DNA from: a virus
DNA length: 64,000 bases
Reading direction: 5' to 3' (one strand)
IMG/VR virus record: IMGVR_UViG_3300003322_000730
Span: 13,100-77,099 of that record
Below the pieces are notes generated by a model. The model had not been told where the DNA came from. It searched no databases and worked only from the letters and a program-made list of their open reading frames with translations. The translations under genes were made by a program, and so were the position numbers. Below, piece by piece: positions 1 to 64,000 of the stretch (position 1 is the first letter of the stretch; the number at the start of each line of letters is the position of its first letter).

Positions 1-36
1 TGCAAATTATCACATTGAAAATTCGCTCTATCGTGC

Positions 37-183
37 TCATAGCTTCGCTTCAAAAAAGAATCCTGAAATTGATTTACCTGTGTGCTCTGCATGTAGATAC
101 GCAACACCCAGTATTGCGGCCAAAGAAAACACCCTTACCGGCACATCTTCGGTTTCTCCGTTGTGGTAGTGGATTGTTAGCAT
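37..183 (-). CDS. Small hypothetical protein (48 aa)
   Basis: Hand-translated MLTIHYHNGE...FEAKL; co-oriented with early genes. Confidence 0.4.
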   Translation of the reverse strand: MLTIHYHNGETEDVPVRVFSLAAILGVAYLHAEHTGKSISGFFFEAKL

Positions 184-203
184 GACTCAAAAAGTTTAGA
201 AGT

Positions 204-294
204 TGGTCACCAGAGAAAGAGTCGAACTTTCAATATCTATGCGTCCATAGAAACCGGATACTCTCCGGCGGGTCTACCATTCCCCTATCTGGTG
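204..294 (-). tRNA. Type II (Leu-like) tRNA or tRNA-like RNA with aberrant 5-nt anticodon loop
   Basis: Acceptor CACCAGA/TCTGGTG + A + CCA; D-arm GGGGAATGGTAGACCC; stem CCGGA/TCCGG with loop GAGTA; variable stem TCTATG/CATAGA; T-arm GAAAG-TTCGACT-CTTTC. Confidence 0.8.
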
Positions 295-300
295 TTACAA

Positions 301-344
301 GAAAGCCCGCTCCGCGTGTTGAGGCATCAAAAGAGCAGGCTTTC
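301..344 (-). terminator. Hairpin / possible terminator or processing stem just upstream of the tRNA-like gene
   Basis: GAAAGCC..GCTC / GAGC..GGCTTTC inverted repeat. Confidence 0.4.
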
Positions 345-799
345 CAAAATATTTAGTACCTAAAAGATTGTATTAAAATCGCTTGACTATTTCATGATTT
401 CTATCGGTTTGTTTCTCCCTGCCGGATTTTCCGGACTTTCAAAAGGGTTTGTTTCTGCATAGCGCCGGGCATCATCCGGCATGTTTCCCAAAATTTACAT
501 TCGGCAACGTGTCTAATCATTACCGTAAACGGCCGTTTTTCTTCCCCTGCGACCACCACGACCAGGACACAGGCATACACACGGAAGATTTACTTTTATC
601 GCTTTGGAAGTTGCTTAAAAAGCCAATACGATAAACCCGGTTTGTTTCTTAGCCACCGACCAACAAACCAGGCGAAAAAGGAAGGCCAGACAAAGACCGG
701 TTTTAACTCCCCCACCGATAAGGATTTACATTGTCTTCACTACATCCAAGAATACACACCCAAACATTCTAAGGTGAATAGATGGGTTATGTAAGGTTT

Positions 800-1015
800 T
801 TACGGGACTTGTCTGGCAACCTCAAGTGTAGGCTGATTGATAAGATGACCGTTTTCCCATATCTGAATCGTAATCAATGGCGATTGATGGGATAATTCCT
901 TTTCTCGCTGTTCACCCGCTGATTTCGCAGCCGCCCAGCTATTGCCAGCATAAGCGATAAGCCCCGCCATGCTGCCGGCAAGATCGTATTCAACGATTGT
1001 AACGTAAGTGTTCAT
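800..1015 (-). CDS. Hypothetical early protein
   Basis: 71 aa ORF in tightly packed leftward array. Confidence 0.6.
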   Translation of the reverse strand: MNTYVTIVEYDLAGSMAGLIAYAGNSWAAAKSAGEQREKELSHQSPLITIQIWENGHLINQPTLEVARQVP

Positions 1016-1029
1016 AATGGATCAGTGGG

Positions 1030-1434
1030 TTAAACGCGGACCTTCATAACAACCTGAATGAAGTCAACCAGGCATTTCCAAACAGCATCAATTTTTGTAA
1101 TCCCTTCGCGGGAAAAGATGTGCCCCCATTCGCCTGTGTGCTTTTGCCCCTGAATTTCACAGTATCCATCTTTGATCAAAACAGAGTATGAGTCATCCTC
1201 GATTTTTTGAACCGCTAACATGAGCCAATCCCATGATTCGTAAAACCTAAGACCGCATATTGGAATATGTATTCCCACAGTCATTCCTAATTTCTGCTGA
1301 ATGCCTGAAACTTCCATACCGGTCCACGCGCCGTAGTGTGGATATCCATTAGGGTTGTATGGATTGGCTATTCTTCCTCCCATGAATTTAGCAATCACAC
1401 AATTGCCGTATTCAATTTCCGTAAGTTCTTCCAT
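1030..1434 (-). CDS. Hypothetical phage protein
   Basis: Likely start MEELTE; pattern N..IAKFMG...FYESWDWLM.AVQKIE recalled from Bacteroidota phages. Confidence 0.7.
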   Translation of the reverse strand: MEELTEIEYGNCVIAKFMGGRIANPYNPNGYPHYGAWTGMEVSGIQQKLGMTVGIHIPICGLRFYESWDWLMLAVQKIEDDSYSVLIKDGYCEIQGQKHTGEWGHIFSREGITKIDAVWKCLVDFIQVVMKVRV

Positions 1435-1556
1435 TGATTTACCGGCGTTTAACAACAAACTGTTTATCAAAGGACTTTTGAGCAAGCCACGCAGCCCCAA
1501 AGAAGAGGGCCCAAAAGATCAGAGTAGCATAGAGTAGTTCCATGAGTGAAAGAAGT

Positions 1557-1787
1557 TTAAGTAGTCATATATTTTTTGAGCTTTGCGGAGACAAAATACC
1601 GAGTCTCTTCCTGATTCCGATCTATCGGCAACGGGCTCCCGTCGAGCGCAACAACGGCGTGTGAAGAAATCTTAGCCCCAGTAACGGCATTGAAGGCTTG
1701 GCGGGATTCAACACAAGATATTTTATCAAAATGCTTTGAAACCAACTCTTGTAGTTGGTCTTTGGTTACTTCTACAAGTGCTGCCAT
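1557..1787 (-). CDS. Hypothetical protein
   Basis: Likely start MAALVEV; 76 aa. Confidence 0.55.
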   Translation of the reverse strand: MAALVEVTKDQLQELVSKHFDKISCVESRQAFNAVTGAKISSHAVVALDGSPLPIDRNQEETRYFVSAKLKKYMTT

Positions 1788-1985
1788 GAGTGAAAAGGGG
1801 GTTGAATGTGAGTGGTTAGATTTCGGTTGCCTGCCCAAACATTTGTTCGGCAATAGTCCAAGAAATACAAAAATGTTTTAACGTAAAATTTCGCGTATAA
1901 GCCACGATCTCTTCGCGGCCTTAGTGATTGTGCCGGACAATACAGAAAGCCCGGCGTGGCTTGGATTTGGCGGGGAGAAGTCGAT

Positions 1986-2552
1986 TTAAGATAGTTGCGG
2001 AATATTCACAATGTCCCATTCTATCATGTCTTCTACATCGTCGATGAAAATTTCGGCAGAAGAGAAAACCTCCGATACCTTGCGTTCGATACGTGAAATA
2101 CCCCAGTCGTCGAATAGATCGTTTCTCAATGCTTGTGCAAGAAAGTACCCCTTCAAAAGCGAAAGATCGTTAGAGATACGTATGGACGTGATTTCTTCCG
2201 GCAGGATGTTCCGGTATACACAAGATGCATGACCCATATTTTCATGGCTATCATCCATGCATACTTCGCTTTCGTCGATTGACACTTCAACAACAACCAG
2301 CCGGCAGTCTTTTGATGTTGCTGCGGCAAATTTAGCGGATTCGGATGCAAACCTGAAACCAATTTGTAAAACCTCATCCTGATTCAATTCGTCATCTTCG
2401 CGGCATTCGTATTCGACCAGTTTTTCGGAATCCCAAAGGTAAACAGCATCCCGTGAGCAGGACCAAACTTTAGTATCATCGCAGACTAATCCGTTTTCGA
2501 GAATGAAAGGAAGGTTATCGGCGCATGTTCCGTGGAAATATGTCTTTTTCAT
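1986..2552 (-). CDS. Putative ADP-ribosyltransferase-fold protein (Tpt1/KptA- or DarT-like)
   Basis: YFHGT-x4-L-x2-ILENGL, AVYL, VVVEVSID, VYRNILPEEI match the H-G-T class NAD-binding fold. Confidence 0.6.
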   Translation of the reverse strand: MKKTYFHGTCADNLPFILENGLVCDDTKVWSCSRDAVYLWDSEKLVEYECREDDELNQDEVLQIGFRFASESAKFAAATSKDCRLVVVEVSIDESEVCMDDSHENMGHASCVYRNILPEEITSIRISNDLSLLKGYFLAQALRNDLFDDWGISRIERKVSEVFSSAEIFIDDVEDMIEWDIVNIPQLS

Positions 2553-2589
2553 GATAATGAGTAGTTAATGGTTAATCAATGTTTTTCGT

Positions 2590-2641
2590 GAGCTTTGCCG
2601 GATTCGATCCGTACTACCGGTAAAACCGTAGTGCAAAGCCC
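2590..2641 (-). ncRNA. tRNA-minihelix-like structured leader element
   Basis: 9-bp stem GGGCTTTGC/GCAAAGCTC enclosing an ACTAC/GTAGT hairpin and CGG-ATCGAAT-CCG T-loop-like arm. Confidence 0.5.
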
Positions 2642-2654
2642 TGGTAAATGGCTG

Positions 2655-2825
2655 TTATGCGAGGTCAGGGTTTATTAAGGTGCCTTGTTCGGAATAGATA
2701 TCGTCCCCTTCATCTTCCAAGTAATCAATAGCCTCTTCATACGAGCACCCTACACATTCCATGTATTCATGTGCGGCTTTATCTTTGGCTTGTTCGGCAA
2801 GTTCTGTGAATTTGTAGCGTTTCAT
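2655..2825 (-). CDS. Small acidic hypothetical protein (56 aa, not in ORF track)
   Basis: Hand-translated MKRYKFTELAEQAKDKAAHEYMECVGCSYEEAIDYLEDEGDDIYSEQGTLINPDLA. Confidence 0.7.
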   Translation of the reverse strand: MKRYKFTELAEQAKDKAAHEYMECVGCSYEEAIDYLEDEGDDIYSEQGTLINPDLA

Positions 2826-3151
2826 GTTGGTTTATGGGTTTATGGTTATTATATTTGCGTCACTCATTCTGCCACGATAGGAGAAAGGAGTTTCAAAGCC
2901 CGATGCATCAAGACATGTACCGGGCTTTGCGGTTTTAGAAACTGTTTCAACCTTTCGGCCATCATCAGATAGGGCACACACCCTATTACAGTTCGCGTAA
3001 TGTTGCTATGAAACACACAGGCCGGAGAATAACCGTAGCCTATCGTTGCCTTACGCGGGTGTCCCTCACCTAGCGGCCAGCGGGATTCCGGTACCGCTGA
3101 TTATCCGTCTTACTCTGTAAAGCCGAGTGATAAAGCTATCAAAGACGTGGC

Positions 3152-3370
3152 TTACTCTACTTTTTGCGACATTGCGATTGTAGTTGCAATATGCTCAACT
3201 GTCAACGTTTGTCCCATGAATTGGTGAGTGGCAAGATAAGTGATCTTAACAACCTCACCCTGGCTATTGGTAGTGGTCAGAATATCCACGATAGTTTCAA
3301 CATCCCTGCGGATCTTTTTGCCGCGCGTCTGAATGAACTGATAGCCGATAGGGAATTGAGGTGTTTTCAT
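3152..3370 (-). CDS. Hypothetical protein
   Basis: Likely start MKTPQFPIG downstream of promoter at about 3490-3520. Confidence 0.6.
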   Translation of the reverse strand: MKTPQFPIGYQFIQTRGKKIRRDVETIVDILTTTNSQGEVVKITYLATHQFMGQTLTVEHIATTIAMSQKVE

Positions 3371-3488
3371 AATTGAAAGTAGAGTTAAGTACTTGATTCT
3401 CAAAAAGCTGATACGTTGCTGCATATGTGCGGTGCGCTCTCTGTATCACTGCCGGATCTTTTCATTTCCGTTTGTCTTTCTGATGATG

Positions 3489-3530
3489 TAAAGATAGGCA
3501 AAAACTTTAATATACAAAAACTTTTACCTA
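3489..3530 (-). promoter_or_regulatory. Leftward promoter (TTTG ... TATCTTTA) bracketed by TAGGYAAAA inverted repeat
   Basis: Near-consensus Bacteroidota -33/-7; TAGGCAAAA 3495-3503 and TTTTACCTA 3522-3530. Confidence 0.6.
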
Positions 3531-3560
3531 ATGTTTTTGATTTATTTTTTCGGGGATGGG

Positions 3561-3983
3561 TTAGAGGCAATAAACCGACCTCACGGCGTTGTATTGCTTA
3601 ATATTCGGGATAATATCGCGTATATCAACATCCCATTTAAAGGGGCCTAACTTATCGCTTATATCCTGAGCAAGCCTCTTTGCGCTTTTGTGGTATCCAT
3701 GCTTTACCGGTATATCCGTGGCCTCGTGTAGCAGATAAAATTTATAATCACCATCCTGTCTTTTAGAGCAATACAGAGCAAGCCCAGGGATATTTACCTC
3801 TATCTTTTGAAACGGTCTGTCGTATAGTTGAAACCAAGCGTTTGCTTGCTGCATATACGCCGCCCAAATATCGAATTCTTGCTTACACTCGGTCATTGCC
3901 ACAAACATAAAGCTAGTTTCCAGGTCAGTAACAAACGCGGTTTCTGGCATTGCGTAGAAAGATGGATTTGGTTTAGTAGACAT
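3561..3983 (-). CDS. Hypothetical protein
   Basis: 140 aa ORF in leftward array. Confidence 0.65.
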   Translation of the reverse strand: MSTKPNPSFYAMPETAFVTDLETSFMFVAMTECKQEFDIWAAYMQQANAWFQLYDRPFQKIEVNIPGLALYCSKRQDGDYKFYLLHEATDIPVKHGYHKSAKRLAQDISDKLGPFKWDVDIRDIIPNIKQYNAVRSVYCL

Positions 3984-4046
3984 GATTGAAAAGCATTTAA
4001 GAGGTTGAAAGTGATTTTGTTTGCTACCAAGGGCGCAAAGTCTAGG

Positions 4047-4289
4047 TTAAAGTTGAATAGAAAGTATGTAGTAGTCTTTTCCGCTGCCCTCGTGGAAAAC
4101 TCGGTTTGCGCATAGTTCATCAAAGTTAGAATCATGCAAGAATCTATTCCAATCACACTTTTTAAGATTGATCCGGCAAGCAGAATGTGTGTATTGGTGA
4201 GTGAAAGAGTATCCTAATTTAGTTGCCAGCGACAGGAACTTAACCCGCTGTAATCGTAGCCTTTTGATTTCTTTTCGGATCGCATTCAT
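4047..4289 (-). CDS. Hypothetical protein
   Basis: 80 aa ORF in leftward array. Confidence 0.6.
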   Translation of the reverse strand: MNAIRKEIKRLRLQRVKFLSLATKLGYSFTHQYTHSACRINLKKCDWNRFLHDSNFDELCANRVFHEGSGKDYYILSIQL

Positions 4290-4304
4290 TTGATAAATAG
4301 AGGT

Positions 4305-4499
4305 TTAAAGCGTAAAAGAAATAACAGAAACACCTTTGTATTCAGCCACATCCAAATCCCTCCACAATCCCCCATACAACCGATACCGCGCAGGACGCTG
4401 CTCAACTTCAATAGAGTGCCCCGGACGAATCCGCTGAACCTCCGTAGTAGCTAATTTCACGTCTACGGCTAAATGAGTGTTGTTGATAATGGTTTTCAT
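4305..4499 (-). CDS. Hypothetical protein
   Basis: 64 aa ORF in leftward array. Confidence 0.6.
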   Translation of the reverse strand: MKTIINNTHLAVDVKLATTEVQRIRPGHSIEVEQRPARYRLYGGLWRDLDVAEYKGVSVISFTL

Positions 4500-4567
4500 T
4501 GGTGAGAGTTGTTTATCAAGTGAACCTACCGCCGAAGCGGTAACGCACGGTTTTCACGCCTTAATCA

Positions 4568-4861
4568 CTATATCTTGGTAAAGCCTCCAGAATAAGGACC
4601 GCGTCCATCCCACTTCTTACCGTTGAGATACCAATCACCTTTGACTTGCTGGATATACACCCCAGGAATGCCATTTAAACGCTCTTTGGTAGTATCAGAG
4701 AACCAACCGGCATTAGAGATAAAGATATCGCTACCCTCACGGTAAGCAATCAGATTTCCATGCAAATACAAGCCTGATCCATCAGAAGATGTATTGCCCA
4801 TAGTAAGTTTTTGACCAGTTAAGAAGGCTGAAACAGTTGCGGTAGTTACTTTACGTGCCAT
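4568..4861 (-). CDS. Conserved hypothetical early phage protein, first gene of leftward operon
   Basis: LHGNLIA...NAGWFSDTTKERLNGI pattern recalled from phage early proteins; consensus promoter upstream. Confidence 0.75.
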   Translation of the reverse strand: MARKVTTATVSAFLTGQKLTMGNTSSDGSGLYLHGNLIAYREGSDIFISNAGWFSDTTKERLNGIPGVYIQQVKGDWYLNGKKWDGRGPYSGGFTKI

Positions 4862-4912
4862 GATTTCTAAGTGTTTAAGTAGGTTGGTTTTGTGATTGCC
4901 TTAGCTTCATAT

Positions 4913-4955
4913 CAAAGGTAAGAATAAAGTTTTAATATGCAAAAGTTTTTGCCTA
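4913..4955 (-). promoter_or_regulatory. Leftward early promoter, -7 TACCTTTG, -33 TTTG
   Basis: CAAAGGTA at 4913-4920 and CAAA at 4940-4943 on +, 19 bp apart; adjacent TTTTTGCCTA site. Confidence 0.75.
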
Positions 4956-4959
4956 AATA

Positions 4960-6030
4960 TTTTCAAAATAAATATGAAATAGGCAAAAACAGGCATATTT
5001 TAACAGGCAAAAGTGCGTTTCCAGTGAATAGGGGCACTTTTAGGGGTGCAAAGTGGTGTATAAATAATTCAGCAAAATACCGAAGGCATCAAGTGTTTTC
5101 CCGGGAAAATCGGAGACTTTCAAGCAGACCTGCATACAAAAGCACTAAAATATACCAAGCAGTATTATACATTCCCAGGATAACATTGCACCTAAAAGAA
5201 ACCACGTAATTCTACTTATAAGACGCGCGCGCGGAATGGTACTTATATAGACCAGCGGACTACCATATAAGCCCCGTATATGGCATTGGATAGGGCAAGG
5301 GACTGATGTGTGTACGTAGGAGTATAGAGACGAACAATAAGGGCATATACAGCAATAGAAGAGAATCAGACAAGAATATACTTTGTATAGTGGATAGTAA
5401 TGTGCCATACAGTACATTTTCATGATTCGATATACGGCAGAAACAGAGGGCTGACAAGGAAGTGGCAGGATCAGGGATTTTTACACTTTTTCGCCCCGTT
5501 TTTCTCTATGCATGCGGGCGAATCAGGATACCTATGCGAACACACCTATGAACGCCCCGGTTTTCGCGGAATAATACAACGGCCTTTTGTCTCCCTTGTG
5601 CATTTTTGCCTATACATAGAAACGGCTTTGATTAGTACTATTTTGCACTATTCACAGACACCTGCGCCAATGTATAGCAGGATCATGCATAACTAACTGT
5701 ATATCAGCTCACAACAGTAGAAAGTCTATTATGTAGTAAGTAATAGAACGCACCGTGGCCTGATTTGCTTTGCGCCGCAGAGGACTTTGGCAGGACCGGT
5801 TTAGGGGGGGTGGGGGTCGGCCGATTTGGGCAATTGGGAATTGTACACAAACTTTTCACAAAAAACGCCCTCACGGGCCTTCGGCCCTTTCCTGCCCTCT
5901 GCCAAACAATCCAGCGATCACCCTGTCACACCAAGCAACCACAGCAGATCACGTCTCACACGCAAGAAAACAGGCCAATCCAGCCATTCTGCTTTCATAA
6001 TCCTGACTAACATCCATAATCCACCTGAGA
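4960..6030. other. Divergent ~1 kb non-coding control region (candidate genome end / packaging site / origin)
   Basis: Gene strand switches here; no credible ORF; TACTTATA repeats, CGCGCGCG, G-tract at 5803-5816. Confidence 0.55.
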
Positions 6031-6062
6031 ATCCGTATCTTTCGCCAAAAAACTCGACAAAC

Positions 6063-6362
6063 ATGCAGAACACAAAGAAACTCTCACTTTTTCAGGTTGA
6101 CCCTTGGGATGGTCACTGCCTGAGTATTTGGTATTGGCGCACTTACCGCTATGGTAGATGGGATTATACCCGAACGCTGAATATTTCGTGGATGTGGTAT
6201 TGGTGGCGCAAGAATGGTGTATCTTCCCAGTGGGGGTATCGTAACAATGGGGCCAAGAAGTCAGATGGCGACACCTGTCTTGATCAAACACTCTCCTTGG
6301 GGTATCTTGTTTTCAATCATATCAACTGGAATCTGCAAGGTGTTTCAAAGTCTCAGATTTGA
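6063..6362 (+). CDS. Hypothetical Trp-rich protein
   Basis: Likely start MQNTKK after TATCTTTC promoter-like box. Confidence 0.55.
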   Translation: MQNTKKLSLFQVDPWDGHCLSIWYWRTYRYGRWDYTRTLNISWMWYWWRKNGVSSQWGYRNNGAKKSDGDTCLDQTLSLGYLVFNHINWNLQGVSKSQI

Positions 6363-6448
6363 TTTGCGTAACTTTTGTCTCGACATTTTGAGCAAAAACA
6401 CTTTTTCAGTATTGAATTTCGTAAGTTTCACCCTAAAAGCATTCATTC

Positions 6449-6643
6449 ATGGGCTTTATCACACTCGACAGTGGCCATGTAGTCCACGCCAGCTGCTTAC
6501 CGCCACTGAATCCTCACGGAGGCATTGAGATTGTCTGGATTGATCCGGAAACGGGGAAGATTCACACTCTCGTAGAGAAGACCGTTGATCTAGACGGAGA
6601 GGTAGTTGACCTGGTAGACGAGCATTTCTGGGATTTGATCTGA
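6449..6643 (+). CDS. Hypothetical protein
   Basis: 64 aa ORF followed by terminator. Confidence 0.6.
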   Translation: MGFITLDSGHVVHASCLPPLNPHGGIEIVWIDPETGKIHTLVEKTVDLDGEVVDLVDEHFWDLI

Positions 6644-6690
6644 GCCTTCTGCTATCTTTACATAATTTTCGTAGATTTTCATTTATACTT

Positions 6691-6723
6691 AGACGCACAT
6701 TCTCCTGGGGTGTGCGTCTTTTT
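6691..6723 (+). terminator. Intrinsic terminator
   Basis: AGACGCACA/TGTGCGTCT stem + T tract. Confidence 0.75.
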
Positions 6724-6884
6724 GTTGATACCATCGGTAGTACCGATAGAACCCATTCAAAACCGGAGGTCTTTATACGCAAAATCAAGGTGGCCAAAAA
6801 TTTTCCGGCAGAAATTGTCCCTCACGGGCTTGACATTAAGTTAGAAATTGTTACTTTTGATTGAACATTAAAAGACGGTTGATT

Positions 6885-7256
6885 ATGTTGTCAGATTATT
6901 CAGACGAAGAGTTAAGAGACGAGTTGTCTCGACGACACTCAAAGCCAAAACATCTACTTGATTACTTTGCGAATCCAGAGGACCTTTACTCGGCTCATGG
7001 ACTTACACTTGTTCAGACCTGCGGTGCGTGTCCGGAGCAATATGATGTATTTCGTGGTGATGAACAGGTCGCCTATCTACGGCTAAGACACGGATTTTTC
7101 CGGGTTGATCTTGGAGAGTGTGGTGGTGAGATTATCGCTTCTGGTCATCCAAAGGGAGATGGGTGCTTTGAGCCGGACGAAAGGATGCATTTTATGCACC
7201 GGGCACTTAGAGCAATCATTTCCCGCATTCATCCAACAATATCAAGTAAATCATGA
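6885..7256 (+). CDS. Conserved hypothetical phage protein
   Basis: TCGACPEQYDVF...YLRLRHGFFRVD pattern recalled from diverse phages. Confidence 0.75.
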   Translation: MLSDYSDEELRDELSRRHSKPKHLLDYFANPEDLYSAHGLTLVQTCGACPEQYDVFRGDEQVAYLRLRHGFFRVDLGECGGEIIASGHPKGDGCFEPDERMHFMHRALRAIISRIHPTISSKS

Positions 7257-7438
7257 AGTGTTACGCCCTAAAAAGGAAAGATGATGAGTGGTCTGGCAGG
7301 TGGGAGATTATTGGTATTTACTCAACAGAAGAATTGGCCAACGAAGCCATGAGAAACGCCGCAAAAGCTATGCCTGATTTCTGGAGTTTTCGGATAGAAT
7401 CAATGCCTTTTGATTGGATGTTTTTATCACACGAATAA
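7253..7438 (+). CDS. Hypothetical protein
   Basis: ATGA overlap with upstream gene. Confidence 0.65.
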   Translation: MKCYALKRKDDEWSGRWEIIGIYSTEELANEAMRNAAKAMPDFWSFRIESMPFDWMFLSHE

Positions 7439-7578
7439 TGCGCGACACCTTCTGCATTACCTACGGGATCGTTTCATTGTACCTGCTATACAAAGAGCGG
7501 TTTTTGGAATACGGGTATTTGACATTGGCTTTTACTGGTGTTTGGTTTATTGTTCAAGAAATTCAGAAGAAGAGATGA
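7438..7578 (+). CDS. Small two-helix membrane protein (46 aa, not in ORF track)
   Basis: MRDTFCITYGIVSLYLLYKERFLEYGYLTLAFTGVWFIVQEIQKKR; TAATG and ATGA overlaps on both sides. Confidence 0.6.
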   Translation: MRDTFCITYGIVSLYLLYKERFLEYGYLTLAFTGVWFIVQEIQKKR

Positions 7579-7898
7579 ATGACCTCATATACGAAGAAAC
7601 TCTCTTGGAGTACGATGGGCCGCTCATAGCCGTTTACAGAGACTCTCTGGGATGTCCGTATATCCTATTCTGGGTAGATAATACCGAAACACAGAATGTA
7701 TGGCTTATTTTGAAGATAAATCAAGAGGCATTGGATCTTTTCTCTGGCGGATCTGTTGGGTTCAACTGGATTCTTGAAAGTTTCGGTCATGATGCCGATT
7801 ATATAGATATTGATTCTGTGGGCAAGTGGAGCAACAGAAGAAAAGTGAGCCAATTCGAAGTGATAAATTTCATAAGTGTGGAGGATTTTTATTTATAA
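7575..7898 (+). CDS. Hypothetical protein (YDGP motif)
   Basis: Start MNDLIYEETLLEYDGPL with ATGA overlap. Confidence 0.65.
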   Translation: MNDLIYEETLLEYDGPLIAVYRDSLGCPYILFWVDNTETQNVWLILKINQEALDLFSGGSVGFNWILESFGHDADYIDIDSVGKWSNRRKVSQFEVINFISVEDFYL

Positions 7899-7902
7899 CC
7901 AT

Positions 7903-8208
7903 ATGAACCGTAAAGACTTTTTCAAAACATTGCTTGGCGGGGCTGCTGTTGCAGCTGTGGCGCCGGAGATTGTGAGTGCTGAGCCTACAAGAAGGATGGC
8001 GAAGTTTGTTCCGTTCCCCAGTGGGGGTGTTGTTAACTGGTCAAGTACGGAAGACCTGATTTCTGCCACAGAAGCCAAGATTGATCACATTGCTCTTAAT
8101 GAGCACTTGCGAGTAGAAGCAGATAGGCGCAGCAAGATGATTGAAGAGGCAGTCAGAAAGTGGAATTCGGTATTTGAGGAGCACAGAAAAGAACTTGACG
8201 CTTTATGA
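7903..8208 (+). CDS. Hypothetical protein with Tat-like signal peptide
   Basis: MNRKDFFKTLLGGAAVAAVAPEIVSA resembles S/N-R-R-x-F-L-K. Confidence 0.65.
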   Translation: MNRKDFFKTLLGGAAVAAVAPEIVSAEPTRRMAKFVPFPSGGVVNWSSTEDLISATEAKIDHIALNEHLRVEADRRSKMIEEAVRKWNSVFEEHRKELDAL

Positions 8209-8468
8209 GTAATAAATCAGTAACCCTCGAAGAGTTCACAAACCTGTTTGATCCGCCGGTGGGAACATTGATCTACTGGGGTGGATATGAGTTCAGACGG
8301 GAAGAATCGGGTTGGTCTGCGACTGGCCTAGCTTATGATACTATGGATGGCCATCATGGACAGTTTTACATGACCGGAAAAGTTGAGCCAGAGACCTTCC
8401 CGGTAGAAGGCCGGTTGCCAGACGGCACCAGTATTGTGTATGATGTACCTTACAAGATGTTGAAGTAA
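8205..8468 (+). CDS. Hypothetical protein
   Basis: ATGA overlap, 87 aa. Confidence 0.65.
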   Translation: MSNKSVTLEEFTNLFDPPVGTLIYWGGYEFRREESGWSATGLAYDTMDGHHGQFYMTGKVEPETFPVEGRLPDGTSIVYDVPYKMLK

Positions 8469-8476
8469 ATTTATAA

Positions 8477-8634
8477 TTGAATATTGATCAGGTGGCGGAA
8501 GTTAGACGCAGCTGTTCACTGGCAGTGTTGTATGACCCAGCGATGGCAAACGCGAGAAGTCCAGTAGAAGCTCGCATCCGAGGGGACGAAAAAAGACAAT
8601 GCAGGTATTAAATCCTGCCCTGATCAATATTCAA
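8477..8634 (+). ncRNA. tRNA-shaped RNA with ~90-nt insert replacing anticodon/variable arms
   Basis: Acceptor GATCAGG/CCTGATC extended by TTGAATATT/AATATTCAA; Leu-type D-arm TGGCGGAAGTTAGACGC; T-arm GCAGG-TATTAAAT-CCTGC. Confidence 0.7.
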
Positions 8635-8656
8635 CAAAACTATCACAACCCACTCC

Positions 8657-9160
8657 ATGATCTCAAACTTCCACCGCCAAATCTCCGAACACCGTCAGTA
8701 CTTGCTGACATACGCCAAGAAACTTTCCTGGCAAGACCAAGAAGCTGCTGAGGATCTTGTGCAGAACACTTACGTCGCGGCCATACGTTTCGAAAGCACC
8801 TTTCAGCCCGGGACAAACATGCGTGCCTGGTTGAAGACTATTTTGTACAACGATTTTGTCAACGGCTTCCGCCGGCAAAGAAAAGAAGCTGGTCGTGTTG
8901 ACTTTGATATGGTCTACTTGGGATACCAGGGGCCATCGGTGATTCCGCACAGAGATGAGGTAGGCGATGAAGTAAAGCAAGCAATCGCTAAATTGCACCC
9001 GAAAGACCGGAAGATTGTGGTAATGTCCTTTATTCAGGATTACACCTACGAAGAAATCGCCAAGGTTGTCGGAATTCCGTTAGGCACCGTTCGGAGCCGG
9101 CTTCACAGAAGCAGAAAGATATTGCAGCAGTCGCTGCGAGAATACCAAAGAGCAAGTTGA
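8657..9160 (+). CDS. ECF-type RNA polymerase sigma factor
   Basis: Region 2 AEDLVQNTY...GTNMRAWLKTILYN; region 4 YTYEEIAKVVGIPLGTVRSRLHRSR. Confidence 0.95.
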   Translation: MISNFHRQISEHRQYLLTYAKKLSWQDQEAAEDLVQNTYVAAIRFESTFQPGTNMRAWLKTILYNDFVNGFRRQRKEAGRVDFDMVYLGYQGPSVIPHRDEVGDEVKQAIAKLHPKDRKIVVMSFIQDYTYEEIAKVVGIPLGTVRSRLHRSRKILQQSLREYQRAS

Positions 9161-9190
9161 AAAGGTTTTGAGGTTTAGGAATAGTCAGCA

Positions 9191-9223
9191 AAGGCCGGCC
9201 TCATTGATGTTGGCCTTTCTTTT
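9191..9223 (+). terminator. Intrinsic terminator
   Basis: AAGGCC/GGCCTT stem + T-rich tail after sigma gene. Confidence 0.55.
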
Positions 9224-9235
9224 AACATCAAAAAC

Positions 9236-9670
9236 ATGCCAGAAGAGATACAATTGACAAAAACTATAAAATGGATTGATTTTGCTTTATTTCCTCAGAG
9301 TGTCATGTTAGCTAATGGGTACTCCTATGAAGAACTATTGGCTAAATTTGGCAAGAGGTTCCCTACATGGGTGAAGCCTCTTGAGGAGCACAAGAAACTT
9401 TTCGACACCTGCTGGGGATTTGTTCACCGACACCAGTGGACAGATAAAAACGGAGTAAAAAAGTGCCATTATTGGCTAATAATTAAAGATCCTTTTGATT
9501 TCAGCGATGAAGCCATGTGTAATCTGGCTCACGAAGTGCTGCATGTGGTACAATTTGTGCTGGCAGACAAGATCAACCGGGATGACGAAGTAGAATTTGA
9601 AGCATATTTTCACACATATCTGATGACAGAGTGCCTGAAGGCGCTCCGAGCTCCGGTAAAAATAAAATAA
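9236..9670 (+). CDS. HExxH metallopeptidase-like phage protein
   Basis: LAHEVLH ... E.EAY motif. Confidence 0.7.
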   Translation: MPEEIQLTKTIKWIDFALFPQSVMLANGYSYEELLAKFGKRFPTWVKPLEEHKKLFDTCWGFVHRHQWTDKNGVKKCHYWLIIKDPFDFSDEAMCNLAHEVLHVVQFVLADKINRDDEVEFEAYFHTYLMTECLKALRAPVKIK

Positions 9671-9671
9671 T

Positions 9672-9938
9672 ATGGCACAATCCACGAAATTCAGGTTAGT
9701 CTCACAATTGTTGACGGAACAGAAACTTAATAGTCATTTCAGATACGATGGACCAATGTCTTTCCCCGCGAATGTATACGACTCTCATAATCCTGAAAAT
9801 GATCTAAAAGATGGAGATGTAGCCTTTTTATTGCACTTCATGCCAGGATCAGATATTCAGCAAATTTACTTTAGGAGTTCAGACGAAGCGGAGGTTGAGT
9901 CAATTGTCGATTTAATTCAGAAGAACTACATAAAATAG
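9672..9938 (+). CDS. Hypothetical protein
   Basis: Tightly packed 88 aa ORF. Confidence 0.65.
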   Translation: MAQSTKFRLVSQLLTEQKLNSHFRYDGPMSFPANVYDSHNPENDLKDGDVAFLLHFMPGSDIQQIYFRSSDEAEVESIVDLIQKNYIK

Positions 9939-9940
9939 CC

Positions 9941-10318
9941 ATGAACACTACACCACATGACACATTAGAGCAAATATCTGTATACGACCGGGTTTTGACC
10001 GGATCGGACGGGAATTTGAACGATCTCAATGAACACATCTTGATTTGGGGCTACTCAAAGGACATGATCTGGCGCGACAATCGCTTCAAACAGATGGCCA
10101 AGGTCACTGAGGAAGTCGGGGAGGTCGCCGGCGCCCTGTGCAAGGACAATGTCGACAACTTGAAATCGGAAATCGGTGATGTCTTCGTCACTTTGGTGCT
10201 TTTAGCGGCCCAGAACGGGCTTTCGATGAACGAATGTGTCAGTGCGGCCTACGAGAAGATCAAGAACCGCCAGGGCGAAATGAAAGACGGTATTTTTGTT
10301 AAAGCGGAGGACTTATAA
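9941..10318 (+). CDS. MazG-like NTP pyrophosphohydrolase
   Basis: KVTEEVGEVA...EIGDVFVTL...AYEKIKNRQG. Confidence 0.9.
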   Translation: MNTTPHDTLEQISVYDRVLTGSDGNLNDLNEHILIWGYSKDMIWRDNRFKQMAKVTEEVGEVAGALCKDNVDNLKSEIGDVFVTLVLLAAQNGLSMNECVSAAYEKIKNRQGEMKDGIFVKAEDL

Positions 10319-10384
10319 GCAACTTTTTGTTACCTTTACTTCACGGCGTGACCACGAAGGCGCGGACGAAAACTTATAAGTAAA

Positions 10385-10729
10385 ATGGTACAATCAAAAA
10401 TCGGTTTGGTCCTGAAAGACGGGCAGCCCGTAATCAAAATGACCTGTGTTGATTCAGAAGAAATTGTCGACACAGTATTCAAGATGTTTGCAGAGAAGTT
10501 CGGACACGTCTCCACGCTTTGCAAAGTAGATGTTGAATACAACAGAGACGGGCAGAAGATTTTCTTCATCTCCCCGGTCGCCCCGGACGATCTCGCAGAA
10601 ACATGCAGCAAGATACTGGAAGCCCAGCCGCGTGTGTCTGGCAACAAATTTGTTAGATACGAATCAAATGGGGTACAGCTAACCGGTGATGGCCTGCCAA
10701 TGCCAACTACCGATCGCATAGCGGAATAA
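10385..10729 (+). CDS. Hypothetical protein
   Basis: 114 aa ORF followed by terminator. Confidence 0.65.
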   Translation: MVQSKIGLVLKDGQPVIKMTCVDSEEIVDTVFKMFAEKFGHVSTLCKVDVEYNRDGQKIFFISPVAPDDLAETCSKILEAQPRVSGNKFVRYESNGVQLTGDGLPMPTTDRIAE

Positions 10730-10761
10730 AATTTTATAATCAACCTATTCTTCACGCAACT

Positions 10762-10791
10762 AAGGCTACTCTGATTCGGGGTAGCCTTTTT
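10762..10791 (+). terminator. Intrinsic terminator
   Basis: AAGGCTAC/GTAGCCTT stem + T tract. Confidence 0.75.
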
Positions 10792-10839
10792 AATTAACAG
10801 AAATTAAAGTTAGATTTGCTTACATTAAAATAAACTCTC

Positions 10840-11061
10840 ATGATCATCACAGAAGAACAGGTACTCGAAGACATCAAACATTTACTGGCCCATAAAGAAG
10901 AGCACGGTATCGCCCCGACAGATCAAGTTACCCGCAAGGAGCTTGACACCTACTACCAGAACTTGGTAGCCCAGGCACTGAACAAACTCTTCGTTCAGAA
11001 GAAAATATACGTCGGGCCGACGATGAACGGCAAGTACATCAAACTCAAAGACCCGCAGTAG
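10840..11061 (+). CDS. Small hypothetical protein, possibly winged-helix
   Basis: 73 aa; TAGATTTG -7 box at 10811-10818. Confidence 0.6.
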   Translation: MIITEEQVLEDIKHLLAHKEEHGIAPTDQVTRKELDTYYQNLVAQALNKLFVQKKIYVGPTMNGKYIKLKDPQ

Positions 11062-11085
11062 TGTTATAATAGAGACAACTTTTGT

Positions 11086-11093
11086 TATCTTTG
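11086..11093 (+). promoter_or_regulatory. Bacteroidota -7 promoter box upstream of terminase
   Basis: TATCTTTG. Confidence 0.6.
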
Positions 11094-11128
11094 GCTGACA
11101 TGCAATTAATAACCCAAGGGATACTTTA

Positions 11129-11728
11129 ATGGAAAAGCGCAATAAGAGGCAGCCCTTCATGGTTCCGCGAGAAGAGAACAGAACAGTAGTGGAGTTGTTT
11201 GAATACGGCAGCAAAGGTGACCGGGTCAGCAAAGGGAAGTTTGAACACGACGACTTGATTGACGCGGACCTGCCATCCAACATGAAGATGGTTTCCCGGT
11301 TCAACGGAGGAGTGCTTCCGAAATACGAGAACTTTCAGGACTTGTACATCAAAGGGGTTCAATATTTCAAGTGGGCCGTCGAAAATCCAATACAGAAAAC
11401 AGAATTGATCAAGGGCGGGGCGATGGCTGGATCACCAGGCACCATAGATGTACCGAGGCCATGGACCATTGCTGGTTTGCGGACGTGGTTGGGCATGGGT
11501 TCCAAGATATACGAGAAGTTTAGAAGTGGCGAAGGATACGAACAATTTCACCCGGTCATTGAGTTTTTCGAGGACTGCATCAGGACGCAGAAGTTTGAAC
11601 ATGCTGTGGTGGGTATTTACAACGCCGGCTTGGTAAGCCGTGATCTTGGATTGGCGGATAAAACAGAGGTCAAAGAAGAAATCAACATCAAGGCGCAGAT
11701 CATTGGGATGAAAATTATTGCTGATTAA
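11129..11728 (+). CDS. terS: Terminase small subunit (P22 gp3-like)
   Basis: RPWTIAGLRTWLG...IRTQKFEHAVVGIYNAGLVSRDLGLADK; coupled to terL. Confidence 0.9.
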   Translation: MEKRNKRQPFMVPREENRTVVELFEYGSKGDRVSKGKFEHDDLIDADLPSNMKMVSRFNGGVLPKYENFQDLYIKGVQYFKWAVENPIQKTELIKGGAMAGSPGTIDVPRPWTIAGLRTWLGMGSKIYEKFRSGEGYEQFHPVIEFFEDCIRTQKFEHAVVGIYNAGLVSRDLGLADKTEVKEEINIKAQIIGMKIIAD

Positions 11729-13185
11729 TGGAGAGCACAGATAAGGGGCAGATCATAGAATTCAGGGCCCACGGGAACTTAAAGCAAGTAGAAGCGTTTA
11801 AGTATTGGACGGATAAGTCTACTTACCATATAGTCTATGGAGGCAGTAAAGCGTCGGGCAAGAGCTTTTTAGGTTGCTCTCTTATACTTGCCGACGCCCT
11901 CATATATCCCGGAACTCATTATTTCATAGCCAGAAAGACACTTTCTGATCTTCGTAAGCACACTACAACTTCCATAGCGGAGGTGTTGAATGGTTGGGGT
12001 ATTCCTAGCAACATGTACCGGTATAACGGCCAAGACAACTTCTATCAATTCAAGAATGGCTCAAAGGTGTATTTTTTTGGCTGCGAACCGCGTCCGAGCG
12101 ACCCAAAATACACCAGATTAGGGTCAATCCAGATGACACGTGGTTGGATCGAAGAATCAGGAGAGGTTGAGGAAGCCGCCAAAAATGCCTTATCAGCTAC
12201 GATAGGTCGCTGGAAAAACGAAGAATACGGGCTATGGAGGAAGTTGCTGATGACTTGTAACCCAGATAAGGGCTGGTTGTACAGCGAGTATTATGAGCCA
12301 TGGAAGAACAATTCACTTGATAAGGACAAGAAATTCATCCAAGCCCTCCCAACCGACAACAAAATGCTGGATGATGGCTATCTCGAAGGTCTTGAACAAA
12401 GCTTGAACTACAATGAAAGACAACGTCTCCTTCACGGCAACTGGGAGTTTGATGATGATCCATCGGTGCTCATCGACTACGAAGCCATCATGGACATTTT
12501 CAGAAACTTCAGTGTTCCTCACGGAAAGAAATATATCACTGTCGACGTGGCCCGTATGGGAGGAGCCAGAATTGTGTGTGTCGAGTGGGACGGATATCGT
12601 GGTCACGTTCGCAGCTGGGACAGAGCCGAATTTCCGGAGACCTTGAAAAGGATTGAGGAATCCAGGATGAAGCTGGGAATCAGCCCCAAAGATGTACTGG
12701 TCGACGGTGATGGCATGGGTGCCGGCCTGGCCGACTTTGGCAGATACAGTGAGTTCAGAAACAACTTCCCTGCGGTTCCATCGAAAGATCAAAGAAAACG
12801 GAGGGACGCCAATGGAAATATCATCAAGGAGAACTTTGACAACCGCAAGTCTCAGATGGGGTTCTATATGTCAGACTTAATTAACGAAAGAAGGGTGTTC
12901 CTCACCTGTGAACGAGAGGAGGACAAAGTGTTGATCCGGCAGGAACTCGAACAGGTCCGGAAGAAGCGGATGGATTCAGATATGAAAAATGCGCTGGTGC
13001 CAAAAGAAGAAGTGACCAAGCGCCTTCGACGCTCCCCTGATTTCTGGGATGCCATCCTGATGCGTCACTTCTTCGAATACAAAGGTCAAGTAATTCAAAT
13101 CAAACAGAGAAATGGAAATGACAGAAACCTCTTCCCGGGCCTCCCAGACCGTCGCCGGTGGGAAAGGGCTGAATACAATCGATAA
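11728..13185 (+). CDS. terL: Terminase large subunit
   Basis: Walker A YGGSKASGKS, Walker B GWIEE, MTCNP, nuclease ITVDVAR and RSPDFWDA. Confidence 0.95.
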   Translation: MESTDKGQIIEFRAHGNLKQVEAFKYWTDKSTYHIVYGGSKASGKSFLGCSLILADALIYPGTHYFIARKTLSDLRKHTTTSIAEVLNGWGIPSNMYRYNGQDNFYQFKNGSKVYFFGCEPRPSDPKYTRLGSIQMTRGWIEESGEVEEAAKNALSATIGRWKNEEYGLWRKLLMTCNPDKGWLYSEYYEPWKNNSLDKDKKFIQALPTDNKMLDDGYLEGLEQSLNYNERQRLLHGNWEFDDDPSVLIDYEAIMDIFRNFSVPHGKKYITVDVARMGGARIVCVEWDGYRGHVRSWDRAEFPETLKRIEESRMKLGISPKDVLVDGDGMGAGLADFGRYSEFRNNFPAVPSKDQRKRRDANGNIIKENFDNRKSQMGFYMSDLINERRVFLTCEREEDKVLIRQELEQVRKKRMDSDMKNALVPKEEVTKRLRRSPDFWDAILMRHFFEYKGQVIQIKQRNGNDRNLFPGLPDRRRWERAEYNR

Positions 13186-13414
13186 AAGCAAGCTTCAGAT
13201 CAAGCGCTTCGGGACCAAGATGACCCCGGAAGAATGCTTTCGTTTGTTTGAGATCATTTTGGAGAATAACAAGGAGCTTTATATGCATGAAGCCTATGAG
13301 ATTCTGGAGAACCACTGTATCGAAGAAGGGCTTCTGTTGAGCTATTCCAACTTCTATGCGTTCAAGAATTCTTATTACCGGAGAATACACAGTATGAACA
13401 AGGTGGCAGTGTAG
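13112..13414 (+). CDS. Hypothetical protein (start uncertain)
   Basis: ORF overlapping end of terL. Confidence 0.55.
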   Translation: MEMTETSSRASQTVAGGKGLNTIDKSKLQIKRFGTKMTPEECFRLFEIILENNKELYMHEAYEILENHCIEEGLLLSYSNFYAFKNSYYRRIHSMNKVAV

Positions 13415-13464
13415 TTGTCTTGTTCGCTTCCTCGTTGTATATTTGCCAAGTAACCTTCGCAGAC

Positions 13465-14259
13465 ATGGACAACAGGCCGGCCAGAATAACCAAGAACATC
13501 ATAGCTTTCCGGGGCTCCTCCCGATCGATCAAGATCAATTTTCCAACTGGCTATGATCTCGCCGATTTGTCTGTATCCTTCAAAGTAGACCGACTGCCAT
13601 ATGACCTGCAAATTATCCCAACTACTTCCAATATAACCGGATTTACTCAGGTAGAGATACTGCTTTCGGCAGAACAAGTCCGTTTACTTCCCAACTTCAT
13701 TGATTTCTACCTTTTCCGAGGAGAAGAGGCGATTCTTCAAGGCGCCATAACGCCGCGGATGGGAGGTGAAGATAATGTCCCAGACGATGGGGAAGTATAT
13801 GAAGTTATCTTGTCAGAGGGAGATATTACGGTAGTGGAGATAATGGGGCTAGATTTGGTGACAGCGCAGGTAACTATAGCCACCCAAAAAGCAAATGAAG
13901 CGTCTGTTAGTGCTGCCCAGTCTTCTGAATGGGCGCAGGTATCACAGGATTTTTCGGCATCGGCTCAAAGCTCAGCTACTACGGCCACAAATGCTAAAAA
14001 CCAAGCGCAAGCCGCACAAACTGCTTCGGCTCAGGCTAAATCAGATGCGGAGGCGGCGAGGGACATAGCTATTCAATCCAGGCCATCGAGGATTTCCACA
14101 TTTGCTACAATGTTGGCGCTTTGTGTAGCTAACCAACCAAGACTATTTACTGTGGCTTCTGACGAACTTCAGGGAGACACTAATGTGCCCTACACTTGGG
14201 ACGGTGCTGTTCTTTTGGAATATGGATTAACACCATGCGACACTCAACCTGTCATATAA
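13465..14259 (+). CDS. Virion appendage/fibre protein with BppU-like N-terminus and Ala/Ser coiled stalk
   Basis: TATATTTG promoter 13438-13445; ANEASVSAAQS...SAQAKSDAEAA; N-terminus resembles that of 38842 protein. Confidence 0.6.
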   Translation: MDNRPARITKNIIAFRGSSRSIKINFPTGYDLADLSVSFKVDRLPYDLQIIPTTSNITGFTQVEILLSAEQVRLLPNFIDFYLFRGEEAILQGAITPRMGGEDNVPDDGEVYEVILSEGDITVVEIMGLDLVTAQVTIATQKANEASVSAAQSSEWAQVSQDFSASAQSSATTATNAKNQAQAAQTASAQAKSDAEAARDIAIQSRPSRISTFATMLALCVANQPRLFTVASDELQGDTNVPYTWDGAVLLEYGLTPCDTQPVI

Positions 14260-15159
14260 ATGAGCTTTTTCACTAAAACGGCGCAGGCAATTGGGGAGTA
14301 CCTGCAATCCGTTAATACACCAACATATGACCCGCAGATATCCGGTGTGCTAGATGACGGCACTAACGAAGGCTCAATACGCGCTAAACTTGTTACTGGC
14401 GAGCTGGTTAAAGTACCGTTGTCGGCCATTGATTATTCTACGGTTATTTCTGGATCGGCAACTGTCTCAGATCTTTTCAACATTTACACCAACGGGGACG
14501 GCACGGGTCAGATAGTTAACATGTCTACGGTAGCTGGGCTGGGAACAAATGCATGCGCATTAAGAACCGTAATTTATGGCCGGGTGGTTGGCGTTCGATA
14601 CAGAAGAAACTCTTCTACGCCTGCTTTTTCTGTACTGATTGATGGCACTCCATACGGGGTTCCAGCTTACAATACCGCTCCACGCTTTACCAACTCTTCG
14701 GGCCCGGCAGATAGGGAGGCACTTTTTATTATCGCCGATGACCTTACGGATACTGCTCATAGTGTTGAAATTGTTTTGTATCCTGACGCATCTGTTGCTA
14801 AAACACTGATTGTTTACGGGTTCACTGCTGAGCGCCGGGCGGGGTATCTTCCTGCTGACCGGATCGATGTTATTTATAGCCAAGGGACTCTTACGAATGC
14901 TTCGGTAGCCGTTCCAGGATCAACGAGCGTTCGTTCTATAAAATATATATGGTATCAAAATACAGACTTAACTAATCCACATAGAGTTACAGTCAATTTC
15001 AACAGCGTGTCTTCTTGGTCTAAAATGATTGCCGCAGGCGATACCGAGATACTTAGAATATCTGAGGTAGGAGCAACATTGAGCGGGAACAGCTCAACAT
15101 GGAGTCATTTAGCTGACGCGAATAGTGTGGTCAAGTTTACATGCATAGGTAACGGATAA
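14260..15159 (+). CDS. Beta-rich putative virion/carbohydrate-binding protein
   Basis: FSVLIDG...DLTDTAHSVEI jelly-roll-like pattern; S/T/G rich. Confidence 0.55.
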   Translation: MSFFTKTAQAIGEYLQSVNTPTYDPQISGVLDDGTNEGSIRAKLVTGELVKVPLSAIDYSTVISGSATVSDLFNIYTNGDGTGQIVNMSTVAGLGTNACALRTVIYGRVVGVRYRRNSSTPAFSVLIDGTPYGVPAYNTAPRFTNSSGPADREALFIIADDLTDTAHSVEIVLYPDASVAKTLIVYGFTAERRAGYLPADRIDVIYSQGTLTNASVAVPGSTSVRSIKYIWYQNTDLTNPHRVTVNFNSVSSWSKMIAAGDTEILRISEVGATLSGNSSTWSHLADANSVVKFTCIGNG

Positions 15160-16376
15160 TGAGAAAGCAGCAAACCAATCCTTCGCGCAAGAAGATTTAC
15201 CCTATTCTCGCGATAGGTCACAGTCAATCTGATCCAAGAGCTACTTACGGCGTCCCTCCCGAAAGGATGTGGTATAGCTTGCTTTCGAATCATTTGAATA
15301 AACTCGGGTGTCTGACGATTCCGAAGGTATTTGCTATTAGTGGTCAAACGGCAGCACAGTTTCTAGGAAGGTCGGATGTCTTTTTCATGTACCCTGAAAA
15401 GCCAGGCATTATATGTCTGGATGGAGATGTGAACGGCCCAAATGATACCGAGACCGGAACTGCACAGGCAGGATCTGCTAATACTATCACACTACGATCA
15501 GCAGCCACTACGGTATTAAATTCATTCGTTGGCAGTGTCATTAGTATAACGTCAGGCACTGGATCTGGTCAGAGCAAAACCATAATTAGTTATTCGGGGA
15601 CAGGTCAGATCGCAACGGTAGACAGCAACTGGTCTGTTACTCCAAATAACACATCGGTTTATTCCATTGCCGCACCGACGCAATCAGCCATGCAGGCCAC
15701 TCAACAGGCGCTCATTAAAGTAGCAAAGTATGCGGTAGTGGGATACGGAGCTGGCTTAGGACTTGGGGTTTCTCTATGGAATCAATCACAGCTCCCACCC
15801 AATGGGTTTCCTGGACAGAGGTTTGTGATTATGCAGGATAACAACAACGGTTCAGGCGCAGCAAAAACTTTATCTACCCAGCACGATAATGTCGCAGGTA
15901 ATTACTCTTCTTCCCCTATTCAATCGGTTTGGGAATATCGAAACCCACAAGCTGGTGTAGCTGGTTGGGGCCGGGTGGCTATTAATACTACGCCCACTTT
16001 CTCTGAGGGGGTTTCGAAGGTGATTATATCGGGTAGCAATTATCTAAACTATTCATCTGGCGGGGACAACTGGAATCCAAATACTTCGTCAGGAACACAA
16101 TACACGCCTTATGTATCAGTAAGGGCAGCTAGTCTTGCGGCAGCACAGGCCGAAAGTGTTATTTACTGTGACGACTACGATTACTACGCAAAACTGATTT
16201 GGGGCGGAACGTATGAGGGACAAACGGTAGTAGCCGAAACCACGCAGGGCTCTAACTCCTGGCACTACACGGCAGGCAACCAACACCACAACCAGTATGG
16301 TCATGAAGTGAAAGCCAGGGCTGTGTTGTTAAAGATCAATAATCAATCTAATTGGATCACCGATTTAAGCAGTTAA
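15159..16376 (+). CDS. SGNH/GDSL-like esterase with beta-rich insertions
   Basis: ILAIGHSQS (block I), AISGQT, DVN, HHNQYGH (block V). Confidence 0.65.
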   Translation: MRKQQTNPSRKKIYPILAIGHSQSDPRATYGVPPERMWYSLLSNHLNKLGCLTIPKVFAISGQTAAQFLGRSDVFFMYPEKPGIICLDGDVNGPNDTETGTAQAGSANTITLRSAATTVLNSFVGSVISITSGTGSGQSKTIISYSGTGQIATVDSNWSVTPNNTSVYSIAAPTQSAMQATQQALIKVAKYAVVGYGAGLGLGVSLWNQSQLPPNGFPGQRFVIMQDNNNGSGAAKTLSTQHDNVAGNYSSSPIQSVWEYRNPQAGVAGWGRVAINTTPTFSEGVSKVIISGSNYLNYSSGGDNWNPNTSSGTQYTPYVSVRAASLAAAQAESVIYCDDYDYYAKLIWGGTYEGQTVVAETTQGSNSWHYTAGNQHHNQYGHEVKARAVLLKINNQSNWITDLSS

Positions 16377-16377
16377 T

Positions 16378-16605
16378 ATGGACACAAAACTAGAATTTAC
16401 AACTGACTTCCTGATTAGTCGTGGATTTTCCGAGAAATCACAGGGCTATTATGTATCGCAAGATGCTCCGCACGGGGCTGAAATTTATGTGAACTACTAT
16501 CCGGGAGATGTTTCCTTCGGGATAGGCGGTATTTCTTTTGTGGTGCCAGATTGCACGAAAGAGGATCACATTGACAGATTGATCAAGTTCTTGAATATAG
16601 GATAG
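16378..16605 (+). CDS. Hypothetical protein
   Basis: 75 aa packed ORF. Confidence 0.6.
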   Translation: MDTKLEFTTDFLISRGFSEKSQGYYVSQDAPHGAEIYVNYYPGDVSFGIGGISFVVPDCTKEDHIDRLIKFLNIG

Positions 16606-16607
16606 CG

Positions 16608-16736
16608 ATGCGCGCGCTAGTCTTAAAGATCGCTATCTTTCTTTTATACTTTCCACTTCTGTGTCATTCTCAGGAGATAAGAGAGCGCATCCCTGACAGC
16701 ACCTACACTGCTGGATGGATATTGTTAACACAATAG
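16608..16736 (+). CDS. Putative secreted peptide precursor (42 aa, not in ORF track)
   Basis: MRALVLKIAIFLLYFPLLCHS-QEIRERIPDSTYTAGWILLTQ; signal peptide followed by Gln. Confidence 0.5.
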   Translation: MRALVLKIAIFLLYFPLLCHSQEIRERIPDSTYTAGWILLTQ

Positions 16737-16786
16737 CCACAAAGACAAAGTTAGATTTGTTGTCTTGACATTGCTTTTCATGAAGT

Positions 16787-16902
16787 TATATTTGCTTCCA
16801 GCATGTAGTCGAGTTTCCCTTACTGTATTATCAAGGCGGTAGAGACGCCACTTTGATAAATACAGTTTCTCTCGAAGCCCGGCTACTTCCGACGACATGC
16901 TA
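16787..16902 (+). promoter_or_regulatory. Late promoter and structured 5' leader RNA
   Basis: TATATTTG 16787-16794; AGCATGTAGTCG pairs with CGACGACATGCT; inner hairpin ACTGTATT-ATCAA-GGCG/CGCC-TTGAT-AATACAGT. Confidence 0.7.
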
Positions 16903-16933
16903 CGTAGTCAGAAACGCTAATCCAAATATATTC

Positions 16934-17560
16934 ATGGCAGTCACTTTATATGCTTGTCCAACGCCGACGGCACTCCCCGATGTAGACCCACCAGGTTGCA
17001 CAGTACAATATGGCAACATCATTGCCGTAGCCTTCCAAATAAAGCAGGCAACTCCGTCTTTCGATGCCACCACCATTAAGGCCCAAGCAACATGGACTCC
17101 GCTTTTAGCGTCCACTACTGCTACTGGCATCCGCTTGGTGCCTGCCAACAACTATACTACAACCCCAGGGGAGGCTATCACTGAGGGGGGTAACGATCAG
17201 ACTACTTTCCGTGGCCGTAAGAAGCTGAAATATGTAGGGTACACTGACGTGAACTTTGTGATGGAAGGTGTGTCTCCTGCGTTTGCAACATCCGTTCGTG
17301 ATCTTACCAAGTTCAGTGCACAGGCCGGACAGCGCAGCGTACTTCGCGCATTCTTGTTGACTGACGAAGATTATGTCATTTCCGCCAGCGATTTCAACGG
17401 CCTTGATATTCACGCATTGATTGTGATGGATGCTACCCAAGGCGGTTCTTACAAGCCAAGCAACGACTATGGAGTGATGTTCAGCCTTGACTATGGCTGG
17501 TCTCACGACATGATCGGAACGAAAGCCAGCTTTGACGTATCACTGCTTCAAAACCCATAA
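16934..17560 (+). CDS. Major tail (tube) protein
   Basis: CPTPTALPD...C...YGNIIAVAFQ and PGEAITEGG resemble Bacteroides B40-8-type structural proteins (recalled); ~208 aa beta-rich. Confidence 0.7.
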   Translation: MAVTLYACPTPTALPDVDPPGCTVQYGNIIAVAFQIKQATPSFDATTIKAQATWTPLLASTTATGIRLVPANNYTTTPGEAITEGGNDQTTFRGRKKLKYVGYTDVNFVMEGVSPAFATSVRDLTKFSAQAGQRSVLRAFLLTDEDYVISASDFNGLDIHALIVMDATQGGSYKPSNDYGVMFSLDYGWSHDMIGTKASFDVSLLQNP

Positions 17561-17562
17561 CC

Positions 17563-17784
17563 ATGGCTAAGAAACAAATAGAGCCATCGGGCCCGGAAAA
17601 AGGGTTCACTCGCCTAGAGAAAACAGGTCCAGATGGTGGATTCATTGACCTTCCTGAAAAAGATGCCAAGCGTTTGCTATCTTTGGAAAAAAAACTAGGT
17701 ATAGAGAATTACGTTTTACCAGCAACAGATGGCGACCCTGGATCAGAATCAGATACAACAAGTATGGGAGAAGCCGAAAAATAA
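17563..17784 (+). CDS. Small hypothetical protein
   Basis: Between tail tube and portal. Confidence 0.6.
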   Translation: MAKKQIEPSGPEKGFTRLEKTGPDGGFIDLPEKDAKRLLSLEKKLGIENYVLPATDGDPGSESDTTSMGEAEK

Positions 17785-19486
17785 ATCGGCAATTGATAGG
17801 GCCGACCTGGATAACAAGAGACAGTTGTTCCATGCGCAGCTATCAGTTGACAGAAATGATTCGAACTCATACCTGAATACGTATCTTTCATGGATCAGGG
17901 GGATTCTCAATAACGACGAGAAATTCTATAAGTTCGACAGCCTGCTTGCCTTCCCATTGGCATCTAATCACCTTATCAGTAAGGCGACAGATGAATGGAA
18001 CAAGGTTTTCAAGGCTCAGGACCGGGTAGAAGAATATAATTTTACGGAAGATGAAGCGGCGATAGACTTCCAGGCGTTCCTTGACAAAATTAATTTCCGC
18101 GCTACAATCGAACAGAACCTGTTCACCAAAGTAAAGCAGGCGGTCAATACCATAGCGGTAGTTGATATTCCTGTGATTACAGAGGGTGTGACAGGACTTT
18201 CTGAGCCATACGTTTACTTCATTGAAACGGGCCGGCTCAGGGATGTAGACGTTGACCATTCAGGTGCCATCAAATACGTGATGTTTGAGCGCGGCAAAAA
18301 GGGCGATCCTGATCACCGGGTAGTGTTCATCGATGAGGAGTATTACCGGGTATACCGGTTCCCCGAGAACTCAGAGATGTTGATTTTGGAAACAGAGTCG
18401 GCGCATGAGCTCGGTTATTGCCCGGCTGCGTTCTTGTGGAGTGATGTGGTTGATCCGGATAACCCGATCCGTAGATATAACTCCGTGTTGGAAATCTGTG
18501 ATGTGCTGGATGAATATGTGATGTGGAAGACCTTTGGGGATCACGTGGATCTCTATTCGTCCTTTCCGATCATGTGGAAATACAGCAATGAGTGCGATGA
18601 CAGTGATGTCGAAAAGAGCCCATACGGAGTTCCCATAGAATACGATCAGTTTGGTCGGCCGATACGGAAGACTCAAGATGATTACATTGGGCCCGGACAT
18701 CAGATAGACTTAACATTACCAGTCGGCGAAGGGGCAAACATGGGAGTGCCTGTTGGATTTGTTGATCCTAAGCCGGCGCTATTGGAATACAACCAAGAGA
18801 AACTCAGAAGGAAAGAGGTTCAGATTATCAAGCACCTTACCGGTGTCGACAATGAGATCCAGAATGAGAAAGCCTTCAACGAATCGCAGATCCGTTCTCA
18901 GTATGAGACAAGGCATTCAGTGCTCCGGTATTGGGCTGAGAACATGCAGGCGATCCACACGTTCCTTGTGAGCACGATTGCAAAGCTGCGATACCGGGAT
19001 GTGTTTGAAAGTGCCACGATCGACTACGGGATGGATTACTTCCTGTACGATACGATTACCGCGGATGTGGATTACAAAGCAGCGAAAGAAGCCGGACTTG
19101 CTCAATCGATCATCATGTTCCGCAGGGAGATCGTTCAGCAGATTGAAACACGCAACTCTCCGAACAAGAAATCCAGACTTGACCTGCTCATTGAACTGGA
19201 GCCTTATGTGGATGTTGACCTGAGTAGAATTGACAAAGGAATCCCGGAATACGAACTAAAAGCCAACTTCCAGCTTTACATTAACAAATTTGAGAGGGAG
19301 AACGGGGATATAGTCAGATTTGGCAAGGATATTGACTATGAGGATAAAATTGCACTAATACTTAAAACACTTTACGGATATGTCAAAGAAAACAGAAAAT
19401 ACCAAGAAAGCAACAGACTCGCAGACCCAGCGCTACGGCAACCTGGACAAGGAAAAGAAGTACCCGTTTCCAGCGGCGTGGCTTGA
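17729..19486 (+). CDS. Portal protein
   Basis: 585 aa; HELGYCPAAFLW portal-like motif; precedes scaffold and capsid. Confidence 0.85.
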   Translation: MATLDQNQIQQVWEKPKNKSAIDRADLDNKRQLFHAQLSVDRNDSNSYLNTYLSWIRGILNNDEKFYKFDSLLAFPLASNHLISKATDEWNKVFKAQDRVEEYNFTEDEAAIDFQAFLDKINFRATIEQNLFTKVKQAVNTIAVVDIPVITEGVTGLSEPYVYFIETGRLRDVDVDHSGAIKYVMFERGKKGDPDHRVVFIDEEYYRVYRFPENSEMLILETESAHELGYCPAAFLWSDVVDPDNPIRRYNSVLEICDVLDEYVMWKTFGDHVDLYSSFPIMWKYSNECDDSDVEKSPYGVPIEYDQFGRPIRKTQDDYIGPGHQIDLTLPVGEGANMGVPVGFVDPKPALLEYNQEKLRRKEVQIIKHLTGVDNEIQNEKAFNESQIRSQYETRHSVLRYWAENMQAIHTFLVSTIAKLRYRDVFESATIDYGMDYFLYDTITADVDYKAAKEAGLAQSIIMFRREIVQQIETRNSPNKKSRLDLLIELEPYVDVDLSRIDKGIPEYELKANFQLYINKFERENGDIVRFGKDIDYEDKIALILKTLYGYVKENRKYQESNRLADPALRQPGQGKEVPVSSGVA

Positions 19487-19940
19487 TAAGGATGTTGTTG
19501 TCGTGAAACAGGAGGCTTTGCGCGACATTTATGGCAACGGTCAACTCGTGGCGATCCCACATGCTCACCCGGTTCAGGTTTATCCTAAGCAGACCTATGA
19601 TGCATTGTCTATCGTTCCGGTAGGCGCCAAACAAAATGGCTTTGCTGATCAGGGACTGCAGGTGACTCCGCTTCACAGCACTTCCGAGCCCGACGAGGAC
19701 ATCCAGTGGGCAACCAATCCGCCAGCGGCCAACGTAGCGCTCACTGAGTTCGATGAAGCAGCCAAGAAAGCTGTTGCCATGGTAGAGAAAGGCACCGACC
19801 AGACTCCTGCCGAAGAGTTCAAAGAAAAATCAGACGAAGCTGCCAAAGAAGAAGGGACTTTGGTTGACGAGGATGAAGAAATTGCCAAGGCTATCGAAGC
19901 TGAAGAAGCTGACAAAAAGAAAGCCAACGGCAAAAAATAG
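19380..19940 (+). CDS. Hypothetical head-module protein, acidic C-terminus
   Basis: Overlaps portal end by 107 bp. Confidence 0.65.
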   Translation: MSKKTENTKKATDSQTQRYGNLDKEKKYPFPAAWLDKDVVVVKQEALRDIYGNGQLVAIPHAHPVQVYPKQTYDALSIVPVGAKQNGFADQGLQVTPLHSTSEPDEDIQWATNPPAANVALTEFDEAAKKAVAMVEKGTDQTPAEEFKEKSDEAAKEEGTLVDEDEEIAKAIEAEEADKKKANGKK

Positions 19941-19963
19941 TTTTCACTTAAATAATCGATTAC

Positions 19964-20845
19964 ATGCCACTTAAAGTAAAGAATGAAGAAGGTGTAGAGA
20001 TTGAGGTAGACCTTGATCAATACGCCGATGACGTAAAGGCCCACTTAGAGGGAAAGGGCCTTGTATGGAAGACCCAAGCAGAGCTGGATGCCGAATGGAA
20101 GGCCCGTGAGACAGAGACGATCAACACGACTACCAAAAAGGTTCACGGCGAATGGGAGGGTAAAGTAGAGGGTATCGTAGGGGAGAAGCGCCCTGATGGG
20201 GTTAAGGGTCTTGACTGGGCAACCGGTCACCTGACAAAGCTCAAAGAAAAGGCCAGTACTCCACCGCCGGTAGAACAACCGAAAGGTACTGTTGAAAGCG
20301 ATGCCCTGAAAGCACAATTGAAACAAACGCAGGATGAACTGGCCAACTTCAAGTCCTCTATTGAGAACAAGGAGAAGGAGGCCAAGAATCTAGCGAAAAA
20401 GACCGCATTGAAGTCTTCGATCAAAGCGCTGAACCTGTTGGGAGATTCTCCGGCAGAGAAGGCAGAAATGGCAGCGGGACTGGAAACCATTATTGGCTCC
20501 AAATATCGGCTGGAATTTGACGAAGATGGAGACCTGGCCCTTTATGACGGGGAGAATCTAGTGACAGATCCTGACGCAGGGAATGCGCCGATGAGAATCG
20601 ATAAGTTGGTGAAGGATAAGTTCAAAAACTTCCTTGCGGCCCCGAAAGAACAACCAAAGCCAACCGGCGGCAGCGGCACCAAACAAGAGGATGTAGGTGG
20701 CGTTACTTCGGATGGTACCCAATTCTTCAAGGGCAAGTCCCGAGATGAAATAAGGGAGAAAATGCAGGCAAAAGGATTCATCATGGGGTCACCGGCATAC
20801 AACAAGGTGATGGCCGAGTCCTTGAAGCAGAGTGGGCTCGAGTAA
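19964..20845 (+). CDS. Capsid scaffolding protein
   Basis: Charged coiled coil, GGSGT linker near C-terminus, directly before capsid. Confidence 0.8.
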   Translation: MPLKVKNEEGVEIEVDLDQYADDVKAHLEGKGLVWKTQAELDAEWKARETETINTTTKKVHGEWEGKVEGIVGEKRPDGVKGLDWATGHLTKLKEKASTPPPVEQPKGTVESDALKAQLKQTQDELANFKSSIENKEKEAKNLAKKTALKSSIKALNLLGDSPAEKAEMAAGLETIIGSKYRLEFDEDGDLALYDGENLVTDPDAGNAPMRIDKLVKDKFKNFLAAPKEQPKPTGGSGTKQEDVGGVTSDGTQFFKGKSRDEIREKMQAKGFIMGSPAYNKVMAESLKQSGLE

Positions 20846-20918
20846 AAATTGCTACTGCCTGGGGAACTTTGACGACGACATGCTAATCGATTGTTAAAAA
20901 ATTAACACAATTCAACCC

Positions 20919-21944
20919 ATGGCATTAACATTAACATTGCTTGAAAAAGCGGTTCAGCCGTCTACCGAGATGATGCAGTCCTTCGAGAACCGTGTTCCGA
21001 AGGACAACGTAATCAATGCATTCAAATCTGGTACCAATGCTGTAATCGACCCACAGGCTTACATTGAAGCCAAAGCCTCCCTGCGCCGCCCTGTTGACAT
21101 TGCGGTGGTGAAATCAGAGTCGTACTTCGTCAATACTGTACGTGAGATGAACCCGACGCCGAACACTGTCAGCACCGCGAAAGTGCCTTTGACATTCGTG
21201 ACAAAGACATTCAGCTTCCAGTTGTCTGAGCCTCTTGCTGCCGACAATTATATCCGCTACGAACGTCTGTTCCAACAAGCGGTTTTCGATGGTGTATGGT
21301 CTGCGATGATCCGCGACAACACCAAATCCTTGGAGGTTACCGCGATCTCTTACCTGGAAGCCAACAAGTGGGCAGTTCCGCCTACCTCCAATGTTCCAGG
21401 CGTAACTGTTGGTACTGGCGCCTACGAGATGGACCCGGATGATTATATCATCAAAGCCCCTGTTGTAATGCGTGAGCTGAATATGTTCCCGCGCTTCATG
21501 GATATTGGCAACGTGGCATCAATGGCCCGTCAGCGCGACATTGCAACTTTCGGACGGTACAACAACCGCAACTTGGATCAGTACAATGACCAGATGGACT
21601 TCTATTACTCGAACCGTATCGCGCCGACTTCCGGGGCAACCGAGACGCACTTCGTAGTCCCTGAGAATTCACTGGGCATCCTGAACTGGGTGGAATGGGA
21701 TGCGCGTAACAACACGCAGACTGACACTGGTCGCTTCACTACTGTTCAAGATCCGTACTTCGGGTTTGACTGGGGTGTGTATATCACCAAGGGCCGTGCT
21801 GATCAGAGCGCGGATGGTGGCGTAGGTTTGGAGCGTGCTTCCAACATTCGGTACGACTTCGCGGCATCCTTTGCCTTCGTTTCGCCGTACTCTTCTGTTG
21901 CCGGCACATCTCCGATCGTGAAGATGGATCTCGTAGAAGTATAA
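20919..21944 (+). CDS. Major capsid protein
   Basis: 341 aa after scaffold, strongly biased codons, ends PIVKMDLV; B40-8-like by recollection. Confidence 0.85.
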   Translation: MALTLTLLEKAVQPSTEMMQSFENRVPKDNVINAFKSGTNAVIDPQAYIEAKASLRRPVDIAVVKSESYFVNTVREMNPTPNTVSTAKVPLTFVTKTFSFQLSEPLAADNYIRYERLFQQAVFDGVWSAMIRDNTKSLEVTAISYLEANKWAVPPTSNVPGVTVGTGAYEMDPDDYIIKAPVVMRELNMFPRFMDIGNVASMARQRDIATFGRYNNRNLDQYNDQMDFYYSNRIAPTSGATETHFVVPENSLGILNWVEWDARNNTQTDTGRFTTVQDPYFGFDWGVYITKGRADQSADGGVGLERASNIRYDFAASFAFVSPYSSVAGTSPIVKMDLVEV

Positions 21945-21999
21945 AATAATCAACTTGGGGGTATCGCGAAACACGATATCCCCGCAACACTTTGATCAG

Positions 22000-22434
22000 A
22001 TGAAAAAGATTTTGCTTTTACTTTTTGCTTTTACGGTCACTATCGCAACTGCATTGGCCCAGGAAATACGTGAGGTCTCGTTGATCTCTGAAACAAATGC
22101 GACGTTGACAGACACGGTAACCAACACCGGGGTAAAGATTGTTGCAACACCGAACACTCCTGGATTCTGGGATTTGGCCGGCGTCAGCGTGACAATCACC
22201 AAAATTTCGGGGACGGTAGCTGGGGTAGCCAGGCTGGTAGGTAGTTATGATGGAACGAACTTCTTTCGAATTGTCCCCACAGACTCTTTGAATGCGGCAA
22301 ACGTTACTACAAATATCAAGTCATTTGTTGTCACCAGTTATCCTTATAAGTACTTGGGAGTGCAATACACCGGAACTGGTACAATGGCAGCCAAGCTGAA
22401 CGCTACCGCGATCTTTAAGCGGGCCAAACGCTGA
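22000..22434 (+). CDS. Sec-signal-bearing beta-sandwich protein (decoration-like position)
   Basis: MKKILLLLFAFTVTIATALA-QEIRE...; GSYDGTNF motif. Confidence 0.7.
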   Translation: MKKILLLLFAFTVTIATALAQEIREVSLISETNATLTDTVTNTGVKIVATPNTPGFWDLAGVSVTITKISGTVAGVARLVGSYDGTNFFRIVPTDSLNAANVTTNIKSFVVTSYPYKYLGVQYTGTGTMAAKLNATAIFKRAKR

Positions 22435-22459
22435 TTAACACCTCATTTTGGAATCACAG

Positions 22460-22490
22460 AAAGATACCTTACTTTTAGGGTATCTTTTTT
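22460..22490 (+). terminator. Intrinsic terminator after capsid operon
   Basis: AAAGATACC/GGTATCTTT + T tract. Confidence 0.75.
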
Positions 22491-22503
22491 GCTTTATAAG
22501 CCA

Positions 22504-23733
22504 ATGATTTACGACAGAACTAACATCGTAGAAAACTTCCGTGGGCTGATCGGATTCAAGCCTTCATTCGATGCCAGCAACGCTACGGCAAAGATCGATG
22601 AGTCATTGAAGCAAAGCCAATCCGGACAGTATCTCAACAGTCTTCACAGTTATTTTACGCCGGAAGTATTCTCCAATGTAGCCAATAACTACGCTGAGTA
22701 TTCGGTATCTGCATGGTCGAATACGACCGGTTACCTCAAAGATGATGTGGTAATGTATAATGCTGCTTATTATGTGGCACTCAGGGCTACTACTGGTGGC
22801 CAACCAGCCTCTTCTCCAAGTGACTGGCAGAAGACCACATTGCTGAGCCGGTGGGTGCAAGACAAATATGATGGCGCTGTGCTGGCCACTGTAGACGCAT
22901 TGATGGAAGCTAATAAACTAGAAGGCCAAGGCAAAGAATTGAAAGGCAACTTGGCTTTATTTGACGGTGAGGGATTAAAGTCAAACACCATCACCAAATC
23001 CGGCCGGTTTGTTGGCTTTGAAATTGACATCACACAGCCAAACATCTCGGTGACGCTTCAGCGCATGGGAATGCAGTTGACTCAGGGAGCTACAGTTCCA
23101 ATCCACATCATCTACAACGGAGTGGACACGGTGATCAATCCGACATTCAATGGTAATAGCCGATTCAACTACCAAGACGTAACGCCGATTACTTTCTTCG
23201 ACGGTATGGGGCCAATTCAAATCGGGTATTACGAAGATGATCTTGGCCCCGCCAGCGCGATTTATGTAAATAACCAGACATTCTCTCAAAGCCCTTGCTA
23301 CACCTGTGGATCTTCGGATACCGGCCGCCGGTCGACATGGGGCAAATGGATTAACGTGACGCCTATTTCTATCTTGGACGACGAGACAGCCGAGCACTAC
23401 GATACAAATTTTGGGATGAACCTAACGTTTAGCTTCCGCTGCGACCTGTCGGATATTCTTATCCGCGAAAAGATGAGTTTGGTACCGGCATTGAAAGCTA
23501 TGCTGAAAGTTACTTTCATGGAGGCTATTGCTGCGAATGTTCGTAACAACCAGCAAGCCGACCAGACGCAGGTGTTGGTTTACAATCAACTCAGGGATTA
23601 CCAGCATCCATCAAATCCATACACCGAACTTAAAAGGGCAATAAAGGCTTTACAATTCGAGTTCAGCAACATCAACCCGGACTGCTTGCCATGCAAGACA
23701 GGTGGCATCCGAATCAGGCACAGGGTAATATGA
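22504..23733 (+). CDS. Head-tail connector/neck protein with CBM5/12-like insert
   Basis: Position; WSNTTGYLKDDVVMYNAAYYVAL...P...SDW motif. Confidence 0.65.
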   Translation: MIYDRTNIVENFRGLIGFKPSFDASNATAKIDESLKQSQSGQYLNSLHSYFTPEVFSNVANNYAEYSVSAWSNTTGYLKDDVVMYNAAYYVALRATTGGQPASSPSDWQKTTLLSRWVQDKYDGAVLATVDALMEANKLEGQGKELKGNLALFDGEGLKSNTITKSGRFVGFEIDITQPNISVTLQRMGMQLTQGATVPIHIIYNGVDTVINPTFNGNSRFNYQDVTPITFFDGMGPIQIGYYEDDLGPASAIYVNNQTFSQSPCYTCGSSDTGRRSTWGKWINVTPISILDDETAEHYDTNFGMNLTFSFRCDLSDILIREKMSLVPALKAMLKVTFMEAIAANVRNNQQADQTQVLVYNQLRDYQHPSNPYTELKRAIKALQFEFSNINPDCLPCKTGGIRIRHRVI

Positions 23734-24179
23734 GACCGGAGAATTTTAATTTTGCCAGAAAACTAAAATCAATCAACCTACGGGCTATATACAGGAATGC
23801 AATTAAAGAACACGAGCGCGACATTCTGGACCTTCAAAAAGAGCAGATGTCGGCAGGTCTTGCGGATCAGGGCGATGATATTGAGCCAGGTTACCGCCCT
23901 CGCACGATTGAACTTAAAAAGGCAAAAGGACAAGAAACCGATCATGTGACGCTACAAGATACCGGAGCCTTCTACCGCGGGCAGTACGTTAAGTTTGCGG
24001 TAGACCACTTTGAGCTCACGTCCCGTGACAGAAAGCGTAACAAACTGGTGCGAAAATACCATGGTAACCGCGGCGGGGATATATTCGGTCTTGCCCCGGA
24101 AAGCAAAGAAGTTTTGGGCGCCATGATTTTACCGGACATCCAAGATGAATTCAGAGACAGACTTTTAAGCCAGAGATAA
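23730..24179 (+). CDS. Neck / tail completion protein
   Basis: VTLQDTGAFY motif, basic, position. Confidence 0.7.
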   Translation: MRPENFNFARKLKSINLRAIYRNAIKEHERDILDLQKEQMSAGLADQGDDIEPGYRPRTIELKKAKGQETDHVTLQDTGAFYRGQYVKFAVDHFELTSRDRKRNKLVRKYHGNRGGDIFGLAPESKEVLGAMILPDIQDEFRDRLLSQR

Positions 24180-24180
24180 T

Positions 24181-24771
24181 ATGCCTTATTCATCACCATC
24201 CGTAATGGAAGCAACCAGGGCCGACGTGGGCCTTGACAAGGCATTGAAGTCTTTGCAGGCATCGTTCAGCGAAATTGACTGGCTGGATGGCAAGGTGTTC
24301 CTGCGGGCTTATGTGGACACATTTCCTGATGTGACTGGTGACGACAGGACTTACCCGCAGGTTTATACCGGAAATGGCGAATACTACAACGCCTCCATCA
24401 ATGACAACTTGAGCTGCGCGATGTTCTTCCAGGCAAAGGGGCCGGAGAAGGTAACCTATGTAAAACCAGCTAACAGCCGGATAATCCAATACGAGCGGCC
24501 GATGGCGGTGTTGTTCTGGTGTAACCTGCGCCGGCTGGCAGATGAGTTCTCGCAGGACTACATTTACACTGAGCAGATCAAGCCGCGGTTCATGGAGAAG
24601 CTGGCCAGGCATAAGAATGTTCGAAGCATAGACCAGTACTTCGATGAGCCCATGGAGATCGTCTTCGATGGCTTCACGGTATTCGAAGAGAAGCAATACA
24701 ACAAATTCCCGTTTGCCGGGATACGCATCAATTTTACTATTCAGTACGACGAACCTGTAACACCATGTTGA
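24181..24771 (+). CDS. Putative tail terminator/neck protein
   Basis: Position; C-terminal PFAGIRINFTIQY. Confidence 0.55.
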   Translation: MPYSSPSVMEATRADVGLDKALKSLQASFSEIDWLDGKVFLRAYVDTFPDVTGDDRTYPQVYTGNGEYYNASINDNLSCAMFFQAKGPEKVTYVKPANSRIIQYERPMAVLFWCNLRRLADEFSQDYIYTEQIKPRFMEKLARHKNVRSIDQYFDEPMEIVFDGFTVFEEKQYNKFPFAGIRINFTIQYDEPVTPC

Positions 24772-25016
24772 TTCATTTAGCCGAGTTTCTTTTATTTGCG
24801 TTATTGGCCGGATTTGTTAATTGTGGCGTCTATATTGTCACATTGAAGCAAAACATTTACCAACGCCTCAATATCAGGGAGTGCGCTTTTTGCCTCATGT
24901 TTTGGCTTTCAATAGCCGAGTTCTTTTTGATCTTTCCTTTCGGTGCAGTACTTTATTGGATACCCATCTCATTGGCCTCGGCGACGATAGGAAGACTTGC
25001 AGCAACCAATTTATAA
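24765..25016 (+). CDS. Small membrane protein (possible holin)
   Basis: Three hydrophobic segments, CxxC then FW. Confidence 0.55.
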   Translation: MLIHLAEFLLFALLAGFVNCGVYIVTLKQNIYQRLNIRECAFCLMFWLSIAEFFLIFPFGAVLYWIPISLASATIGRLAATNL

Positions 25017-25017
25017 T

Positions 25018-25796
25018 ATGAAGACGATTACATGCGGACCTTACACGTTAAAGATTTACGATTCGATTGAGAATATCCCGCCGTCCCGGGAGTCCCTGAT
25101 GCAGCAGTATCAGCTGGAGGAGTTCGGGATTGGTCATACATGGGAGTCGATTGATAGTCATCTGAGCTCTCTTTTGATGGCTGTTCACCAGAATGATTTA
25201 ACATCGGTGTACCAAGAGGTAGAGAACCTTAGACTGAACTATTACTCCATGGCTCAGGGATACAATCCGGAGCATCTATCCTGGCTCTGTTTGATCCAGT
25301 CGATCGACGGGGAGCCGTTCACAGATATGTCGGAGGAAAACCTGAAAGAGTGGAGCAAAAGACTCGGAGAGCAGGAAGATGGAGAGCTGGCGTGGAGGCT
25401 GGTGTTCGATGAAGTAAAAAAAAAATTTCCAGAGAACTTCGAATCCACTTTCCTGAATGGACCACTCCAGAACGCAGCCTGAGACTAATAAAGTCGTATT
25501 GGCTTGCCCGTATAGCCAACGTTGTAAATCCCTCGGAAGAAACTGCGGAGAACCTAAACCGGGCGATGGAAAAGCTTGCAAAGCAAAACACGCCAAAGAA
25601 GTTCACGGAGGGGTCGGGTAATGTATTGGTAGACCATCAAGCTTCATTCGAGAGGCAATGCGCCATGATTGAGAAGCATTTTCACATCAAGGCAAATGAC
25701 TTAACTTTGTACCAATTCATCAGCAGACTGGAAGCGATAAAAGAAGATTTGAAATCACAGTCCAAGAGCGGGCTAGTTACCGAACAACCAAAGTAA
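25018..25796 (+). CDS. Tail assembly chaperone pair G/GT joined by -1 shift at A10 (25416-25425)
   Basis: Frame 0 stops at 25482; -1 frame open from 25425 through 25566 ORF to 25796; upstream of tape measure. Confidence 0.8.
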
Positions 25797-26566
25797 TGGC
25801 AGACGCATTAAACAGAAACAGTTTTGTCAGGGTATACAGCGGCGCAAGCAAAATAAGCTTACCGGTCATTCCTTTGCGTGAGCCAGGACTCATCAGCCCG
25901 CCGATCATATTTGTGCCGGGGGAATCTCTGTCTTTCTATATTGCGGCGGCGGTGGGCGGCGGTCTTACGTTGACCAACGGTAGCGGCGGGTCTTTTGGTG
26001 GTGGAGGTTCGATATCCAGCTTCTCCACTACGCCAGAATATGGGACTCATAGCGTAATGAATGTCACAGTGCCTTCGGTGCCTGATGGGACATATAAAAT
26101 GACTGTAGGTGGCATGGAGTCCAACTATGTGGAAGTAATCAGTGATGTGGCGCTGGCCAATCAGATATCAGCATTCTTTGAGGTAAGTCACAACAAGCCC
26201 ATTGATGTATTCAGGTATCCATACGCCGGCGAGGGGTATAAGCAGAAGATGCGCCTGCGGCTTACGGTAGTCGACATGCAGCCAGAGACAAACATCGACG
26301 GGTACGAGGCAACCAACACCGGAAAACAGCGGAACCTACAAGGGGTTTCCAAGAAATATGTGACGTTCCAGACGCCGGATTATCAACTGGAAGACCATGA
26401 TGCCATGCACGTTTTAAGCCTCCACGACAACATCCTGATCAACGGTAAAAGCTATATCCGCCGGCCCTCCGGATCATACAAGATGAGTCCGGCTATGGAT
26501 ACACCAGTCAGCAATGGGGAGTTCAGCTTATACGACAATGAGAACACATTTTTGTTAAGGTGCTAA
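25796..26566 (+). CDS. Tail structural protein
   Basis: 256 aa beta-rich, tail module. Confidence 0.6.
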   Translation: MADALNRNSFVRVYSGASKISLPVIPLREPGLISPPIIFVPGESLSFYIAAAVGGGLTLTNGSGGSFGGGGSISSFSTTPEYGTHSVMNVTVPSVPDGTYKMTVGGMESNYVEVISDVALANQISAFFEVSHNKPIDVFRYPYAGEGYKQKMRLRLTVVDMQPETNIDGYEATNTGKQRNLQGVSKKYVTFQTPDYQLEDHDAMHVLSLHDNILINGKSYIRRPSGSYKMSPAMDTPVSNGEFSLYDNENTFLLRC

Positions 26567-26639
26567 AAACACTATATTTACCGGTAATCAATTAACTCAC
26601 ACCCTTTTCATCTAAGTTAAGGGTTTTTCTTTATAAGAG

Positions 26640-29600
26640 ATGGCCGTTATCAAAGGGCAGGACATTGTTGATTTTGACGGCACCGCCAGAGAGATTGAAA
26701 AACTCGAACAGCGGTTCCTGGCTTATGGTAAAGCTTCGATTGGTATCATCGAAAAGATCACCGATGCCCGCGAGAAAGATATCGAAGCTGTTAAGCGACT
26801 AGAGGCCGCCCTGAAATCCATCAACGTCAAAAAGGGCGGAGGGGATGTTGGTATTGGATCAGTCGGAAAAGACATCGACAAGACAATATCTTCCATTGAG
26901 CGCTACAAGTCCATTTTGGACTCTATGGCTGATGTTTCCGCTCTCAGCGAGAAAAGTATAGCCGAACTGAAAGAAGGGGTCTCTGCTCTTAAAAGACAAT
27001 ACGACAACCTTGATCCTACTTCAAAGGATTTCGTTGCTGATCAGCAGCGTATAGGTAACCAGGTAAAAGTAGCCACTCAGGCTATCACTGCTCAAAGCCT
27101 TGTCATGAAGACAATGGTGAAGACGGCCAATGATGTCAATAATACCTACAATAAGCTCAGCCGGGAGACGGCAGATTTAAAGAATCAACTTCGGAATTTA
27201 CCAGGTGCTTTTGATTTGGTCACCGGCGCCATCAACAAGAATAACGCGCAGGCTGTAATCTGGCAGAAGACTATTGAGCGAAATGACGCTGCATTGAAGA
27301 AGATGGATGCCTCTATGGGCAACTATCAGCGAAATGTCGGCAACTATTCTTCTGCGTTCAAAGGGCTGAACCTGTCAATTTCTGGGTTAATAGCCCCGAT
27401 TCTTGGGGTGTCCACCGCTTACGAGGCTATGGCCAAGTCAATCCAGATCATCGACCAGATGACCCGGTTGAAACTTGGGCTAGAAGCCGTATCATCCAGC
27501 TCTCAGCAGGTAACCCGCCGTTGGCAGTTTTTGGCAGAGCTTGCTGATCGGACCGGTCAAGACGTTGAGAAGCTGACAGAAAACTATATTTCATTTGCTG
27601 GCGCTGCACGTAACACCAGCCTTGAAGGGGCAAAAGGAGATGCCATATTTAGGGCATTCTCGAATACTTTCGCGGCACTAGGGAAAAGTAGTGACGTGGC
27701 CAATAGGGGGCTGTATGCTATTCAGCAGATGATCTCGAAGACAAAGGTTAACTCAGAAGAGCTCAATCAGCAACTGGCCGAAGCCCTGCCAGGCGCGAAC
27801 AAGTTATTTGCAGATGCACTGGGTGTCAGCACGGCCAAGTTAGCCGACATGATGAAGAAAGGGGAAGTGTTGGCGATCGACGTTCTTCCAAAAGTTGCCG
27901 CGGCCCTGGAGAAGACATATGGAGAGAGGGCTCAAAAGAATATTGAAACAATATCTGGTAGCTGGAGCCGGTTAACAACTCAGTTTAAATTATTCCTTGA
28001 CGATCTCAACAAAGACAATGCAATCTCTGGATTCTTCGCCAGGCTCAATAACGGAATAGCTGATGCAATCCGGAACATGAGCGCCTTGCGTACCAGCAAA
28101 AATGATGTGATTGGCAGAGCTCAGTTGCTGGGCCAGAATCAAAGTACAGGGGCAAATCTCGTGGGAGCGTTTGTTCCCGGCATCAACCAAGGCAGGAATG
28201 TTTATAATGCTACTCAGCAGATAGGCGCAGAAAATGCCAACATCAAGGCTCAGGTCGATAAAGTACAAGCCGTATCTGACAATAAAAAGCGTATTGATAT
28301 TATCATGCGTGAGCAACAGGAGCTCAAAAAGGTTACCGCAGCATTGAAAGACTGGGAGGAGCAAACGAGTAACACTGTTATTCGCACAGAGGAAATGCGT
28401 GCAAAAACGGTCAACCTGAATATTGCAGTCGACAGACAAAGGAGGCTGGTAGAAGCACTTGGACAAGCCGAGATAAAAAGAGCCAATACGGCGAAAGAAG
28501 TAGCACCCAAAGATGCGCCGGCGGAGCCAACAGATCCAAAATCGTCTAAAAGAGTCCTTACTCAATTCGAAAAACTTGTCAAAGAAGCTGAAAAAGTCCG
28601 CGGCATAATCATCGATGATCTACTCGCCGACCAGAAGGCCGGACGTGCTTTGGAGCCATCTGATGAATCGGTTGAGAAGTTCAACAAGATCTATGAGAGG
28701 CTGCGGGAGATCAATAATATCATTGGAGAGCAGATGCCATCCAATCTCAAAGAACTCTACGACAAAATCAACAAGACTCCTGTGGATATCGCCGGGCAGA
28801 TACCTATTATCGGCATGGAGAAGCAGGATCAAACGCCTGCGGGCCCCGCTGCCTCTACTGGGGAGTATATTGATCTAACCAAGTATAATGCTTTATTGAA
28901 GGTTCATCAGGAAGAAAACGAGCTTCTCCGGAAGAAAGTAGGAGAGTACGGAATCCTGAAATACGTAAGCAAAGATTATACTGAAAAGCTTATATCGGAA
29001 CAGCAGAAGGTTCAGGAGTTAGAAAAGCAATTGGCTGTCGAAACGGTAGAGGCTAAGAAGCAAGCCATCAATGAGGAGCTTCAAGCTGAAAAGCAGAAGT
29101 TCCAGCAGATCATGGAGTATGCCAGGCTAGAGGCCCAAGGGAAAAGAGAAATCTATGAGCAGTCATGGAACTTGGCTCTTGAATCCGCCAATGCAATATT
29201 TCAAATAGCGCAGGACCAAAGAGCTGCTGATCTGGAGGCCAATCAAATGGCAATGGAGCACGAGTTATCACTTGTACAAGGTAATCAAGCAGCCCAGGAC
29301 CGTATCAAAAAAGAATACGCCAAGAAAGATCTAGAGCTCCGCCAGAAGCAAGCACGTCTCGAAAAAGCACAGGCGGCATTTTCTATTGGCATCAGCACAG
29401 CCCGTGCTGTAGTAAACGCATTGGCTACCGGTGGTCCTCCGTGGATTGGTATTGCCCTGGCTGCAATTGTAGGGGCAATGGGTGCAGTTCAGCTGGCTGC
29501 GGTACTTGCCAAGCCGCTTCCACAGTTCTACAAAGGAACCGACAACGCTCCGGAAGGTCCGGCATGGGTTGCTGAGCGCGGGCCGGAGATTGTGGAATCA

Positions 29601-29969
29601 AGAGGCAAAATGTCGTTGGTAAAAGACAAAAGTATCATACCTCTTCGCCGGGGGGATAAGGTTTATACCGCAGCAGAAACAAGGGCGCTTTTAAGTGGAT
29701 CTATGAGGGCCGACAGAGTAGATCAGGTATTGTCCCGCGGTATTGCGGCAGAGCGCAACAGGGCAGAAATTTCGGCAGCACAAGCTGCGATCATTGCCAG
29801 GCCATTGGGACAGCAAATTGACTACGATAAAATGACCAGTACATTTACCAAAGCTCTCGACAGCCGGCCACTTCATCAGACCCTTGTTGATGAGCAAGGC
29901 ATCCGTCACAGACACATTCGTCAGAACAGCACAACCACATACCATAACTCCAGATTCTCCCTTAAATAA
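26640..29969 (+). CDS. Tail tape measure protein
   Basis: 1109 aa helical; GNYQRNVGNY; QMISKTKVNSEELNQQLAEALPGA; KGT..APEGPAWVAERGPE. Confidence 0.95.
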   Translation: MAVIKGQDIVDFDGTAREIEKLEQRFLAYGKASIGIIEKITDAREKDIEAVKRLEAALKSINVKKGGGDVGIGSVGKDIDKTISSIERYKSILDSMADVSALSEKSIAELKEGVSALKRQYDNLDPTSKDFVADQQRIGNQVKVATQAITAQSLVMKTMVKTANDVNNTYNKLSRETADLKNQLRNLPGAFDLVTGAINKNNAQAVIWQKTIERNDAALKKMDASMGNYQRNVGNYSSAFKGLNLSISGLIAPILGVSTAYEAMAKSIQIIDQMTRLKLGLEAVSSSSQQVTRRWQFLAELADRTGQDVEKLTENYISFAGAARNTSLEGAKGDAIFRAFSNTFAALGKSSDVANRGLYAIQQMISKTKVNSEELNQQLAEALPGANKLFADALGVSTAKLADMMKKGEVLAIDVLPKVAAALEKTYGERAQKNIETISGSWSRLTTQFKLFLDDLNKDNAISGFFARLNNGIADAIRNMSALRTSKNDVIGRAQLLGQNQSTGANLVGAFVPGINQGRNVYNATQQIGAENANIKAQVDKVQAVSDNKKRIDIIMREQQELKKVTAALKDWEEQTSNTVIRTEEMRAKTVNLNIAVDRQRRLVEALGQAEIKRANTAKEVAPKDAPAEPTDPKSSKRVLTQFEKLVKEAEKVRGIIIDDLLADQKAGRALEPSDESVEKFNKIYERLREINNIIGEQMPSNLKELYDKINKTPVDIAGQIPIIGMEKQDQTPAGPAASTGEYIDLTKYNALLKVHQEENELLRKKVGEYGILKYVSKDYTEKLISEQQKVQELEKQLAVETVEAKKQAINEELQAEKQKFQQIMEYARLEAQGKREIYEQSWNLALESANAIFQIAQDQRAADLEANQMAMEHELSLVQGNQAAQDRIKKEYAKKDLELRQKQARLEKAQAAFSIGISTARAVVNALATGGPPWIGIALAAIVGAMGAVQLAAVLAKPLPQFYKGTDNAPEGPAWVAERGPEIVESRGKMSLVKDKSIIPLRRGDKVYTAAETRALLSGSMRADRVDQVLSRGIAAERNRAEISAAQAAIIARPLGQQIDYDKMTSTFTKALDSRPLHQTLVDEQGIRHRHIRQNSTTTYHNSRFSLK

Positions 29970-32281
29970 TGCCAGTAACAGACATCATATACGACAACTG
30001 GGGTAATGCAACAGAAGTAGACCGGCTCTACGACGAAATGGTTGTGACCTATGAGTTGACTACATCGGCGGGTACTTTTCCCATAGAAGAACCAGAGGGC
30101 TGGGGAAAGGTGACATTCATTCACAAGAGAGACAAGGATTACTACGGGTTCAACTATGAGTTTACTGGAACTGATTTCAATCTGATATTTGATTGTGACT
30201 CAGGACTTGATTATGTAGAGGCCGAGTACGCCCTGAACGGGAATGATGGTGAAGTGATTTTCCGACGAATCCTGAGCGCTGGGGCCACTGAGATCATTGA
30301 GTACGAGGGCCGGCTGAATTTGAATGAAAGAAAGCGGCAGGACTATAGCGTAGAATGCTCTGTCGAGCGAAAGTCCCTTCATCAGCAAATCAACAGCCGG
30401 CTGAGCTCTAAAATCAATCTGTATTCGACAGAGGACTTGGATCAAAATCCGGTATCCGCAATGCAATTGATTTATGTGCTCATGCCTGGGCAAATGCTCT
30501 CAGAAAGTTTTAAAACCTCTCAGACGGTAACCAAGCAAGAGGATTTTACTGAGACTCGTACAGGCGATTCGCTTGCGTTCGCGTTTTTTGATATTACTGA
30601 TCCAAAGCCAAATACTATAAAAGGCTTTTTGGGGAGTACGCTGGGAATTTCAGGAGATGCAGATGCGATCACCAGCGGGAATCATGCCATATTTGAGTTT
30701 GAGGCCAACGGAAGTTTTGAAATTCACGTAGAATTGGATTTTGAAATTTACATCAAAATCAACCCACGGTTTTTGGCTGGATTCAGGGATTTGGATATGG
30801 TCCAACTTTGGGTCGAATTTACTATAAAGCATGTCAATGGTGATCCCGATTCCACGTTGGTTATTTATGAAAGCCCACTATATCATCCCAACACAAGGGC
30901 ATTTACAATACCGCGGGTACAGGTAGATGAAAGTTTCTTTTTTGAGGTTTCTGATGGTGACATGATTAGCTTGTATGCCAGAATCGGATATGCTCATGGG
31001 GCCAAGAAGCTCAAGTCCGTAAATATGAATATCAAACAATATAAGTCTATTGTTGAGATTACAGGCAGCTCCGAACAGGCTCCATCGCTTGTATTTGTCG
31101 CCCCTATTAAAACAGCAATGAATGCCCTTCTGGAGCGGGTTACCGGAACGGCAGGACTCATTCAAAGTACTTTTTATTCTTGGCAAGGCCCCGACCAAGC
31201 GGAGGACGGATGCGGATCAAACAGGGTTATATTTAATGGAGGAGCTCTTCGTGGAGCCCCGAATGATCAAATTCCTCTCACCACTACTGTTAAAGACATG
31301 CTGTCGTCAATGGGAGCGATAGACTGTATAGGCATGGGGTATGAATGGGATGCGGATGGAGAAAAAGAGGTAATCAGAGTAGAGCCCGCAGAATATTTTT
31401 TCCAAGATGTTGAAATAGATTCGATAGATACTGTTTTTGACTACCGAGAGGAGACCGCCAAGGATATGATCTATAACCGACTTGTGTTTGGATACGATAA
31501 ATACAAAGAGGAGGATGAGTATAGCTTCGATGAGATCCATGCTGTTCATGAGTATCAGACTCCGATAAAGTCAGAGAGCAATGAGTATACTCAGATGAGC
31601 AAATACAATGCTTCTGGATATCTGATAGAAATAACCCGCCGCATCCAATTTGAAGATGACCCAAATAACTCCACTACATACGATGATGATATTTTCATAC
31701 TTCATGTGATTGGGGATTCTAGTGAGCCAACCGGCGGGCCATGGCATCCAGTTAATGATGAGCCTTTTGACGATGTCACCGGTATACTTGATCCGGACTC
31801 CACAGTGAACCTAACGCTTACTCCTAAACGGATGTTAATGGCCCACAGCAAGTTTTTGATGTCTTCTTTGATCTATAAAGATGCTGGTCAGCCGATCAAG
31901 TGTACCTTTGTAAAGCAGAACAAAGACTTCACAACAACACTAAAAGCTGATTATTGTCATAGAGGAGACGAATCTTTACTTCCGTTGCGGGCTGCTGATG
32001 ACATTTTGATTGGCGCCTTTCGTCCGGATCTGGACGGCATATATAGCCCTGAGTGGGTATGGTTCAAGTGCCGGATGAGTATGACCAAAGTCAGGTACAT
32101 CATGAATGCATTGCGGGGCCTGAGTGAAGATGGAAATAATTATGGTTATATTACCTACTCAACAGACAGGGTAGACGAAGATGGAGAGCCGATACTTGGC
32201 AAAGGGTGGGTTTACGAAATCAGTTTCAACAGGGACGTTGAGGAAGTTTCTTTCAAACTATTAAAAAAAAAATTCCCTTAG
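29969..32281 (+). CDS. Tail tip / baseplate hub protein (possible -1 extension to 32391)
   Basis: 770 aa directly after TMP; EPEGW motif; ends in A10. Confidence 0.75.
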   Translation: MPVTDIIYDNWGNATEVDRLYDEMVVTYELTTSAGTFPIEEPEGWGKVTFIHKRDKDYYGFNYEFTGTDFNLIFDCDSGLDYVEAEYALNGNDGEVIFRRILSAGATEIIEYEGRLNLNERKRQDYSVECSVERKSLHQQINSRLSSKINLYSTEDLDQNPVSAMQLIYVLMPGQMLSESFKTSQTVTKQEDFTETRTGDSLAFAFFDITDPKPNTIKGFLGSTLGISGDADAITSGNHAIFEFEANGSFEIHVELDFEIYIKINPRFLAGFRDLDMVQLWVEFTIKHVNGDPDSTLVIYESPLYHPNTRAFTIPRVQVDESFFFEVSDGDMISLYARIGYAHGAKKLKSVNMNIKQYKSIVEITGSSEQAPSLVFVAPIKTAMNALLERVTGTAGLIQSTFYSWQGPDQAEDGCGSNRVIFNGGALRGAPNDQIPLTTTVKDMLSSMGAIDCIGMGYEWDADGEKEVIRVEPAEYFFQDVEIDSIDTVFDYREETAKDMIYNRLVFGYDKYKEEDEYSFDEIHAVHEYQTPIKSESNEYTQMSKYNASGYLIEITRRIQFEDDPNNSTTYDDDIFILHVIGDSSEPTGGPWHPVNDEPFDDVTGILDPDSTVNLTLTPKRMLMAHSKFLMSSLIYKDAGQPIKCTFVKQNKDFTTTLKADYCHRGDESLLPLRAADDILIGAFRPDLDGIYSPEWVWFKCRMSMTKVRYIMNALRGLSEDGNNYGYITYSTDRVDEDGEPILGKGWVYEISFNRDVEEVSFKLLKKKFP

Positions 32282-32395
32282 AGATGGGTGATTGCTCGGA
32301 ATACGCCGATTGGACGTTCGAGATGTTCGAAACGCGGCCTGATACGCCAGGCGACTGGATAGAGGAATGCCGATTCATAAACTTTAATTGATACT

Positions 32396-35300
32396 ATGCC
32401 GCTTTCGTTAGGCCCGCTGAAAATAAACCTGAACGACAAATTAAGGACCGGATTCAGGGTAAAATATAATCTCCTTGTCGACAAAGTGATCAAGGATGGG
32501 CAGGCTTATACGTCAGGCATAAAGCTGATCACCCACGACGGCACTGAGATTGAAATAGACATAACCGAATTCTTCTACACAAAAGAGGCTATCGATGAAA
32601 TGTTCTTCATTGATTATGCCACAGAAGAAGAAGCCGGGAAAATACGTATTGCCACTATCGAAGAGGTTCTTGATGGTGAAGACGACACGACTGTTGTAAC
32701 CCCTTATAAATTATTCCAGATGCTTAATGGCATCAGCGGAAGATATGTTACGGCCGGAGAAGACTTGGTTGCGGGGGATTACGTATATCTTACATTGCCA
32801 GAAGAAGAGGAAGAGCCTGATCCGGAAGAGGAGCCGGACTTGTATCCTACCATGGTAGCATTCAAAGCTATCGCTACATCCAGGGCCACAATGGCTATGG
32901 GATTTGTTGAAGAAGATGCATTGGAAGGGGATGAATCGGCTATTAAGTTCTCTAGCAATGTAAATACATACCACACAGATTTAATACCTGGCAAATACTA
33001 TTATCTGTCAGACGAAGACCCTGGCGTACTCATTCCGTCGCCACCATTTTCAGCGGGCTCTGTAACCCAAGTAGTGGGATATGCAATCTCCAACTTGGAG
33101 ATGATGGTGGAAATAGACAAGCCGGAAATAAACGACACTACGCCATACGACACAGACTTTCCTGATCTGTATTTCTTTGTAGGAGAAGAATCTACCGAGT
33201 CTATATATCTCCCTGATTATATTTTAGAAGCCTACGAAGACACTGTATTCAGATATGAATATGTAGACCTTCCAGAATGGATTACGGATCATGTGGTTGT
33301 TTTTGACAATGCCAGCCTCACCGGCAAACCAACGGAGGTAGGGAAGTGGACTTCATATCTTGAGGCGATCGATGAGGATGGAAAGGTATTTAAACAGCCG
33401 CTGATTATCTATGCGATAGAGAAATCTGTTCCGGATACGGTATTGTTGGATACGACCACCCAGCCAGGAGAAGAAGTTGGAGCGATACCCGGCGCCTGGC
33501 CTATCCCTGACAGGTGGAACCCTTTGACCACAATAGACATCCAGCACGATGAAATAAGCATTCAGATCGTCGGAGGCGGCCCTGATGGACTCAGCGTGAA
33601 TGAGAAATATACCGAGCCGCTTCTTGACCCGGTAGAATCAGGAGAGTATCTTGGTGATCCCTATAACGGAGGTTTCGTTTCGTTGCCTGGTGTATACAGG
33701 ATGATTGTCTTGGCCTACTACAAAAAAAGAATTGTAGTTGAGGCGACGATCATTTTTACGCTATATGACGAAGAGTATCTTGGTAAGGCGAAAATAGAGC
33801 TATACGATTCTGTCACTGACACGCTTATAGGGGAAGTGAATCCAGACGGTAGTTCTACTTTTATAAAGCCGGCCAATGGATTTGACCTGAAATTCACTAT
33901 TGATGGCAACTCTCACTCAGAGGCGACATTGTCCTTGCTTTCTGCTGATGAGGTAATGAAGGAGCGAAAGATAGGGCCCATAACGCCCGTCGAAGATGCC
34001 GAGTATTTCCTTTACAATGCAGAGGCTCCCATACAGCCATCAGGAGATTACCAGGCATCTTTGACAATGAAGCTGTCGGGAACGCAAAATTACGAAAGGG
34101 TCACCCCATTCTCTATCCTTGAAGAAGAGGTAAAGCCAAAAGGAGGATTGATATTAGTGAGGATGCTTCCCAATACAATCAATCATGAAGTTATAGGGGA
34201 GCTACCCAAATCGGGAGGAGAGTTTGACTTGCCGGATTTGCCAGGGTGGAATACGCTCTCTGAATACGAAGGCGAAGAAATAGACTTTGAAGAATGGTTT
34301 AACTTCGAGAAAAGGAATGGGTCTTTGTTTGAGTTTGACAGCTCACTGTATACTGGCAAACCGCAGGCTATCTCTTATACTAAGCCGGTAAAGAAAAGCA
34401 GTTTAAGGACGTTTTGGAACAAGGGGTCTGGCGATATTAATTCTATCCATAAATTTCCTTCATCATTCAGACAGATCGTTCGAAGAAAGGTTGGTGGCAT
34501 TAACGGCAAGGTAGTCGACATTCAGATGGCCGACTTTTCCTTTCGTGAGCCTCTGTCTCCGGCAGATTACTCTGGGTTAAGGTTTTTGATTGACGACGCT
34601 GCCGGGCTTACTTTGATCGATACGAATATGCCTAAAACGGGCAGGGAGTATCAAATACCGGTCGCGCCGGCAAGATGGACTACATCTGTCAGATCTTTTG
34701 GCGGTGCATCGTTTAACAGGGTTAGAATCAAACTTCGGAAGTTCATTGGTGGATCGTTCGTAACACTTCATCAGTCTGGTATTGATTATCTGTACGATAT
34801 CAATCTGGGTGGATCGTTCACGGAACTTGACAATGATCAGGCCACATTATTGACCGCACTGATAGGTGCAGGGGAACTTCGGTATGCCCTTGATCCATCC
34901 AATGTTCAGCAGGTCATTGATGAGGCCGGAAGATATGAGGTGAGCTACCTGGGTTACTTGAATACTACGCTGGTAGGTACTTTGACTTCTGATTTTACGC
35001 TCATAGATCCAGACGAAGAAGAGCCGCCTATCGAAGAGTGTTGCGGCAGTGGAATGTTTGTGGTTTATGCGGGAGAGGGGTTGTCCGAGGTTGTTGACGA
35101 CAGATTAAAAACACTGAATGTTGAGTACGACAACATAGGCATTGGTATAAACGGAGCTAACCAGCTGTATATAAAAGCGGTGGATTTCGCCTTGCTGGGA
35201 GAGTTTATGCCAAGAACCATATTGGGCAACATGAATGTCATTGCTGGCAATGCATACATGGTTTCGGTCATAAACAACATGTCACTGGCCACTAATTCAA

Positions 35301-38194
35301 ACTTGGCTGATGCGTTGACATCAAAGCAATATATAGACTCGGCACTGACAGGGGCTATCACCGGAACGGTTGGGTATTTACCGAAATTCGGGACAACCAC
35401 CTCATTGACAAACAGCATTGCGAGAGAAGTAACGGGAACCGTTTTCGTGGATGGATTTTTAGTTGTTGGCGCAACCACGAATGAGCGGCTTCGAATCTCT
35501 TCTGATGCCGCAAACCTATATGTAAACTTTGCTGACTCTTCGTTAACGAGCAGATTTGCTATACACTCTCAAGCTACAAAATTAGGCTTTGAGATTTCGG
35601 GAACAGAAGTTTTCAGGATTAACCAGTCAACTGCCGATGTAACATTCATCAAGGCTATAACTATCGGCGGCGCCCCGGCTCCATTGAACGTAACCAGCCA
35701 GTTATTGTGTACAAACCTGAACGCTGACCTCTTGGATGGACAGCACGGAGCATATTATTTGTCCCGGGCAAATCACACCGGCACTCAGCTAGCCAGCACT
35801 ATCAGCGATTTTAGCACCGCGACTTTAGCAGTAGCGTTGACAGGGTTATCCATTGTGGCTGGGTCACCTATTACGGCTTCCGATACGATATTGTCCGCTT
35901 TCGGGAAATTACAAGGCCAGGTAAATACCAATGCTGCCAGTGTTAGCGGAACCGCGGGTCAACTAGCATATTTCGTCACTAGCTCAACGATAGGCAATAG
36001 TATCGCCAAGCAGGCATCTGGAACGCTTACCATCGAGGGTTTTGCTGTTGTAGGGACTACCGCAAATGAAAAGGTACGCATTGCGATGGATACCGCTAAC
36101 TCATACGTGCAGTTTTCTGATGCGTCTCTTGTTAGTCGGTTCGCGCTGCATTCTCAGCCCACTAAGCTGGGATTCGAAGTGGCTGGTACGGAAGCTTTCA
36201 GGATTAATCAATCAACGATTGACGTAACGTTCGTTAAAGCCATCACGATATCGGCCACGACAACGGCTCCGCTTGTGGTAAGTTCTACAATACTGGTGAC
36301 AAGCTTGAATGCTGATTTATTAGATGGGCAACACGGAATTTATTATCTGGATCGAGCAAATCACACCGGAACGCAATTGGCCAGCACAATCAGCAACTTC
36401 AGTGCTACCGTATTGGCCACAGCATTGACTGGACTGTCAATCGTTACCGGCTCAGCCATCACGGCTTCGGATACAATACTCTCAGCCTTCGGCAAGCTTC
36501 AGGGGCAAGTCAACACAAACGCATCGGCTGTCTCTGGCACTGCTGGGCAGTTGGCGTATTTTGTGACTGGATCAACGATCGGCAGCAGCATAGCAAAACA
36601 GGCTTCCGGCACTATGACGGTCGAAGGATTCCTGGTTGTTGGCGCGTCTGCTAATGAAAAAGTACGTATCGCCATGGATACGGCCAATTCTTATATTCAA
36701 TTTTCAGACTCTGCTCTGGTAAGCCGATTTGCCCTTCACGCACAGCCTACAAAGTTAGGTTTTGAAGTTGCGGGAACAGAAGTTTTCAGGATAAACCAAA
36801 GTACAGCAGACACTACTTTTATCAAGGCAATCAATATAAGTGCTACGCTTACATCTCCACTTGTAGTTGCGTCTACTATTTTAGTGACTAATCTGAATTC
36901 TGACCTACTAGATGATCAACATGGGGTTTACTATTTGGATAGGGCGAATCATACCGGATCACAAGCCATATCTACCGTAACCGGTCTTCAGACCGCTTTG
37001 GATGCCAAGCTAACCGGTACGGGAACCGCAAACAGATTTGTAGTTTGGACCGGTACCAGTACAGTGGCTTCAAGTAACCTATTTTATAATGGCGGTAATG
37101 TAGGGGTAGGCGTCAACCCTGGATATCAATTTGAAGTGGCTGGGTCAATCAGATATAGCAATCAATTATCAAGTACGGTTGCTACTGGAACGGCGCCATT
37201 GGACGTTACCAGCACAACGTTGTGTATAAATCTGAATGCGGATCTTTTGGATGGACAACATGGCAGTTATTATCTCAGCAGGGCAAACCATACTGGTTCA
37301 CAGGCAATATCCACTGTTACTGGTCTACAGACAGCACTTGACGCCAAGCCGGCAGGTTCGGGCACGGCAAATTATTTTGCTCTGTGGACCGGAACTAATA
37401 CACTGGGAGCGGGCACGCTTCAATATAATGGAGGCAATGTTGGCGTTGGCATGAACCCTGGGTATCAATTTGATGTCAATGGGTCAATACGTTATTCTAA
37501 TCAACTTGCGTCATCTGTAGCTACGGGTACTGCGCCGCTGGATGTCACCAGCACATCATTGTGCGTAAATTTAAATGCAGATTTACTTGACGGAAACCAT
37601 GCGTCTGCCTTTGCTTTAGCAAGCCATACACACACTTCATCGCAAATAACTGATTTCACTTCGGCTGTCCGAGGGTCTATATCTGGCAGCGGCGGTATAT
37701 CATACAATTCAAGTACTGGAGTTATTTCTTATACAGGCGGAACCGGGATCAGCGGAAGTGGCACCAGTGGGGTGATCGCCAAGTGGACCGGTAGCGGGTC
37801 GATAGGCAACAGCACAATAACGGACACCGGCACCGAAATTAACTTCGCAAATACAAGATCTCTTGGAGTCGAGGGTCCCGCCGCTATGCGGGACTACCTG
37901 CACGTATGGGGATATTGTAATATGGGAACATCTTCTAATCACGGAACCTTATTGATACATCAAGCTAACTCTGGCACTATAAATGCGGCAGCGGCACTTG
38001 AAATAAGAAGTACAACCAAGGGAGTATTGTTCCCTATGATGACTACGACTCAAAGAAGAGCCATTAGCAGCCCCCCTGTTGGGCTGATTGTTTATCAGAC
38101 TGATTCATCAGGTGCCGGTAGCAGTCAAGGATTATATAAACACTTGGGTTCTAATGTCTGGTCAAATGAGGACGGCAGTTATGTGGGAGCGTAA
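32396..38194 (+). CDS. Long tail fibre / receptor-binding protein
   Basis: 1932 aa; ATEEEAGKIRIAT fibre motif; repeated LNADLLDGQHG.YYL.RANHTG. Confidence 0.85.
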   Translation: MPLSLGPLKINLNDKLRTGFRVKYNLLVDKVIKDGQAYTSGIKLITHDGTEIEIDITEFFYTKEAIDEMFFIDYATEEEAGKIRIATIEEVLDGEDDTTVVTPYKLFQMLNGISGRYVTAGEDLVAGDYVYLTLPEEEEEPDPEEEPDLYPTMVAFKAIATSRATMAMGFVEEDALEGDESAIKFSSNVNTYHTDLIPGKYYYLSDEDPGVLIPSPPFSAGSVTQVVGYAISNLEMMVEIDKPEINDTTPYDTDFPDLYFFVGEESTESIYLPDYILEAYEDTVFRYEYVDLPEWITDHVVVFDNASLTGKPTEVGKWTSYLEAIDEDGKVFKQPLIIYAIEKSVPDTVLLDTTTQPGEEVGAIPGAWPIPDRWNPLTTIDIQHDEISIQIVGGGPDGLSVNEKYTEPLLDPVESGEYLGDPYNGGFVSLPGVYRMIVLAYYKKRIVVEATIIFTLYDEEYLGKAKIELYDSVTDTLIGEVNPDGSSTFIKPANGFDLKFTIDGNSHSEATLSLLSADEVMKERKIGPITPVEDAEYFLYNAEAPIQPSGDYQASLTMKLSGTQNYERVTPFSILEEEVKPKGGLILVRMLPNTINHEVIGELPKSGGEFDLPDLPGWNTLSEYEGEEIDFEEWFNFEKRNGSLFEFDSSLYTGKPQAISYTKPVKKSSLRTFWNKGSGDINSIHKFPSSFRQIVRRKVGGINGKVVDIQMADFSFREPLSPADYSGLRFLIDDAAGLTLIDTNMPKTGREYQIPVAPARWTTSVRSFGGASFNRVRIKLRKFIGGSFVTLHQSGIDYLYDINLGGSFTELDNDQATLLTALIGAGELRYALDPSNVQQVIDEAGRYEVSYLGYLNTTLVGTLTSDFTLIDPDEEEPPIEECCGSGMFVVYAGEGLSEVVDDRLKTLNVEYDNIGIGINGANQLYIKAVDFALLGEFMPRTILGNMNVIAGNAYMVSVINNMSLATNSNLADALTSKQYIDSALTGAITGTVGYLPKFGTTTSLTNSIAREVTGTVFVDGFLVVGATTNERLRISSDAANLYVNFADSSLTSRFAIHSQATKLGFEISGTEVFRINQSTADVTFIKAITIGGAPAPLNVTSQLLCTNLNADLLDGQHGAYYLSRANHTGTQLASTISDFSTATLAVALTGLSIVAGSPITASDTILSAFGKLQGQVNTNAASVSGTAGQLAYFVTSSTIGNSIAKQASGTLTIEGFAVVGTTANEKVRIAMDTANSYVQFSDASLVSRFALHSQPTKLGFEVAGTEAFRINQSTIDVTFVKAITISATTTAPLVVSSTILVTSLNADLLDGQHGIYYLDRANHTGTQLASTISNFSATVLATALTGLSIVTGSAITASDTILSAFGKLQGQVNTNASAVSGTAGQLAYFVTGSTIGSSIAKQASGTMTVEGFLVVGASANEKVRIAMDTANSYIQFSDSALVSRFALHAQPTKLGFEVAGTEVFRINQSTADTTFIKAINISATLTSPLVVASTILVTNLNSDLLDDQHGVYYLDRANHTGSQAISTVTGLQTALDAKLTGTGTANRFVVWTGTSTVASSNLFYNGGNVGVGVNPGYQFEVAGSIRYSNQLSSTVATGTAPLDVTSTTLCINLNADLLDGQHGSYYLSRANHTGSQAISTVTGLQTALDAKPAGSGTANYFALWTGTNTLGAGTLQYNGGNVGVGMNPGYQFDVNGSIRYSNQLASSVATGTAPLDVTSTSLCVNLNADLLDGNHASAFALASHTHTSSQITDFTSAVRGSISGSGGISYNSSTGVISYTGGTGISGSGTSGVIAKWTGSGSIGNSTITDTGTEINFANTRSLGVEGPAAMRDYLHVWGYCNMGTSSNHGTLLIHQANSGTINAAAALEIRSTTKGVLFPMMTTTQRRAISSPPVGLIVYQTDSSGAGSSQGLYKHLGSNVWSNEDGSYVGA
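35360..37620 (+). repeat. Intragenic repeats: three ~196-aa units then two ~113-aa units
   Basis: Units start near 35362, 35947, 36535; then 37016, 37355. Confidence 0.85.
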
Positions 38195-38258
38195 ATGTTT
38201 GTTCCTTACGTGACTACATTGTCGTATATTTGAAAAGTAAAATAAAAACTCGATAAAC

Positions 38259-38831
38259 ATGCAAAAATCAAAATTATTCATGTCTTTAGTGATAGAGACG
38301 GGGCTATTGGCCGAAATTGTGTCAAAGTGTAATAAATTAGAGTTCACAGAAGACATAGAACTATCAAAACTTGCGCTATTCTGTAAGGATATGGCCACAC
38401 ATGATATTGGAGACGAGTATAAAAAGCTCTCCGAAGAAAAGCGTGATCTTATGGATAAAATCATTGCCCCGTTCAATGATCGCATTTCTGAGATGACCAA
38501 TGCAGGTGCCAGTCAGGAAGAAGTTGAGGCTCAAAGTGCTATTTTCAATGCCGAGGCCAACAAAGCGCTGAACTCTAATGAAGACATAAAATCGATCAAC
38601 AGGAAAATAAGCAAACTGTTTGAAGAAAAGCCAACGTCAGAGATTCCTGTAGTTTACATATCAAACAAAGATTATAAATGTATATTTGATGACACAGAGA
38701 TGACTGATGAATATATGGGACTGACCCTTACTATGAAGGGATATGATGCATTAAAAGCGTTGGCAGCCAGAGGACATGTAGAGGTAAAGTCGGTAAACAA
38801 GCCGTCGGAAGAACTTGTAGAAAACCAATAA
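38259..38831 (+). CDS. Hypothetical helical protein, possible fibre chaperone
   Basis: After fibre; TATATTTG promoter 38225-38232. Confidence 0.6.
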   Translation: MQKSKLFMSLVIETGLLAEIVSKCNKLEFTEDIELSKLALFCKDMATHDIGDEYKKLSEEKRDLMDKIIAPFNDRISEMTNAGASQEEVEAQSAIFNAEANKALNSNEDIKSINRKISKLFEEKPTSEIPVVYISNKDYKCIFDDTEMTDEYMGLTLTMKGYDALKALAARGHVEVKSVNKPSEELVENQ

Positions 38832-38841
38832 TATTACAGAG

Positions 38842-40872
38842 ATGAATAACCAGCCGAGAAGTCTTGGTGATTTTATTGCCTTTAAGCTGAACCCGTTTCC
38901 GGTTCAGATGATATTTCCAGATTCCTATGCACTTCCGGCTGGCATTACTGTTGAAATATGGAATAACGGGGCAATAATGCCGAGCATTACGGTCCCTGTT
39001 GTAATTTCCGGCAACAGCATTTCTTTTGAGATAACACCTGTTCAACTCCAAGCACTACCAGCCAAGAAGGCTCAGTTATTTGTAAAGTTCGGGGCTGATG
39101 ACTATCGATTTGAGGCGCCAATCATCCCAACGCTATCTGGGTCTACTCCTGCTGGCAAGGTTATAAACGTCTCCGTAGATCTTAATCAGACCATTAGGAT
39201 AACATCCATTACGGATGACAGTGCCGTTGCTATCTCATCTCTCACAAAGAAGCTGGGTGATATGGTTTCGGCCACGCTGGAAGATGAGGATGTGTCATGG
39301 GAGCCGATTGTTGTTCCCGCAACGGCCATTGCCTCTTTAAATGGCGGGGTTGCAAATGGGGCCGCAAAATCAATCGTAATCACTTCTAATCACGGCAGGG
39401 GTACTGGATTGCGACAAACCGTGAATATGGGTTCTTTCATTGAAGTGTCCTCTGGTGATATTGTGTACCTGAGATCTTTATGGGTAGAATCCGTGGCGGG
39501 ATCTATTACGGGCAGCACGTTCTCGGTATCTATGACTGTAAATGGAGAGGCGGTTTATATACAGCCATCCTTTACCAGGCTGGATAGCACGACCTACCAG
39601 ATTGTTGTTCCTTATTTCAGGCAGACATCTAATGATACAGTCATTCTTAGTATGATTATAGGGCCTTCGGCTCCCACGATCGTCGGTTCTGTTGAATATG
39701 ACTGGGGTTCTTTGGAGGTTTCTAGCGGTAGTTTGTTGTTCACTCAATTCGGAGAGTTGCAGTCGGATTTGAATTCAAAAATGAAAATTCTCTATCCGTA
39801 TTACCAAAAGTCGTCGATTATATCTAAATGCGTAGGCGACAATGTGACCAACGAAGCGGCCAGGCTTACGGATGAAATTGGAGACGCCGCTGCGACATCC
39901 GGCGAGTTAAGGCTGCTGCCTAACAAAATTATCAGGACAAGCTCTGCTGTTGTAGTACAGGGTCAGGTCAAAATTAGCTGCCCGGAAAATGCCAATTGCA
40001 GAGTAAGTCCATTTCACAATGGGGATGGATTTCAGGTAAACACAGAACTACCAGTACACTTTGAGAACTTCGAGATATACAGGAGTCTCGGAAATGCCAA
40101 TACCGCTACCGCGATCCGGTTTATGACAACTGTTGTCAACAATGGTTCAAGGATAAGAAATATGAAAATCGGTACAGATAAGGGGTTGGCTATTTTCAAA
40201 GCAATTGGTCTGGTTATAGAAAGGACCGAATTTACGGGAATTAAAGGGGCTAACGGAGCAGTAGCTGTTGACGAAGCCTCCACATCAACCACCGTAGAAG
40301 ATTTAGTTCTCAGGGAGTTGTCGTTTAAGGGTTGTACAGGGAATGTTCTCAACCTTTATTCCGTGAAAAACACAATGGTGAAAGACATAAAATACACCCC
40401 TGTTGGGTCTGATTATCCAGGCATTTGTTTCAGAGTTTCAGCTTCTACGGCGGGTAGCGCCTTTTCCGATTTGTATCTCGAAAATATCGTTTGTAACGAA
40501 TTTTTAACATACGGCATATATGCAAGTCTTGCGGCCGGCAAAACGCTTTCCAGAGTAAACATTCATAAGGCTACACTTATACCTAGAACTGGCACAACGC
40601 CAGCGCAAATGATGTACCTATTTGGATCTGACGCCAACTCAATTAATGATGTTGAGCTGTCAGGATTCAAGATTTACAATCCCCTCGTGGGCGTATTGGC
40701 GCAGAACGTAAATAACTTTGCTATTGGTGATGGGTTGTTTTCTCCGGTAGGTTCCGCAGCTGGACAAAGGGCCTTTTCGTTTACCAATGTAAAATACAAG
40801 TTTGGCTCGTTTATCCGTAACACGCATGTAGCAGCAGACAGTATAACAGGAACCTCATCAGCTCTTACGTAA
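38842..40872 (+). CDS. Tail spike with pectin-lyase-like beta-helix (depolymerase)
   Basis: VGDNVTNEAARL cap resembling GDGVTDD, followed by beta-helix periodicity. Confidence 0.7.
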   Translation: MNNQPRSLGDFIAFKLNPFPVQMIFPDSYALPAGITVEIWNNGAIMPSITVPVVISGNSISFEITPVQLQALPAKKAQLFVKFGADDYRFEAPIIPTLSGSTPAGKVINVSVDLNQTIRITSITDDSAVAISSLTKKLGDMVSATLEDEDVSWEPIVVPATAIASLNGGVANGAAKSIVITSNHGRGTGLRQTVNMGSFIEVSSGDIVYLRSLWVESVAGSITGSTFSVSMTVNGEAVYIQPSFTRLDSTTYQIVVPYFRQTSNDTVILSMIIGPSAPTIVGSVEYDWGSLEVSSGSLLFTQFGELQSDLNSKMKILYPYYQKSSIISKCVGDNVTNEAARLTDEIGDAAATSGELRLLPNKIIRTSSAVVVQGQVKISCPENANCRVSPFHNGDGFQVNTELPVHFENFEIYRSLGNANTATAIRFMTTVVNNGSRIRNMKIGTDKGLAIFKAIGLVIERTEFTGIKGANGAVAVDEASTSTTVEDLVLRELSFKGCTGNVLNLYSVKNTMVKDIKYTPVGSDYPGICFRVSASTAGSAFSDLYLENIVCNEFLTYGIYASLAAGKTLSRVNIHKATLIPRTGTTPAQMMYLFGSDANSINDVELSGFKIYNPLVGVLAQNVNNFAIGDGLFSPVGSAAGQRAFSFTNVKYKFGSFIRNTHVAADSITGTSSALT

Positions 40873-43544
40873 TGCCTATTACAATCACCACAGACTCATC
40901 TCTCAACAAAGACTTCATTACTGACAGGGCAAATAAGATCTACCCTGTTTTTGTGGATGGAACGCCATATAAAAGATACATTCCCGCAACTACTTTTGCT
41001 GCTGGTAGAATCCCGTATTACCAATTTCAGGCAACCGGAGGTACGACCTATGAATGGCGGGTGATAGGCGGCAGCTTGCCGGACGGATTAACATTGTCGC
41101 TTGATGGGAAACTATCTGGGACGCCCACAAGAACCGGTGATTTTGCTTTTACGGTAAGCTGCACATCAGGCGCAGAAACCAAGGAAAAAGATTTCAATCT
41201 TACGGCTCATCCATGGAGGGCCCAATGGCACGCTGAGCGAAGGTTTGGAATATGGGCTAGTGTCCAGCCCAAGCAATATCCCATTATTAAAACAACAGCA
41301 GAAGTAGCTACTTATGAAGCCAGATTAACAGAATATAATGAGGAAGAATGGGCTCAGATCATGTTTGATCACAATATTGATTTAATCAATAACGGGGTAT
41401 TCACCGCCGAGTCGTTCAGACCCTGGCCAAGCACAACCCCATCTCCAAAAGAGTTCAAGGCTTCAAGAAACTACGTGACGGCCTTGATGAATGCTTGTCA
41501 TGCAAAAGGGATTAAGTTCATAGGATATACTGCGCCAGATCACTTCACCAACGCCCCAACCTTTCAAAGTGACTTTCCCAGTGAAAGGGTGTATGCAAGC
41601 TACGACCCAGTTGGGAAATCAACATATTCAACAAACGAGGCTCAATTTGCCGATCCTTTCCCTTACAGGCAGTACCAGAGCACCAATCCGGCCGATACGG
41701 AAACCTATCGCAATACGCCAGAATATTTCCGAGATGGAGCGACCATGTTGGTGGGAAAGAAGCTTATGCTGCGAGAAAACGGCATACGCGTCCCGACGGC
41801 CGACTCTTATTTTGCCGACCCTGATGACGTACAGTTATGGCCAAACTTCAACCGGGACATCTGGATTGAGTTATTTAAAATGCAGATAGACGGACTGTGG
41901 TTTGATGTTGGAGCCGGAGACCCTAATATTATTCCCGGACTTAACCCTTTATTTTATTTGAGAGAAGAGGTGACTTGCAACATGAGATACTGGGCTCCAT
42001 GGTGTATTTTCGGAATCAACCAGGGCACTAATGACGCAGGTAATCAATACTTTCAGCCGGAGATTGACTTTGTGGTATATGAAGGAACTGTTCAGAACTT
42101 CTTGGCTGAGACATTAATCGTCGGTTTCGAACAATGGAACCAAAAGAAGATATCAATAGATGTGGCCTCTGTTTTGGGAAACACTTTTGTAAGTTCCAGG
42201 GTAGGGGATGATGCGGATACTCGCGTTAAAACATCAGCCATGTTCATTGAAAATTTCAAGGCAAATTACGAACAAGGGGCAACACCCAGCGTTGTGATAA
42301 ATGCCATGGCGGATGGGACTCTAATTAAAGATCCCTATAAACCAGCAATGCGAGAAATTGCAGACTTTGTTGCAGCACAAGGGAAACTAAGCGAAGAGCC
42401 CGGGATATACATTGATGGGAATGTCTTAACCATGGATACGAAGCTTGGAGGAACTATTTATTATACCCTTGATGGGGAGAAGCCAACGGCCAGCAGCCAA
42501 GTATATGGAGGGCCCATTACATTGACGGATGATTGTATAATCAAAGCAGTCTCTCAGCAGTCCGGGAAGGCTTTAAGTATTGTCAACCGGAAGACATACC
42601 GCAATGCATCAAAAAGCTTAGATTGGCCAGACCTGATACCAACCATAACATCTCCTGTGTCCGGTAATTCGCTTGTTAAAGAAACAAGAGCCTATTACAG
42701 GGGCATGACCATTATCGTTGGAAACAGACCTATACAGTTGTGTCAGGTGGGTAGATATGGAGCCACAGCCATAGATCGGGAAATAATTGTCCGCAAAAAG
42801 GTTTCGGGACAATGGATTCTTCGAGATACTTTTTATGCCACTGGGGCGGTGCAGTCAAACGGGTTTAAATATAGCAATATCATACCCATCAAATTGCAGG
42901 CCGGTGGGGAATACCTGATTGCGCTTAAAGAAAACAATACAGACAACTATGCATCAAATTCTATGTCGGCTATACCTCAAACAAGAGGTTTCAGGATTAC
43001 CGGCAAGTGTATTTTGAACACAGATGGAGAGGTTCGGGCCGTTACAGATGACGGAAAAGGTCAGTTTCTGGACCTGAAATTTAAGTTCCTTAAACAAAAG
43101 GTTTCGGACAAAGTAAAAGGAGCGACGGTAGTTTTTAAGCTCAATAGCTCACCATATTCACAATTCGGATATTTAAGGAGTTACTATCCGGGCAATGCTG
43201 CTGATGGAGATGTAAATACCTACTCAAAACCAGATGCCGGAGGATATACCTATTATCAGGAATTTGATATTGGGTACCTGACCAAGCTGACTTACATTGA
43301 AGTAGAATTTTTCAATGCTATACCTACCGAGATACAAATGAACGTCAGTCCTGTGGCATTGACTTCGACCACGGCATCCAGGCAGATACGGATTGGAACA
43401 AAGTTCAATAATTATTCAAACAAGATCCGTTTTGACTTTGCGCCTACTTACGCTAGGTATGTTCAGTTCAGATCAATGAAGCCGGATGGTGCAGGGCAAA
43501 TTGGTCTCGATGCGATGATAAGGGAGTTGAAGGCAGGGGATTAA
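40872..43544 (+). CDS. Multidomain GH29 alpha-L-fucosidase-like protein (Ig, GH29 barrel, Fn3-associated, F5/8-like)
   Basis: GSLPDGLTL..G.LSGTPT; WHAERRFGIW; YNEEEWA; WPS; RNYVTALMNACHAKGIKFIGY; IDGLWFD; IYYTLDGEKPT; NAADGDVNT. Confidence 0.7.
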   Translation: MPITITTDSSLNKDFITDRANKIYPVFVDGTPYKRYIPATTFAAGRIPYYQFQATGGTTYEWRVIGGSLPDGLTLSLDGKLSGTPTRTGDFAFTVSCTSGAETKEKDFNLTAHPWRAQWHAERRFGIWASVQPKQYPIIKTTAEVATYEARLTEYNEEEWAQIMFDHNIDLINNGVFTAESFRPWPSTTPSPKEFKASRNYVTALMNACHAKGIKFIGYTAPDHFTNAPTFQSDFPSERVYASYDPVGKSTYSTNEAQFADPFPYRQYQSTNPADTETYRNTPEYFRDGATMLVGKKLMLRENGIRVPTADSYFADPDDVQLWPNFNRDIWIELFKMQIDGLWFDVGAGDPNIIPGLNPLFYLREEVTCNMRYWAPWCIFGINQGTNDAGNQYFQPEIDFVVYEGTVQNFLAETLIVGFEQWNQKKISIDVASVLGNTFVSSRVGDDADTRVKTSAMFIENFKANYEQGATPSVVINAMADGTLIKDPYKPAMREIADFVAAQGKLSEEPGIYIDGNVLTMDTKLGGTIYYTLDGEKPTASSQVYGGPITLTDDCIIKAVSQQSGKALSIVNRKTYRNASKSLDWPDLIPTITSPVSGNSLVKETRAYYRGMTIIVGNRPIQLCQVGRYGATAIDREIIVRKKVSGQWILRDTFYATGAVQSNGFKYSNIIPIKLQAGGEYLIALKENNTDNYASNSMSAIPQTRGFRITGKCILNTDGEVRAVTDDGKGQFLDLKFKFLKQKVSDKVKGATVVFKLNSSPYSQFGYLRSYYPGNAADGDVNTYSKPDAGGYTYYQEFDIGYLTKLTYIEVEFFNAIPTEIQMNVSPVALTSTTASRQIRIGTKFNNYSNKIRFDFAPTYARYVQFRSMKPDGAGQIGLDAMIRELKAGD

Positions 43545-43571
43545 TATTTTTAACGTTTAAATCTACATAAA

Positions 43572-43850
43572 ATGAGTAAGCAAAAATTAAACATCGAAAA
43601 CATTCACGTTTCGATCTCCGTCGCTGGATTAGAAGGAAGCGGCGAAAATGTTAAACCAGTCAATATATCTGACTCCTCGGTGATCGATTTTAGCAATATC
43701 GATCAAATGGATCGCATCCTGAACGAGAAGCCTTATTTGAAGGAAATATTGCCGACGGTAATCAAAGCAATGACTGAGCATTACGACGCCACGCGCAGCA
43801 GCGCCACCAAGTTGAAGGAATCATTGAAAGACTTCATCGCAAACGAATAA
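43572..43850 (+). CDS. Hypothetical protein
   Basis: 92 aa ORF. Confidence 0.6.
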   Translation: MSKQKLNIENIHVSISVAGLEGSGENVKPVNISDSSVIDFSNIDQMDRILNEKPYLKEILPTVIKAMTEHYDATRSSATKLKESLKDFIANE

Positions 43851-43874
43851 CCGTTTTGCGCCAACACTAACGAC

Positions 43875-46643
43875 ATGGCAAAATCAAACAAAATTGAGGT
43901 TACCGATCCTGATTCTAAAATAACTTATTTGATAGATTTCAGCGATGCGGACATTTCCATCTCCGGAAACATAAAGGTCAAGCCAAAGGAGCAGCCCAAG
44001 CCGGAAGAGCCTAAGCCAGAAGAGCCGGTAAATTATTGCAAGCAGGGGCCAGAGCCAAAGAAAATCACAAACCCAACCCAAACCAGCTTAATGCTTGGTT
44101 GGCATGGAGAGGATGTGTTTGGCTGGGACTGGAAAATAATGAAGGGAGATATAAGTGTCGCCGGCGGCGCCATATCTCCGAAAGGCAACCAGGAAAGGGT
44201 TTCATACCCGCAGCTCGACCCGGGCGATTACCGGTTTGTAATGCAGGGCAACACTTGTCAAAGTCAGCCAAAAGGACTTGACTTTACCATACCTAAAACA
44301 GACTCAGGAGGCGGTACGCAGCCACCACCGGTGGTAAACCGCAAAGGAAAGTTCCAGATCGTAATGGGAACGACGGGCGGAGGTTTTGACTCAAAGGCCA
44401 AGTACGGGATCAAAGAGGGAGAGTGGGAAAACGGGAAATACCATGAAGGATGGCTAGACCGAATCGAGGCGACAAAATTCAGCTGGGGATATGGTATTTC
44501 CGGAATTTGTATTTGGATCGGATGGGAGGAATATGAGCCAAAGCCGGGGCAATATGAAGAAGCAGCTTTCCAGCGAGTAATCGACTTTTGTAAAGATCGA
44601 GGGTTGACGTTAAGTGTTGCTTTTATGCCACGCAGGCACCGAGGAGATGGATTTATTAATGAAGATGAGATCATCACTGGAAGCGGCGGTACGCAATACT
44701 GGGAGGGCGTCTATGAGACAGGGATGGTCTATGCCGGCTATGCAAATGATCGTGTAAACAAACTCATGCAAGGCGCAGTCAAATCCATCGCAAAGCTGCT
44801 GAAAAAGTACAACAATGCCTACTACATGGCAAGGACCGGCGGTGGCGCAGGAGAGCATGTCAACTACGTATTCCGCAATTCAAAAGGGATATGGGAAACG
44901 GCGGATTTTTCAGATGACTCGCTCCGCAGGTTTGATGCGTGGAGAATTCCTCGTGGCATTGACAAGAGCCCATCTGGAAGGCCGCCAATGATTCAAGGGC
45001 CTGGAATAGACTGGCCTCATCCTGATTGGAATAATCCGAAAGGAGAAGAATTTGGTAGATTTACCACATATGGCATCAAGAAGTCGCTAGACAGCTTCGT
45101 GGAGGCTGTTAAAAGTGTGAGCGATATCAAATGTCTTTACTTCTATTCGGCCACATCTAACCGGCAAATGCGTGCCACCGCCAACCCGCTCCTCGGCTGG
45201 ATCGCGGAAAAAGCGGATGGGTTTTACGGAAGTGATGGAGACGGGCCAGGAGATTTGTATGCGAAGATAAAAGTCAACTCGCTGAACCTTGGGCTTTACC
45301 CTGATAAAATCTCTTCCACAGAGCTCGATCCGGACGACATGAGCCCTTCCAGGAACAATACGGGGAAAATGCCTGACTACGGACAGGGAGGGCTTCTGTA
45401 CAACAACTTCCTGCAAATAGCCCGGGATCTTTATTCTCGTGGATTAGAATGCCTGCACTTGGCAATGGCATTCTCCGTCCAAGAGTTGAAAGATTTTGAG
45501 CCTACACTGAAAACGCTGAACGAAGAGTGGCTGAACCGAGACTATTTCCGGCCACAAATCACCGCCGCTAACACTGTCGAGGTTGACGTGACCGATAAGT
45601 ACAGAAGCGACAGGGATTTGATGGATGGAGTCAAAGCTTATGATGTGTACACCAAGTATGTAGGCCCTACATTCTGGGGAGGAGTGCCCCCGGAGTTGGG
45701 TGACGGTGGAACTACGGCTCCTCCACCGTCAAACGCTGATTATTCGCCGGTGAAATCTTATCTGGAAGGAAATATTGCCAATTATAATTGGAATGTAATC
45801 TTTGATCTCCGTGACCCAGGTAAAGAGCTTTATTCGTTTACGAAGGGCCAGTATGACAAGAGCTCTCGACTGAAAGTAATGTCTCACTCTAAGTTCACAA
45901 CGGGCGTAATCATCGCTTACTTAATAGACCAAGGGAAGCTTTCTTTAGACACCAAAGTAGGCGATGTGATACGTTCATGGGATCATCCCGATCGCGCTGG
46001 TATTACAGTTCGTCAAATTATGGGACACCTGTCTGGTATTCCTGACAATACCGACAACGAAGGTGCCGATACGCTGGAATACTATGTAGACAATTTGGTT
46101 AATAAACCAGGATTTTCTACGCCTGGAGAGCAATTTATATATTCCACATCTTCTTATCAGGTGGTAGCTAGGATGGCCGAGTTGGTATCCGGCAAGACAT
46201 GGAGGGGCTTGTTCAAAGAGATACTGGTAGATCCGTGTGAAATGGGCAATGCAGAATACAATCCAACTATCGGAGATATCAAAGGCAAGCCGTTGAACCC
46301 GCTGGCCGGATATGGACTAGTATGCTCTGAAAGCGAATGGATGAACTTTATCAGTATGATTAGGGATGGCGGGACGTATAAAGGCAGACGGGTTCTTTCG
46401 CAGAACGTGTTGGATATATTAAAAACCAAAACATCCCCGGGATGGAGCGACTGGGGCGTGGGTGTTATGTTCACTGACGATCAATTTATCAGCGAGGCGG
46501 CGTCAGGGTGCTTTACGTTTATATTACCATCCAAGTATGCTGGGACTATTTTCACACAGTCAAACTATGAAAGTACATATGGCTCTAACCATTATGTTCG
46601 CAGGATGGTGTATGATATTTATTCCCAAGGGGCTATGTCTTAA
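43875..46643 (+). CDS. Glycoside hydrolase TIM barrel (GH42/clan A-like) fused to serine beta-lactamase-fold hydrolase
   Basis: IGWEEYEPKPGQY...IDFCKDRGL; SHSK (SxxK), LSLDTKV, ITVRQIMGHLSG, PGEQFIYS. Confidence 0.75.
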   Translation: MAKSNKIEVTDPDSKITYLIDFSDADISISGNIKVKPKEQPKPEEPKPEEPVNYCKQGPEPKKITNPTQTSLMLGWHGEDVFGWDWKIMKGDISVAGGAISPKGNQERVSYPQLDPGDYRFVMQGNTCQSQPKGLDFTIPKTDSGGGTQPPPVVNRKGKFQIVMGTTGGGFDSKAKYGIKEGEWENGKYHEGWLDRIEATKFSWGYGISGICIWIGWEEYEPKPGQYEEAAFQRVIDFCKDRGLTLSVAFMPRRHRGDGFINEDEIITGSGGTQYWEGVYETGMVYAGYANDRVNKLMQGAVKSIAKLLKKYNNAYYMARTGGGAGEHVNYVFRNSKGIWETADFSDDSLRRFDAWRIPRGIDKSPSGRPPMIQGPGIDWPHPDWNNPKGEEFGRFTTYGIKKSLDSFVEAVKSVSDIKCLYFYSATSNRQMRATANPLLGWIAEKADGFYGSDGDGPGDLYAKIKVNSLNLGLYPDKISSTELDPDDMSPSRNNTGKMPDYGQGGLLYNNFLQIARDLYSRGLECLHLAMAFSVQELKDFEPTLKTLNEEWLNRDYFRPQITAANTVEVDVTDKYRSDRDLMDGVKAYDVYTKYVGPTFWGGVPPELGDGGTTAPPPSNADYSPVKSYLEGNIANYNWNVIFDLRDPGKELYSFTKGQYDKSSRLKVMSHSKFTTGVIIAYLIDQGKLSLDTKVGDVIRSWDHPDRAGITVRQIMGHLSGIPDNTDNEGADTLEYYVDNLVNKPGFSTPGEQFIYSTSSYQVVARMAELVSGKTWRGLFKEILVDPCEMGNAEYNPTIGDIKGKPLNPLAGYGLVCSESEWMNFISMIRDGGTYKGRRVLSQNVLDILKTKTSPGWSDWGVGVMFTDDQFISEAASGCFTFILPSKYAGTIFTQSNYESTYGSNHYVRRMVYDIYSQGAMS

Positions 46644-46670
46644 TAACTCAGAGCGATTCTTAGATATGCA

Positions 46671-46814
46671 ATGAAAATTTCTAAGGAGTTTTTGACAAAG
46701 TTTGTGATATTTGTAGTATTACTTTTATTGGCAATATGGCTAACTGAGAGTTATTACCACAAGCCTATTGTCATAAATAAAGTAAAGGTAACAAAGCCAT
46801 TAAATAAGTTTTGA
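46671..46814 (+). CDS. Small single-pass membrane protein (47 aa, not in ORF track)
   Basis: MKISKEFLTKFVIFVVLLLLAIWLTESYYHKP... Confidence 0.45.
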   Translation: MKISKEFLTKFVIFVVLLLLAIWLTESYYHKPIVINKVKVTKPLNKF

Positions 46815-46869
46815 TTATCTTTCGATACCCTTGGAACACTTATTGTATTACTTTGCATAGCCCACCGCG

Positions 46870-47286
46870 ATGAAACAGCTTTTTGATGTCGTCGGCAAGT
46901 TTTTTGCCGCACTTACCGCAAAAGATTATGTTGCCGTATCAATTATCATCGCGCTGACAGTAGCGTACTTCGGACGATCTGATAAGCAGGCCGCCGAAGA
47001 GGCCGCCAGAATCGCCCAGGAAATATGCCGGCTGGACCGGATCAGAAGTGATTCGGCTTGGCAGGCACGTTTTGATCAGAGGGATGCTTTCTGGGAGGCC
47101 AAATTTGAACGGAGAACGCAGGAATATATTAACAGCTTGCGTGGTATCACAGATACAGTACAGCTGGCGGTAGGCGGCATAAAAAGGGCTGTTGTGGAGC
47201 GGGAACTAACCCGAAGCGAGATAAACCGAAAGGTAAACAGAAATGGACGGGAGTTGGAAGCTATCAAAAAAGAAAGGGTGCAGTGA
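46870..47286 (+). CDS. Lysis-module membrane protein (holin or i-spanin-like)
   Basis: One N-terminal TM + coiled coil, upstream of endolysin. Confidence 0.6.
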   Translation: MKQLFDVVGKFFAALTAKDYVAVSIIIALTVAYFGRSDKQAAEEAARIAQEICRLDRIRSDSAWQARFDQRDAFWEAKFERRTQEYINSLRGITDTVQLAVGGIKRAVVERELTRSEINRKVNRNGRELEAIKKERVQ

Positions 47287-47783
47287 TGATCTTATTCGTA
47301 TACACGATTTTCAGGGTGTTTCTTTTGTTCCTTCTCAATATTGGGCTCGAATCGGACCAGCAGGTGCGGGCACAGGATACTGCCCGCCGGATTCCAGCCC
47401 CCGTAGATTCTTCGGAAGTATTCCGCAGCGACAAGGTTATAGATGCGGCGCTGGACAGTGCCATAAGGGCGGTACAAGAACTAAGGGATATCCACAAGCT
47501 GGTTAAAAAAGGGACAGCTCAAAACAAGAGACTCAGCAAAAAACTGGATAGCATTTATTACGGATCGATCCTCCCGCTGAAATATCTTCAAGGCCGTACT
47601 ACGACGACTAGTACTACAATAACCGGCAATATAACGGTGATGCCAGCAATCCATGAAGTCCGCTTTGTGAACAATGAGCTTTGCATCGACAGACTGCCTC
47701 ACAAAGTCACGCCAGAAGCTGCCATGTCCCGGGTTAAGCCCAAATTCTTCCAGCGGATCAAGAACTTCTTTAAGAAGAAATAA
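47286..47783 (+). CDS. Lysis-module membrane-anchored protein (spanin-like)
   Basis: N-terminal hydrophobic segment; basic C-terminus FFQRIKNFFKKK. Confidence 0.55.
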   Translation: MILFVYTIFRVFLLFLLNIGLESDQQVRAQDTARRIPAPVDSSEVFRSDKVIDAALDSAIRAVQELRDIHKLVKKGTAQNKRLSKKLDSIYYGSILPLKYLQGRTTTTSTTITGNITVMPAIHEVRFVNNELCIDRLPHKVTPEAAMSRVKPKFFQRIKNFFKKK

Positions 47784-47819
47784 TGCTGTATTTTTGGTTG
47801 AAACCAAACGACATGCTTT

Positions 47820-48482
47820 ATGAATCTGGATAACTTGGATCTGCTGTTTCCCGTCGGGAGATCTGCATACCGCAATATCAAAATCCCTATCAAATCGGCA
47901 TTTGAATATGCTGGCATAGACACCCCGAAGGCAGCCGCCTTGTTTTTGGCAAATTGTGCTCATGAAACGGGTGGCTTTACATCATTCCGGGAGAATACAT
48001 TGTATACAGCTGATAGATTGGCTGAGGTTTGGCCTGGCCGCTTTAAAGGACCTGATGGAGAGCCCAACGAGCTGGCCAGAAAACTGCACCGGAAACGGGA
48101 TGCCATCGCTGATCACGTGTATGCAAATCGCCTATCGAACGGAGACGTTAAATCCCATGATGGATCTCGATACATTGGTCGTGGGCTACCTATGCTTACC
48201 GGTAGATACTGGTATACCAAGATGGACCAGGAATTCAACATGAATGGCAAGCTGCTAATGATCCCATCGATGTTGGAAGACAAATATTGGTCGGCAATGG
48301 CGGGCGGGTTCTTCTGGAAAGAAAAGAAGATGTCCCAGTATGCTGACAGAATCGGCAACAGAAAGGATAAGGACACCGGGATTGACTTGGCTATCGTGCA
48401 GGCCCGTAAAGCGTGGCAGGGAGGCTCTTTGGGGCTAAAAGAAGTGAATGAATGGTATCAGAAATTTATTAAACTGCTGTAG
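47820..48482 (+). CDS. Endolysin, glycoside hydrolase family 19
   Basis: FLANCAHETGGF, YANRLSNG, DGSRYIGRGLPMLTGR. Confidence 0.92.
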   Translation: MNLDNLDLLFPVGRSAYRNIKIPIKSAFEYAGIDTPKAAALFLANCAHETGGFTSFRENTLYTADRLAEVWPGRFKGPDGEPNELARKLHRKRDAIADHVYANRLSNGDVKSHDGSRYIGRGLPMLTGRYWYTKMDQEFNMNGKLLMIPSMLEDKYWSAMAGGFFWKEKKMSQYADRIGNRKDKDTGIDLAIVQARKAWQGGSLGLKEVNEWYQKFIKLL

Positions 48483-49559
48483 GTGCTCATGGTTCCTGAT
48501 CAATTATTCCAAAGAACAAGACATGCATTCTGTTTACCCGGAGGGGGCGCCAAAGGGGCCGTGCAGACGGGAGCCATTAACCGCTGCTTGGAGTTGGGAG
48601 TAGAAGCCGACATGGTGTTTGCTACTTCGGCCGGCAGCCTCAATGGGATTATGGTGGCCATGAGAAAATATGAGCTTCTCAATGAACTATGGGAGCAAAC
48701 CGGGAACACGGCAGGAAGATTTATTTTCGAATCATACTTGGCCGAGCTGCATGATGGCACCGTCAGGGCTAATGTAGGCGAGATTCGCAACATCCTATCG
48801 GCAGGATTGAACTTCGGAGATAAGATCGGATTGATCACCAAGAAAGGACAAAAGAAATTTCTGCAAAAAATCGTCGACAACGCCAAAGGGATCGATCACT
48901 TGCTGGACAATTCTCCACTTCGGGAGACACTGTTGAAGCACGTGAGAATGGAAGATGTGAAGGTGCCGTTTAGCTGTACATTGGTCAGCCTGTATGACGG
49001 AGCGCTTTATACAGTGCCTCACACGAGATTCAGGGACAGCACTAACCTTGCACTTGGCGTCCTTGCATCTACCAGCATCCCTGGCATTTGCGCTCCGGTA
49101 CAGGAGATACAACTTGCAGATGGGACTGTGATCTTCGACGCGGTAGACGGCGGACTACGCAGTTCCAGCCCGCTACCTCAATGCATGGCCGCAATCCCAG
49201 CAGAGGACGAATGGGTTGTGTGGGGATTTAATTGCAACAGCATCAAGCAGCAACTCAACAAGACAAGGAAGAACCTGCTTACTCAGGCCGGAGCATCGGT
49301 AGATATTATGCTTAATGATGGATTTGCCCGAGATGTGAAGATGTCGACAAAGATCAACGAGTGGGCAATGAAGTACCCTGAGTTCAGGGAAGGGGAAGGG
49401 ATCAAAGTAGCCAGGATATTCAACATCGAGGCGCCTCTGGATAAAGAAGGAAATCCACTCCTTGGGAGCACAATGGACTTCCGGCAGGAGTGGATCAAAA
49501 AACGGATGGCAATTGGGTACGAGTCGGTCAATATGTACTTTGAGCAGCTGAGCGTTTAA
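48483..49559 (+). CDS. Patatin-like phospholipase
   Basis: GGGAKG oxyanion loop, ATSAG nucleophile, ASTSIPG, DGG. Confidence 0.92.
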   Translation: MLMVPDQLFQRTRHAFCLPGGGAKGAVQTGAINRCLELGVEADMVFATSAGSLNGIMVAMRKYELLNELWEQTGNTAGRFIFESYLAELHDGTVRANVGEIRNILSAGLNFGDKIGLITKKGQKKFLQKIVDNAKGIDHLLDNSPLRETLLKHVRMEDVKVPFSCTLVSLYDGALYTVPHTRFRDSTNLALGVLASTSIPGICAPVQEIQLADGTVIFDAVDGGLRSSSPLPQCMAAIPAEDEWVVWGFNCNSIKQQLNKTRKNLLTQAGASVDIMLNDGFARDVKMSTKINEWAMKYPEFREGEGIKVARIFNIEAPLDKEGNPLLGSTMDFRQEWIKKRMAIGYESVNMYFEQLSV

Positions 49560-50254
49560 TGTTTATACTTACCGGTTAAATATACCTGACCTTTTGGTGT
49601 AATAAAAGTCTGAGAATGGAGTCTTGTATTCCCTTCTGGGCCAACGACAGTCTCTTTTACATCAAAAATTCCCATTTGGAGATAATTCTGGTAAGGCAAG
49701 TTTTTCTTTGCTCCAAGAGCGATAAGATATTTATGATTCCTCAACCATTCAAAGAATAGATTCTGACCGGTGCCAAGTATTTTGGCAAACTCCCCTACTG
49801 TAATATTGTCTCCGGTAGTCAGCAGCTCTTCCGCCGCTCTTACTTTCGGCGCGTCTTCTTCGATTTTACTTTCCAGTGCCAAGCGCTCTTCTTCTAAACG
49901 CACAACCTCTTTCATTGCCTCGAGATAAGTTGTCGGAGTTTTTGGTTTGAGAAGTTCCTGTTCGCAGGCGATAAAATAATTTCTAATCTGCTCGCCCTTT
50001 TCTGTTCTTGCGAGCATTGATAGTCTCTTTGCAAAATCAATTGTGAGGTAAAAATCTCGAGACTGGTTACCGTTCGACATGATGTCGAACCCCATCCAAT
50101 CCCTCATTTCCTCCGCATACGGGTTCTTTTCAATATTCTTTTTTGCCCAGCGAGACCATTGAGACTTTTCAAACCCAAGGAATTCATACAGATCCTTTGC
50201 TGAGACAATTGACTTCCCTCCTTCGCTTTTTGAAACTTTGATTAACTGGTCCAT
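49556..50254 (-). CDS. ant: Phage antirepressor (AntA + KilA-C/ANT)
   Basis: VSAKDLYEFLG, TIDFAKRLSM, IRNYFIACE, EDAPKV, ITPKGQVY. Confidence 0.92.
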   Translation of the reverse strand: MDQLIKVSKSEGGKSIVSAKDLYEFLGFEKSQWSRWAKKNIEKNPYAEEMRDWMGFDIMSNGNQSRDFYLTIDFAKRLSMLARTEKGEQIRNYFIACEQELLKPKTPTTYLEAMKEVVRLEEERLALESKIEEDAPKVRAAEELLTTGDNITVGEFAKILGTGQNLFFEWLRNHKYLIALGAKKNLPYQNYLQMGIFDVKETVVGPEGNTRLHSQTFITPKGQVYLTGKYKH

Positions 50255-50265
50255 GATTGTTAAAA

Positions 50266-50369
50266 CAGAAAAAGCCCGCCATCGAGGTAGGAGTCTCTCC
50301 GGCAAGGCTTTCTTCAATTTAAGGTCTTTGATTCAGCTCCTACCCTGAATAATTTCTTAATCAAAGATA
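50266..50369 (-). promoter_or_regulatory. Promoter + kissing-loop attenuator leader of antirepressor
   Basis: TATCTTTG; hairpin loop GTAGGAG complementary to terminator loop CTCCTAC; U tract. Confidence 0.7.
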
Positions 50370-50388
50370 GAAACATTCTCACAAAATC

Positions 50389-50820
50389 TCAATCATTTTT
50401 CTTCTCAAACTCCCCACTATAATCCTGCTGCGGCCACGGTTGATGCCGGGGCCTGATAACGTTCTCCGGATCGGGGATGTCTATCCCGCCGAACCTCATT
50501 GCAAAGTGGCGCACTTTCAAGACGAATTTCCACATATCTTCCATACTGATGTTAGTTGTAGTCAGATCCTGATAATCCCGGAAGGTCACCAGCGGTAGCA
50601 TAGATTCCACAAAGATGTCATGCAGCTCATCGATGGTGTGACCGGTTCTTTCGGAGATTTTCTGCAACACCACACCGTGCCAGTAGTTGTTCAGCGGCAG
50701 GCTGCGGACATACTGCTGGCTTTCAATGTGGATCACCTTTCTGCCGCGGAGCGTCTTGACGTATTCGATGAATCTGTCACGTTCTCTTGGGTCTGAAAAA
50801 TCTGCTGATATGTCTTCCAT
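50389..50820 (-). CDS. NinB-like recombination protein
   Basis: RSLPLNNYWHGVV...GHTIDELHD. Confidence 0.7.
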   Translation of the reverse strand: MEDISADFSDPRERDRFIEYVKTLRGRKVIHIESQQYVRSLPLNNYWHGVVLQKISERTGHTIDELHDIFVESMLPLVTFRDYQDLTTTNISMEDMWKFVLKVRHFAMRFGGIDIPDPENVIRPRHQPWPQQDYSGEFEKKND

Positions 50821-51255
50821 TTACAACTTCGTGATCAATATCCAAGTCCGGGGATTCTCATCATATTTCTTGCTGATACTTCCATCGCACACAATACTGT
50901 CATCCTTCCAGAATACGCCTTTCATGGCATCCAGGATGAACTTATCCAAGTTGTCCCTGTCCGGCTTGCCGATATGCCATATAGGCGCATCATCACGGAG
51001 AATATGGGAATTCTTACCGGTCCGGTAATGAGACTTTGGGCGCTTAAAATAAAACACCGCATCAACTCGTATTGCAAAGTCCAACGGCTTTTCCGGGCGC
51101 ATCTCCTGAATCACCCACAACAGATCGTTTTTCTTCGCCTTTGACGGGTCTACGTGCATATTCCCGAACCGATCTCCGCCACTGTTCATACGAAACGTCC
51201 TGTGGCGCTTTTGGGCCTGTGGATCTCCGTAAACAAGTATTTCAATAGGTTGCAT
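50821..51255 (-). CDS. rusA: Holliday junction resolvase RusA
   Basis: KPDRDNLDKFILDAMKGVFWKDDS. Confidence 0.93.
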   Translation of the reverse strand: MQPIEILVYGDPQAQKRHRTFRMNSGGDRFGNMHVDPSKAKKNDLLWVIQEMRPEKPLDFAIRVDAVFYFKRPKSHYRTGKNSHILRDDAPIWHIGKPDRDNLDKFILDAMKGVFWKDDSIVCDGSISKKYDENPRTWILITKL

Positions 51256-51506
51256 CAGAAAGAAGTTTTATCGCAAAAAGTGGGTACCATTTTCTTCAAG
51301 AATTCATCCAAGTCCTCCTTGGTTCTGAACCGCCGCTGGATCGCATCAATCTGCCCCGCCGGCGGAAAGTTACGGTCTTCCCATAAAATATACGGAACCG
51401 GCACCCATCCCGGCAAAACATACCTGTCGGTAGGTAATTTCTCTCCCTGCATTTGCTTGTACTGCCGGACAAAACCGGCTTCTATCAGTTGCTCTTCGGT
51501 GATCAT
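51255..51506 (-). CDS. Hypothetical protein
   Basis: Coupled overlaps on both sides. Confidence 0.65.
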   Translation of the reverse strand: MITEEQLIEAGFVRQYKQMQGEKLPTDRYVLPGWVPVPYILWEDRNFPPAGQIDAIQRRFRTKEDLDEFLKKMVPTFCDKTSF

Positions 51507-51847
51507 TGCAGAAATTTAAAGGTTTTCATTTGGGTTCTTAACTTACCAGCCCCGGAAAGTGAATGAAACTTGCTCAGCTTTGGTTTGATGATTTTACCTG
51601 TGTCAGGATCTTCTTTAGAAAACTCAGCCCAAAAAGCAGTCTTCATCCGCTTGTACTGATCCTCCATCTGCGAGAGCTTCCTTTCAATGATTTCATCACT
51701 CAGGCCCGATTCGATCAAGGCAATGCATTGGTTGATGAATTCGACCTTGCGCTTTGACGCTTTGAATTCTTTTGATGACTTGGAAGAGTGAGCCAATGAG
51801 AAGTAGTATGGCTCAGCCTCTTCTTTCAGGGATTGGATCGTTCTCAT
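51503..51847 (-). CDS. Hypothetical protein
   Basis: Coupled overlaps on both sides. Confidence 0.65.
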   Translation of the reverse strand: MRTIQSLKEEAEPYYFSLAHSSKSSKEFKASKRKVEFINQCIALIESGLSDEIIERKLSQMEDQYKRMKTAFWAEFSKEDPDTGKIIKPKLSKFHSLSGAGKLRTQMKTFKFLQ

Positions 51848-52992
51848 ACAAATTCATTTAACATGACAGGCATGATCAGATGATAGTAATTCTTGGCTTT
51901 TTTGACATCGTCAGAACGAACGATTGCCCCTTTGTTTGGCGCACAGAAATGGATTACCCCCGAGGTCTTGTATGGTTTCAGCGTCTCCGACAGAAACCTG
52001 GCGTTAAAGCCGATTTCAAACGGTGAGAATCCAGCCCTGTGTACCGGAAGAGACTGCTTCGACTCGGTGTCATAGTCATAATCTTTGGAGGATATCTCAA
52101 CGCCATCACCTTCAAGTTTTAGCCTGATTTGCCCCGTCGTTGTGTTACTGAATATCCGGGCCAAGTCAACCTTCTTTTTGAATTCTTTCACGTCAAATCC
52201 AAAGAAGATGTTCCCGTGCTCCGGCAGGGCTTTTCTCCAATCCGGATATCTCTCATCAATCTTGCGAGTGATCAGAATGTAATTCGAGTACGTGACGCAG
52301 ACGTTGTTTTTGTCCCACCGGAAGTATACGGCCGCTGATGTCCCCTTCATTTTACAGATAATGTCTGCGGCCTTTCGTTGCAAGATAAATGACTCTCCAT
52401 TTGACTTACCCGCACTCACATCGTACTCAGCCATTGCCAACCGATGCCCATCAGTAGCCACCAAGCTCAATTCACCAGACTCCTGCGGCTCAAAGAAGAT
52501 GCCAGTCATAGCCGGCCGCAATTCGTCGGAAGATGTTGATCCTTTAACGATTTCCAGGCCTTCCTGAATCAAATCAATTCCAGCAGCTAAATCGGGGCTA
52601 CTATATGACACTGATGGTGTCTTGGGGAAGTCATCCACTATGCCGGAACCCATCTTAAACGTTCCTTCCTCGCATTCAATTACAACTGAAAGTTCATGCG
52701 GAGTTAGCGTTAATATTTCCGAGTCTATCCCGCTAACCAACTTAGCAAACCGATCAAAATTCACTAGAATGCTTACTTGGTTTTCTGTCGACGAAGCGCA
52801 GTCCACCAAGATGGATAATGAATTTTGCAGGTCCGAGCCAAGAATTCTGACGGCTCCATGAATATCCTGAATCAGGACATTTTCTAGTATCGGAAGAATT
52901 GGGTTACGAGCAATGACCGACCGCATCAGGGTAATCGCTTTCTTCAATTCTTTGACCGGTATCTTAATGTTTCCGGTAGCAGATCCAAACAT
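51844..52992 (-). CDS. dnaN: DNA polymerase III beta sliding clamp
   Basis: PILPILENVL, DELRPAMTGIF, VATDGHRL, IGFNARFL, LIMPV. Confidence 0.95.
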   Translation of the reverse strand: MFGSATGNIKIPVKELKKAITLMRSVIARNPILPILENVLIQDIHGAVRILGSDLQNSLSILVDCASSTENQVSILVNFDRFAKLVSGIDSEILTLTPHELSVVIECEEGTFKMGSGIVDDFPKTPSVSYSSPDLAAGIDLIQEGLEIVKGSTSSDELRPAMTGIFFEPQESGELSLVATDGHRLAMAEYDVSAGKSNGESFILQRKAADIICKMKGTSAAVYFRWDKNNVCVTYSNYILITRKIDERYPDWRKALPEHGNIFFGFDVKEFKKKVDLARIFSNTTTGQIRLKLEGDGVEISSKDYDYDTESKQSLPVHRAGFSPFEIGFNARFLSETLKPYKTSGVIHFCAPNKGAIVRSDDVKKAKNYYHLIMPVMLNEFV

Positions 52993-53004
52993 ATACGTGA
53001 GAGT

Positions 53005-53250
53005 TTAAAGTTTAACTTCCTGAATTTTATATCCTAAATTCTTCAATTCAACAAAGATGTTACTGCGCGGATCAATCATGATCTTGGTGTCCTTTTTCAT
53101 CCGGTGGAGACCGAAGTCTTCCAGCATGTTGGCTACATCTCCTAGATGTACAACGCTGTTGAATATCCACTCATTCTTCACCATGTTCTGCATGGCCACA
53201 CGGCAAGCTCCGGCGTATTCTTTGTTGATTATTACAAGTGTTTTGCACAT
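53005..53250 (-). CDS. Hypothetical protein
   Basis: TGATG coupling to helicase. Confidence 0.6.
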   Translation of the reverse strand: MCKTLVIINKEYAGACRVAMQNMVKNEWIFNSVVHLGDVANMLEDFGLHRMKKDTKIMIDPRSNIFVELKNLGYKIQEVKL

Positions 53251-54740
53251 CAGAAAGGGAGCTGGTCTGTTTGTTCGAAGTGATTGTATGGGACGGTATC
53301 CAAAGCCCTGTTGCTGGCAAAAGCACGCTGCTCTGCAATGGAAGGAACGGTTTCCATTGTCGCCTCAAAGATATTGCTGTCAGCAAACCGGTTCGTGCCT
53401 GGATCTGCAAACCTGCCCACCCTGATCCCCGGATCGCCTGACCTTCTTTTGAGAAAATAGTAGAAGAAACTTTTTCTTTCAAACTCTTTCCCTGTTTCTT
53501 CATCCATCAGGTCAGGCTTTGTCCTGCGGTATCTCTCTGGATTGAACAACAGGATAATGGTACTGGCGTCTTGCTCGATTTGACCAGACTCTTTCAGGTC
53601 CGTCTCAATCGGTCGCGGGTCTGGTCTGTCGTCGACATCTCGCTTCAACTGGGCCAGTATAATCATCGGGATATTCAGGCGCAGCTGTATCCGCTTCAAA
53701 GAAATACTGACCTGGGTTATCTGCTCATACCTGCTGCCGCGGGTAGTCTTGCTTTGAAGCAACTGTAAGTAGTCCACGATCGCCAGTTTGATTTTGTATT
53801 TTCTGGCCCATTCAACCGCAATCACCTCCATCTTCTCTGGGTCTGCAATGGACACGTCGTCATAGAAGTAAATTGGCAGCTTTTTGGTCTGCTGCATGCA
53901 TTCATACCATTGCTGACGTTCTTCTTTCGATAAGAGCCCCTTGATGGCTTTGTCATAAGGGATACCAGTCTTCATGGACACGATACGCAGTGCCAGCTTC
54001 CGGGCTTTCATTTCAAGTGAAAAGTATCCGACCGGATATCCTTGCTCAGCAGCAGAAACAGCAGCTTCTATTGCACACGCTGTCTTTAGAGCTCCTGGTC
54101 GACCGCCGAAAATGATAATCTCATCCTCCTGCCAGCCTCCAGTCAACCGGTCGATCTTGTCGCTGCCCGTAGGAACTCCTGACAGTTTACCCTTTGACTT
54201 CATGTCGATAGCCCTGTCCACATCCTGCATCATCTCATCCATGACCTGTGACATTGTTTTTTCCAATGTCTTTCCGCCCTGAATAGTCAATGACTCATAC
54301 ACTTCAAAAACCTGTGTAGCTAGCTCGTCATCGGTGATGCTATTCTGCAAGGAGGCATTGAGCTTCAGGTTCATTTTGTAGGCCACCTGTCGCCGATAGA
54401 GAGAGATTAGCCCTTCACTGGCAATGGCGATCGACTCAATGTCTGACGGGGTCATGGCGTCGAATTTCAAGCTTAGACCAGACTTATCCAGCTCGATCTT
54501 CTTTCCATTTCTGGCCATGTGAAACCGGAGAGCCATTTCATCTACCTCCGCTCCTGATGTATAAAGCTCACAGATGCAGTCGTAGATGTTGCGGATATTC
54601 TCGTATTGGAACACGTAATTTCCCGGCATCATCTTCATTACCTCCCCGATGGCCTCAGGGCAGTAAAGCAAAGCGGTGACTAAAAGCCCTTCCTGGTAAA
54701 CGTCACTAAAATCGGTATTAATGTTTTCTTTGCGGGCCAT
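53250..54740 (-). CDS. dnaB: Replicative DnaB-like helicase
   Basis: GVPTG, GGRPGALKT, FSLEM, VDYLQL, LAQL.R, DLKESGQIEQDA. Confidence 0.95.
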   Translation of the reverse strand: MARKENINTDFSDVYQEGLLVTALLYCPEAIGEVMKMMPGNYVFQYENIRNIYDCICELYTSGAEVDEMALRFHMARNGKKIELDKSGLSLKFDAMTPSDIESIAIASEGLISLYRRQVAYKMNLKLNASLQNSITDDELATQVFEVYESLTIQGGKTLEKTMSQVMDEMMQDVDRAIDMKSKGKLSGVPTGSDKIDRLTGGWQEDEIIIFGGRPGALKTACAIEAAVSAAEQGYPVGYFSLEMKARKLALRIVSMKTGIPYDKAIKGLLSKEERQQWYECMQQTKKLPIYFYDDVSIADPEKMEVIAVEWARKYKIKLAIVDYLQLLQSKTTRGSRYEQITQVSISLKRIQLRLNIPMIILAQLKRDVDDRPDPRPIETDLKESGQIEQDASTIILLFNPERYRRTKPDLMDEETGKEFERKSFFYYFLKRRSGDPGIRVGRFADPGTNRFADSNIFEATMETVPSIAEQRAFASNRALDTVPYNHFEQTDQLPF

Positions 54741-55219
54741 TATACAAACTTCATTTTTGCGTCGTCAGGGATGTTGGATGGAGTGTGTTGCAGCGGCTTT
54801 GGCTCAATCTTCGGCGGCCGGTAGTTTTTTCCCCACGTCGCCAATCTGCCCGGCAGAAAGAATCTCCCCCGGGGCTTGTTTTTTTCCGAGTACCATCGCG
54901 GCACACCTTTGCTGTTTGGCTCTGACCAGTAGCGGAGAAATTCGGTGTACATCGGCAGCGGGTATTTGTCCGGGTGTTCCTTATAGAATGCAGCCATTTC
55001 TTGCCTCAAAACTTGGCACGTAGCTACTCCATCCGTATCGTAGGTCAGATTGTAGGTGCCTTTTGGTTTCTTGTCTTGCTGGGCGTCGAAAATGATTTCC
55101 TCTAATACTCTGATGGTTTCTGCTGCATCGGAATCTTCCGGCGCATTACCCTCCTGAATCCGCAAGATTTCCTTCTCGATTCGGTCCAGGACTTGGGCTA
55201 ATATTTCATCTGCTTTCAT
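54740..55219 (-). CDS. Replication-associated protein
   Basis: EFLRYWSEPN...RLATW motif; coupled to helicase. Confidence 0.55.
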   Translation of the reverse strand: MKADEILAQVLDRIEKEILRIQEGNAPEDSDAAETIRVLEEIIFDAQQDKKPKGTYNLTYDTDGVATCQVLRQEMAAFYKEHPDKYPLPMYTEFLRYWSEPNSKGVPRWYSEKNKPRGRFFLPGRLATWGKNYRPPKIEPKPLQHTPSNIPDDAKMKFV

Positions 55220-55602
55220 GATTCTCTATTTTCTGAAAATCCATTTTCTTTGGCCCATAAGGGGAAATTTTCGATTTTTTCATGCCCGGGTCGGCTTACT
55301 GCCAGCCAATATCTCTTATCCAAAAGCAACCTTCTGATTTTTCCACGTTTATGGTGCACCTCCGTTGCTGGAAGCTCTGGATAAACCGCGCACCATTGAT
55401 TCTCCGGCAGACTCAGAAATATCTTCCGTTCCCGGGAGTATTCTTCCTCTTCCTTGGCGCGTTTCTTGGACCGGAAGCGGATGGTTTTTTGCTTCTTTGG
55501 TTTGGGCGGCTTCTTATCCGTCCTTTTGCTCTGATGCCAGTCGCACTTCTTCCCGCCGAATACTCGCCGGCCGCAGCCAGGTTCGTCACATTGTTTGGGC
55601 AC
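55216..55602 (-). CDS. HNH/NinG-like protein
   Basis: CAV...ATEVHHKRG...WLAVSRPGH; GTG start inferred. Confidence 0.6.
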   Translation of the reverse strand: MPKQCDEPGCGRRVFGGKKCDWHQSKRTDKKPPKPKKQKTIRFRSKKRAKEEEEYSRERKIFLSLPENQWCAVYPELPATEVHHKRGKIRRLLLDKRYWLAVSRPGHEKIENFPLWAKENGFSENRES

Positions 55603-55822
55603 AGCATTCCTCTTTGTCTTTATGCAGCAGATTGTCGAAATGCTGATCAAGATCAACCATTGACTTGCGTATCTTCGCAGATTCCAAATTGATTTCCTCG
55701 ATTCTCTTTGCCCTGCCAACCTGCACCATTTCATACATGCGCTTGATGGTGGCATTCTGCTCATCCAGCGGCAGTTCATTAAACTGGCTTATGATCACTT
55801 CTACTCTTTCTTTTGCGTCCAT
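55586..55822 (-). CDS. Hypothetical protein
   Basis: Helical 78 aa packed ORF. Confidence 0.6.
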   Translation of the reverse strand: MDAKERVEVIISQFNELPLDEQNATIKRMYEMVQVGRAKRIEEINLESAKIRKSMVDLDQHFDNLLHKDKEECCAQTM

Positions 55823-55826
55823 TGTT

Positions 55827-56018
55827 TTATATTTTCTTTATTTCGACAATAGCTCTTGAATAAGAGCACAGATTTTGATCCTCCCATATCACGTGTCTAA
55901 TTTTTGTTACGTGGTACTGGTCATTTTCTATCTCAACATGCTCACCAACTCGTGGAATCGGCTCATTATGGACCGGTCTTCGACCTCCATTTTCTATTTG
56001 TAAAATATATGATGGCAT
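55827..56018 (-). CDS. Hypothetical protein
   Basis: 63 aa packed ORF. Confidence 0.6.
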   Translation of the reverse strand: MPSYILQIENGGRRPVHNEPIPRVGEHVEIENDQYHVTKIRHVIWEDQNLCSYSRAIVEIKKI

Positions 56019-56088
56019 ACTAATGCTATTTTTAAAGTTTGAAGATAATCAAGGCCGGATCAATACGCCCGGCCCTGAATCGAAAACA

Positions 56089-56442
56089 CTACTCAACGTT
56101 TGTCCTACTTCTACTCAGTTCTTTGGCATTTATCAGCGCCCATCTTTCATCGTAGCCTTCCACATAAACTTTGCATGGCTGACGGATGATGCTGCGGGGC
56201 GATATGTAGCCTTCGATGTTTATTTTAGCCGGGACAGCTTCTCCCGTTTTCAGATCAACCTCCCACCACTGATAAAACTTACCCCATTTTGCAATACACC
56301 CCAGTTCTGCCATGTAGTACTTCAAAGCGGCCCATGTCTCCAGGTCGTTGTACTGTTTCATCGACAGCCTTCCATTGACTTCGTTGGCGGACTTGATCCC
56401 CTTGAAGCGCCAGAACCAGTGCTTTGCTTTTTCGTAAGTCAT
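56089..56442 (-). CDS. Hypothetical protein
   Basis: 117 aa packed ORF. Confidence 0.6.
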   Translation of the reverse strand: MTYEKAKHWFWRFKGIKSANEVNGRLSMKQYNDLETWAALKYYMAELGCIAKWGKFYQWWEVDLKTGEAVPAKINIEGYISPRSIIRQPCKVYVEGYDERWALINAKELSRSRTNVE

Positions 56443-56448
56443 TGATTA

Positions 56449-57099
56449 TCAGAATGGTAATTCAGATTCTGATTCGTCACCAAGAGTCTGTGCTGTTTCT
56501 TCAATCGGCGGTTCTGGTTTGATCAATCCCGTAGCCAAGCCATATTCCTTGGACTGCTTGATTTTGTTTTTGATCCACTCCGGAAGGGATTCAAGCAATT
56601 GAAGATCTAGGTTCTCGTATGTGAATATCTTTGAAGGGTGAGCTTGCGGAGGAACAGTCATGCCTTTGGGTACCTTCATGATTGAGTTGACGTTGTTGTA
56701 CACCTTCGTCGCGTCTTTTGCAGATGGCTTCTGAATGATACCCAATAGACATGGAGCGCCAACCAGTTTAACAAGGTCGAATCCCTTTGCCTCGGCCTCT
56801 GTGAATGCCTGGCCGCGCCATGCCTCAAGATCTCCGCGAAGGTTTGCTTTCTTCGAAAGAGAGATGGTGTACTCCTTGCTTATTACTGCTGGCATCTCCG
56901 GTTCTCCTTCTTTCCATTGCCTGGTAACATCTGGAATCTCCCATCCAATCATCACTTTGTTTACTTCTTTGACATCCTGACCAAATGTTTCCTTTACGGT
57001 GCCAATGTGGATCATCATGTAGCAGCGGGCGCCGTAACTTCCGGCTTCAATTAATTCGAAATCTGCCCCGCCGGTGTCTGTTGCAATAATACTTGCCAT
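56449..57099 (-). CDS. Phage ssDNA-binding protein
   Basis: FELIEAGSYGARCY OB-fold start; acidic tail ending ESELPF. Confidence 0.7.
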   Translation of the reverse strand: MASIIATDTGGADFELIEAGSYGARCYMMIHIGTVKETFGQDVKEVNKVMIGWEIPDVTRQWKEGEPEMPAVISKEYTISLSKKANLRGDLEAWRGQAFTEAEAKGFDLVKLVGAPCLLGIIQKPSAKDATKVYNNVNSIMKVPKGMTVPPQAHPSKIFTYENLDLQLLESLPEWIKNKIKQSKEYGLATGLIKPEPPIEETAQTLGDESESELPF

Positions 57100-57112
57100 C
57101 TATACTATCTGT

Positions 57113-58432
57113 TTAAAGTTTCTGGATTGATTCTGTGAGCCACACCGAAACATCTTTCAGTTTCTGGGTTAGCTCTTGATTGATTGCTTTTGCTTCCGGT
57201 GATGTAAACGCCAGCTTCGTGGGGAAGTCGGCGATGCGTTGAGCGGCATCTGTCAACTTCTGCTTGTCGGGCTTCAAAGCCTCTTCGCGCTCAGCTGCTG
57301 CTTTCTCCGCGGCTACCCGGTCTTGTTCTGCTTTGACAGCGGCCTCTTCGGCTGCCTTGATTTCTGCTTCTTTTCTGTCGCGCTCTGCCTTTTCATATTC
57401 CTCTTCCTTCTTGCTAATATGCTCAAGCTCCGTTGTAAGCCCATTGAAAAAGTCAACAAACTCTTCATCGGTAATATCCCTGAGCTTTGGGACACTTATA
57501 AGCGCTGATCTCTTGAACATCAACACCCCATCGTAGTCAATAATGCTTTCTTCGAAATGATGGATGTCGGACAGTCGCTTCTCCAGCCTATCATCATATT
57601 CTTTTTTGATCCGGTCTGCTTCCGCTTGTTTTTCCAACTTCAACCTTTCTGCCTCGGCCTTTTCCCTGTCAGCTTTTTCTTTCTCTAGCGCAGCCCGCGC
57701 CTCCGCAAGCTCCTTCTCTGCCGCTTCCTTCTCCAAACGAAGCTTCTCAGCCTCCGCTTTCAACCTGGCAGCCTCTTCATCGGCAATCCGCTTCTCTTCT
57801 GCTTTGCGTTCTTCTTCCAGCCTTTCCTGCTCACGGATTTTCTCTCCTTCCGCTTCCATCCGGTGAGTGATTTCAATGAACTGTTCGTCTGAAAGTGATT
57901 TGATCTCAGCGGAGGTTACCGACACCTCCCCGATTTTGTAAGAAGTATGACCGTTCCATTTGGCTCCGATCGTATTGATCTGGTCCATCCGGTGATTATA
58001 CCGCCGTTCGGCTTCTGCTGCGATCCTCGCCTTCTCTTCGGCCTCCTCTTTATCGTAGGCTTTTACCTGATCGTCGAGATAATCCTCGATTTCGTCGAAA
58101 TCTTTGACCAAAGACTTTTCTCTTTCCCGAATTTGGCCCAGAAGTTTCGTGAGTGGCGCCTTCAGGTTTTCAGCAACCTTCTCGGCCTTCAGCCGTTCAC
58201 GTTTCACCTCCTTCCGGGCCTCGTCGGCTTTCTTGTAGCCAGCCTTGTCTTTCAGACCGTTGATGGTCAGCGACAAGTACGGCTTGAATTCGGCGAGTTT
58301 CTGGTCGAAGTGGTTGAGAGGGGCAATTGCTTGTTCTTCCGGCGTCTGCTGGGCTTCCGGCTCGGTACTGATTACCTCCGGCTCAAGGATATCCTGCTCA
58401 CCGGCAGGCTCAGTAGTTTTCTTTTTTGACAT
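57113..58432 (-). CDS. Long coiled-coil protein (DUF1351-like)
   Basis: E/K/A/R-rich heptads upstream of SSB. Confidence 0.7.
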   Translation of the reverse strand: MSKKKTTEPAGEQDILEPEVISTEPEAQQTPEEQAIAPLNHFDQKLAEFKPYLSLTINGLKDKAGYKKADEARKEVKRERLKAEKVAENLKAPLTKLLGQIREREKSLVKDFDEIEDYLDDQVKAYDKEEAEEKARIAAEAERRYNHRMDQINTIGAKWNGHTSYKIGEVSVTSAEIKSLSDEQFIEITHRMEAEGEKIREQERLEEERKAEEKRIADEEAARLKAEAEKLRLEKEAAEKELAEARAALEKEKADREKAEAERLKLEKQAEADRIKKEYDDRLEKRLSDIHHFEESIIDYDGVLMFKRSALISVPKLRDITDEEFVDFFNGLTTELEHISKKEEEYEKAERDRKEAEIKAAEEAAVKAEQDRVAAEKAAAEREEALKPDKQKLTDAAQRIADFPTKLAFTSPEAKAINQELTQKLKDVSVWLTESIQKL

Positions 58433-58545
58433 ATGAAATGATTTAGCATGTAGATTCAGAGAAGAAAACATAGCCCAGATAATATACCCGGGCATGTCGA
58501 GCTTAACCCTCCGCAATGACTGCGATTGCAGTTACTTTGCATCTT

Positions 58546-58590
58546 CAAATGTAGGTAAAAGTTAGCAAATATTACTAAAACTTTTGCCTA
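58546..58590 (-). promoter_or_regulatory. Leftward promoter (TACATTTG) overlapped by TAGGYAAAAGTT inverted repeat
   Basis: TAGGTAAAAGTT 58552-58563 and AACTTTTGCCTA 58579-58590. Confidence 0.65.
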
Positions 58591-58594
58591 TATT

Positions 58595-59584
58595 TCATTG
58601 TACCAGCCGGCTTAAATAATCCAGCTTTTGCTTGCTGGGGAACCGGCTTCTGTAGTGTTCTGTTGTGGATATTTTTGAGTGGCCCAGGGCCTCCGAAACA
58701 ACCACCATAGGCACTTCTTCTTGCAGCAGGTGGTTGGTAAAGCTGTGACGTGCCGTGTAGCTTCTGAGATCTCCTTTCAGCCCCAGATCATCCCCGATCT
58801 GCTTCATGGCTTTGTTCATCAACAGGATGAAGTACTTCTTCTTGTCCTCCATCTCAATGGGCGTCATGCTGTCGGTGAATATCGGGAACAGATAAGAATT
58901 TCCGAATGTAGTGCTGCCCCATCTACTGATAATTTCCAAAGATTTCGGGAATAACACCCCTTCAATCTTGATGATCCTTTTTGATTTCGCCCGGGACTTC
59001 TCGCGGACAAAGACAAATTTCCGTTCTTCCAAGTCGATATTGGTCCATCTCAGAAGACAAATGTCCTTTGCATTCATACCGTTCGAAAAATATGAGAAAA
59101 GCCACATGTCCCGCAGAAACGCCTGCTTACTGTCTACGCATGGATAATCAGCAATCATCTGAATTTCCTCTTTTGTCCGAGGCTGGCGGGTGTTGCTTTC
59201 CGTGGGAACCGTGAAGCCGCCGTTTCCGAATGGATAATGTTCGTACTTCACCAGCCCCTCAATCATTGCTTGGCGGTACATGAACCGGATTTGGTTGACA
59301 TACATGCCAATTGTGGTAATGGATGCAGCGGTTCCCGGGTTTTTGGGGTCATGGCTTTTGTTGAGCTTCCCGTGTTTCAACATCCACGACTCATATTCTT
59401 TCAGCATCTGCTGGGTAATGTCCGCGAAAGTGATCTCACCTTTTCTTTTCTTGAACTTCCAGAACCTTTCCAGTGATCTGGCAGCGCCAGCGGTGATGCT
59501 GGAGTGGCTGAATTTTCCAGCGGCAAAAAGCTCTTCGGATCGGTGGCGCAGACGTGCGGCTATTTTGTGTTTGGTGGGGGTCAT
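58595..59584 (-). CDS. int: Tyrosine recombinase / integrase (SAM-like + catalytic domains)
   Basis: FSYFSNGMNAKD, REKS, YTARHSF, VSEALGHSKISTTEHY; start MTPTKH by ATGA overlap. Confidence 0.92.
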   Translation of the reverse strand: MTPTKHKIAARLRHRSEELFAAGKFSHSSITAGAARSLERFWKFKKRKGEITFADITQQMLKEYESWMLKHGKLNKSHDPKNPGTAASITTIGMYVNQIRFMYRQAMIEGLVKYEHYPFGNGGFTVPTESNTRQPRTKEEIQMIADYPCVDSKQAFLRDMWLFSYFSNGMNAKDICLLRWTNIDLEERKFVFVREKSRAKSKRIIKIEGVLFPKSLEIISRWGSTTFGNSYLFPIFTDSMTPIEMEDKKKYFILLMNKAMKQIGDDLGLKGDLRSYTARHSFTNHLLQEEVPMVVVSEALGHSKISTTEHYRSRFPSKQKLDYLSRLVQ

Positions 59585-59781
59585 GCTTCTCTCACGATTA
59601 TATGATCTGCGTAGCTCCATTCGCACAATAGCCTTGCCTTCCAATTTTCCGCTGCATTCTCGCAAATCGAATCCTCTTCGCGGCTACTAAACCCTTCGGG
59701 GATCTTAACGTCTATCGTTTCCCCATAGTGATGTGAGGAATCTGGGGTTCTTACGGATACTGCTATGGTTAATATTTTCAT
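59581..59781 (-). CDS. Small hypothetical protein coupled to integrase
   Basis: ATGA overlap. Confidence 0.6.
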   Translation of the reverse strand: MKILTIAVSVRTPDSSHHYGETIDVKIPEGFSSREEDSICENAAENWKARLLCEWSYADHIIVREA

Positions 59782-59847
59782 GACACTTTCCTTTTATGAT
59801 AAAATCAGGATTCTCTGAATTTATGATTTAATGATTTAATGGCTGTG

Positions 59848-60339
59848 TTAGATATGTTTCCATGACTTTCGGTTAACAATCATCTTAATTGCATTCTTCG
59901 CTACCCCGAATCTTGACGCCAAGCTTCTCTGAGAATATCCACCAGACTCGTAAAGTTTCCTGATCAACAACACATCGGGGTTGGTTAGTTTTGATGTGTT
60001 CACACGGCTACCGCGAGCTACCAAGCCAGTTGCTGATGCATGAGCCATATTCATCTCATGGTCACACCATTCCAAGTTCCAGTGAGCATTGTTCTCTTTG
60101 TTTCCGTCCAAGTGGTTTACAAATGGGTAACTGTTTGGATTTTCAATGAAGTGTATGGCCACCAACCGATTAACTCGTTTAGAGAATATCCCATCTTTTG
60201 TCCTAAATGTGGCCCTTAAATATCCGCTTTTTAGCCTATTAAGTTTATGCACTCTCCCAGTTGAAGATTTCACTCTGCCCATATTCGAAACATAAAATCC
60301 ATCAAATCCACAAACCTGAGCCCATACCTCATTTTCCAT
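59848..60339 (-). CDS. NUMOD4-HNH homing endonuclease with C-terminal HTH
   Basis: YVSNMGRVKS, VNRLVA, VNHLDGNKENN..NLEWC. Confidence 0.92.
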   Translation of the reverse strand: MENEVWAQVCGFDGFYVSNMGRVKSSTGRVHKLNRLKSGYLRATFRTKDGIFSKRVNRLVAIHFIENPNSYPFVNHLDGNKENNAHWNLEWCDHEMNMAHASATGLVARGSRVNTSKLTNPDVLLIRKLYESGGYSQRSLASRFGVAKNAIKMIVNRKSWKHI

Positions 60340-60352
60340 AATGCTGTAAAAT

Positions 60353-60452
60353 AAAAAAGCTCAGGGATCAGTGGTCGTAGCACATCACCCTAAGCAATTA
60401 AATTTCTTTTATTACATCAGGGCTACGACCTCCTAATGATCAACCAAACTTA
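60353..60452 (-). promoter_or_regulatory. Promoter + kissing-loop attenuator leader of HNH gene
   Basis: TAAGTTTG; hairpin loop GGTCGTAGC complementary to GCTACGACC at the terminator apex; U6 tract. Confidence 0.7.
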
Positions 60453-61097
60453 CTATTCCTCCACCAAAAAACCAAGCCCTACCATAAAAAGGGATACAGT
60501 TTCGGCGACATATGGCACAAGTATGATCAGATACATGTCCTTTGGCGCTCCGAACTGCTCGACATAATGGTAGATCGGGGTGCAAAACGTGGATGAGCTG
60601 TAATAAATGAGCAATCCGCTGAATATCCAGAATACCGGATATGTTAGCAGATTTTGCACTTTTAGCGATTTAAGAAGCCCGTAAAACCAAAGCATTATAT
60701 ACACCAGCATCAACAAGCATTGAAGTGTTGGCGCTATCCTCAAAACGCGCTCCATTCCAGTGTCTATTACGTCAATGCCGTATATGAATAGAAATACGAA
60801 TGACCCAACAAAAACGATTTGCCTGTGCTTATCGATATCAATCGCCTCATAGCACATGCGGGCCAGGATACAGTAACTGATAAGTATAAACGCATTGTAC
60901 AAAAACAGGTTGTTGTGAACCTGCGATGCCATGTACAGCATTACAAACTCAATAACAAGTTTGGAAACGAGGTACAACGTAAAATACTTCTCGATTGATT
61001 TTTTGTAGTCGAGCCGGTAAATCATAACGGCCAGAGGAAAGATAGTTGAAGCGGTCGCCGCCGCCTCAACCGGAAATTTTAGAATGTGTTCGATCAT
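60453..61097 (-). CDS. Seven-transmembrane membrane protein (putative sensor)
   Basis: Seven hydrophobic segments; NNLFLYN and FWIFSGLLIYY motifs; ATGA overlap with upstream gene. Confidence 0.8.
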   Translation of the reverse strand: MIEHILKFPVEAAATASTIFPLAVMIYRLDYKKSIEKYFTLYLVSKLVIEFVMLYMASQVHNNLFLYNAFILISYCILARMCYEAIDIDKHRQIVFVGSFVFLFIYGIDVIDTGMERVLRIAPTLQCLLMLVYIMLWFYGLLKSLKVQNLLTYPVFWIFSGLLIYYSSSTFCTPIYHYVEQFGAPKDMYLIILVPYVAETVSLFMVGLGFLVEE

Positions 61098-61459
61098 GGC
61101 GAGCAGGAATTTGGGCACCTGGTACTAGAACCTCCGCCGCCAGTCTGCGGCGCTCCATCTTTCAGCCCGCATAGCTCAGTAGGAATTTCGAGCCTACGTC
61201 CATCGCTATCAGCCGGCACAATTACTATTCGCAATCCGTTCACATCTCTGCCGAAATCAACCCACACGCCGGAAGATTTGCCTTTGCATTGGCGCATCAA
61301 TTCTTTTAAAAATCGCTTTCCGAAAAACTCAGACCTTGGAGCGCCTTCCCCTGCTGATTCGAGGTAGTTATCTACCCATTGTTTGTGCTGCTCTTTGGAT
61401 ACGATTTCGCCGGATGTTTTTGAAAAATCTGCCATTAGTGGATGCTGTTTAAGTTCCAT
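61094..61459 (-). CDS. Small protein with C-terminal Gly run and CxxxC tail (putative signal/precursor; start may be 61435)
   Basis: GEIVS...W..NY...SEFFG...GVWVDFGRD..G.RIVIVPADSDG...GGGGSSTRCPNSCSP. Confidence 0.75.
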   Translation of the reverse strand: MELKQHPLMADFSKTSGEIVSKEQHKQWVDNYLESAGEGAPRSEFFGKRFLKELMRQCKGKSSGVWVDFGRDVNGLRIVIVPADSDGRRLEIPTELCGLKDGAPQTGGGGSSTRCPNSCSP

Positions 61460-61504
61460 CAAATTTACCTCTGCCGGCGGCGAATGCAAAGCCGGAAAGT
61501 AAGA

Positions 61505-61756
61505 TTACTTCAAGTCGATAAAATCTTCGATCCTCACGGCAAGGCTCATGGGGCTGATGGGTTTGTTGAATGTGAGCATAGATACGTATAATCGCCCAGT
61601 CTTTAAAAATTCATCACGCTCTTCTTCGCTCATTTCCCAGCAAGTAATAATTGTCCCATTCGGGTCGTTGTCAAACCGAAGCAGCGGAAGTGGCAAATAA
61701 ACTTCACTATCTTTTTCTATAATATCGCTCTGGTATTCAAATTCTACTGCTTTCAT
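61505..61756 (-). CDS. Conserved hypothetical phage protein
   Basis: YLPLP...IITCWEMSEEER..FLKTGRLY. Confidence 0.7.
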   Translation of the reverse strand: MKAVEFEYQSDIIEKDSEVYLPLPLLRFDNDPNGTIITCWEMSEEERDEFLKTGRLYVSMLTFNKPISPMSLAVRIEDFIDLK

Positions 61757-61757
61757 A

Positions 61758-61964
61758 TCATTTTGGCTCGTATCCGAGCGATTTAAGTGTTTCACTAACA
61801 TGCATCATTGCATTAAGCACTGAAATGGTTTCAGGATCTTGCAGTCCATTTATAAATCCGTCAAGGCTTTCTCTTGTTGGGCCGGGAAGATGAATATCAA
61901 ACGCTTTATGCACTATTGATGCGTCGGATAAATTATTCGCGAGGTCATTAAGATTCTTTGACAT
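61758..61964 (-). CDS. Hypothetical protein
   Basis: Packed ORF, start MSKNL. Confidence 0.55.
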   Translation of the reverse strand: MSKNLNDLANNLSDASIVHKAFDIHLPGPTRESLDGFINGLQDPETISVLNAMMHVSETLKSLGYEPK

Positions 61965-61966
61965 AA

Positions 61967-62395
61967 TTAGTATTGAATAATAGTAAGAGGCGACTTTTTG
62001 CCAGAAACGTGCTTGCACCTGATTTGCGAGAAGTCAGAGGCTATAAGCGAAAGAACAGACGCTTCTTGCCAGGTTAAAAAGCCATTGAGTGCTGTGAATG
62101 CGGTAGGGTCAGACATTCGGTAAAGGCCAAACGAAAACGGCACCATCAATACTCCGTCGCCGTCGGATTCTTTAAGCAGCAGCTCTTTTGCCTTATCCGC
62201 GCCGAACTGCTCTATCATTTTCGAAATGAATCGCTCACAGTCGTAAAATGCGGCCTTGCTGGATGCTTTGTCGAACCGGGTTGATTCTTTTTCGTCATCA
62301 ATAGTTGCAGAACTGATAGCGAATAGGTAGTTTGAGTAGGCCCGGATCGTCAATTTCAGGTCAACGGGCGTTTGGTTGAGGGTTTCTGTGGTCAT
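61967..62395 (-). CDS. Hypothetical protein
   Basis: 142 aa packed ORF. Confidence 0.6.
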   Translation of the reverse strand: MTTETLNQTPVDLKLTIRAYSNYLFAISSATIDDEKESTRFDKASSKAAFYDCERFISKMIEQFGADKAKELLLKESDGDGVLMVPFSFGLYRMSDPTAFTALNGFLTWQEASVLSLIASDFSQIRCKHVSGKKSPLTIIQY

Positions 62396-62590
62396 TTAAT
62401 TTCTTTGATTGAACACCATTTAATTTTTTCACTCGCGGCTATTTCTTCTTTTGTCATTTCGGATTGCTTTCGAGGCTCGTCGCGAGCGTAATCCCATAGG
62501 TAAATCGTTCCGTTAAGGTTGATTCTGCCGTACAGCTTGCATAATCTTCGTATCCCTCCCATAATCTTCTTTCTGTTTTGTTTTGGTTGG

Positions 62591-62947
62591 TTAGGCTACT
62601 GATAATGGAGCCCATACACGTTTGACATACTCCCATTTTCTGGTTAAATACTCAATAATGCTTGGTACATCTTCCTCTGTTACCAAGTCGATAGTAACAG
62701 GGAAAAATATTCCTTTTCTTTGAAGCATGAAGAATACTTCCATGCGATAAGGTGCTTCTTCGTTCTCATCTTCCGCATCAGATTTTATATCCCATCGAAA
62801 GGGGAAATTGTAGTCTGCATCTGCGTCGCCCCATTCGTCAAGAAATTCTTCCCATGTTGCATGATTTTGTCCCGGCTCGCGAGAATAGAAATTTGCTGTA
62901 TGGCAGTAGTACGGATGATCTGCTGCAAGTTCTTTCAGTGTTTTCAT
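62591..62947 (-). CDS. Conserved hypothetical phage protein
   Basis: HPYYC..NFY...FRWD...FFMLQRKG. Confidence 0.7.
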   Translation of the reverse strand: MKTLKELAADHPYYCHTANFYSREPGQNHATWEEFLDEWGDADADYNFPFRWDIKSDAEDENEEAPYRMEVFFMLQRKGIFFPVTIDLVTEEDVPSIIEYLTRKWEYVKRVWAPLSVA

Positions 62948-63114
62948 CTTGTTATTTGGATTTGGGATTTCCTGCACGCCTCTTCGTCCTTCGCCAGATC
63001 GCTTAGTGGTTTGTAGGTCATGCTATTAGTATCGTTTTTTCTTGAAGTATAGGTTAATGCACAAGCTTATCAGAAAGCCGCAGGCGATTGCCCACCAGTT
63101 TATTTTTTCCATTG

Positions 63115-63402
63115 TCAGTACTTCCCGTTTAAGATGTTTTCCAAATCCTTTTTTGACCAATCGAAAGTCGTCATGTAGCTGTCGTCCCTGAAATCGTGGA
63201 AAGAAGGCTTTGATAAATATCCTCTCCTATTCAATTCGAGCCTTACGGGTTCCGACACTTTATACGGCCAATTAAGAATATGTTGCCGTTGTTTTACCTT
63301 CCTGATGATGGCATTGGCTATGCGATCAAATTCCTTTTCATCCCACGGGCTAACCAATTTGTCAACCTCGCTCGCGTTTGGTAATTCTATTTTATTTCCC
63401 AT
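63115..63402 (-). CDS. Hypothetical protein
   Basis: Start MGNKIE. Confidence 0.6.
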   Translation of the reverse strand: MGNKIELPNASEVDKLVSPWDEKEFDRIANAIIRKVKQRQHILNWPYKVSEPVRLELNRRGYLSKPSFHDFRDDSYMTTFDWSKKDLENILNGKY

Positions 63403-63430
63403 TTTCTTTCTTGTTAAGTCCATCGGGCGG

Positions 63431-63625
63431 TTACCACTTCTCAAACTTATTTTGCAGCATTGATAGGATAGAATGTCCGAGCGGTGTTAAAAAGGTATCC
63501 CACCCGTCTTGAACAATACCAACCTCTGCCAACGCTTTAACATACCCTGAATCGGGCACTGAATTACCTGCTGATTTGTCCTGCTTGATAGTTTTCAGGA
63601 CATTGTACATTACTTTGTCTTCCAT
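63431..63625 (-). CDS. Hypothetical protein
   Basis: 64 aa packed ORF. Confidence 0.6.
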   Translation of the reverse strand: MEDKVMYNVLKTIKQDKSAGNSVPDSGYVKALAEVGIVQDGWDTFLTPLGHSILSMLQNKFEKW

Positions 63626-63636
63626 AATAGGGCGGT

Positions 63637-63831
63637 TTACACTTTCACTTCGCGGACGAGGTCGTAAGGGAGCTGCTTGTTTGAATGAGTTCTTCCATCC
63701 TGCCGATACTTCCTTTCATTGTCTCCCCCAAAAGGAAATATTAGTCGCGGGTTTCCTCGCTTTGCCATTATGCGAACCACTTCACCAGTCCTGGTTTCAT
63801 AGTATTTGCCTAATTCCAGCTTTATGCTCAT
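63637..63831 (-). CDS. Hypothetical phage protein
   Basis: LELGKYYETRTGEVVRI...DLVREV pattern. Confidence 0.65.
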   Translation of the reverse strand: MSIKLELGKYYETRTGEVVRIMAKRGNPRLIFPFGGDNERKYRQDGRTHSNKQLPYDLVREVKV

Positions 63832-64000
63832 AGCTGTTCGGGGTATGGGAGGGGGAGTTCTTCAATGAATTGCGTTGCAGGATAGTACCCAGCGGAATCA
63901 AGTTGATACACCCGTTCGGCGAGCAGTTTGCCTTTTACCTCCTTCACCGCCTCGTTGGCCCAGGATTGAGCAAGCAGTTCGGCGGCAGCTTGCTCCAATC

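Follow-up and report, generated by a model that had tools for sequence, protein, structure and literature searches.

The window analysed here, a 64,000-nucleotide stretch of a viral genome (positions 13,100 to 77,099 of IMG/VR record IMGVR_UViG_3300003322_000730), contains a predicted late operon of tube, portal, scaffold and capsid genes bounded by predicted terminators at about 16600-16638 and 22458-22489; the features given below with their coordinates lie on the + strand. The predicted promoter of this operon (16765-16794, TTGACA-N16-TATATT) holds the box TATATTTG (16787-16794), which matches the -7 element of the Bacteroidota primary-sigma consensus (-33 TTTG / -7 TAnnTTTG; PMC7366714) a few nucleotides 5' of a predicted transcript start near 16800. 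The tail tube gene (16934-17560) was identified from its homology to B40-8 MP2 ("major tail protein 2") and from a match to the "tube protein" of PDB 9wwa_N (E 7.5e-7). The gene at the scaffold position (19964-20845, phrog_7970) encodes a virion protein and is syntenic with B40-8, P2559S, and TCUEAP2, and it is followed by the MP1-type major capsid protein gene (20919-21944, phrog_7231). Beyond the strong terminator at 22458-22489, which closes the capsid operon, lies a homologue of tail assembly chaperones (25018-25482, phrog_8914), whose tblastn match in phage TCUEAP2 overlaps a gene annotated "tail assembly chaperone". The endolysin gene (phrog_181) starts at 47820, and a phage ECF-type sigma factor with the Pfam domains Sigma70_r2 and r4_2 is encoded at 8657-9160.

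The 13-mer CGACGACATGCTA occurs in exactly two copies on the + strand, at 16890-16902 and 20873-20885, ending 32 nt 5' of the tube ATG (16934) and 34 nt 5' of the capsid ATG (20919), and the 10-mer ACGACATGCT is found at 47808-47817, 2 nt 5' of the endolysin ATG. These placements are as the original prediction gave them, and so are the words CTCGA and GCTACT, which precede both copies (16871-75 and 16882-87; 20837-41 and 20851-56). The spacings of the two words to the 13-mer are unequal between the tube and capsid copies, and we dropped them as signals because two 50-nt stretches are expected to share such short words. An exact 13-mer repeat by itself is evidence of low weight, since the 77-kb genome holds 113 direct 13-mer pairs, with both copies non-coding in 3 of them; among the 244 10-mers present at least three times, only the ACGACATGCT core has all its copies in non-coding sequence. 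Upstream ORFs starting from the ATG within the 13-mers (7 and 5 codons) were rejected, as the corresponding boxes of the distant relative L001 have no ATG and the frame is altered by an insertion in a relative from a rhizosphere run. A role of the 13-mer as the spacer, -10 or -35 of an ECF promoter was rejected for its inconsistent geometry, and pairing with 16S rRNA, considered on account of a resemblance, was likewise dropped as a reading.

X, the 5'-terminal 12 nt of the predicted leader RNA (AGCATGTAGTCG, 16800-16811; AGCAUGUAGUCG as RNA), is complementary to positions 16890-16901 at 11 of 12 positions. The element common to the tube and capsid upstream regions is real and is complementary to the predicted late-leader 5' end. 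The claim that this 5' end has two competing local partners also held up. In the minimum-energy fold, the 5' end pairs with CGGCTAC (16880-16886), its alternative partner, and the proximal partner X' (16874-16886) closes a 5'-terminal rod with X:X' pair probabilities of 0.84-0.92. The second partner is the box that contains the first 13-mer (M1, 16889-16902, -45 to -32 of the tube ATG); forcing X to pair with M1 makes the fold less stable by 2.8 kcal/mol, and this helix has a probability of about 0.17 in the ensemble. Part of the rod is a long imperfect hairpin (16822-16866, -19.7 kcal/mol, z -5.5) followed by TTTCTCTC, which together form a possible attenuator on the basis of the predicted fold. 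The stretch UUUCUCUC stands 3' of the hairpin; a terminator consensus scan did not list the hairpin, and L001 has no U-tract at this place. An RNA limited to 16800-16875 is predicted to fold with its first 9 nt unpaired, and these are complementary to M1 in the long form. Rfam searches gave no family for the window at gathering score and none for positions 16600-17000 at E up to 5.

A duplex scan of X against the whole + strand of the 77-kb genome returned as its four best sites 25024-36, 19956-68, 20872-85, and 16889-902 (-16.8 to -15.2 kcal/mol), which are both 13-mers and both copies of CGATTACATGC, one at the scaffold ATG and the other at codons 3-6 of the chaperone gene. The best site, M4 (ACGATTACATGCG, 25024-25036, -16.8 kcal/mol), spans those codons of the gene starting at 25018, and the second best, M2 (TCGATTACATGCC, 19956-19968, -16.0 kcal/mol), extends over the ATG at 19964, the first of the scaffold-position gene; the local RNA is predicted to be unstructured at both. 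The site M3 (20872-20885, -47 to -34 of the capsid ATG) contains the second 13-mer and forms the 5' arm and loop of a weak intergenic hairpin (20868-20898, -7.3 kcal/mol, z -2.9). The 13-mers belong to a set of four or more boxes that each contain an AUG and follow the consensus CGAYKACAUGC. Two weaker candidates were noted, namely an endolysin box that holds ACGACATGCT (47807-47818, -13 to -2 of the ATG; -9.7 kcal/mol, only rank 438) and the box-like GGCTGACATGCA (11093-11104, -13.6 kcal/mol) directly 3' of the -7 box TATCTTTG in the small-terminase leader.

All four best X sites fall within -60 to +30 of + strand gene starts, a class with a base rate of 0.069, and shuffles of X that keep CAUG place on average 0.34 of their four best sites there; this start-region placement is far beyond chance. 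The pattern CGA[CT][GT]ACATGC occurs four times on the + strand, each time near a start (p 2e-5). When every 12-mer of 16760-16934 was compared with the scaffold start and the capsid leader, the optimum lay at 16800/16801, the start predicted from the -7 box, and X itself scored z -5.4 to -5.8 against these targets, a value that none of 2143 background 12-mers equalled. The number of strong sites is ordinary, with 4 at -15 kcal/mol or better for X vs a mean of 2.8 for random 12-mers of the same composition, and X is unusual only in where its sites lie. The phage favours the hexamer ACATGC around start codons (of its 27 copies, 10 lie near starts, and 4 of these are true start codons), which inflates matches at start regions. 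The sequence of M4 is partly fixed by its Thr-Ile-Thr codons, which are conserved in L001. The differences between box copies keep the pairing, with C/U opposite G in the window and two A/G differences opposite U in L001.

The GC-rich L001 has 43% capsid identity to the window phage, and its tube promoter is homologous to that of the window (CTTG[A]CATTGCT ... TATnTTTG; 11 of 2000 shuffles score as well), with TATCTTTG as the equivalent -7 box. The first 40 nt of its leader are unrelated to the window leader. The L001 transcript is predicted to begin with GCUGCUGUGCCG, a sequence complementary to GGCAGAGCAGC within the tube leader, to GGCGGAGCGGC 5' of the scaffold gene and GCAGCAGC at the scaffold ATG, and to CCAGCAGC 5' of the capsid gene (shuffle p 0.002-0.014, with targets fixed in advance), and the 12-mer scan again has its optimum at the predicted start. 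The window and L001 leaders are each predicted to form a 5'-terminal rod and to carry the alternative box partner close to its 3' side (z -3.9 and -3.2). In the L001 locus, AGCAGCA occurs 10 times, 4 of them in the tube, scaffold, and capsid leaders. The same logic in other sequences favours a function in RNA pairing. In L004, the best leader 12-mer is internal, with one target at the start of the scaffold gene and one within the tube gene, an ambiguous result. The X/box pattern was found in none of the four more distant phages B40-8, P2559S, TCUEAP2, and tant8-1, which have the gene order in common with the window and short tube leaders, with a purine-rich CAAAGGG box in those of the latter three. 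Close capsid homologues (P0001-P0012) show 55-91% identity. Viral contigs were scanned with the capsid protein, with an alignment of 21 capsid sequences, and with one of portals; these scans yielded no relatives, nor did two genome contig scans, and megablast against phage records gave no match. Among the sequencing runs listed as containing the sequence, none was an RNA run. One 208-nt piece of the rhizosphere-run relative can be aligned from position 20871 on but not 5' of it; as differences close to the alignment ends (within about 30 nt) are unlisted, the piece is uninformative on the conservation of the 13-mer.

Taken with the parallel in L001, the sequences, their placement, and the predicted folds and energies suggest an antisense seed in the late leader whose partners are the start-site boxes of late mRNAs, with pairing that is probably intermolecular, a reading to which we assign a probability of roughly 0.45. 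X, at the head of the predicted late transcript, would act as the antisense of the boxes, and its pairing would set translation or processing and thereby the relative yield of virion proteins. The full-length leader would keep X mostly locked in the 5'-terminal rod by 16874-16886, while in a putative short RNA ending 3' of the leader hairpin X would be single-stranded and free to act between molecules. Because M4 lies beyond the operon terminator, pairing of X with M4 would be intermolecular. At the two boxes covering start regions, the effect is most likely repression, a sign that we infer. Several observations weigh against this pairing of leader and boxes. X is paired with a probability of about 0.9 in the full-length leader; a second -7 box, TAGATTTG at 16752-59, could give longer transcripts with X internal; M1 and M3 lie 32-47 nt 5' of their ATGs, beyond the ribosome footprint; and the L001 leader hairpin has no U-tract, so a short RNA with free X is not evident there. 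An inverted DNA repeat is, as such, equally compatible with a site acting at the DNA level.

The original prediction had offered two interpretations, which taken together are supported in part. Its first was an intramolecular helix between the leader 5' end and the capsid copy 4 kb away, which would set tube versus capsid output, possibly by skipping the portal-scaffold segment or looping it out. The shared tube/capsid element and its complementarity to the leader 5' end stand; for a 4-kb intramolecular loop or for portal-scaffold skipping we found no evidence. Both ends do lie within the same predicted operon and the capsid-copy duplex is as stable as the local one (-15.4 vs -15.2 kcal/mol), but the local partners X' and M1 are transcribed first and favoured, the local fold by 2.8 kcal/mol, a 4-kb loop would be cleared by the ribosomes translating through it, the terminator separates X from M4, and nothing suggests skipping; we hold this explanation to be very improbable. 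Its second interpretation was a shared protein or sigma site, of which the sigma or promoter site is disfavoured and a protein acting on RNA remains an unlikely, though the more serious, rival. The boxes would then be RNA sites for a phage or host translational regulator, or for a sequence-specific endoribonuclease processing the polycistronic late mRNA, with X masking M1 in cis or being incidental. Direct sense-strand copies at the start regions of four virion genes would suit such sites, M3 and the box at 7034 in L001 each occupy the 5' arm and the loop of a hairpin between genes, the kind of structure that proteins and RNases typically target, and a hairpin 20-35 nt 5' of the capsid ATG recurs in B40-8, L001, L002, and L004. 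The antisense copy at the predicted +1 in two phages with unrelated boxes is left unexplained by a bound protein, as are the wobble-compatible copy differences, and no candidate protein was identified.

An element at the DNA level, whether operators of a late regulator, promoter elements of the phage ECF sigma, or inverted repeats of a recombinase, seems to us quite improbable. X does overlap +1 to +12 of the promoter, a classic operator position, the phage encodes a tyrosine recombinase along with the ECF sigma, GGAACTT stands 5' of the capsid copy, GAACTTTG resembles a -7 box, and an inverted repeat alone cannot separate DNA from RNA. Against promoters stands the position of M2 on a start codon and of M4 within the first codons of a gene, since promoters there would yield truncated messages. 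An ECF-sigma promoter would show a GGAAC-like -35 and a CGT-like -10 at fixed spacing in all copies and upstream of intact genes; the upstream words lie at varying distances, no -35-like word keeps a constant distance from the copies, and the GGAACTT-like word is found only at the capsid copy. Four of the five copies are on the sense strand. As for recombination, the arrangement of Bacteroides-type phase variation, in which repeats flank the promoter and both orientations occur, was not found: the promoter lies outside the X/M1 repeat, hence inversion would not switch it, and the source-sample DNA contigs, which hide rare forms, show no rearranged joints. The absence of joints in DNA contigs has no bearing on skipping at the RNA level. 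Chance, combined with a liking for AC-ATG-C around start codons and post-hoc selection, is an improbable explanation as well, although a few repeats of 11-13 nt are expected in 77 kb. The 113 direct 13-mer pairs, the ordinary number of sites at -15 kcal/mol, the enrichment of ACATGC at start codons, the conserved codons that partly explain M4, and the lack of clear replication in L004 and the more distant phages would all agree with it; yet all four top sites fall in a class that makes up 7% of the genome, the box ATG in M1, M3, and M4 is not the start codon of the gene, the unbiased 12-mer optimum coincides with the predicted +1 in two phages, and L001 replicates the complementarity on pre-fixed targets (p about 0.01).

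Returning to the antisense leader, the pattern in the window and in a distant relative indicates that virion protein output may be controlled by RNA pairing in a way not yet described. How tailed phages set unequal copy numbers of virion proteins from one late transcript is poorly understood, and the gap is largest in Bacteroidota, where initiation is not driven by Shine-Dalgarno sequences and RNA-based regulation has barely been explored. Tentatively, and with less confidence than for the pairing as such, we propose that in a lineage of Bacteroidota siphophages a seed in the first dozen nucleotides of the late mRNA co-evolves with boxes of the tube, scaffold, capsid, and chaperone genes, and that a switch between locked rod and free seed might coordinate the stoichiometry or timing of virion proteins. 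If true, a seed in the leader that co-varies between distant relatives with its boxes at the starts of several structural genes would provide a compact control mechanism and a new type of phage riboregulator, one that targets its own structural genes and is not known to have been described for any phage.

In RNA phages such as MS2, where coat and replicase are coupled, an upstream sequence pairs with a distant start region of the same RNA and sets relative protein yields; the helices are part of a genomic RNA that is compact and highly folded, and translating ribosomes open them. The first interpretation of the original prediction corresponds to such coupling, whereas here the distances are 3-8 kb across translated genes and one target lies past a terminator. 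The proposed mechanism resembles c4 from the immunity region of P1/P7, a regulatory RNA that also comes from the leader of the transcript carrying its own targets, with short complementary stretches that pair with downstream sites including a ribosome-binding region (PMC5320573). Complementarity of this kind to sites on the same predicted operon is present here, with X complementary to M1, M2, and M3, and M2 covers the ATG at 19964. The c4 RNA differs in having three stems, in being cut out by RNase P, in pairing by loops, and in controlling an antirepressor, and the Rfam C4 covariance model (three-stem fold, a' and b' loops) was not matched in the window; in the window, the stretch that would pair is the 5' terminus itself, several virion genes would be its targets, and the host belongs to the Bacteroidota. 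In IsrK of the Gifsy-1 prophage, a terminator inside the leader gives a short RNA, and this acts in trans on the longer read-through mRNA that the same promoter produces (PMC4825925). In the window leader, a hairpin followed by UUUCUCUC, which may act as a terminator, precedes the sequestering partner X', and pairing of a short form with the long form is predicted from the folds; IsrK activates one upstream-ORF start by refolding, whereas four or more targets exist here. The precedent from the same phylum, which makes no classical use of Shine-Dalgarno sequences, is GibS of Bacteroides thetaiotaomicron, in which a single-stranded 5' seed pairs across the start codons of target mRNAs (PMC7366714). 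GibS is a stand-alone chromosomal sRNA with a seed region of 30-50 nt, whereas the candidate seed described here is 12 nt long and heads the leader of a phage mRNA.

The whole phage genome is 77,099 bp in length with a GC content of 45.6%, and the window covers its bases 13100-77099; the source-like DNA run is a root metagenome. Gene calls were based on ORFs and homology. The portal, tube, and capsid proteins are distantly related (23-29% identity) to those of the Bacteroidota siphophages B40-8, Croceibacter phage P2559S, and Flavobacterium and Elizabethkingia phages. On the plus strand, the small and large terminase genes (11129-13185) are followed by three to four genes, a 328-nt gap directly before the 208-aa tail tube gene (16934-17560), the portal gene (17729-19486), the gene of a scaffold-position virion protein (19964-20845), and the capsid gene (20919-21944). 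Between the terminator after the capsid gene (22458-22489) and the tape measure gene (26640-29969) lie the head-tail and tail genes, also on the plus strand. The terminase-tube-portal-x-scaffold-capsid order is kept in all relatives examined. An ECF-type sigma factor (8657-9160), a tyrosine integrase (58595-59665), and a single tRNA, tRNA-Thr at 204-294 on the minus strand (ARAGORN), were also found. The sequence statements of the original prediction all hold on recheck, as do its two protein identities: the product of 16934 matches B40-8 MP2, annotated "major tail protein 2", and the solved "tube protein" chain 9wwa_N (E 7.5e-7), and that of 20919 is an MP1-type capsid protein. The tube gene lies between terminase and portal instead of 3' of the head genes, an order conserved in B40-8-like Bacteroidota siphophages, several records of which name the tube protein "major head protein".

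Shine-Dalgarno words are absent from the start regions, and the phage promoters resemble the Bacteroidota TAnnTTTG type (PMC7366714). A terminator-like hairpin read from the sequence at about 16600-16638 ends the genes upstream of the tube leader; CTTTCTTTT, which occurs three times (9215, 16637, and 55806), each time as a post-hairpin tail in non-coding DNA, appears to be the usual terminator tail of the phage. From the tube promoter, TTGACA-N16-TATATT, whose -7 box is TATATTTG (16787-94), transcription is predicted to start near 16800. The 134-nt leader beginning there is predicted to fold into a 5'-terminal rod (z -3.9), which encloses a strong hairpin (16822-16866) and in which the first 12 nt (X, 16800-16811) pair with a proximal partner, 16874-16886. 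X can alternatively form a helix with the box in the tube leader (M1, 16889-16902), pairing at 11 of 12 positions, at a cost of 2.8 kcal/mol and with an ensemble probability of about 0.17. The two competing partners proposed for the leader 5' end are thus real, and the proximal one is transcribed first and wins. UUUCUCUC stands 3' of the leader hairpin, and an RNA ending after this hairpin would, in the predicted fold, free the first 9 nt.

Other words around the promoter were also observed. The -7 box segment 16779-16794 (CATGAAGTTATATTTG) is complementary to the tube start region 16921-16936 (CAAATATATTCATG); in the modeled folds, transcripts with starts upstream of 16779 (read-through RNAs or those initiated at the TAGATTTG box) would sequester the tube ATG (z -4.2), and those from about 16800 would not. 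The 13-mer AAAGTTAGATTTG, which holds the -7-type box TAGATTTG, is identical at 10806-10818, after the terminator preceding the terminase genes, and at 16747-16759, about 35 nt upstream of the tube promoter. Four of the five copies of AAGTTAGA lie in non-coding DNA, including those at 6838 and 8499, and the AAAGTTAGATTTG and AAGTTAGA words may represent a second promoter class.

The exact 13-mer repeat upstream of the tube and capsid genes proves little alone: the genome has 113 direct 13-mer pairs, with both copies non-coding in three. More telling is the 10-mer core ACGACATGCT, the sole one with all copies non-coding among the 244 10-mers present at least three times. A duplex-energy scan of X against every plus-strand position of the whole genome gave 25024-25036 (M4, -16.8 kcal/mol), 19956-19968 (M2, -16.0 kcal/mol), 20872-20885 in the capsid leader (M3, -15.4 kcal/mol), and M1 (-15.2 kcal/mol) as the best targets, the fifth-ranked reaching only -14.2 kcal/mol. 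The newly found M2 and M4 have the 11-mer CGATTACATGC in common; M2 overlaps the first scaffold-position ATG, and M4 spans codons 3-6 of a tail assembly chaperone homologue (gene at 25018). This makes the element a box, CGAYKACATGC, with four sense-strand copies in virion-gene start regions and an inverted fifth at the predicted +1. Were the true scaffold-position start the second ATG (19983), M2 would lie at -27 to -15, leaving the argument unchanged. The small-terminase leader (11093) and the region upstream of the endolysin (47807) hold weaker box-like words. The 16-mer ACTCGAYAAACATGCA, at 6052-6067 and 38248-38263 with one difference, resembles the box with one extra base, and its ATG is a likely gene start in both copies (6063, in frame with the ORF 5826-6362, and 38259). 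The chaperone homologue has 154 aa and matches just the first 145 of the 250 positions of phrog_8914; overlapping ORFs (25457-25621 and 25566-25796) lie downstream, and a programmed G/GT-type frameshift would fit this arrangement of the region 25018-25796.

Close relatives of the phage exist as proteins. L001 is a metagenome contig rich in GC; its capsid protein has 43% identity, its gene order is the same, and its tube promoter is homologous (CTTG[A]CATTGCT ... TATnTTTG; 11 of 2000 shuffles score equally well), with no relationship between the two leaders over their first 40 nt. The predicted 5' end of L001, GCUGCUGUGCCG, likewise pairs with a proximal partner to close a 5'-terminal rod (z -3.2). 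Complementary to this 5' end are GGCAGAGCAGC, immediately 3' of the rod in the tube leader; GGCGGAGCGGC upstream of the scaffold gene, where it occupies the 5' arm and loop of a terminator-like hairpin of -25.7 kcal/mol; GCAGCAGC, which lies at the scaffold ATG; and CCAGCAGC upstream of the capsid gene. Shuffles of this 5' end, with the scaffold and capsid upstream regions preset as targets, gave p 0.002-0.014, and the 12-mer scan also peaks at the predicted start. AGCAGCA has 10 copies in 14.9 kb of the L001 locus, four of them in the tube, scaffold, and capsid leaders. Where box copies differ, pairing is kept: the window has C or U facing G, and L001 has two cases of A or G facing U. In a second relative (L004, 43%), the picture is ambiguous, the best leader word being internal, with hits at the scaffold start and within the tube gene. 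The pattern is absent from the more distant phages examined, whose tube leaders are short. L001 alone replicates it clearly. The tube leaders of Croceibacter P2559S, Elizabethkingia TCUEAP2, and Flavobacterium tant8-1 have a CAAAGGG box (CAAAGGG(T/A) at about 4155 in L006, 2215 in L007, and 1940 in L008, the respective loci), and AAAGGG(A/T) lies 8-15 nt upstream of the scaffold-position genes in these loci. The box is rich in purines and resembles a Shine-Dalgarno signal, a type of signal that the phylum is said to lack.

Between the window phage and L001, the promoter has been conserved and the leader 5' end has changed, and in each of them the same genes have boxes that fit its own 5' end. 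Co-evolving RNA partners would produce such a pattern; we therefore favor an antisense seed at the leader 5' end that would pair with start-site boxes of the late mRNAs. Chance combined with the AC-ATG-C context is quite improbable. Four sites this strong are ordinary for a random 12-mer of the composition of X (mean 2.8), ACATGC is a favored start-codon context in the phage (10 of 27 copies near starts, four of them true start codons), and M4 is partly fixed by Thr-Ile-Thr codons also present in L001. All four top sites, however, lie within -60 to +30 of plus-strand starts, a class covering 6.9% of the genome, against a mean of 0.34 of four for CAUG-keeping shuffles of X, and the box pattern occurs four times in all, each near a start (p 2e-5). 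Moreover, a scan of all 12-mers of 16760-16934 against the scaffold start and capsid leader gave 16800/16801 as the optimum (z -5.4 to -5.8), matched by 0 of 2143 background 12-mers; the best antisense word coincides exactly with the promoter-predicted +1. This position is also compatible, by sequence, with an operator at +1, but a DNA-level site is distinctly improbable, and its promoter form is disfavored because two boxes lie on or within coding starts. An unlikely alternative is that a protein or an endoribonuclease recognizes the boxes and that X serves to mask them.

For the antisense seed, we infer the transcript start, a short leader RNA, and the direction of effect. Pairing of X would most plausibly block initiation at the start-covering boxes of the scaffold-position and chaperone genes and, in the leaders of the tube and capsid genes, would remodel the small hairpins. 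Because M4 is located past the terminator of the operon and X is locked away in the full-length leader, a leader RNA that is short or processed and acts between molecules is likelier than the 4-kb intramolecular loop of the original prediction.

Closest in working is c4 of P1/P7, a leader-derived antisense RNA that targets downstream sites of its own transcript (PMC5320573). No Rfam family, C4 included, was matched at the gathering score in the whole window; hence, the phage leader is not a C4 family member. It also resembles IsrK of Gifsy-1, a short terminated leader acting on the read-through form (PMC4825925), and GibS, which shows that 5' seed pairing across start codons operates in Bacteroides, in the same phylum (PMC7366714). 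What would set the phage leader apart from these three RNAs is that it belongs to a late structural operon, works through the extreme 5' end, and targets several virion genes.

Follow-up and report, generated by a model that had tools for sequence, protein, structure and literature searches.

Phages carrying host quorum-sensing receptors or partial agr loci are known, and in the arbitrium system of Bacillus phages (AimP/AimR/AimX) the secreted propeptide AimP acts with AimR, a cytoplasmic TPR DNA-binding receptor. Among bacterial systems, ComQXPA and agr are called to mind by the gene order and the HisKA_3/LuxR pairing of the chromosomal cassette described below. Meanwhile, in the LiaFSR, VraTSR, and SaePQRS systems intramembrane-sensing kinases are placed under separate accessory membrane and small proteins, and LiaSR belongs to the HisKA_3 and NarL types. 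To our knowledge, none of these three systems occurs as a kinase-less pair on a phage. The closest phage precedent for the present locus is the Clostridioides difficile phage phiCDHM1, which carries agrD, agrB, and agrC without agrA (PMC3901668), and the government of a kinase by separate accessory proteins has been described for LiaFSR–LiaX of the Firmicutes (PMC10269926).

The DNA analysed in this study (the window, 64,000 nucleotides) comprises bases 13100–77099 of a 77,099-bp IMG/VR viral record, which is linear and, according to CheckV, 100% complete; among public sequencing runs, a root metagenome is the sole holder of this DNA, and no RNA holder is listed. The tyrosine integrase encoded at 58595–59665 (minus strand) indicates that the virus is a temperate phage. 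The two genes under study lie on the same strand, upstream of the integrase gene. One encodes a small CPxxC-tailed protein (61094–61435, minus strand), which has 113 aa when counted from Met9, the position at which its homologues begin, and the other encodes a seven-helix membrane protein (7TM) of 214 aa (60453–61097, minus strand). From its first ATG, the ORF of the small protein spans 61094–61459 (minus strand, 121 aa); the alternative upstream ATG is thus at 61459, and Met9 is the start in 5/5 close homologues. The two genes overlap in the tetranucleotide ATGA (61094–61097, minus strand), in which the TGA ends the small gene and the ATG begins the 7TM gene; we read this as translational coupling.

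An earlier note on this DNA had described an ATGA-coupled pair, made up of a protein ending GGGGSSTRCPNSCSP and a seven-helix protein of 214 aa, which was located upstream of HNH and integrase genes. This description proved correct, as both ORFs are on the minus strand and the HNH and integrase genes are both found downstream of them on the same strand. The genes are real and not chance ORFs, since intact homologues of both are present in other phage contigs (23–86% identity) and are always adjacent there. In contrast, the view that the pair is set apart from its phage neighbours by composition was not borne out. The GC contents of the two genes (0.50 and 0.43) lie inside the spread of the window (mean 0.458, sd 0.027), and base composition was therefore rejected as a mark of recent capture.

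The gene directly downstream of the pair codes for a NUMOD4/HNH homing-type endonuclease (59848–60339, minus strand). Like the integrase gene, it is regarded as context outside the module, and it is missing at the corresponding place in two further IMG/VR phages (L002 and L003) that hold the same pair. A gene for a DnaB-type helicase is situated further downstream, beyond the HNH and integrase genes. The scan for sigma-70 promoters, which does not cover Bacteroidota promoters, and for terminators gave nothing above shuffled sequences, and the 113 nt that separate the 7TM gene from the HNH gene (60340–60452) were empty in a simple terminator scan.

The model of the small protein (pLDDT 74.8) consists of two helices and a beta hairpin (about residues 14–75), after which a disordered Gly-rich linker leads to the tail. 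The folded, conserved domain accounts for about 85 residues in this model. The protein thereby combines the two features that characterise the small proteins of the cassette described below, a helix–helix–hairpin domain and a C-terminal CPxxC. Fold searches with the small domain gave no match (best Z 2.9, Foldseek E > 0.2). The C-terminal end reads GGGGSSTRCPNSCSP, and its CPNSC core is encoded at 61103–61117 (minus strand), corresponding to Cys107-Pro-Asn-Ser-Cys111 in the 113-aa numbering. The small proteins of L002 and L003 end in PNPPPVRCPNSCN and GGGDSNPVKCPVSCGP, respectively.

Conservation within the small protein is highest, not lowest, in this tail. Only the columns of C107, P108, and C111 are invariant in the alignment of 23 phage and chromosomal sequences (A6), and the CPNSC core is identical in phages whose small proteins share only 23% identity. 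Meanwhile, the GGGG run preceding the tail in the window is replaced by PNPPP in L002, which argues for a linker rather than a conserved cleavage site. The phage forms have a long Gly- or Pro-rich linker before the tail and the chromosomal forms do not. It should be noted that the copper site of Sco/SenC proteins has the same Cys spacing, with Pro after the first Cys. A CX3C pair carried on a flexible tail, such as this one, could serve as a thiol or metal switch.

Neither the phage small proteins nor those of the sister clade have a signal peptide or a hydrophobic N-terminus, and there is no upstream room for one either. Among the chromosomal small proteins, a signal peptide or lipobox is present in about 18/41 and there is none in about 23/41, so an extracellular role of the small protein is possible in some bacteria. 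As export signals are found in only about 18/41 and vary among close relatives, the small domain may act on either side of the membrane. Within the chromosomal set (L035–L094), for instance, a signal peptide is present in L052 and L053 and absent from their close relative L054.

The second protein was modelled by AlphaFold2 from a 51-sequence alignment as seven long helices (pLDDT 95.3, pTM 0.90), for which the positive-inside rule predicts an N-out/C-in topology. Helix 7 (residues 188–212) contains zero lysines, in agreement with the seven-helix protein without a retinal lysine that had been proposed before. The identity of a microbial rhodopsin was rejected because of this missing lysine and because the matches in a profile search of PDB sequences reached only E = 0.23 and 0.94. 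The best structural match found by VIA-align was a designed GPCR-like fold (Z 12.5, under the caution line of the tool for helical bundles), with many GPCRs at 10–12; a GPCR- or rhodopsin-like resemblance of Z about 9.5–12.5 is in the range that helical bundles can attain through arrangement alone. An AgrB-like peptidase was rejected as well, as no Pfam AgrB or AgrD match was obtained and there is no His or Cys among the 7TM positions that are at least 60% conserved.

The protein of the window belongs to a family of stand-alone 7TM proteins of ~215 aa that bear the motifs NNL and P.FWI..G, and its gene is directly downstream of the small gene. It keeps the consensus residue at 18/18 positions whose conservation in the family reaches 60% or more. 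These positions include NNL (62–64) at the outer end of TM2/TM3 and P.FWI..G (154–161); the latter is part of the stretch F-Y...L...P.FWI..G.L.Y, which is kept on the cytoplasmic side where TM5 ends and TM6 begins. Nine close homologues have 47 invariant columns in common, and the alignment of 51 sequences has no invariant column at all. The phage clade lacks a conserved 7-residue motif (sNp...d..nH) of the periplasmic TM4–TM5 loop while keeping the motifs of the cytoplasmic face. With its shorter TM4–TM5 loop, the phage clade may sense differently or not at all, and one may speculate that the phage 7TM protein still couples inward and reads either a different outside signal or none. The complex prediction for the 7TM and small proteins scored 0.00, which is below the mark and gives no answer in either direction.

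Searches of both proteins against Pfam, NCBIfam, and PHROGs returned nothing beyond one match to a PHROG of unknown function (E = 0.13), and 51 members of the 7TM family gave only scattered single weak matches in Pfam. In the ESM Atlas, both families are annotated as "hypothetical protein" of Bacteroidota without a common Pfam family. A word-based search yielded only metagenomic homologues, 9 for the 7TM protein and 5 for the small one. Using a HMMER profile of the 7TM protein, 1058 representative clusters were obtained at E ≤ 1e-3, nearly all of them 200–235 aa long. The profile also found matches in 69/301 evenly sampled Bacteroidota genomes, which have up to seven copies each, sometimes in tandem.

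The neighbourhoods of the chromosomal homologues were surveyed in about 12 kb around 60 chromosomal 7TM matches. The loci were annotated with HMMs of both input proteins and with kinase and regulator seeds confirmed by Pfam (HisKA_3 and HATPase_c for the kinase, Response_reg and GerE for the regulator). A histidine kinase gene follows the 7TM gene directly in at least 52/60 loci, and its start usually overlaps the 7TM stop by 3–57 nt. The kinase is of the HisKA_3 type, with ~260 aa, in 43 of these 52 loci, and 42 of the 43 have one hydrophobic helix at the N-terminus and are otherwise free of input domains. A LuxR-type regulator comes after the kinase in 40/60 loci. The gene directly upstream of the 7TM gene codes for a homologue of the small protein in 39/60 loci, and 27 of the 39 homologues have CPxxC near the C-terminus. 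These are strict script counts, and several of the 8 kinase-negative loci represent ORF-calling overlaps or contig ends. The order of the cassette, as read from these loci, is a CPxxC protein, a 7TM protein, a sensor-less one-helix HisKA_3 kinase, and a NarL/LuxR-type regulator.

Thus, the homologues of the phage pair are linked to two-component genes, and the Bacteroidota arrangement given in the earlier note, in which the pair stands next to a histidine kinase and a LuxR-type regulator, was confirmed in the chromosomal loci. We found no literature on this four-gene cassette and no Pfam or NCBIfam family for it. In 22 chromosomal four-gene loci, the input proteins are the most diverged parts, with mean p-distances of 0.81 for the small protein and 0.81 for the 7TM protein, compared to 0.72 for the kinase and 0.62 for the regulator. 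The distances of the small and 7TM proteins remained correlated after the distances of the kinase and regulator had been removed (partial r 0.42); this value is confounded by relatedness and is taken as only supportive.

The cassette occurs in several variants. Two or three tandem 7TM paralogues stand before one kinase in L054 (5980–8454), L049 (5977–7393), L087 (5950–7669), and L080 (6070–7387), and the kinase of L054 is of the PAS-HisKA and not of the HisKA_3 type. In L044 (960–3112) the small gene is placed after the kinase gene, and in L089 (5160–6956) there is a small-protein homologue on each side of the 7TM gene. A few chromosomal loci (L070, L080) are without a kinase. A weak search for fused or longer 7TM–kinase proteins found none.

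The 7TM proteins of L002 and L003 are 46% and 35% identical to that of the window. A tblastn search of the INPHARED phages gave no match to either protein, a scan of GTDB genomes with close-phage patterns found none, and the same was true of IMG/VR scans with three further phage-clade proteins. In the maximum-likelihood tree of 123 members, the sequences from the window, L002, and L003 form a 25-row clade together with metagenomic relatives (SH-aLRT 99), and this phage clade is nested inside a 47-row clade (SH-aLRT 98). The genomic context is known for 3/25 members of the phage clade, plus two on contigs of 57 and 77 kb. In the sister group, the loci L095, L097, and L098 have the full four-gene set, with a small protein that is free of a signal peptide and has a CPSTC or CPTSC tail, close to the CPNSC of the phages; the 7TM protein of the sister-clade cassette has 232 aa and its kinase ~286 aa. 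These sister-clade cassettes have a divergent Hsp20 gene on one side and, downstream, a DJ-1/PfpI gene (L095, 6207–6629; L097, 449–871 and 4523–5203; L098, 2373–3125), which is a weak hint at a stress regulon.

The phages have only the first half of this cassette. No sensor-less kinase follows the 7TM gene of the window, where the HNH endonuclease gene is found instead. The earlier statement that there is no kinase or regulator in the window could be extended to the whole 77,099-bp record (G000), in which HATPase_c, Response_reg, and GerE are all absent. HATPase_c and Response_reg are likewise absent from the other two whole viral records (G302 and G303); G000 was the sole record searched for GerE. 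All three records are 100% complete according to CheckV, and one of them has terminal repeats. The nesting of the phage clade among four-gene cassettes and the absence of kinase and regulator from the three phages together show, as far as gene content and phylogeny tell, that the phage lineage took only the input half, from a chromosomal cassette with a signal-peptide-free small protein.

The comparison with L003 shows the limits of the transferred unit. Upstream of the pair, three small early genes (61439–62406, minus strand) share 91.5% DNA identity with L003 over 971 bp (6642–7612 in L003). This block stops at 61439, 4 nt before the Met9 codon of the small gene, and beyond the breakpoint the identity to L003 is 23% for the small protein and 35% for the 7TM protein. 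The loss of identity at the 5' edge of the pair marks the cassette boundary, and its sharpness indicates that the pair was replaced as one unit between otherwise close phages. The two genes are exchangeable as one cassette. The idea of a "specificity pair" stands in this weaker sense, that of genes exchanged together, but the tail is invariant and not allele-specific. In L002 (8749–9453), the pair is directly upstream of the anti-repressor Ant (phrog_63, E = 6e-55), and in L003 (8670–9305) it precedes a protein with matches to phrog_6095 ("amidase") and phrog_129 (regulator). The nearness to lysogeny genes, namely the integrase gene in the window and Ant in L002, is suggestive only.

The pair is a real and conserved phage copy of the input half of a Bacteroidota signalling cassette that is still uncharacterised, and the two-component link of this cassette is confirmed at the level of gene neighbourhoods. 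In bacteria, the 7TM protein of the cassette would provide the membrane sensor subunit for a kinase that has no sensor of its own. The small protein would modulate the 7TM protein by means of its Cys-Pro-x-x-Cys tail, which may act as a switch depending on thiols or a metal. During infection or lysogeny, the 7TM protein of the phage would, together with its small partner, dock onto a sensor-less kinase that belongs to a cognate cassette of the host, where the two would replace the input proteins of the host or compete with them. It would then be the phage that sets the output of the LuxR-type regulator of the host, with this output either locked on or off or following what the phage pair senses. 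With neither a kinase nor a regulator in its genome, the phage most likely exploits a sensing pathway of its host or jams it. We put the probability that the pair is an input half acting on the sensor-less host kinase of a cognate cassette at roughly 0.55. A hijack or a jam of the pathway is plausible, and the direction of the effect may be either activation or jamming.

Of the readings considered, action by way of a host two-component system has the best support, given the nested position of the phage clade among the four-gene cassettes. The earlier note had anticipated a phage with just an input pair that acts in this way; the communication part of that proposal did not stand, for the reasons discussed below. 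More tentatively, one may imagine that the virus gives the receptor half to a sensor-less host kinase and re-addresses the pathway, that the LuxR-type regulator biases lysogeny, induction, or host surface and defence genes, and that the allele-like swaps match different host kinases. We know of no description of a two-component hijack at the level of the sensor subunit.

Other explanations of the pair have to be weighed against docking on a host kinase. Three complete phages do without kinase or regulator, and the captured pair might work without a host kinase, either in superinfection exclusion or defence at the membrane or in the handling of thiols or metals. Exclusion is often the role of small membrane proteins that are encoded close to an integrase or antirepressor gene. 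The phage clade has also diverged as a group, as seen from its shortened periplasmic loop and long Gly-rich linker. However, all positions conserved in the family are kept, including the motif of the cytoplasmic face, the only constant neighbour of the bacterial homologues is the kinase, and the kinase-less chromosomal loci L070 and L080 give no pointer to another function. We consider such an autonomous role unlikely. To the notion that the pair is a functionless remnant of a captured host operon we attach next to no weight, in spite of the fact that only half of the cassette is present and that phage carriers are few (three IMG/VR records, with INPHARED contributing none). The two ORFs are intact with their ATGA coupling kept, the homologues retain invariant motifs at 23–86% identity, the GC content matches the rest of the phage, and the pair has been retained at the same place in phages that are otherwise recombined.

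The pair could also serve peptide communication, as the earlier note had suggested in likening it to arbitrium. The small protein would then be a precursor from which the Cys tail is cleaved and, after cyclisation or another modification, released, and the 7TM protein would be the receptor in an arbitrium- or agr-like counting of phages or lysogens. The order of a precursor-like gene, a membrane protein, a kinase, and a regulator, together with the HisKA_3/LuxR pairing, does recall ComQXPA and agr; about 18/41 chromosomal small proteins are predicted to be exported by virtue of a signal peptide or lipobox, and the input genes are swapped as allele-like cassettes. A precedent exists in phiCDHM1 with its agrD, agrB, and agrC but no agrA (PMC3901668). 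Nevertheless, the small proteins of the phages and of the sister clade have neither a signal peptide nor the upstream room for one, and no peptidase, ABC exporter, or modifying enzyme is encoded in the cassette or beside the phage pair. The Gly run is not conserved, the conserved part of about 85 residues is a folded domain and not a leader, and the 7TM family is devoid of the invariant His and Cys of an AgrB-like peptidase. Pheromones that code specificity diversify, whereas the tail core CPNSC is invariant at an overall identity of 23%. A released arbitrium-like Cys peptide, with lysed neighbours as the source of the signal, is unsupported in view of the missing signal peptide, the variable Gly run, the invariant tail, and the folded domain, and we regard communication of this kind as very improbable.

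The locus can now be set beside the systems mentioned at the beginning. The two phage proteins are homologous to the first two products of the Bacteroidota four-gene cassette, with the same gene order, coupling, CPxxC, and 7TM positions; they differ from the cassette in having no kinase and regulator, a shorter TM4–TM5 loop, and a long Gly- or Pro-rich linker. Like the present virus, phiCDHM1 is a temperate phage with an incomplete host-derived signalling locus whose output relies on a host component. However, phiCDHM1 keeps the kinase and has no regulator, whereas both are missing here, the proteins come from unrelated families, and a secreted peptide can be recognised in phiCDHM1 but not in this phage. 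LiaFSR/LiaX, VraTSR, and SaePQRS resemble the bacterial cassette, as we infer it, in combining a sensor-less kinase with separate membrane and small inputs, but they belong to another phylum and show no detectable homology, and the accessory protein in our case is a seven-helix, GPCR-shaped bundle. The likeness to arbitrium is that a phage-encoded pair is situated near lysogeny genes and could in principle bias the lysis–lysogeny decision; here, in contrast, the small protein is devoid of a signal peptide, TPR and DNA-binding domains are missing, the tail is constant, and the partner is a seven-helix membrane protein. As for agr, the small protein of our phage is a folded domain of more than 100 aa and not a short AgrD-like propeptide.

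If the proposed docking is true, bacterial signalling would be attacked at a different point, by a sensor pair without a kinase that is directed at a host kinase without a sensor. The pair also provides a handle on a large family without an assigned function, which comprises more than 1000 representative clusters and is present, often in multiple copies, in about a quarter of the sampled Bacteroidota genomes; the phage copy may be looked upon as a natural minimal version of the input module. The pathway may be of importance to plant-associated Bacteroidota, given that a root metagenome is the source of the phage.

Away from the pair, ARAGORN called a tRNA-Thr (anticodon AGT) at 204–294 of the window (minus strand). 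With 91 nt it is unusually long, which may be due to an intron, a long arm, or a false call.
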